Positions 1 through 19,901 of a stretch of DNA of 19,901 bases are shown here, piece after piece. Source of the DNA: a virus (taxonomy: Duplodnaviria; Heunggongvirae; Uroviricota; Caudoviricetes); IMG/VR virus record IMGVR_UViG_3300033696_000004, positions 100,031-119,931 of that record, one strand, 5' to 3'. The notes beneath the pieces are model-generated. The model ran no database searches, was not told the DNA's origin, and saw only the letters and a list, made by a program, of their open reading frames with translations. Made by a program: the position numbers and the translations under genes. Every line of letters starts with the position of its first letter. The stretch's first letter is position 1.

Positions 1-2
1 AC

Positions 3-743
3 TCACAGATTGCTAAGGTTGCTAAGGACGCTTTACCGAAAGGCGATCCAGTTAAGCGTGGTAAGCCACAGAATGCAGAAAAGTATGTACTTAGTGACGA
101 TGGTGTAGTATCATGTGTGAAGACGCAATACTACGCAGACGACATCGATACGCACGAAGGTCTATATGCATTCAAGTTCTTTGATGATTTAGTTGATGTG
201 GACGAGAATCGTACCCTACTACCAGATACTCTAAAGAACTACATGATTGTAGCCGATGTTAAAGAAGTTCTGGTAGTTCGTAAGAACCATTGGAAACGTA
301 TGATTAAAAACCCGAAAGCTACTTCAGCTGCACAAGCTGTAGCGGATTATGTTGACACAACATCAGGTCGTATGGTAGCATTGAAGTACGGTAATAAAGG
401 TATTGATGTACCATCGTGGTTTAGTCGTATTGAGCGTGTTTTTCCTAATTCAACGCTTGACATGATTCCACATAAGAAGTATAATCATAAACACAAAGCG
501 TATGACTTGTTTAATTCATTATCTTCGGATTACTCGGTTCGTAAGTTGATGACTAAGAATGCAAGTAAGCAGATTAATCGCTTCCGTGGTACTCAAAAAG
601 CGATTGTAATTAATACCCAGAACATCTCTACGTTCTTGGATAAAAAGTACTACTTCTTAAAAACTGCACTTGGTAGTTTCTATAGTGATTCAACTGTAGA
701 GAAGTACGAAAAAGAAATAAAAGTGTTGATTAATCTAAAATAA
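3..743 (+). CDS. rIIA: RIIA protector from prophage-induced early lysis, C-terminal part (5' truncated by window)
   Basis: The frame is open from nt 3 (SQIAKVAKDALPKG...) to TAA at 741-743, so the track start at GTG 117 is not the true start. The call rests mainly on position directly upstream of a clear rIIB. Confidence 0.75.
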   Translation, partial: SQIAKVAKDALPKGDPVKRGKPQNAEKYVLSDDGVVSCVKTQYYADDIDTHEGLYAFKFFDDLVDVDENRTLLPDTLKNYMIVADVKEVLVVRKNHWKRMIKNPKATSAAQAVADYVDTTSGRMVALKYGNKGIDVPSWFSRIERVFPNSTLDMIPHKKYNHKHKAYDLFNSLSSDYSVRKLMTKNASKQINRFRGTQKAIVINTQNISTFLDKKYYFLKTALGSFYSDSTVEKYEKEIKVLINLK

Positions 744-754
744 TGTAGTATAAT
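726..754 (+). promoter_or_regulatory. sigma70-type early promoter for rIIB
   Basis: TTGATT(726-731)-N17-TATAAT(749-754), preceded by an A-rich tract and overlapping the rIIA 3' end. Confidence 0.65.
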
Positions 755-756
755 TC

Positions 757-782
757 GTGGTGTTGGTTACTTCCAACACCAC
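757..782 (+). other. 10-bp perfect stem-loop in the rIIB leader
   Basis: GTGGTGTTGG-ttactt-CCAACACCAC with no U-tract on either strand; possibly a stabilising or processing hairpin. Confidence 0.5.
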
Positions 783-816
783 ATTAAAAATCTATCGTAT
801 CTAAAGGAAATAAAAT

Positions 817-1878
817 ATGTCAGTTAAAATGTTTAGCGTTAAATTAAAAGCAGACCTTATTGCTTACCGTAAGACTCACAACAAAACACAAACTGCTGCT
901 AAGTTTGGTTGTTCTATCCGTACTGTTGGTCGTATCGAATCCGAGTACAGTAAGCCAGTAGCAAAAACTAAAGTATCTCAAGCAGTTAAAGCTTCAGTTG
1001 CTCCAGCTGTAGTAGTAAGCGGTTCTGATGTTATGTCTATGCTAAAAGCAAAAGCACAACAAGCTTCTGGTCGTATCCCTGCTCCAGTTAAATTTAAGGG
1101 AACAATCAAAGTTGTCGATTTAACTCAACCAGAATGCATGAAGACTCCAGTTGTAGTTGCTCCACGTAATCTTGTATGGACTATGGGTTCTAATTACATC
1201 AATATCATCGAAGAAGGCGTAACGTTCGTAGCTAACAATACTCACCCTAACTTCGAGAAAGCTAAAATCTCTATCTTCAATGGCGACATTGAAAAGGCAC
1301 TAGAGCTAATCAACATCAAACGTGGTATTGAAAAGTTCTCTAAAGGCAAGATTAAGATTGAAAACGAAGAAGTGTTCTACGGTGATCTTAAAATAGATAC
1401 TGGTCTAACTCGTCGTATCATTACAGCAATGAGCGAAGGTAAAGACTTCGAATTCCTAGTGAATTTCTTCGAAAACTTAATGCTTAACCCATCACGTCGT
1501 GCGGTTAATGAATTATTCGGTTTCCTTGAGCACAACGACATCGAAATCACCGAAGATGGTCAATTCCTAGCATGGAAACGTGTTAACGCTAACTACACTG
1601 ACATGCATAGCGGTAAGTTTTCAAATAAACCAGGAACTGTTGTTGAAATTCCTCGTAACATGGTTGACGAAGATCCAAACCGTACATGTTCTGCTGGTCT
1701 GCACATTGCTGCTAAGTCTTACCTTCCTCACTACGGTGGTGGTCGTGGTGTTATCATCCAATGTAAGGTTCATCCACGTGATGTAGTAGCGGTTCCAGTA
1801 GATTACAACAATGCTAAAATGCGTACATGTCGTTACGAAGTAATGAAAGATGTAACTAAAGGCTTTAGCCACTACTAA
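817..1878 (+). CDS. rIIB: RIIB protector from prophage-induced early lysis
   Basis: N-terminal HTH (TQTAAKFGCSIRTVGRI) and the conserved RIIB C-terminal core (NPSRRAVNELFGFL, ITEDGQFLAWKRV, TCSAGLH, VHPRDVVAVPVDYNNAKMRTCRYEV). SD AAAGGA upstream. Confidence 0.95.
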   Translation: MSVKMFSVKLKADLIAYRKTHNKTQTAAKFGCSIRTVGRIESEYSKPVAKTKVSQAVKASVAPAVVVSGSDVMSMLKAKAQQASGRIPAPVKFKGTIKVVDLTQPECMKTPVVVAPRNLVWTMGSNYINIIEEGVTFVANNTHPNFEKAKISIFNGDIEKALELINIKRGIEKFSKGKIKIENEEVFYGDLKIDTGLTRRIITAMSEGKDFEFLVNFFENLMLNPSRRAVNELFGFLEHNDIEITEDGQFLAWKRVNANYTDMHSGKFSNKPGTVVEIPRNMVDEDPNRTCSAGLHIAAKSYLPHYGGGRGVIIQCKVHPRDVVAVPVDYNNAKMRTCRYEVMKDVTKGFSHY

Positions 1879-1891
1879 TAATTAATAAATC

Positions 1892-1915
1892 GGGAGCCTT
1901 CGGGTTCCCTTTTTT
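1892..1915 (+). terminator. intrinsic terminator with T4-type cUUCGg tetraloop
   Basis: GGGAGCC-TTCG-GGTTCCC followed by T6. Confidence 0.9.
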
Positions 1916-1928
1916 ATCGGGGTATATT

Positions 1929-2198
1929 ATGGACTTGGAAAACATGTTCGTAGCGTCTGGTGAAGATGACTACGAGAAATTCGTTTATAAAAAACTAGCA
2001 GAAATTACTTTACAAGAAGTGGAAACCCTATTATTATCATGTATAGAAAAGAAAAAAGTAACAGAACCATTCTCATTGGAATTCATGGCTGTGTGGTCTA
2101 ACCAAATAGCATGTGAAAGTCATCTAGTGATGAACAACTATTATGAATCTGTTCATGATATCAAAAATTCACACGTATCATTCAGGAAAAAGAAATGA
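1929..2198 (+). CDS. hypothetical protein (89 aa)
   Basis: ORF fills the gap between the terminator and gp52, with an ATGA stop/start overlap at 2195-2198. No family recognised. Confidence 0.7.
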   Translation: MDLENMFVASGEDDYEKFVYKKLAEITLQEVETLLLSCIEKKKVTEPFSLEFMAVWSNQIACESHLVMNNYYESVHDIKNSHVSFRKKK

Positions 2199-3556
2199 AC
2201 CCAACATTTAACCCACGTAGTTTATCATCTATCATCAACATCGAAGCATTAGAATTTGCTTTGTATAACATCGAAAATCGTCACATCCCAAGCATCGTAG
2301 ACGGTCTTAAACCAGTGCAACGCTTCTTCCTGTACTCTACTTTACAGAACGCAAAGACCGCATTCAATAAGGTTGCTGCTGTTGCTGGACGTGTCTCTGA
2401 ATACGGTTACGAACATGGAGAAAGTGCTGCATCCGATGCTGGTCAGTTGATGGCGAATACATGGAATAACCATGTTCCTATTATAAAAGGTCGTGGTAAC
2501 TTCGGATCTCGCATGGTTCAAGAAATGGCTGCTCCACGTTATACTCACTGCATGGTTCATGATAATTTTAATCTATTATTCAAAGACTCAAACCTAGCAC
2601 CAATACATAGCAAAGATGAACATTTACCTCCAGCATTTTACCTTCCTATCATCCCATTCGTACTATTGAATGGTGTTAAAGGTATTGCTACTGGTTATGC
2701 TACACACATCATCCCACATGACCCACTAGATGTTACTCGTTGTGTTGTTGAATACATTGAGAAAGGTGTGATTACACATGAACCTAAATTCAAACTGCCA
2801 GATTTTCAAGGAAAACTAACAGTTGATGAAGACAACAAATTATCAATCGAGGGTATGTATACATTCAACGGTAAAACTAAGCTAACAATCACTGAGATTC
2901 CGTATAAGTACGACCGTGAAAAATATGTAGAAATCTTAGACGGATTGGAAGAGAAAGGTACTATTGTACGCTACGAAGATAATTGTGGCAAAGACAACTT
3001 TAACTTCGAAGTTACTCTAAAACGTGATTTCTTCTTAGGTCAGAGAGCAGATGAACACCACGAAATCTTTATGAAAGTTTTCAAACTTCGTCAAAGTGCA
3101 ACTCAAAACTTGACAGTACTCGATTGGGATCGTAAACTACGCAACTATAAAAAGTCATCAGACTTGATTAAAGATTTCGTCGATTATCGCACACCATTTG
3201 TACAAAAACGCATTGACAACGAAATCGAAGTATGTAATTATAAGCTAAAGTTAGCGAATGCGAAGACTGAGTTCATTGGAAGCGTTATTGATGAAACAAT
3301 CGTGTTGAAGGGTAAGACCCGTGCTAAAGCAATCAAAGAAATCGAAATTCATGAGAATCTTAAAGAATTCTCCGACCAATTAATTTCGATGAACATGTAC
3401 CACATGACCAATGATGAAATTGTTAAGTTGAAGAAGCAAACAACCGAAATCAAAAAGCAGTTATCTTATTGGAATAAAACGACGGTTAAAAAAGAATATC
3501 TAAAAGATGCTACTCAGGTATTCGTTAGTCTAGCCGAACATCAAATTAAGAAATAA
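2195..3556 (+). CDS. 52: DNA topoisomerase II medium subunit (GyrA/ParC-like breakage-reunion subunit)
   Basis: Motifs IPSIVDGLKPVQR, HGES, GNFGSR, catalytic APRY and LLNGVKGIATGYAT; length close to T4 gp52. Confidence 0.97.
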   Translation: MNPTFNPRSLSSIINIEALEFALYNIENRHIPSIVDGLKPVQRFFLYSTLQNAKTAFNKVAAVAGRVSEYGYEHGESAASDAGQLMANTWNNHVPIIKGRGNFGSRMVQEMAAPRYTHCMVHDNFNLLFKDSNLAPIHSKDEHLPPAFYLPIIPFVLLNGVKGIATGYATHIIPHDPLDVTRCVVEYIEKGVITHEPKFKLPDFQGKLTVDEDNKLSIEGMYTFNGKTKLTITEIPYKYDREKYVEILDGLEEKGTIVRYEDNCGKDNFNFEVTLKRDFFLGQRADEHHEIFMKVFKLRQSATQNLTVLDWDRKLRNYKKSSDLIKDFVDYRTPFVQKRIDNEIEVCNYKLKLANAKTEFIGSVIDETIVLKGKTRAKAIKEIEIHENLKEFSDQLISMNMYHMTNDEIVKLKKQTTEIKKQLSYWNKTTVKKEYLKDATQVFVSLAEHQIKK

Positions 3557-3572
3557 GGGCGCAAACGCCCTT
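3555..3572 (+). other. short hairpin immediately upstream of the next SD
   Basis: AAGGGCG-caaa-CGCCCTT followed directly by GGAG; no U-tract. Confidence 0.4.
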
Positions 3573-3582
3573 GGAGAATATT

Positions 3583-4011
3583 ATGAAACATGATCCGTTA
3601 TTTTACATTATAACTCACGGGCGTGGACTCTTATTATGTTGGGCTTTATACATTATCTCATTGATTTGTATTCAGTTCCAGTATGATGCAAATGAAGCTG
3701 CAATGTTGTCAGTCACTGCAATGATGGCGTTCTATGGTACATGGGGTAGTATTGAAGCGATATCATTCTGGTATCGTCATAATTGGATGGAATCACCGTT
3801 CACCAATTACCCTGTAGTGGTCAAGTTGATGTTAAGTATGTCTGACGTAGAAGTAGCACGTGGTCTAGCATACGAATTAGCAGTTATGCCATCAACGAAA
3901 GCACACACAATGTACGTAAAGTGGTGGGATGAAGTTCGTGCGTTTTGGACTATCAATTCATTCACTGCGGTTTGTTTCTGCATCACATTCATTATTATTT
4001 CATCTTTCTAA
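3583..4011 (+). CDS. hypothetical membrane protein (142 aa, about 3 TM segments)
   Basis: SD GGAG at 3573-3576 favours ATG 3583 over TTG 3571. Hydrophobic stretches LLLCWALYIISLICIQF, AAMLSVTAMMAFYGTW and FTAVCFCITFIIISSF. Confidence 0.75.
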   Translation: MKHDPLFYIITHGRGLLLCWALYIISLICIQFQYDANEAAMLSVTAMMAFYGTWGSIEAISFWYRHNWMESPFTNYPVVVKLMLSMSDVEVARGLAYELAVMPSTKAHTMYVKWWDEVRAFWTINSFTAVCFCITFIIISSF

Positions 4012-4020
4012 CGAAAGGTG

Positions 4021-4048
4021 TTGACAAAAGATGGGGTTATGATACTAT
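4021..4048 (+). promoter_or_regulatory. strong sigma70-type early promoter heading the accessory cluster
   Basis: TTGACA(4021-4026)-N16-TACTAT(4043-4048), with an extended -10 TG at 4040-4041. Confidence 0.7.
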
Positions 4049-4084
4049 GATCCCATCAAAACGGAGTTTATTAAAGGTATTAAC

Positions 4085-4234
4085 ATGAGTAAAAATAAAG
4101 TAGATTCTGGGGTTCCTAGAACAATAAACTTTGTAGCTAAACACGCTGGTATCCATCGTGCTTCTACACACATTGATCTTAAAAAGCAACAACGTACACC
4201 ACGCAAACTCAAAAACCTAACCATAGATTATTAA
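4085..4234 (+). CDS. small basic protein, 49 aa (absent from the ORF track)
   Basis: MSKNKVDSGVPRTINFVAKHAGIHRASTHIDLKKQQRTPRKLKNLTIDY*. SD AAAGGT lies 6 nt upstream, it is the first ORF after the promoter, and its stop abuts the next gene's SD (TAAGGA). Confidence 0.75.
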   Translation: MSKNKVDSGVPRTINFVAKHAGIHRASTHIDLKKQQRTPRKLKNLTIDY

Positions 4235-4243
4235 GGAAACATA

Positions 4244-4492
4244 ATGAAAGAGTTTTTCGCAAAACTATTCGGTATCAAGCAAGATTCAGTTGAACCACGT
4301 ACCATCGATTCAATCGTTAATTCGTTTGAAACTCAAATCATCGAACTTGATACACGTATTGCATTCGATATGGATGTAGCAGAAAATAATAAAAAAGTTG
4401 CTGACGAACTGCTTAAAGAAGCTGCTCGTAAAGAGAAGGACGTTGAGCGTTCAAACCGTATCAAGTCTAAAATCGAAGACATCATCAAGTAA
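4244..4492 (+). CDS. hypothetical coiled-coil protein (82 aa)
   Basis: SD TAAGGA; heptad-like charged helical sequence. Confidence 0.8.
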   Translation: MKEFFAKLFGIKQDSVEPRTIDSIVNSFETQIIELDTRIAFDMDVAENNKKVADELLKEAARKEKDVERSNRIKSKIEDIIK

Positions 4493-4498
4493 ATTAAC

Positions 4499-4518
4499 TG
4501 GGTGAGAATTCTCACCCA
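4499..4518 (+). terminator. 20-bp perfect palindrome, weak terminator or attenuator
   Basis: TGGGTGAGAA|TTCTCACCCA followed by only TTT. Confidence 0.4.
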
Positions 4519-4544
4519 TTTCATCATCCCCAACGGGAGAACAC

Positions 4545-5015
4545 ATGAAGAATCTAGGATTTGCAATTTCTACTCTGAAGTCAAACAAGGTAAAACCATT
4601 AACCAAAATGCAACTAAAGCGCATTGAAGATGATAGACTACATGAAAAAGAATACCTATTAGACTTAGAAACAATCCGCATCTATAAAAACAAAATGAGT
4701 AACGCAAAGGATCGTGGTATCAGATTTCGTCTTCTACTAGATGACATTAAATCCATGATTACATGCAAGACTTGTGCGTACACTGGAGTGGAGTTTACAA
4801 TTAGTGGCGAGCGTATGCGTACAATAGAACGTATTAATGCATCGCTAGGTTACGAGTCGGATAACACGGTTGCAGTTACTAAAGAAGCAAATAACCATAA
4901 ATCCCAACTAGATGCATACATGCACGGAACCACAATCCCAGATGAAATGAAATTAAAGTTGCTTCGAAAATCAGTATATCAATTAGAAAAGAACATAAAA
5001 GGAAAAACGAAATGA
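4545..5015 (+). CDS. HNH-like (beta-beta-alpha) fold protein resembling the family annotated as Srd/anti-sigma in T4-like phages
   Basis: Pattern AKDRGIRFRL...CAYTG.EF...TIERI....GYESDNTVAVT..AN..K; SD GGGAG. The Srd link is from memory. Confidence 0.55.
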   Translation: MKNLGFAISTLKSNKVKPLTKMQLKRIEDDRLHEKEYLLDLETIRIYKNKMSNAKDRGIRFRLLLDDIKSMITCKTCAYTGVEFTISGERMRTIERINASLGYESDNTVAVTKEANNHKSQLDAYMHGTTIPDEMKLKLLRKSVYQLEKNIKGKTK

Positions 5016-5347
5016 ATTTTGCAGAAGCATTTGCATGGGTATTATCTGGAAAACGTGCTCGTCGTCGTGCATGGAATGTAGGTGAAAGTATCTTCTTGGT
5101 TGAAGGTTCTACATTTGAAGTATCCCGTCATCCACTAGATAAAGTGTACGAAATTGGAACTCCAATCAAATACCAAGCGCACGTTGACAAAGCAAGCTGC
5201 GGTGGTATGGTTGAAGTCTATACACCCACCCAGATTGATTTGATGGCTTGTGATTGGATTGTTATCGAAGAACTGAGTCAACTCGGTCAAGTGATGCCAC
5301 TACCAATCAGTCGTAATGAATGTATTAATGTTCGTTTAGCTGCATAA
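5012..5347 (+). CDS. Tad2-like (DUF2829) protein, candidate immune-signal sponge
   Basis: MNFAEAF...GKRARRRAWN...IFLVEGSTFEV.R.PL..Y..GT.I.YQAHVD and the terminal PTQIDLMACDW match the DUF2829/Tad2 signature (MNF.EAL...GK.V.R.GWNG...Q.D.LA.DW). ATGA-coupled to the upstream gene. Confidence 0.75.
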   Translation: MNFAEAFAWVLSGKRARRRAWNVGESIFLVEGSTFEVSRHPLDKVYEIGTPIKYQAHVDKASCGGMVEVYTPTQIDLMACDWIVIEELSQLGQVMPLPISRNECINVRLAA

Positions 5348-5355
5348 GATAAATA
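5348..5355 (+). promoter_or_regulatory. T4-type late promoter for endolysin
   Basis: GATAAATA, a 7/8 match to TATAAATA, 31 nt upstream of the endolysin ATG. Confidence 0.7.
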
Positions 5356-5380
5356 CCTCTTGTATACTATTCAAGAGGTA
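5354..5380 (+). promoter_or_regulatory. SD-sequestering hairpin of the endolysin leader
   Basis: TACCTCTTG-tatactatt-CAAGAGGTA, a perfect 9-bp stem whose 3' arm contains the SD AAGAGGT. Confidence 0.8.
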
Positions 5381-5386
5381 ATAATT

Positions 5387-5833
5387 ATGTATAAATGTAA
5401 ACATTTTAAAGTTCAAGAGCTAGTTCCTGAACATATCTATAAAAAACGTGGTGCGAAAGCTATTGAATTGATGGATGAAAGAATCCTGATTACTATGGAT
5501 AAACTGCGTGAGATGATTGGGAAACCAATCACAGTTAATAACTGGGTATGGGGTGGAAATAGAAACTGGTCTGGACTACGTACGGCTGGCTTTTATAGCA
5601 GCCTACAATCTTACGAAAACAGTCTAAGTCAACATAAGTATGGTAGGGCAGTGGATTTTCTTGTAAAAGGAATGAGTGCAGTTGATGTTAGAAAGTTTAT
5701 CTTTGCAAATAAAGAACACTTTCCGTACATAACATTTGTGGAAACCGACATTAGTTGGGTTCACATTGACTGTAGAAACTGCGAATCAATCACAACGTGG
5801 TCTCCAGATCGTGGGTTCACTGGTACAAAATAA
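5387..5833 (+). CDS. endolysin, Zn peptidase M15 family (148 aa)
   Basis: Zn-binding motifs SQHKYGRAVD and WVHIDCR. SD AAGAGGT favours ATG 5387 over TTG 5360. Late promoter upstream and holin nearby. Confidence 0.85.
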   Translation: MYKCKHFKVQELVPEHIYKKRGAKAIELMDERILITMDKLREMIGKPITVNNWVWGGNRNWSGLRTAGFYSSLQSYENSLSQHKYGRAVDFLVKGMSAVDVRKFIFANKEHFPYITFVETDISWVHIDCRNCESITTWSPDRGFTGTK

Positions 5834-5843
5834 AAGAAAAGTA

Positions 5844-5872
5844 TTGCAATTGTTGTTTAAATTGGGTATAAT
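5844..5872 (+). promoter_or_regulatory. sigma70-type early promoter for asiA
   Basis: TTGCAA(5844-5849)-N17-TATAAT(5867-5872), with an A-rich UP-like tract at 5827-5840. Confidence 0.7.
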
Positions 5873-5915
5873 GATTTTAAAGAAAGGAGTTATACTAACC
5901 AATGAGAAACTTAAA

Positions 5916-6221
5916 ATGGAAATCATCCAAACAATTGTACAGTCAACCGCAAAAGATAAGAAACTAGAAGTTGTATTAGACATCTGCGCTACCGCATCAA
6001 TTTTAATAAAATTTGGCAGTTGTCACATTTTAGAAAACCAATCTTTATTCATCGCATTCTTAAACGAATCTGGATTCCGTACCGTAAGTGGTAAAGAATT
6101 TACTAAAATGAGTTTCCGTCAAATGTTTGACCGTTTAACTTACAAAGAACGTTTATTTGTAATTGGTGAATTTAAGAAAGGACATCGTGATACAGAAATG
6201 TTTTCTACAATGTTCGCATAA
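5916..6221 (+). CDS. asiA: anti-sigma70 factor AsiA (start uncertain)
   Basis: ICATASILIKFG..ILENQSLFIAFLNE.G...KEFTKMSFRQMF..LT aligns with T4 AsiA (IITVASILIKF..IVENRANFIAFLNEIG...NSFRKIV..LT). It converges on holin t as in T4. The track's 5736 start overlaps the endolysin and the promoter. Confidence 0.9.
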   Translation: MEIIQTIVQSTAKDKKLEVVLDICATASILIKFGSCHILENQSLFIAFLNESGFRTVSGKEFTKMSFRQMFDRLTYKERLFVIGEFKKGHRDTEMFSTMFA

Positions 6222-6255
6222 AAAAAGGGAATACCAAATTTGGTATTCCCTTTTT
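6222..6255. terminator. bidirectional intrinsic terminator between asiA and t
   Basis: 34-bp perfect palindrome AAAAAGGGAATACCAAA|TTTGGTATTCCCTTTTT, giving a U-tract on both strands. Confidence 0.92.
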
Positions 6256-6257
6256 AA

Positions 6258-6935
6258 TTACATCTTATGTATTCCAATCTCACGAGCACCTTGAGTACAC
6301 GAAACAAATAGTTGTTGCAATTTTTTTGGTGACTCAAACGTTTTCGGTTTTTCGTTCCAGTAAATCCCAAACACCCCAGTGTAAACCCCCTTTCTATTAA
6401 AAATTGGACATGTATATTTGAACGGAATAGCATCGCTGCCATTTTTATTCAACTTATACTCTTCCATTTCTCCCCAGAACGGCATTCCCAGTATATGTTC
6501 TTTATACTCCTTTTCACTCTTATCGACTCCAATCACCTTGAGTTTATTTTCATTCATGTTTTCTAGAATTTTACCTTCATAGTGTACCATCTCTTTGAAG
6601 TGATGTAAGTCTTCGGGCTTATACATGAAGACCGCAACCATACCAGAATTAACTATTGAATACACTGACTGAGTTTGAACACGGATAGCAGCTTCGTAGT
6701 CTTCTTTCTGTATTTTTCTCTCAGCTTCAATGTAAGCTTCATATGAACGACCATAATTAAATGATTCGATTGTCTTGACAACACTCTCTTTCTCTATGTA
6801 TAATAGAGCAGAAAATACAATCATAAACGTGACAAAAATTCGATTAAATGAGATTGAACCATCTTTATCAATAAAGAAATTGACTAGATTCTTGATCACG
6901 GAAATCTGAGAATCTGTTATTTTAGGTTGGTTCAT
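6258..6935 (-). CDS. t: holin, T4 gp t family
   Basis: Single TM segment (RIFVTFMIVFSALLYI) followed by a large periplasmic domain: YKPEDL..F..M..YEG, VDKSE.EY..H..G, YTCPIFN..G.Y.G...IYW, SCTQGAR.IG. Confidence 0.93.
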   Translation of the reverse strand: MNQPKITDSQISVIKNLVNFFIDKDGSISFNRIFVTFMIVFSALLYIEKESVVKTIESFNYGRSYEAYIEAERKIQKEDYEAAIRVQTQSVYSIVNSGMVAVFMYKPEDLHHFKEMVHYEGKILENMNENKLKVIGVDKSEKEYKEHILGMPFWGEMEEYKLNKNGSDAIPFKYTCPIFNRKGVYTGVFGIYWNEKPKTFESPKKLQQLFVSCTQGAREIGIHKM

Positions 6936-6962
6936 TGCATTTACCCTCTTATTGGATAAGTG

Positions 6963-6970
6963 TATTTATA
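6963..6970 (-). promoter_or_regulatory. T4 late promoter for holin
   Basis: Perfect TATAAATA on the - strand, 27 nt upstream of the holin ATG. Confidence 0.9.
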
Positions 6971-6974
6971 CACT

Positions 6975-6997
6975 AAAAAGAGACCCGAAGGTCTCCT
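6975..6997 (-). terminator. cUUCGg terminator after distal fibre A
   Basis: - strand AGGAGACC-TTCG-GGTCTC-TTTTT. Confidence 0.9.
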
Positions 6998-7003
6998 AAT
7001 TTA

Positions 7004-10000
7004 TTACGCAGCTTCTAAAGCTTCAACTCGTGCCAATAATGCATCATTAGCAGATTTTAATTCTTTAATAGCTTCTAATTGCATAGCAACAATAGCACCC
7101 AAATCAACACCCTCTGTTTTAGTAAGAGAACGTTTCTTTAAATTCGATTCAGTAGTATCATAAAACTCATGATATGCTTCTGGTAAGAATTGTTTTACCG
7201 ATTTAGGTTTAATACTAATACGGGGATTTGTATCTTCATGCATTGCATCAGAACGAACAATTTTATTCGAAGTAATACCACAAACAATGTCTAATGCAGT
7301 TGTTGCAGTCTTTGTTAAGAATAATGGATGAACATCAGTCACTTTAGCAGATTCGATGATTACACCCTTAGTTCTAAACCCTCTTCCGCCCCATGTATAT
7401 TGATTATTACCCACATAAAGTATACTTTCTGTATTGTTAAAATGTCCATCAACCGCATGAACACCCTGAGAAGCCCAGTTGGATTGCCCCCATGTAGTTA
7501 CTTTCCATATAGAGAATGCACTATGGTTCATTCCGTTTAGTGCTGGAGTCAGTAACAGAGCAGATGGACGGGTCTGCCAAGATACCCACGAACCACCGTG
7601 TACATTGTCTGCACTAAATGCCCCTTGCCCTCCACCATTACCAGTAACATAAAGACAATTTGATTGCAACGACATAGTTGAACCACCCTGCTCTCCACGG
7701 TTCATACTCATGTCTCCATTTGGATCATTGTAGATATAACCACTAGTAGCAGTACCAGCAGCATTTTGCCAAACTATATGCTTACGCCCATCGCCACGCA
7801 TGTATTGATTCAATGAATTTATAACTGGCTTTTGGAAAGTAACATCATTAGCACTAATCCTCATTGATGAATTAGTATCCCACCAATTACTACCCATTCC
7901 TAACGCAATATACTGACCAGTGGTTCCTGAACCAAGTATACCGACTCCACCTAAAGTAGTACTGCCATTGGTAAATGTTAAACCCCTAGCCCAACCGCCA
8001 GTAGTAGATGGTCTTTCTACTCTATAATCACCGTAATAGTTAGTAATTCCTCTTGCAGCTAATGATAACTTAACATCAAGTGAACCGTTCATTGTGGAAC
8101 CGCCAGTTCCACTAGTAGCGAAACTCTGCATAAATGCAGCACTAGTAAGATTCATACTCTCGCCAGTGAATCGTTTAGCGTTCATTTCACCTAATACAGT
8201 ACCACCTTGGGTGTATACACTTAATTTTCCACCACTACGACATTGCAATGAAGCAGCGTACTTACCAGGTTGATGGAATCCTAATGTCGGGAACACCGTA
8301 TTAGGTGAGCCATTACCATTAAGCATAACACCACCAGTGCTGTAATCATTACCTGTACCAATTGCTGTAAGACGAGTAACAGTACCATTAGTAACAGTAG
8401 GAGCACCTACATCAGCAGCAGTTGGTTTATTACCAGTGTGATAGAATTCATTAAATGTACCCCATGTAGTTGAGTCATAGTTCTGTTGACGGAAACCAGC
8501 ACGAGCAGCACCACTTTTACTGAATATCAATGCATTTGATAACTTAACATCAGAACCAGTGTAACCAGAAACCCAAACAACATCAGACCAAGATAGACTA
8601 GGAATACCAGCAGCAGAATTAAGCATATGACAGCGCAATTTACCACCACCAAAATAATTAGGCTTCTCACTGCCACCACTAATGTAATGACCGACAATAT
8701 CATTAGCTCGTGTAGCAGTAGCAGTCTTACCTAAGAATCGACCATCCGCTTCCGTTTTAGAATAAGTACCTAACCATGTACGAATAGCACCAGTATCAGA
8801 ACAATAACGAGTATAATTATCTGTAGTGTTATTAACACGGAAAGCCATTGCACCAGTACATCTAGTTTCATTCGCATAATTAGAACGCAATAAACGAACA
8901 TTAATATCAGCAGCAGCATCACGAACAGCAACAGTGTTAGCAGTTGCAGCAGAAGTGTGTGCTGTATTAGGAACATTACTTAGACCTACATCAGAAGCAG
9001 TTGGTTTGTTACCAGAAGAATAAACACGGTGACCATTTTCGTAAATAGAACCACCAGATCTAAATTCACCATTCGTCTTAAACGACCAAGCCCTACTAGT
9101 ACCATCATGCTTAATCATATGAAGAGTAGTTTCAGCAACACCAGAAGCGTTAACACTTTGACCCATAGACGTAACCCAATCTTCAGCACCTACAGTGTGT
9201 ATACCTTTCTGTTTCCAAGCAGGGAAGTAAGCAGATGTTTGAGCAGTACTATAATCGTTGTAGAATGGAGCTAGTGTTCCATATTGACTTGCAAGTGCAT
9301 TAGATTCAGCGTAGTATGCTTTGACACCACGTGATACTGTTGCATCTCCAGTGTTAAGATCTAACATCAATGGATGACGACCATTTGATCCATTATCCCA
9401 ACTATCACTATTATTACCGCTTGATCGTAGAACATAAAACACATTTGAGTTTGTGTGTAAAAATGCACCTTTATTGTCCGTGTCTTTTAGGTTAATAGTA
9501 GGTCCACTATTATTAAGAGTAAGTCTACCATCAACATTAATTGAACCACCACGGTATGAATTAACCCACGATTCGTTGAACCAATAGTCATTTCTTCCGA
9601 TTACCGACCACGCACTACTACCAGTTGCGGCTCTAGCAGGAAGAATACCCCCGTTAGATGCACTGTCTCCACCAGACACAATCCATATTCTTGAGTTTTT
9701 AGTCTGTGAATTGTTTGCACCATCTGCCCAATAAGAATCTCCACCAATGTCTTCCCAACTAGGTTTATATCCAGTAGTGTAGATACGGTTAGTCTTTAAA
9801 TAACCAGTTCCATCAGGACGAGCATTGAAAAGTTCAGTTCCGTCCAACGACGCAGCGAATCCAACAGATCCAGAACTAGTATCACGCTTATGTCCGAATA
9901 AAAGTTTATTATCGTACCAGTCAGCTTCAACCCCAGACGCAATTGTGTTTACTGCTCGGTTGGTGTTTGTAAGCCTAACTGCATTTTGCTCGGTTGCTAC

Positions 10001-11566
10001 AACTTCAAGTCCTTTACTAGCAAATAACTTACCGTGTGCAGTAACTTCAGATGTGTTATCAGTTGTTGAATGACCACGTTTGAATTCGAGTATGTTATTC
10101 CCACCACGCCAATTAATGTAAATACTGCTTCCGACTGGAGTGTTTGTACTAGAAATCAAAGTTCCACTCGTATCGTTTTTGTCGAAACGATTAGTGGAAA
10201 TAGATGGTACAGTCAACGCACCAGTCATGGTATCACCAAGTTTTGAAACAGCGTTGGTTACTTCCGTTACGTCGGGCTTATGGAATCTAGAAAAATACTC
10301 AACATTATCAATCCACATATTGTTCGGTGAACCGCTAGTTACTTCTTGCATCAACACAGAAACATTATATTTATTATCATGTTTCGTCTTGACACGAACT
10401 TTGTCATCGATTATACTTAATTCAGGGTGGTTACTACCATCATTTTTATGTGCTATAAGAGTAAGAGCAATAACACCAGTTGAATTAACTGTTATGTTAT
10501 ACACTGCACCCGTAGAAGTACCTGTACTTTGAGTTACTAATCTGACCAAATACGATGAATCATTTTTAAGAGAGTTACCATCTGCACCAAGCAATTCTTC
10601 TGTTATTGTATGTGACACATAATACATACGTGTACTAAATGGAGTAGTTAACGATGGTTGAACACCTAACTCGCTTGGAGTTGGTTTATGACCTTCGTGG
10701 TATACCCACTTATCAGCATCATCTTGCCATACCGATAATTTCAATCCGTCAGCACCAGTTCCGTGAATACGAGTATGTGTTTCTGTGTCTGCACTATTAC
10801 CAATTCTTAAAATTTTATCAGCTGAGAATGAAATCAGTCTTGAATTATCCAATGCATTATACGTGTTACTAAGCGTAACTCCACGTAGATATGCATTACT
10901 AGTGATGTCAATATTACCACCACGGTATGAATTAGACCATACTTCCTTCCACTGAGATGCAGCATCACCTAAGTTAATTAGTTTAGTTGAACTATTGAAT
11001 GGTTTAATTAATGTTGTTATGGTATGATCGAATATTAAATTACTCTTCGCTTTAATGTAACCAGCAGTCGAGTTATCCCAGTATAAATTCCCACCGACAT
11101 CAGCCCACGTTGGTTTGAATCCAGCATGGTATGCTCGGTTACCATCAATGTAAACTTCACCATCTTTCTTGATAGACATCCACGCTTCGGAATCAGACCA
11201 TGGCGAACCAGTCACATACTGACCAAAAAAGTAGTTACTCAATTCAGTTGCATTACCAGTCCATTGAGCACCAGCGAATCCTAGGTTTGATCCTATTCTA
11301 TTTTTATAAACCACACCACGAGCAAGGTTACCATCAGTAAGCGGAGTCCATTCGATACCACTACCTTCGGTCATTTTCAATTTACCAGTCATAGTATCGC
11401 CAGAACGGTTTACAGCATTTATTTCTTGTGTTGTTGGCTTATGTGCTTCTGTATAAACCTTATGACCTTTATAGTCTAGTCGAGTATCTACCGTTTGGAA
11501 TTCTAGATTACCTTGATGCCAGATTAAGTTTCCACCAAGCAAGGTTCCAGATTTTAAATTTGCCAT
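7004..11566 (-). CDS. distal long tail fibre A (gp36-gp37-like fusion, 1520 aa) with a degenerate S74-like C-terminal chaperone
   Basis: N-terminus MANLKSGTLLGGNLIWHQGN resembles T4 gp36 MADLKVGSTTGGSVIWHQGN. Repeated YxxGxKPTxxDVG and GDTMTG fibre motifs. C-terminal coiled coil GVDLGAIVAMQLEAIKELK..L.ARVEALE. SD AAGGAG. Confidence 0.88.
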   Translation of the reverse strand: MANLKSGTLLGGNLIWHQGNLEFQTVDTRLDYKGHKVYTEAHKPTTQEINAVNRSGDTMTGKLKMTEGSGIEWTPLTDGNLARGVVYKNRIGSNLGFAGAQWTGNATELSNYFFGQYVTGSPWSDSEAWMSIKKDGEVYIDGNRAYHAGFKPTWADVGGNLYWDNSTAGYIKAKSNLIFDHTITTLIKPFNSSTKLINLGDAASQWKEVWSNSYRGGNIDITSNAYLRGVTLSNTYNALDNSRLISFSADKILRIGNSADTETHTRIHGTGADGLKLSVWQDDADKWVYHEGHKPTPSELGVQPSLTTPFSTRMYYVSHTITEELLGADGNSLKNDSSYLVRLVTQSTGTSTGAVYNITVNSTGVIALTLIAHKNDGSNHPELSIIDDKVRVKTKHDNKYNVSVLMQEVTSGSPNNMWIDNVEYFSRFHKPDVTEVTNAVSKLGDTMTGALTVPSISTNRFDKNDTSGTLISSTNTPVGSSIYINWRGGNNILEFKRGHSTTDNTSEVTAHGKLFASKGLEVVATEQNAVRLTNTNRAVNTIASGVEADWYDNKLLFGHKRDTSSGSVGFAASLDGTELFNARPDGTGYLKTNRIYTTGYKPSWEDIGGDSYWADGANNSQTKNSRIWIVSGGDSASNGGILPARAATGSSAWSVIGRNDYWFNESWVNSYRGGSINVDGRLTLNNSGPTINLKDTDNKGAFLHTNSNVFYVLRSSGNNSDSWDNGSNGRHPLMLDLNTGDATVSRGVKAYYAESNALASQYGTLAPFYNDYSTAQTSAYFPAWKQKGIHTVGAEDWVTSMGQSVNASGVAETTLHMIKHDGTSRAWSFKTNGEFRSGGSIYENGHRVYSSGNKPTASDVGLSNVPNTAHTSAATANTVAVRDAAADINVRLLRSNYANETRCTGAMAFRVNNTTDNYTRYCSDTGAIRTWLGTYSKTEADGRFLGKTATATRANDIVGHYISGGSEKPNYFGGGKLRCHMLNSAAGIPSLSWSDVVWVSGYTGSDVKLSNALIFSKSGAARAGFRQQNYDSTTWGTFNEFYHTGNKPTAADVGAPTVTNGTVTRLTAIGTGNDYSTGGVMLNGNGSPNTVFPTLGFHQPGKYAASLQCRSGGKLSVYTQGGTVLGEMNAKRFTGESMNLTSAAFMQSFATSGTGGSTMNGSLDVKLSLAARGITNYYGDYRVERPSTTGGWARGLTFTNGSTTLGGVGILGSGTTGQYIALGMGSNWWDTNSSMRISANDVTFQKPVINSLNQYMRGDGRKHIVWQNAAGTATSGYIYNDPNGDMSMNRGEQGGSTMSLQSNCLYVTGNGGGQGAFSADNVHGGSWVSWQTRPSALLLTPALNGMNHSAFSIWKVTTWGQSNWASQGVHAVDGHFNNTESILYVGNNQYTWGGRGFRTKGVIIESAKVTDVHPLFLTKTATTALDIVCGITSNKIVRSDAMHEDTNPRISIKPKSVKQFLPEAYHEFYDTTESNLKKRSLTKTEGVDLGAIVAMQLEAIKELKSANDALLARVEALEAA
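11434..11566 (-). repeat. duplicated fibre 5' end, copy A (pairs with 15900-16032)
   Basis: Hand alignment gives 111/133 nt identical; 41 of the first 45 aa are identical. Confidence 0.9.
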
Positions 11567-11597
11567 ATCAGGCTCCTTATAATTCGAATTATAATTT

Positions 11598-11605
11598 TAT
11601 TTAGT
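11598..11605 (-). promoter_or_regulatory. late promoter for fibre A
   Basis: ACTAAATA on the - strand, lying between the upstream terminator and the SD. Confidence 0.6.
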
Positions 11606-11612
11606 AGAAACG

Positions 11613-11637
11613 AAAAAGGAGACCCGAAGGTCTCCTT
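11613..11637 (-). terminator. cUUCGg terminator after distal fibre B
   Basis: - strand AAGGAGACC-TTCG-GGTCTCCTT-TTT; an 18-nt core is identical to 6980-6997. Confidence 0.9.
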
Positions 11638-11640
11638 AAT

Positions 11641-14600
11641 CTATTTAGAAAGTTCATTTACACGCTTTGTTAACGTTTCAATTTGTTTCTGTTGCTCCTT
11701 GATTGCTTCGACAAACAACGCACTCAATTGAGCATACGCAACTGTTAAGTTACCTTCTTTATCTTCAAGTACAGCTTGTGGTAGAACTTCTTGAACATCT
11801 TGTGCGATCACACCAGCTTGTTCACCTACACCAGCAGTGTCATTCTTCCATTCATAGATAACACCGTTCAGTTTAGAAACCTTCTCAACAGCATTTTCTA
11901 CATTATGAATGTTAGTTTTCAATCTACGGTCAGAATAAGCAGTTACGTTACCACTGAATACAACATCACCAGTTTCGAGGTTGAATGTTGCTGGATGACG
12001 ACCATTTGGACCACTATCCCATGATGTAGCATTATTACCAGTACCACGAAGTAGATACATCAAGTTACTATTACAGTGCCACGCACAAGAACGAGAATCA
12101 GTGTCTTGGAACCATAACGTAGGACTGCCATTATTAATGTACATCTGGTTTGAGGTTTTTATCGAACTTGGGGATATGAATTCACCATCATCGGTAAATG
12201 ACCATACGTATCTATTACTATTATCATCATTACGAGAGATGATATTTAGACCTTTACTTCCGTTACATTCGATCATCATGTAGGAACCAGCAGTACCACT
12301 CAATTGCAAGTATGAATAAGCGCCTTTGTGAGTTTTGAAACCAGAACCAACATGCGCACCAGTTGAACGTATTTGACCGTTACCACCGTCAAGGAATACA
12401 CGAGCATCACCATCAGCAGCAACATACATACCCCATGAACCACTTCTTAATGATTCGGGAATGAACGGAGTACTAGCACCAGCAACACAATAACCAATCC
12501 CGTACATGTTACCTAAAGCGGTATCACTTGGTTTGTAGTTTGTTCCAATTGCATAGATAGGGTTGGTTTTAATAGAGTTGTCACCAACATTATTATAAGA
12601 ACCAACCAAGTAACCAGAGCTATGAGATTGACGGTTTATAGTTCCTTTCATGTCAGCAGAACCAAACTTCAAGGTTGCGTTCTTGTCGTTTTCGCCAGCA
12701 TTGAAACTCATAGCACTAATCTTAGTTCCACCTACTTGACGATAGTTGAAATACAATTCAGCAGATGATGATGTGAAGTTAATCTCATTATCATAGTTAA
12801 TATGTAGACCACCGCCACCCGTTCCAGTTTGCCATAATGAATTTGGTTTGAATCCTTCAGTATAAACGTTTTTCCACGCAGACCAAGAACCACCGCCATC
12901 ATTACGACCACGAATAGCCATGCGGTTGCCATTACGCTCAACAAATGTTTGAGTAACGAACTGACCACTTGTACTATTAGAACCGATAACTTGCAGTGTA
13001 CCATAGTCACAACCAGCAGGTGGTTTATTAGTCATACTACCAGTAGCATAAACGTTAAATGATTCGGTTTTTACATAACTGTTTAAATCAATTGCACCAG
13101 TTAGTTTACGAGCAATCGAAGAAACGCCACTATTTGCTTCGATAAATCCAGAACCAGAAATCGAAGCAACGTTAGTACTACCACGCTGGAATATCCAACC
13201 ACGGTTAGTTGTGTCCGACATTGTGAGATAAGTAGCCCAATCTCCAGTAACGCCACCATGAGTACCAGAACCAACCGTACCAGTGAACATCATACCATAT
13301 TCAGGTTTTCCTTCTTTACCACCACCATGCAATGATAGTCCTAGTTTAGAAGTACTTGACGCATTAGAAAGACCTAATCCAGTACCAGCAGTAATAGATT
13401 TATTAGCACGGAAATCACCACGAATACCCATGTGACCGCCACGAGTGTCGATGTACGCAGCATTTTCACCCTTTGGTACTGCTTGATTGTCGATAGTAGA
13501 TTCAAAACCAACACCGAACCATGATTTGATGTTAATGTTAGTTGTGGTAAACGAAGCACCATCACCTTGACCAGCACCAATGTGACAGCTACCGTTTTGT
13601 GTCCATGATAAATTGCCAGTCATTGTATCACCAGCTTTATTCACAGCACCAACTTCAGCAGGAGTAGGTTTATGGTATTCAGAATAAACACGTTGACCGA
13701 CATCATACAATTGACCACTCGTATCACACAACAACGTTGTACCATTAGATGCATACAATGGACGATGCATTACTACCTTATCAGTTTGGTAATCAGTACC
13801 AGATGAATAGCCTAAGTACAAAATACCATCAGAACCAGATGCAGATAATGTAACGGCTTTGTTGTCATGAGACCATAGGACTTTCTTCCCATCTTTCATC
13901 TTAATACCATTATGACCAGTGAAAGTCAATGCACCCGTCATGGTATCACCAGTTTTAGCAACAGCGTTTACATCAGAAGAAGTTGGTTTCGCACGAGAGT
14001 TATAAATTACGTTATTTTCAGACCACTTAGTAATTCCAGTTGGTTCAGCAGTTCCAACAGCAACACGATTCCAAACAGCAGAAGCATTCATTGAAGTCGT
14101 TAACATGTAAATCAATCCAGAGTCTGGATAACTACTTGATTTCAAGTAGATTTCGTATGTCGAACCAGAAATGTGTTTGTATCCAACATCAGTAATAGCA
14201 AGTGACATTCCACCGTCATAGAATCCAACAACGGTTAATCCAGTAGCAGGAGAACCATTACCAGTACGGAACTGGATAGTTTGGGTTCCTAGTTGAGACT
14301 CAATACCAACGTTAAAGCCATTACCGCCAGTTATTTCCAGTTTAATTGTAGATGCATTATTAGGCATAACTACAGTCATAGCTTTATGCCATTGGACACC
14401 AGATGCTAAACCAGATACCTGTTGACCACGTACAGCGTTAATTTCAGCCAACGATGGTTTATCACCTTCGTGGTAGATACGTTTACCAGTATGATCCGAA
14501 TTAGTACAGTACCGTAACTTATTACGAGCAATACGAATATAGTCAGTCCAATCAGCAGCATCAGAAGGTCTACCACCAACCAAATAATCACCAACTATAT

Positions 14601-16032
14601 CAGCACAACCGATCATAGTTTGATGACCAGCACGTTGATGTATAACACCAAAACCAGTGTTCACGGTTGTTATAATTTTACCGCCAGCATCAACATAACC
14701 AGAAGACCAGATACCAGAATCACCTAACGCAGCTTTATGAGTACCGTTAGTAACCCAAACCATTTGATGACCGCCAGCCATTTGACCGCCAGTAGTATTA
14801 TTCGTGTGTTTGTATGCTAGACCGTATAGATTACCGAAGTCAGAACCGTCAGCGGCATTACGATAAGCTGTACCCATTGACCAGATTTGATCAGTCTTTG
14901 TGGAGTCATAAGTACCGAAGATACCTTTATCACGTGAAGTAGAAACCAAGTCACCGCTGAAACTATCAGAAGCATCAGAACGTAAGAATTGTGAACTATC
15001 AAGTCCATCTAACTTATCAGAGTCAACTGCTTTACCAGCAGCTGGCAACGCACCAACATCAGCAGTAGTTGGTTTGAAACTGGTTGAATAAATCTTCGAA
15101 GCACTAGCAGCACTTAAATCCAAGTCGTCATGATAAGCAAAATGACCATCGGATCTTCTTCCAAAGTATAGCATTGTGTTGTTTTGGGTTTTGAATCCAA
15201 TACTAACATTACCATCTAAATTAGTACGATGAATTATTAGTTTTGGATCAGCGTTAGCCGTTGTAATAGTCAACGCACCAGTCATTGTATCACCAGTATC
15301 ACGAACAGCACCAGCAATGTCGATTACAGTTGGTTTATTTCCAGTTGTATAGATCTTTCCTTCTTGACCAGACCCATAAATGTACACACCATCAGATTGT
15401 ATGGTTATACGACGATTAGAATGAGTATATGATTGCAAAGACACATCAGAAGTTGACGTACTTCCTCTACCTACATACCAACTATTTGCCCCTGCAATCT
15501 TACCAAGAATATAACTAGCTTGATTTGCATCACTATTTGCAACCATAAATCCGTTATTTGCGTTGATGTTCAATACTCCAGTCATTGTATCACCAGATAC
15601 AGAAACTGTGGTATTATCTACATAGTCTTTACGAGTTAAGCTGTTAGCAGATGAATGTTGAGCAACTGTTGTGAGATACGGAACATTAGCAGAAATAGAT
15701 CCAGTTTGAACCGTTAGTCTAGTTGTCCCACCATCAATCCCCGTTGATTTTGTAGAGTTTCCTAATACGACAAATCCACCATTATGCAGCAATCTATTAT
15801 TGCTACCATCTTGAATTACGTCAGATATTGATGTACTAAATTTCAACACACCAGTCATAGTATCGCCAGCACGGGATACTAGGTTTAAATCGTTATTAGT
15901 TGGTTTATGTGCTTCAGTATAAACCATGTGACCTTTATAGTCAAGTCTAGTATCTACCGTGTTGAATTCTAGGTTACCCTGATGCCAAATTAGGTTACCA
16001 CCTATAAGAGTACCAGCTTTTAAGTTAGCCAT
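11641..16032 (-). CDS. distal long tail fibre B (gp36-gp37-like fusion, 1463 aa) with Peptidase S74 intramolecular chaperone
   Basis: gp36-like N-terminus and further gp36-like blocks (LTRKDYVD...GDTMTG; GDGASF...NI.SWFGVGF). C-terminal Y|SDRRLKTNI...GVIAQDVQEVLP.AV...EAIKEQ coiled coil. SD GGAGA. Confidence 0.9.
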   Translation of the reverse strand: MANLKAGTLIGGNLIWHQGNLEFNTVDTRLDYKGHMVYTEAHKPTNNDLNLVSRAGDTMTGVLKFSTSISDVIQDGSNNRLLHNGGFVVLGNSTKSTGIDGGTTRLTVQTGSISANVPYLTTVAQHSSANSLTRKDYVDNTTVSVSGDTMTGVLNINANNGFMVANSDANQASYILGKIAGANSWYVGRGSTSTSDVSLQSYTHSNRRITIQSDGVYIYGSGQEGKIYTTGNKPTVIDIAGAVRDTGDTMTGALTITTANADPKLIIHRTNLDGNVSIGFKTQNNTMLYFGRRSDGHFAYHDDLDLSAASASKIYSTSFKPTTADVGALPAAGKAVDSDKLDGLDSSQFLRSDASDSFSGDLVSTSRDKGIFGTYDSTKTDQIWSMGTAYRNAADGSDFGNLYGLAYKHTNNTTGGQMAGGHQMVWVTNGTHKAALGDSGIWSSGYVDAGGKIITTVNTGFGVIHQRAGHQTMIGCADIVGDYLVGGRPSDAADWTDYIRIARNKLRYCTNSDHTGKRIYHEGDKPSLAEINAVRGQQVSGLASGVQWHKAMTVVMPNNASTIKLEITGGNGFNVGIESQLGTQTIQFRTGNGSPATGLTVVGFYDGGMSLAITDVGYKHISGSTYEIYLKSSSYPDSGLIYMLTTSMNASAVWNRVAVGTAEPTGITKWSENNVIYNSRAKPTSSDVNAVAKTGDTMTGALTFTGHNGIKMKDGKKVLWSHDNKAVTLSASGSDGILYLGYSSGTDYQTDKVVMHRPLYASNGTTLLCDTSGQLYDVGQRVYSEYHKPTPAEVGAVNKAGDTMTGNLSWTQNGSCHIGAGQGDGASFTTTNINIKSWFGVGFESTIDNQAVPKGENAAYIDTRGGHMGIRGDFRANKSITAGTGLGLSNASSTSKLGLSLHGGGKEGKPEYGMMFTGTVGSGTHGGVTGDWATYLTMSDTTNRGWIFQRGSTNVASISGSGFIEANSGVSSIARKLTGAIDLNSYVKTESFNVYATGSMTNKPPAGCDYGTLQVIGSNSTSGQFVTQTFVERNGNRMAIRGRNDGGGSWSAWKNVYTEGFKPNSLWQTGTGGGGLHINYDNEINFTSSSAELYFNYRQVGGTKISAMSFNAGENDKNATLKFGSADMKGTINRQSHSSGYLVGSYNNVGDNSIKTNPIYAIGTNYKPSDTALGNMYGIGYCVAGASTPFIPESLRSGSWGMYVAADGDARVFLDGGNGQIRSTGAHVGSGFKTHKGAYSYLQLSGTAGSYMMIECNGSKGLNIISRNDDNSNRYVWSFTDDGEFISPSSIKTSNQMYINNGSPTLWFQDTDSRSCAWHCNSNLMYLLRGTGNNATSWDSGPNGRHPATFNLETGDVVFSGNVTAYSDRRLKTNIHNVENAVEKVSKLNGVIYEWKNDTAGVGEQAGVIAQDVQEVLPQAVLEDKEGNLTVAYAQLSALFVEAIKEQQKQIETLTKRVNELSK
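14973..15033 (-). repeat. KAVDSDKLD.LDSSQFLRSD module, copy in fibre B (pairs with 18832-18892 in gp34)
   Basis: 52/61 nt identical by hand alignment. Confidence 0.85.
15900..16032 (-). repeat. duplicated fibre 5' end, copy B (pairs with 11434-11566)
   Basis: 111/133 nt identical, with differences mostly synonymous. Confidence 0.9.
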
Positions 16033-16066
16033 TATTTATTTTCTCCGAAGAATATAATTATAATGG

Positions 16067-16074
16067 TATTTATT
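16067..16074 (-). promoter_or_regulatory. late promoter for fibre B
   Basis: AATAAATA on the - strand (7/8 match), 34 nt upstream of the ATG. Confidence 0.65.
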
Positions 16075-16094
16075 ATCGATGATTATTTGAAGAA

Positions 16095-16116
16095 TTCTGG
16101 CTGCTTGCAGCCAGAA
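16095..16116 (-). terminator. hairpin, probable terminator after gp35
   Basis: TTCTGGCTG-caag-CAGCCAGAA with a weak downstream tract (TTCTT). Confidence 0.6.
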
Positions 16117-16164
16117 ATTTGATTTTGTTCATTATAGATCTATAAAGAATAGACTTATGAACAA

Positions 16165-17949
16165 TTAAGAGAGACTTATTGAAGTGATCAATCCATCGTC
16201 GATGTCAATCGAACCAAGTTTAACTTCTCGAATTATAGGCAAAGCCCATAGTGAGTTTGATGTAGCAGTATCGTTGTAGAAATCTAGAAAAGCAAGCTTT
16301 CCTTTAGTACAATTAGCATTGTTGACCCAACCATAGTATCCATTACCTTCGTCGGAAATACCTATACCATTGCCGTATAAGTCATCCCAACCATAGAACT
16401 CTTGGTTAGCTTCCACGAATGCGTTAGCATCTTCTTGGGTTATGTCATGTGGTAGTAAGAACCCTTGCATTAGATACCATTGACGGTCTTCCAACATGTC
16501 AAATGCTGGTGTTTGTGAATACATCCACTCAGTCCCCGCATTGAGTATGTCATTAGTAGGTCTTAGTTTCAACTGAGTATCATCATCATTGAAGGATCTG
16601 AACCCTAGCATGTATTCTCCATCAGTTTTCACTTGACGATTAACCCAAACTGAGCAATAATACATTTGTGTAGGATCAATGAGAACAACAGAACTTTCAT
16701 TTTGTTGGTCTCCAGTTGTATTCATGACAATACGTTCATTATTATTATCCAGAATACGATTCATCCACCTAATTGGTTCATCGGTTTGTTGGGTTAATGG
16801 TAAGTTTCGTAATAGATTTGACTCACTGTTGAATGATTCATAGTATCCATCAGGATCGTAAGAACCAAAGTTACCTAACGAGTCTTCGTATCTTCGTACA
16901 CTAGTACCGTATGTACCAATTGACACTCCAGAAGTTTGTGCTTGTGTATTGTCAGATAACGACATTACTGTATTCTTAACCCAAGTTGTACCCGTTGGAG
17001 TACTTGGGTGCGGATCTCTACGTTGACGAACATCAACAACTAGTCGGTCGCAACCAACAGGGATCTTATGACGGATTTCAACTTGTTGCCATCCCTCAAC
17101 ACAACGAACAATTCTAGATTGTTCTGCTTTCCAAGTAGAACCAGCATAGTATGAGATAACATACAATACAAATGTACTAGTACTAGCGGAGATTGCATTT
17201 ATTTCAGCTAATGAAGAGAACATATATTCGTCACCAACTTTCAGATTTAGATCTGTTAGCGGTGCATCAATCCATCGTTTGATCATTTCTGTTGTTCCAG
17301 CTGATTTCAATATCTCTTGGTCGATGTCGTCAATCAATGGTTTACCGAAACCAGAGTACCCAATTTTCGTTGGATCTGAAAACGCAAGTTGGATGTCTGC
17401 ATATCCATCCTTTGCACCATGACCAACAAATTTTTCAGCCACAATCGCTTTCTTGCGACCACAAATAACAGCAGCATAAGATGTACGTCTACGGTCGGCA
17501 AGTTCCTCAGTACTTATTCCCGATTTATTGAACCATTCTACTCCAGCCCAAGCATTTGATCTATAATACTTAAATGAATCATCAAGTTTGGTATTAGTAG
17601 CAATAGCATCACGTGAACACAGAACTGCAATCTGTGAACTTGTTATCGTCTTCATCTTGTCGGCTAATGCGTTTTGTGCAGATTCAGCACCGTATAGGTC
17701 AAATGTTGCTGAATATGATATTGACATATCTGTATTAAAGATTATCATAGTCATACCACGAGACTGACCGTGTGATGTACCAGACAAAATACTTTCGTAA
17801 TTAACTTTTATGTCTCTAACATCTGTTATATTATCATTGAATGAGTGAGTACCACGGATTTCCAAATTATAAAGGGAGCCAGCGGCTCCCGTTATAGTTG
17901 AAAGCTCCATACCAGTTTTACTAAGATTAGCAAATAGTATTTCTGCCAT
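16165..17949 (-). CDS. 35: long tail fibre hinge connector (knee), enlarged to 594 aa
   Basis: Lies after gp34. Blocks resemble T4 gp35 (IAVL.S, SYAA....KKAI..E, IG.SGF, L.VGD...F, G.Q.VE....IP.G, G..G..V....S, terminal IREV). Confidence 0.85.
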   Translation of the reverse strand: MAEILFANLSKTGMELSTITGAAGSLYNLEIRGTHSFNDNITDVRDIKVNYESILSGTSHGQSRGMTMIIFNTDMSISYSATFDLYGAESAQNALADKMKTITSSQIAVLCSRDAIATNTKLDDSFKYYRSNAWAGVEWFNKSGISTEELADRRRTSYAAVICGRKKAIVAEKFVGHGAKDGYADIQLAFSDPTKIGYSGFGKPLIDDIDQEILKSAGTTEMIKRWIDAPLTDLNLKVGDEYMFSSLAEINAISASTSTFVLYVISYYAGSTWKAEQSRIVRCVEGWQQVEIRHKIPVGCDRLVVDVRQRRDPHPSTPTGTTWVKNTVMSLSDNTQAQTSGVSIGTYGTSVRRYEDSLGNFGSYDPDGYYESFNSESNLLRNLPLTQQTDEPIRWMNRILDNNNERIVMNTTGDQQNESSVVLIDPTQMYYCSVWVNRQVKTDGEYMLGFRSFNDDDTQLKLRPTNDILNAGTEWMYSQTPAFDMLEDRQWYLMQGFLLPHDITQEDANAFVEANQEFYGWDDLYGNGIGISDEGNGYYGWVNNANCTKGKLAFLDFYNDTATSNSLWALPIIREVKLGSIDIDDGLITSISLS

Positions 17950-17959
17950 TTTGTTTTCC

Positions 17960-19901
17960 TTATAGAACGTCAGTCCAAATGAAGTCTAATGACTTCGTTG
18001 ATTTGTTTGGACGTAGGATTACGTTACCGATTTGTAGCCAGTTCTTGATCTTCAGGTCTTCCATTGCTGATCCTGTTATGTCAGCCTTCTCGTCGATCAT
18101 TTCCTTCAATACCTTAATCGCAGACGCAGTAGCTGCAATGTCTTTAGACGGATTTGATAATGAGTCAGTTAACGTAGTTACGCCATGAACACCAGAAGTA
18201 TTAGCAATTGGTACAGATTTCAACTTATTATAGTTGATCTTTGCATCCGATTCTATTACAGTAGTTGCACCAACATTGAAGTGATTAGCTTTGACTGCAT
18301 TTAGGAAAGTAGCAACTCCACCAGGTGCAATCGTAACTTGTGTAGCAACTCCAGATTCAGTAATTGCAAATGAACCAGTTGATAGTTCAATTGTCCATAA
18401 CTTGTTAGAGGAATCTGTCTCAACCAATCCAATGTGACTAGAATTAGCTTTTATTGTTAGGTTACCATTGATTGTATCACCAGTAACGTTTACAAAACGA
18501 CCATCAGCTTCAGACTTGCTATAAGAACCAACTTCTGCTGGAGTTGGTTTATGCCCTTCGTGATACATTTTATACCGATTCGAACCAACTTGGAAGAATG
18601 CGTTTTCAGAGCCAGATAAATTAACCGCAAATTGGTCTAGATATTTACCACCCCACCCAGTCAAGTTCAATCTGTGTTGGTCATCTTCTGAACCAGAAGC
18701 ACAACCACCTTGAACGTATACATCAGTCCCAGAAGCAAGCAATCGAACCCCATAATCTTTACCATCGGTGTGTCTAATTTTTTGGTCATACTTATTGGTA
18801 TGAGTTAATATACCTTGCATAGTATCACTAACATCAGAACGCAAGAATTGAGAACTATCTAAGTTATCTAGCTTATCAGAGTCAACGGCTTTCGCAGTCT
18901 TCGGTAGATAGTTAGCGAGCGCATAGTTCAATCCACGTGGAGAAACTACAAATGGATTATGATCATACTCACCAGCTGGTTTAGTAGATCCAGCAGTTGT
19001 ATTACCAACCCAAGTTTCAGCTAACGTAGCAGTATGACCAGTACCGTAGTTAGTTTCCGTCATATTGAAATCAGCGTGTTGCGTCAACGCACGATTTAAT
19101 GAATTAGGAGTTACGATTCTAGTATGGTCAGTTTTTCCAGTGATCTCGGTGTCGGTAGCGATTTCAGCAATACCAGCCATTCCTTCCGTTGCACGACGTG
19201 CATTCAGTTTCTTGGGTGTAATAACATGAATGTCACTTGCAGTTTTAGAATCAACCACATTAGCTTCTGCTTGTGTAGCTACCTCTAAAGTACCACGTTG
19301 TGATTCAGTAGCAACCGTGATGTCTAATGTAACTTTACCCCATAGGTTACCCGAACGGCGAATACCACTTACTTCAACTGGAGTAAAGTGATCATAAGCA
19401 AGCCATGTCTTGAACTTCTTGGGTGTGATGTAATGATAGTCACTTGCTCCAGCATCAACCTCACCCTGAGTACCAATCTCGGTCAATCCCCACATGGTTT
19501 CTGTTGACTTGCGGTTATGTAAAGTCTTAGGAGAAACTACATAAGGGTTGTGTAATGCACCAGCATTAACCTCTGCTTGTGTAGCAGTCTCAACAATGCC
19601 AGCCATAGCTTCGGTCGAACGACGTGCATCTAACGTCTTAGGGGTTACCATAACACGATTTGAAGCAGCACTTCCTTGACTGTTGACTTCACTCTGATCG
19701 GCTATGTATGCTACACCACGTGAAAACTCTGTTGCTTGTGCATCATTCAATGACTTTGGTGTAAGTACATAAGGTTCTGTATGTGTTGATGTATTCCAAC
19801 TATACACACCAGTACCAGCAGCCGAACGAGTTGAAGCAGGATTACCATTCTGGATTGTTTTAACACTACCAGCTTGACTATCCGTACCACGACGCTGATC
19901 T
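17960..19901 (-). CDS. 34: long tail fibre proximal subunit, C-terminal part (5' truncated by window)
   Basis: The frame is open to the window edge (DQRRGTDSQAG...). It has gp34 repeats (VTPKTL..R.STE...G..E.ATQ.E, ATESQRGTLEVATQ) and C-terminus LKIKNWLQIGNVILRP..KSLDFIW, like T4 LTIRDFLRIGNVRIVP..KTVKFEW. Confidence 0.93.
   Translation of the reverse strand, partial: DQRRGTDSQAGSVKTIQNGNPASTRSAAGTGVYSWNTSTHTEPYVLTPKSLNDAQATEFSRGVAYIADQSEVNSQGSAASNRVMVTPKTLDARRSTEAMAGIVETATQAEVNAGALHNPYVVSPKTLHNRKSTETMWGLTEIGTQGEVDAGASDYHYITPKKFKTWLAYDHFTPVEVSGIRRSGNLWGKVTLDITVATESQRGTLEVATQAEANVVDSKTASDIHVITPKKLNARRATEGMAGIAEIATDTEITGKTDHTRIVTPNSLNRALTQHADFNMTETNYGTGHTATLAETWVGNTTAGSTKPAGEYDHNPFVVSPRGLNYALANYLPKTAKAVDSDKLDNLDSSQFLRSDVSDTMQGILTHTNKYDQKIRHTDGKDYGVRLLASGTDVYVQGGCASGSEDDQHRLNLTGWGGKYLDQFAVNLSGSENAFFQVGSNRYKMYHEGHKPTPAEVGSYSKSEADGRFVNVTGDTINGNLTIKANSSHIGLVETDSSNKLWTIELSTGSFAITESGVATQVTIAPGGVATFLNAVKANHFNVGATTVIESDAKINYNKLKSVPIANTSGVHGVTTLTDSLSNPSKDIAATASAIKVLKEMIDEKADITGSAMEDLKIKNWLQIGNVILRPNKSTKSLDFIWTDVL
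18832..18892 (-). repeat. KAVDSDKLD.LDSSQFLRSD module, copy in gp34 (pairs with 14973-15033)
   Basis: 52/61 nt identical. Confidence 0.85.

Follow-up and report, generated by a model that had tools for sequence, protein, structure and literature searches.

The window, that is the whole 19,901-nt stretch that was analysed, belongs to an uncultured marine T4-like phage known only from metagenomes, and carries a tail-fibre locus on its minus strand. Two adjoining fibre genes, here called fibre A and fibre B, sit between a single gp34-gp35 pair and the holin gene t (Table 1). On L011, a longer ENA scaffold, the gene order is rnh-34-35-A-B-t-asiA, compared with rnh-34-35-36-37-38-t-asiA in T4. The two tandem genes of about 1500 aa announced in a preliminary description of this DNA were recovered as intact frames, at 1463 and 1520 aa, the full size of a distal half-fibre. 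After its predicted cleavage A would measure 1366 aa, B measures 1520 aa, and T4 gp36 and gp37 together 1247 aa. Only 68 nt, filled by a hairpin and a promoter box, separate B from t, and no gp38-type gene lies between them. A PF05268 profile search of the contig gave no match, but it was also silent in every control genome and thus carries little weight.

Table 1. Features of the distal-fibre locus, with positions in the window
Feature	Position	Strand	Basis or remark
gp34, proximal half-fibre, C-terminal ~650 aa	17960..19901	-	phrog_972, E 5.7e-133, profile positions 551-916; truncated at window end
gp35, knee/hinge protein, 594 aa	16165..17949	-	phrog_1154 and phrog_16097
Late-promoter-like box AATAAATA	16067..16074	-	one mismatch to T4 consensus; match to consensus only
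Fibre A, fused gp36/gp37-type distal half-fibre, 1463 aa	11641..16032	-	Pfam, PHROG
A residues 1-66, gp36-type N-terminal attachment module	15835..16032	-	41/45 vs B
A residues 1367-1463, S74 intramolecular chaperone	11644..11934	-	PF13884; Ser-Asp..Lys motif AYS/DRRLK
Terminator-like hairpin GGAGACCTTCGGGTCTCC and T-run after fibre A	11616..11637	-	22/23 identical to hairpin after B (family D16)
Fibre B, second fused distal half-fibre, 1520 aa, mosaic	7004..11566	-	PHROG tail-fibre matches
B residues 1-66, same gp36-type N-terminal module	11369..11566	-	41/45 vs A
B residues 649-751, copy of A pre-cleavage domain	9314..9622	-	41% identity, 109 aa, E 2e-18; DNA repeat D9
B residues 839-1520, candidate exchangeable receptor-binding cassette	7007..9052	-	comparison with P0006
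B residues 1422-1518, divergent S74-like C-terminal domain with coiled coil	7013..7303	-	hhalign, ESM Atlas
Hairpin after B, then exact late-promoter box TATAAATA for holin t	6963..6997	-	hairpin 6978-6997, box 6963-6970
Holin t	6258..6935	-	PF11031, E 6.5e-22, phrog_860; locus end as in T4

The genes for the proximal half-fibre and the knee are present once each upstream of the fibres, as had been described. gp34 appears split because a 10-N assembly gap of the scaffold coincides exactly with the window end; its N-terminal 601 aa (profile positions 3-543) were found on L011 just past the 10-N run, and the presence of two gp34 genes was rejected on this ground. gp35 is a single-copy gene in the 119.9-kb contig, where the N-terminal module of the fibres is likewise confined to A and B. 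It consists of a T4-gp35-like core (residues ~1-355) followed by an additional C-terminal beta-sandwich domain (~355-594), and BLASTP aligned it to gp35 of Aeromonas phage 25, RB43 and T4 only across the first ~350 residues. Its AF2 model (pLDDT 90.8, pTM 0.85) gave gp35 hinge connectors as top matches in BFVD, and ILEI/FAM3-like and CBM-like sandwiches in the PDB. The additional domain is common to KVP40-type hinge proteins.

Fibre A was assigned to 34 PHROG tail-fibre families and to the Pfam families gp37_trimer (aa 160-217), Phage_T4_gp36 (aa 813-883) and Peptidase_S74 (aa 1367-1422, E 7e-19); it carries both shaft domains, PF03903 and PF20744 (E 3.8e-8 and 3e-9). Judged by its sequence, it terminates in an S74 chaperone of the canonical self-cleaving type, with Ser1367 and Lys1372 as the motif residues. 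This C-terminus aligns to the MYRF ICA domain (7DC3) and, over the last ~120 residues of A, to the T2-type gp37 of Salmonella phage S16 (PDB 6F45 chain A, E 1.6e-8). In S16 the matured tip is capped by a gp38 adhesin encoded next door, whereas no gp38 adjoins the present fibres. The late-promoter-like box of A lies 35-42 nt ahead of its start, and a hairpin (16095-16116) is found upstream of this box.

Fibre B matched PHROG tail-fibre families 14064, 19567, 16472, 5667 and 8378. No Pfam family was found in it at E 0.01, and neither PF03903 nor PF20744 at E up to 10, so that the evidence for its shaft comes from the PHROG fibre families and from the KPT and GDTMTG repeat motifs that it has in common with A. 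Pfam likewise gave no PF13884 match to its C-terminal domain. However, hhalign against 15 S74 C-termini returned a probability of 97.6% (E 3.7e-12, template columns 46-132 of 136), and the nearest ESM Atlas clusters were 100% PF13884 (score 0.95). The hhalign match spans the body and the coiled coil, leaving the Ser-Asp..Lys and G-IAQ columns unmatched (B reads VTDVHPL), and a catalytic Ser-Lys motif is not recognisable in the domain. We consider the fold to be S74-like, as predicted from these profiles, and self-cleavage to be doubtful. B comes after a good terminator hairpin, and the only late-promoter-like box that it has is degenerate (AATAAAAT or ACTAAATA), which makes its expression level uncertain. 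A and B each have their own ribosome-binding site, terminator hairpin and C-terminal chaperone-type domain.

Both fibre genes, as read from their repeats, are mosaics assembled at repeated "KPT" module boundaries: the motifs (V/I)Y..G.KPT..(D/E)(V/I)G and GDTMTG occur in 6-9 copies in both A and B. The earlier statement that shafts and tips differ was borne out in that the chains are not collinear beyond residue 66, although they are not wholly unrelated, A 1258-1366 (11935-12261) resembling B 649-751. As this part of A lies directly before the S74 cleavage site, its copy in B suggests that B originated when what had been the end of one fibre was fused to another fibre. The distal ~680 aa of B, which begin at a KPT boundary motif, are 83-88% identical to residues 330-1086 of P0006 (dS 0.11-0.30, omega 0.37-0.63), a fibre protein encoded on Logan contig L010 from another metagenome; P0006 differs from fibre B in its N-terminus and in the gene upstream. 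Judged by its 4.6-kb open frame and by a cassette common to another phage's fibre at omega <1, fibre B is not decaying, and the check for decay of either gene that had been proposed revealed none, both frames being open over ~4.5 kb. In three metagenome runs belonging to a single study, Logan contigs covered both genes at no less than 99%, with neither indels nor joints.

The identity of the two N-termini given in the preliminary description was reproduced exactly: 41 of the first 45 residues and 111 of the first 133 nt are the same in A and B. BLASTP stretches the shared block to 52/66 residues (79%, E 7e-30), and at the DNA level it covers 192 nt at 80% (repeat family D4); identity stops at the first 'HKPT' module boundary. 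The first 45 codons differ at 16 synonymous and 4 non-synonymous positions, and by the Nei-Gojobori method codons 2-45 gave dS 1.08, dN 0.061 and omega 0.056. These values agree with the purifying selection that had been claimed for both N-termini. With synonymous sites near saturation, recent gene conversion was ruled out as the source of the identity, and the codon comparison indicates that selection has long held both copies. The N-termini are also 20/45 identical to T4 gp36 in an ungapped alignment, matched PHROG families 5667, 8378, 16472 and 1425, and share at most 27/45 with any other compared phage. By tblastn, the module was found at the start of gp36 or of fused distal fibres in 1426 phage records, and about 130 of these 1426 sequenced T4-like records hold two copies.

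Other T4-like phages are already known to carry duplicated distal fibres that share a gp36-type N-terminus. The suspicion that fibre duplications had been reported before was right, RB43 and Aeh1 being both deposited and discussed and KVP40-like vibriophages showing them too; the novelty implied alongside it fails, such duplications having been on record since 2003. With two adjoining fibre genes of gp36-type N-terminus, one gp34 and one gp35, the present locus belongs to the tandem duplicated distal-fibre kind (RB43/Aeh1/KVP40). It is not of the RB43 sub-type, as the T2-type gp38 adhesin gene that follows the second fibre there is absent. In RB43, 'gp 36-37.1' and 'gp 36-37.2' (GenBank AY266307, 2003; NC_007023 genes 36 and 37) are likewise fused fibre genes in tandem, flanked by gp35 and holin t; both encode a gp36-type N-terminus, and gp35 is enlarged. 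The RB43 fibre proteins (756 and 812 aa) are, however, half the length of the present ones and share only 31/45 N-terminal residues, and the divergent chaperone domain of fibre B sets the present phage apart from RB43. The function of the g37 duplications in RB43 and Aeh1 was called unclear by Trojet 2011 (PMC3157838), where fibre dimensions were found to fit a single gp37 trimer and the use of only one copy was raised as a possibility.

All KVP40-like vibriophages (Schizotequatrovirus) examined have the two-fibre arrangement. In 6E35.1a (VP6E351A_0368/_0365), 1.081.O (NVP1081O_300/_299) and D479 (_0348/_0345), two fibre genes by holin t have 38-41/45 N-terminal residues in common, and in Vibrio phage EniLVp02 (_0087/_0086) essentially all of the first 45 residues are identical between the two fibres. 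Their hinge protein has the same additional domain as the present gp35. In contrast to the present locus, gp34 and gp35 are encoded elsewhere in these genomes, and in 6E35.1a and D479 additional virion proteins are encoded between the two fibre genes; their N-termini match ours at only 19-24/45. The two 6E35.1a proteins with a gp36-type N-terminus were both detected by mass spectrometry of purified virions, at 49/77 and 259/365 spectral counts (PMC12028318 Table S4), and the KVP40-like fibre locus is described as a recombination hotspot (PMC12028318). Relatives from environmental samples that have the gp35 type and synteny of the present phage encode two such genes and a third fibre besides, and in them the two N-terminal lineages persist as distinct sets of orthologues from phage to phage. 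No more than 29-30/45 residues are common to the two N-termini of the L021-L023 clade, so that different docking sites for the two would be conceivable there.

We consider it slightly better than an even chance that A and B are alternative homotrimeric distal half-fibres that compete for the same knee and give mixed fibres on each virion, and the phage probably has two ways of host recognition, as far as the sequence can tell. Each protein would be a fused gp36/gp37-type chain whose residues 1-45/66 act as an adaptor to the knee (gp35, and via gp35 to gp34), while the C-terminal chaperone domain, canonical in A and divergent in B, would drive trimer folding from the far end. Both would be made late and compete for the knee at assembly, so that each of the six fibres would carry either A or B. 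A single virion would then be a mosaic that combines both receptor specificities, probably not in equal shares. Cassette swaps at the KPT motifs could then create new specificities, the adaptor staying constant. We infer binding of A and B to gp35, their co-expression and their mixing on one particle. In T4, gp35 binds gp36, a contact that is not mapped to these 45 residues. The shared docking proposed earlier would fit the comparative data, the two N-termini matching each other at 38/45 or better in 5 of the 8 other two-fibre genomes examined and both proteins being present in the virions of a cultured relative.

For alternative half-fibres count the two gp36-type N-termini, long held by selection, in T4 synteny with one gp34 and one gp35, the intact state of B and the Logan coverage of both genes, the recurrence among sequenced records and environmental relatives together with the 6E35.1a virions, and the size similar to T4 gp36 plus gp37 with a chaperone-type domain, ribosome-binding site and terminator per gene. 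Against them count a T4 gp35 contact not mapped to the shared residues, the low N-terminal identity in the L021-L023 clade, the additional domain of the window's gp35, the degenerate promoter-like box of B and the single used copy considered by Trojet 2011.

The enlarged gp35 could instead offer two docking sites, with A and B both on every fibre, Y-shaped and with up to 12 tips per virion. We regard this as unlikely. The sampled two-fibre phages do have a larger gp35 (RB43 528 aa, the window 594 aa, the relative L025 588 aa, 6E35.1a 99 kDa; PMC12028318 Table S4) than phages with a single distal fibre (T4 372 aa, Aeromonas phage 25 380 aa), but the sample is tiny, and gp35 lengths of 315-1261 aa among the BFVD matches point to other causes. 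Also in favour of two sites, RB43 gp35 residues 423-501 repeat part of the core (T4 gp35 223-296), and the additional domain in the window is a well-folded predicted beta-sandwich that KVP40-type hinges have too. Against them, that domain has no self-similarity to the core, and its CBM-like fold suits glycan binding equally well. The two distinct N-terminal lineages kept in the L021-L023 clade would fit a branched knee; the RB43 and Aeh1 dimensions fit a single gp37 trimer. That the beta-sandwich itself is the second docking site, giving each knee a naturally branched two-tipped fibre, with gp35 enlargement marking branched fibres across T4-like phages, seems to us a shade less likely still.

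It is similarly improbable that one fibre is normally used and the other is a weakly or conditionally expressed spare for recombination, or is being lost. The position of B after a terminator hairpin, with no clear TATAAATA box, would agree with this, as would the possibility raised for RB43 and Aeh1 (Trojet 2011, PMC3157838). Against it stand both open frames, the N-terminal omega of 0.056 at saturated dS and the B cassette omega below 1, the retention of the paralogues as orthologous pairs in several lineages, and the two counterparts in 6E35.1a virions (PMC12028318 Table S4). An end-to-end arrangement, in which A would play the part of an oversized gp36 and B that of gp37, or A/B heterotrimers, is very improbable: the gene order mimics T4 36-37 and RefSeq labels the RB43 pair '36' and '37', but B begins with a gp36-type N-terminus to which that of T4 gp37 is unrelated, A ends in a predicted self-cleaving chaperone of the sort usual at a free distal end, joining in series would bring the distal half to ~2x the T4 length, and chains that are not collinear past residue 66 make a common trimer register implausible.

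Compared with T4, A and B occupy the same locus position and order as gp36 and gp37, with the same N-terminal module and a similar total chain length. T4, however, has one two-protein distal half-fibre with separate chaperones (gp38 and gp57), whereas the present phage has two single-chain fibres with built-in C-terminal chaperone domains. Two receptor-binding fibres and a proposed dual specificity are also found in Mu, with its invertible G segment, and in Shigella phage Sf14. In Mu, DNA inversion lets one fibre set be expressed at a time, and in Sf14 both sets are on a Mu-like baseplate (PMC11821841). The present locus has no switch, and the choice would fall at the knee of the jointed T4-type fibre. 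The earlier claim that such dual fibres need neither an invertase nor a DGR is supported.

How duplicated distal fibres are used is a question that dates from the RB43 and Aeh1 reports, and in the literature we found no paper deciding between mixed fibres, branched fibres and a single used copy. The gain from this locus alone is incremental, yet it offers a clean case, with two full-length single-chain fibres and an adaptor held at an omega of 0.06 despite saturated synonymous change. Should A and B both dock at a single knee, an adaptor that stays the same while cassettes are exchanged would be a simple natural route to dual or tunable host range, and as such would interest those who engineer phage specificity. 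The B cassette is a clear example of how a putative receptor-binding cassette passes from one fibre to another whose attachment end is different.

The preliminary description had stated that two tandem fibre genes, fibre A (the first fused gp36/gp37-type distal half-fibre gene) and fibre B (the second, downstream of it), share an N-terminus. This was confirmed, as the two proteins are identical at 41 of their first 45 residues and the genes at 111 of their first 133 nt. The first 45 codons differ by 16 synonymous and four non-synonymous changes, and the Nei-Gojobori method gave for codons 2-45 a dS of 1.08, a dN of 0.061 and an omega of 0.056. Synonymous sites of this adaptor, the gp36-type N-terminal piece common to both fibres, are near saturation with the protein almost constant, which rules out that the genes were duplicated or converted recently and shows long purifying selection on both copies. 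The matching block reaches 52/66 by BLASTP, and identity collapses directly past the first 'HKPT' motif. The motif (V/I)Y..G.KPT..(D/E)(V/I)G is found in seven copies in fibre A, six or seven in fibre B and one in gp34 (the proximal half-fibre), and at the DNA level KPT-type repeats form families of 5-9 copies. Repeats of this kind normally mark where one module of such a fibre meets the next, so what the two proteins share is no more than their first module.

The 119,931-bp IMG/VR virus contig is about 67% complete according to CheckV, and the window is its final 19.9 kb. The same phage is represented by a longer ENA scaffold (L011, 128,588 bp), on which the gene order is rnh, gp34, gp35, fibre A, fibre B, holin t, asiA, the same as that of the T4 locus (rnh-34-35-36-37-38-t-asiA). 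The plus-strand neighbours in the window code for the topoisomerase II medium subunit, a Tad2-like protein, an M15 peptidase and AsiA; KVP40-like vibriophages have a similar neighbourhood, with a related one near asiA in 1.081.O. The contig holds one copy of gp35 (the knee, or hinge, protein), and the adaptor module occurs in fibres A and B only. In three metagenome runs of a single study, Logan contigs covered at least 99% of both fibre genes, with neither indels nor joints. A run of 10 N lies inside gp34 (window 19892-19901 and beyond; 8040-8049 on the ENA scaffold), which is where both the window and the IMG/VR contig stop. Because of this gap, gene callers on the scaffold give two gp34 genes (601 and 596 aa), a split that we rejected since the 10 N fall exactly at the join; the PHROG profile continues over it (positions 3-543, then 551-916). 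No close relatives were retrieved from an IMG/VR scan using gp35 peptide patterns, and the 9-kb locus, compared by megablast with 50,697 phage records, returned a 96-nt match only.

Features of the fibre locus (nucleotide positions in the window; aa and residues, positions in the protein)
Feature	Position	Strand	Profile or remark
gp34, C-terminal part	17960-19901	-	phrog_972
gp35, 594 aa	16165-17949	-	phrog_1154 and phrog_16097
Fibre A, 1463 aa	11641-16032	-	
gp37_trimer in fibre A	aa 160-217		Pfam
Phage_T4_gp36 in fibre A	aa 813-883		Pfam
Peptidase_S74 in fibre A	aa 1367-1422		canonical intramolecular chaperone, E 7e-19
Fibre B, 1520 aa	7004-11566	-	
Adaptor of fibre B	residues 1-66		
Shaft end of fibre B	residues 649-751		copy (41% identity) of the fibre A domain directly before the S74 cleavage site
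Distal cassette of fibre B	residues 839-1520		
Holin t	6258-6935	-	PF11031
Tad2-like (DUF2829) gene and M15 peptidase, just past asiA	5012-5347 and 5360-5833	+	

Fibre A has the cleavage motif AYS|DRRLK at Ser1367, and its last 120 residues align with the C-terminus of gp37 from Salmonella phage S16 (PDB 6F45_A). With 1366 aa for mature fibre A and 1520 aa for fibre B, both chains are close in length to T4 gp36 plus gp37 (1247 aa), so that each can be a whole distal half-fibre. A search of the contig for gp38 (PF05268) gave no match, and was uninformative since the controls gave none either. Outside the window, we noted a 503-aa poly-glycine protein with RGGNGG...GGGGGG runs (G000:C1:42912-44423, minus strand; L020 213-1724), which has no Pfam match and only low-complexity matches in the PDB. 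As fibre A has an S16-gp37-like C-terminus, this protein, if an adhesin, would be an unproven candidate for its cap.

Fibre B, which matches several PHROG fibre families but nothing in Pfam, is a mosaic of three parts, adaptor, shaft and distal cassette, and the end of its shaft looks, from its resemblance to fibre A, like a former fibre end fused onwards. The distal 680 aa are 83-88% identical to residues 330-1086 of P0006, a 1086-aa fibre encoded at 1697-4957 of an unrelated 5716-bp Logan contig (L010), with a dS of 0.11-0.30 and an omega of 0.37-0.63. The N-terminus of P0006 is unrelated to that of fibre B and the upstream fibre gene is also different, indicating that the receptor-binding end of fibre B moved recently between fibres and is under selection. 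This pair illustrates directly how a receptor-binding cassette passes between fibres that differ in attachment chemistry. When aligned by hhalign to a profile of 15 S74 domains, the last ~100 residues of fibre B matched with a probability of 97.6% (E 3.7e-12), the match spanning the body and coiled coil only and leaving the Ser-Asp..Lys and G-IAQ columns unmatched. The ESM Atlas clusters nearest to this C-terminus all bear S74, and we read it as a probable chaperone domain that has diverged. It reads Thr-Asp at the place of the Ser-Asp of fibre A, and its self-cleavage is doubtful. An AF2 model of the tip (residues 1072-1520, 4-row alignment) was unusable (pLDDT 29.7), and a sequence search of fibre B against PDB chains found nothing.

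The most likely reading of the locus, to which we give somewhat better than even weight, is that fibres A and B are alternatives: each would form a homotrimeric distal half-fibre, the two would compete for the same knee, and virions would carry a mixture of them and hence two receptor specificities. The earlier proposal of alternative distal half-fibres on one knee is partly supported. In the described assembly pathway, monomeric gp35 binds gp36, after which the half-fibres join (PMC3004832); the reading is drawn by analogy with this pathway. Co-folding of gp35 (49-row alignment) with three copies of residues 1-90 of fibre B gave a score of 0.00, which is neither for nor against binding, and docking at the knee remains inferred.

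Other two-fibre phages bear on this reading. The two N-termini within one phage match at 41/45 in D479, 39/45 in 6E35.1a, 38/45 in 1.081.O and 31/45 in RB43, whereas N-termini compared between genera match at 17-27/45, well below the within-phage values in several two-fibre phages. In Vibrio phage EniLVp02, the match takes in essentially the whole of the first 45 residues once a mis-called start is corrected: the annotated start of EniLVp02_0086 (PP209424; L013 12299-12341) is too far downstream, its frame is already open before that point, and with an ATG 42 nt earlier as the start the protein has a complete gp36-type N-terminus that differs little from the one in EniLVp02_0087. In the first gene too, the annotated start (9040) falls within the module, 39 nt into it. 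Such likeness fits a partner that the two fibres of each phage have in common. By contrast, in the L021-L023 clade of metagenomic relatives the two N-termini are separate orthologous lineages, sharing 29-30/45 inside one genome and 39-44/45 among orthologues, with the first 16 residues invariant. This shows long retention of both genes and leaves room for two docking sites. Virion mass spectrometry of 6E35.1a gave 49 and 77 counts for VP6E351A_0368 and 259 and 365 for VP6E351A_0365 (PMC12028318 Table S4), and in MW824377 two open frames of matching size both start with the module; at least one cultured two-fibre phage thus has both proteins in its particles, in unequal amounts.

A branched knee is unlikely, although gp35 offers some grounds for it. 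Residues ~355-594 form a confidently modelled extra beta-sandwich domain with a CBM-like fold (AF2 pLDDT 90.8), which T4 gp35 lacks, which KVP40-type hinge proteins (~890 aa) carry at their C-terminus and which is also found as stand-alone proteins of ~340-360 aa. It is possibly a second docking site, a glycan binder or a whisker contact. Moreover, gp35 is enlarged in all the few two-fibre phages sampled, but its size varies widely anyway, from 315 to 1261 aa among BFVD matches. On a sample of seven phages, a link between gp35 length and the presence of two fibres is a lead only.

The expression signals concern another alternative, that one copy is silent or spare. Nearly the same hairpin, GGAGACCTTCGGGTCTC(C), with a T-run follows each fibre gene (11616-11637 and 6978-6997; 22/23 identical), and at the A/B and B/holin junctions (11614-11637 and 6975-6997, minus strand) this is followed by a late-promoter-like box (compare 16095-16116). 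The whole looks like a reusable terminator-promoter spacer, putatively duplicated along with the fibre cassette. The box ahead of holin t, TATAAATA (6963-6970), matches the T4 late-promoter consensus exactly, and a predicted box, AATAAATA, sits 35-42 nt before the start of fibre A. Fibre B has a degenerate box only, at the position aligning with the holin promoter, so that its production may depend on read-through or a weak promoter and stay below that of fibre A. A silent or spare copy would fit this poor promoter but does not fit the selection data, and we consider it improbable. A serial gp36-then-gp37 arrangement, or heterotrimers, is very improbable since fibre B begins gp36-type, the distal end of fibre A is self-cleaving and the two are not collinear.

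In metagenomic relatives that share this synteny, two module-bearing genes are accompanied by a third S74 fibre (1329/647/1096, 874/641/1094 and 939/618/1072 aa), the last set following a gp35 of 588 aa with 52% identity to that of the window. In L021, L023 and L025, this third fibre (618-647 aa, with an S74 domain and no gp36-type N-terminus) lies between the two module-bearing genes and may either continue the first fibre in series or form a side branch.

The two-distal-fibre arrangement is not new, and the caution that fibre duplications might already be on record was justified: GenBank AY266307 has since 2003 annotated RB43 'gp 36-37.1' and 'gp 36-37.2' as two long-tail-fibre proteins, noting that the amino-terminal region of the first resembles that of T2 gp36 and that the second is organised likewise. 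Trojet et al. (PMC3157838) considered that the fibre size fits a single gp37 trimer, with either a mixture or only one version expressed. We found no paper that resolves the function of the duplicated distal fibre, and no literature on mixed or heterogeneous virions. By tblastn against the 50,697 phage records, the 66-residue module was found at 1559 places in 1426 records, hence in two copies in about 130 of them, including KVP40-like vibriophages, the RB43/RB16 group and several Cronobacter and Enterobacter phages. The pair in the window is a clean, unusually long case of this known arrangement.
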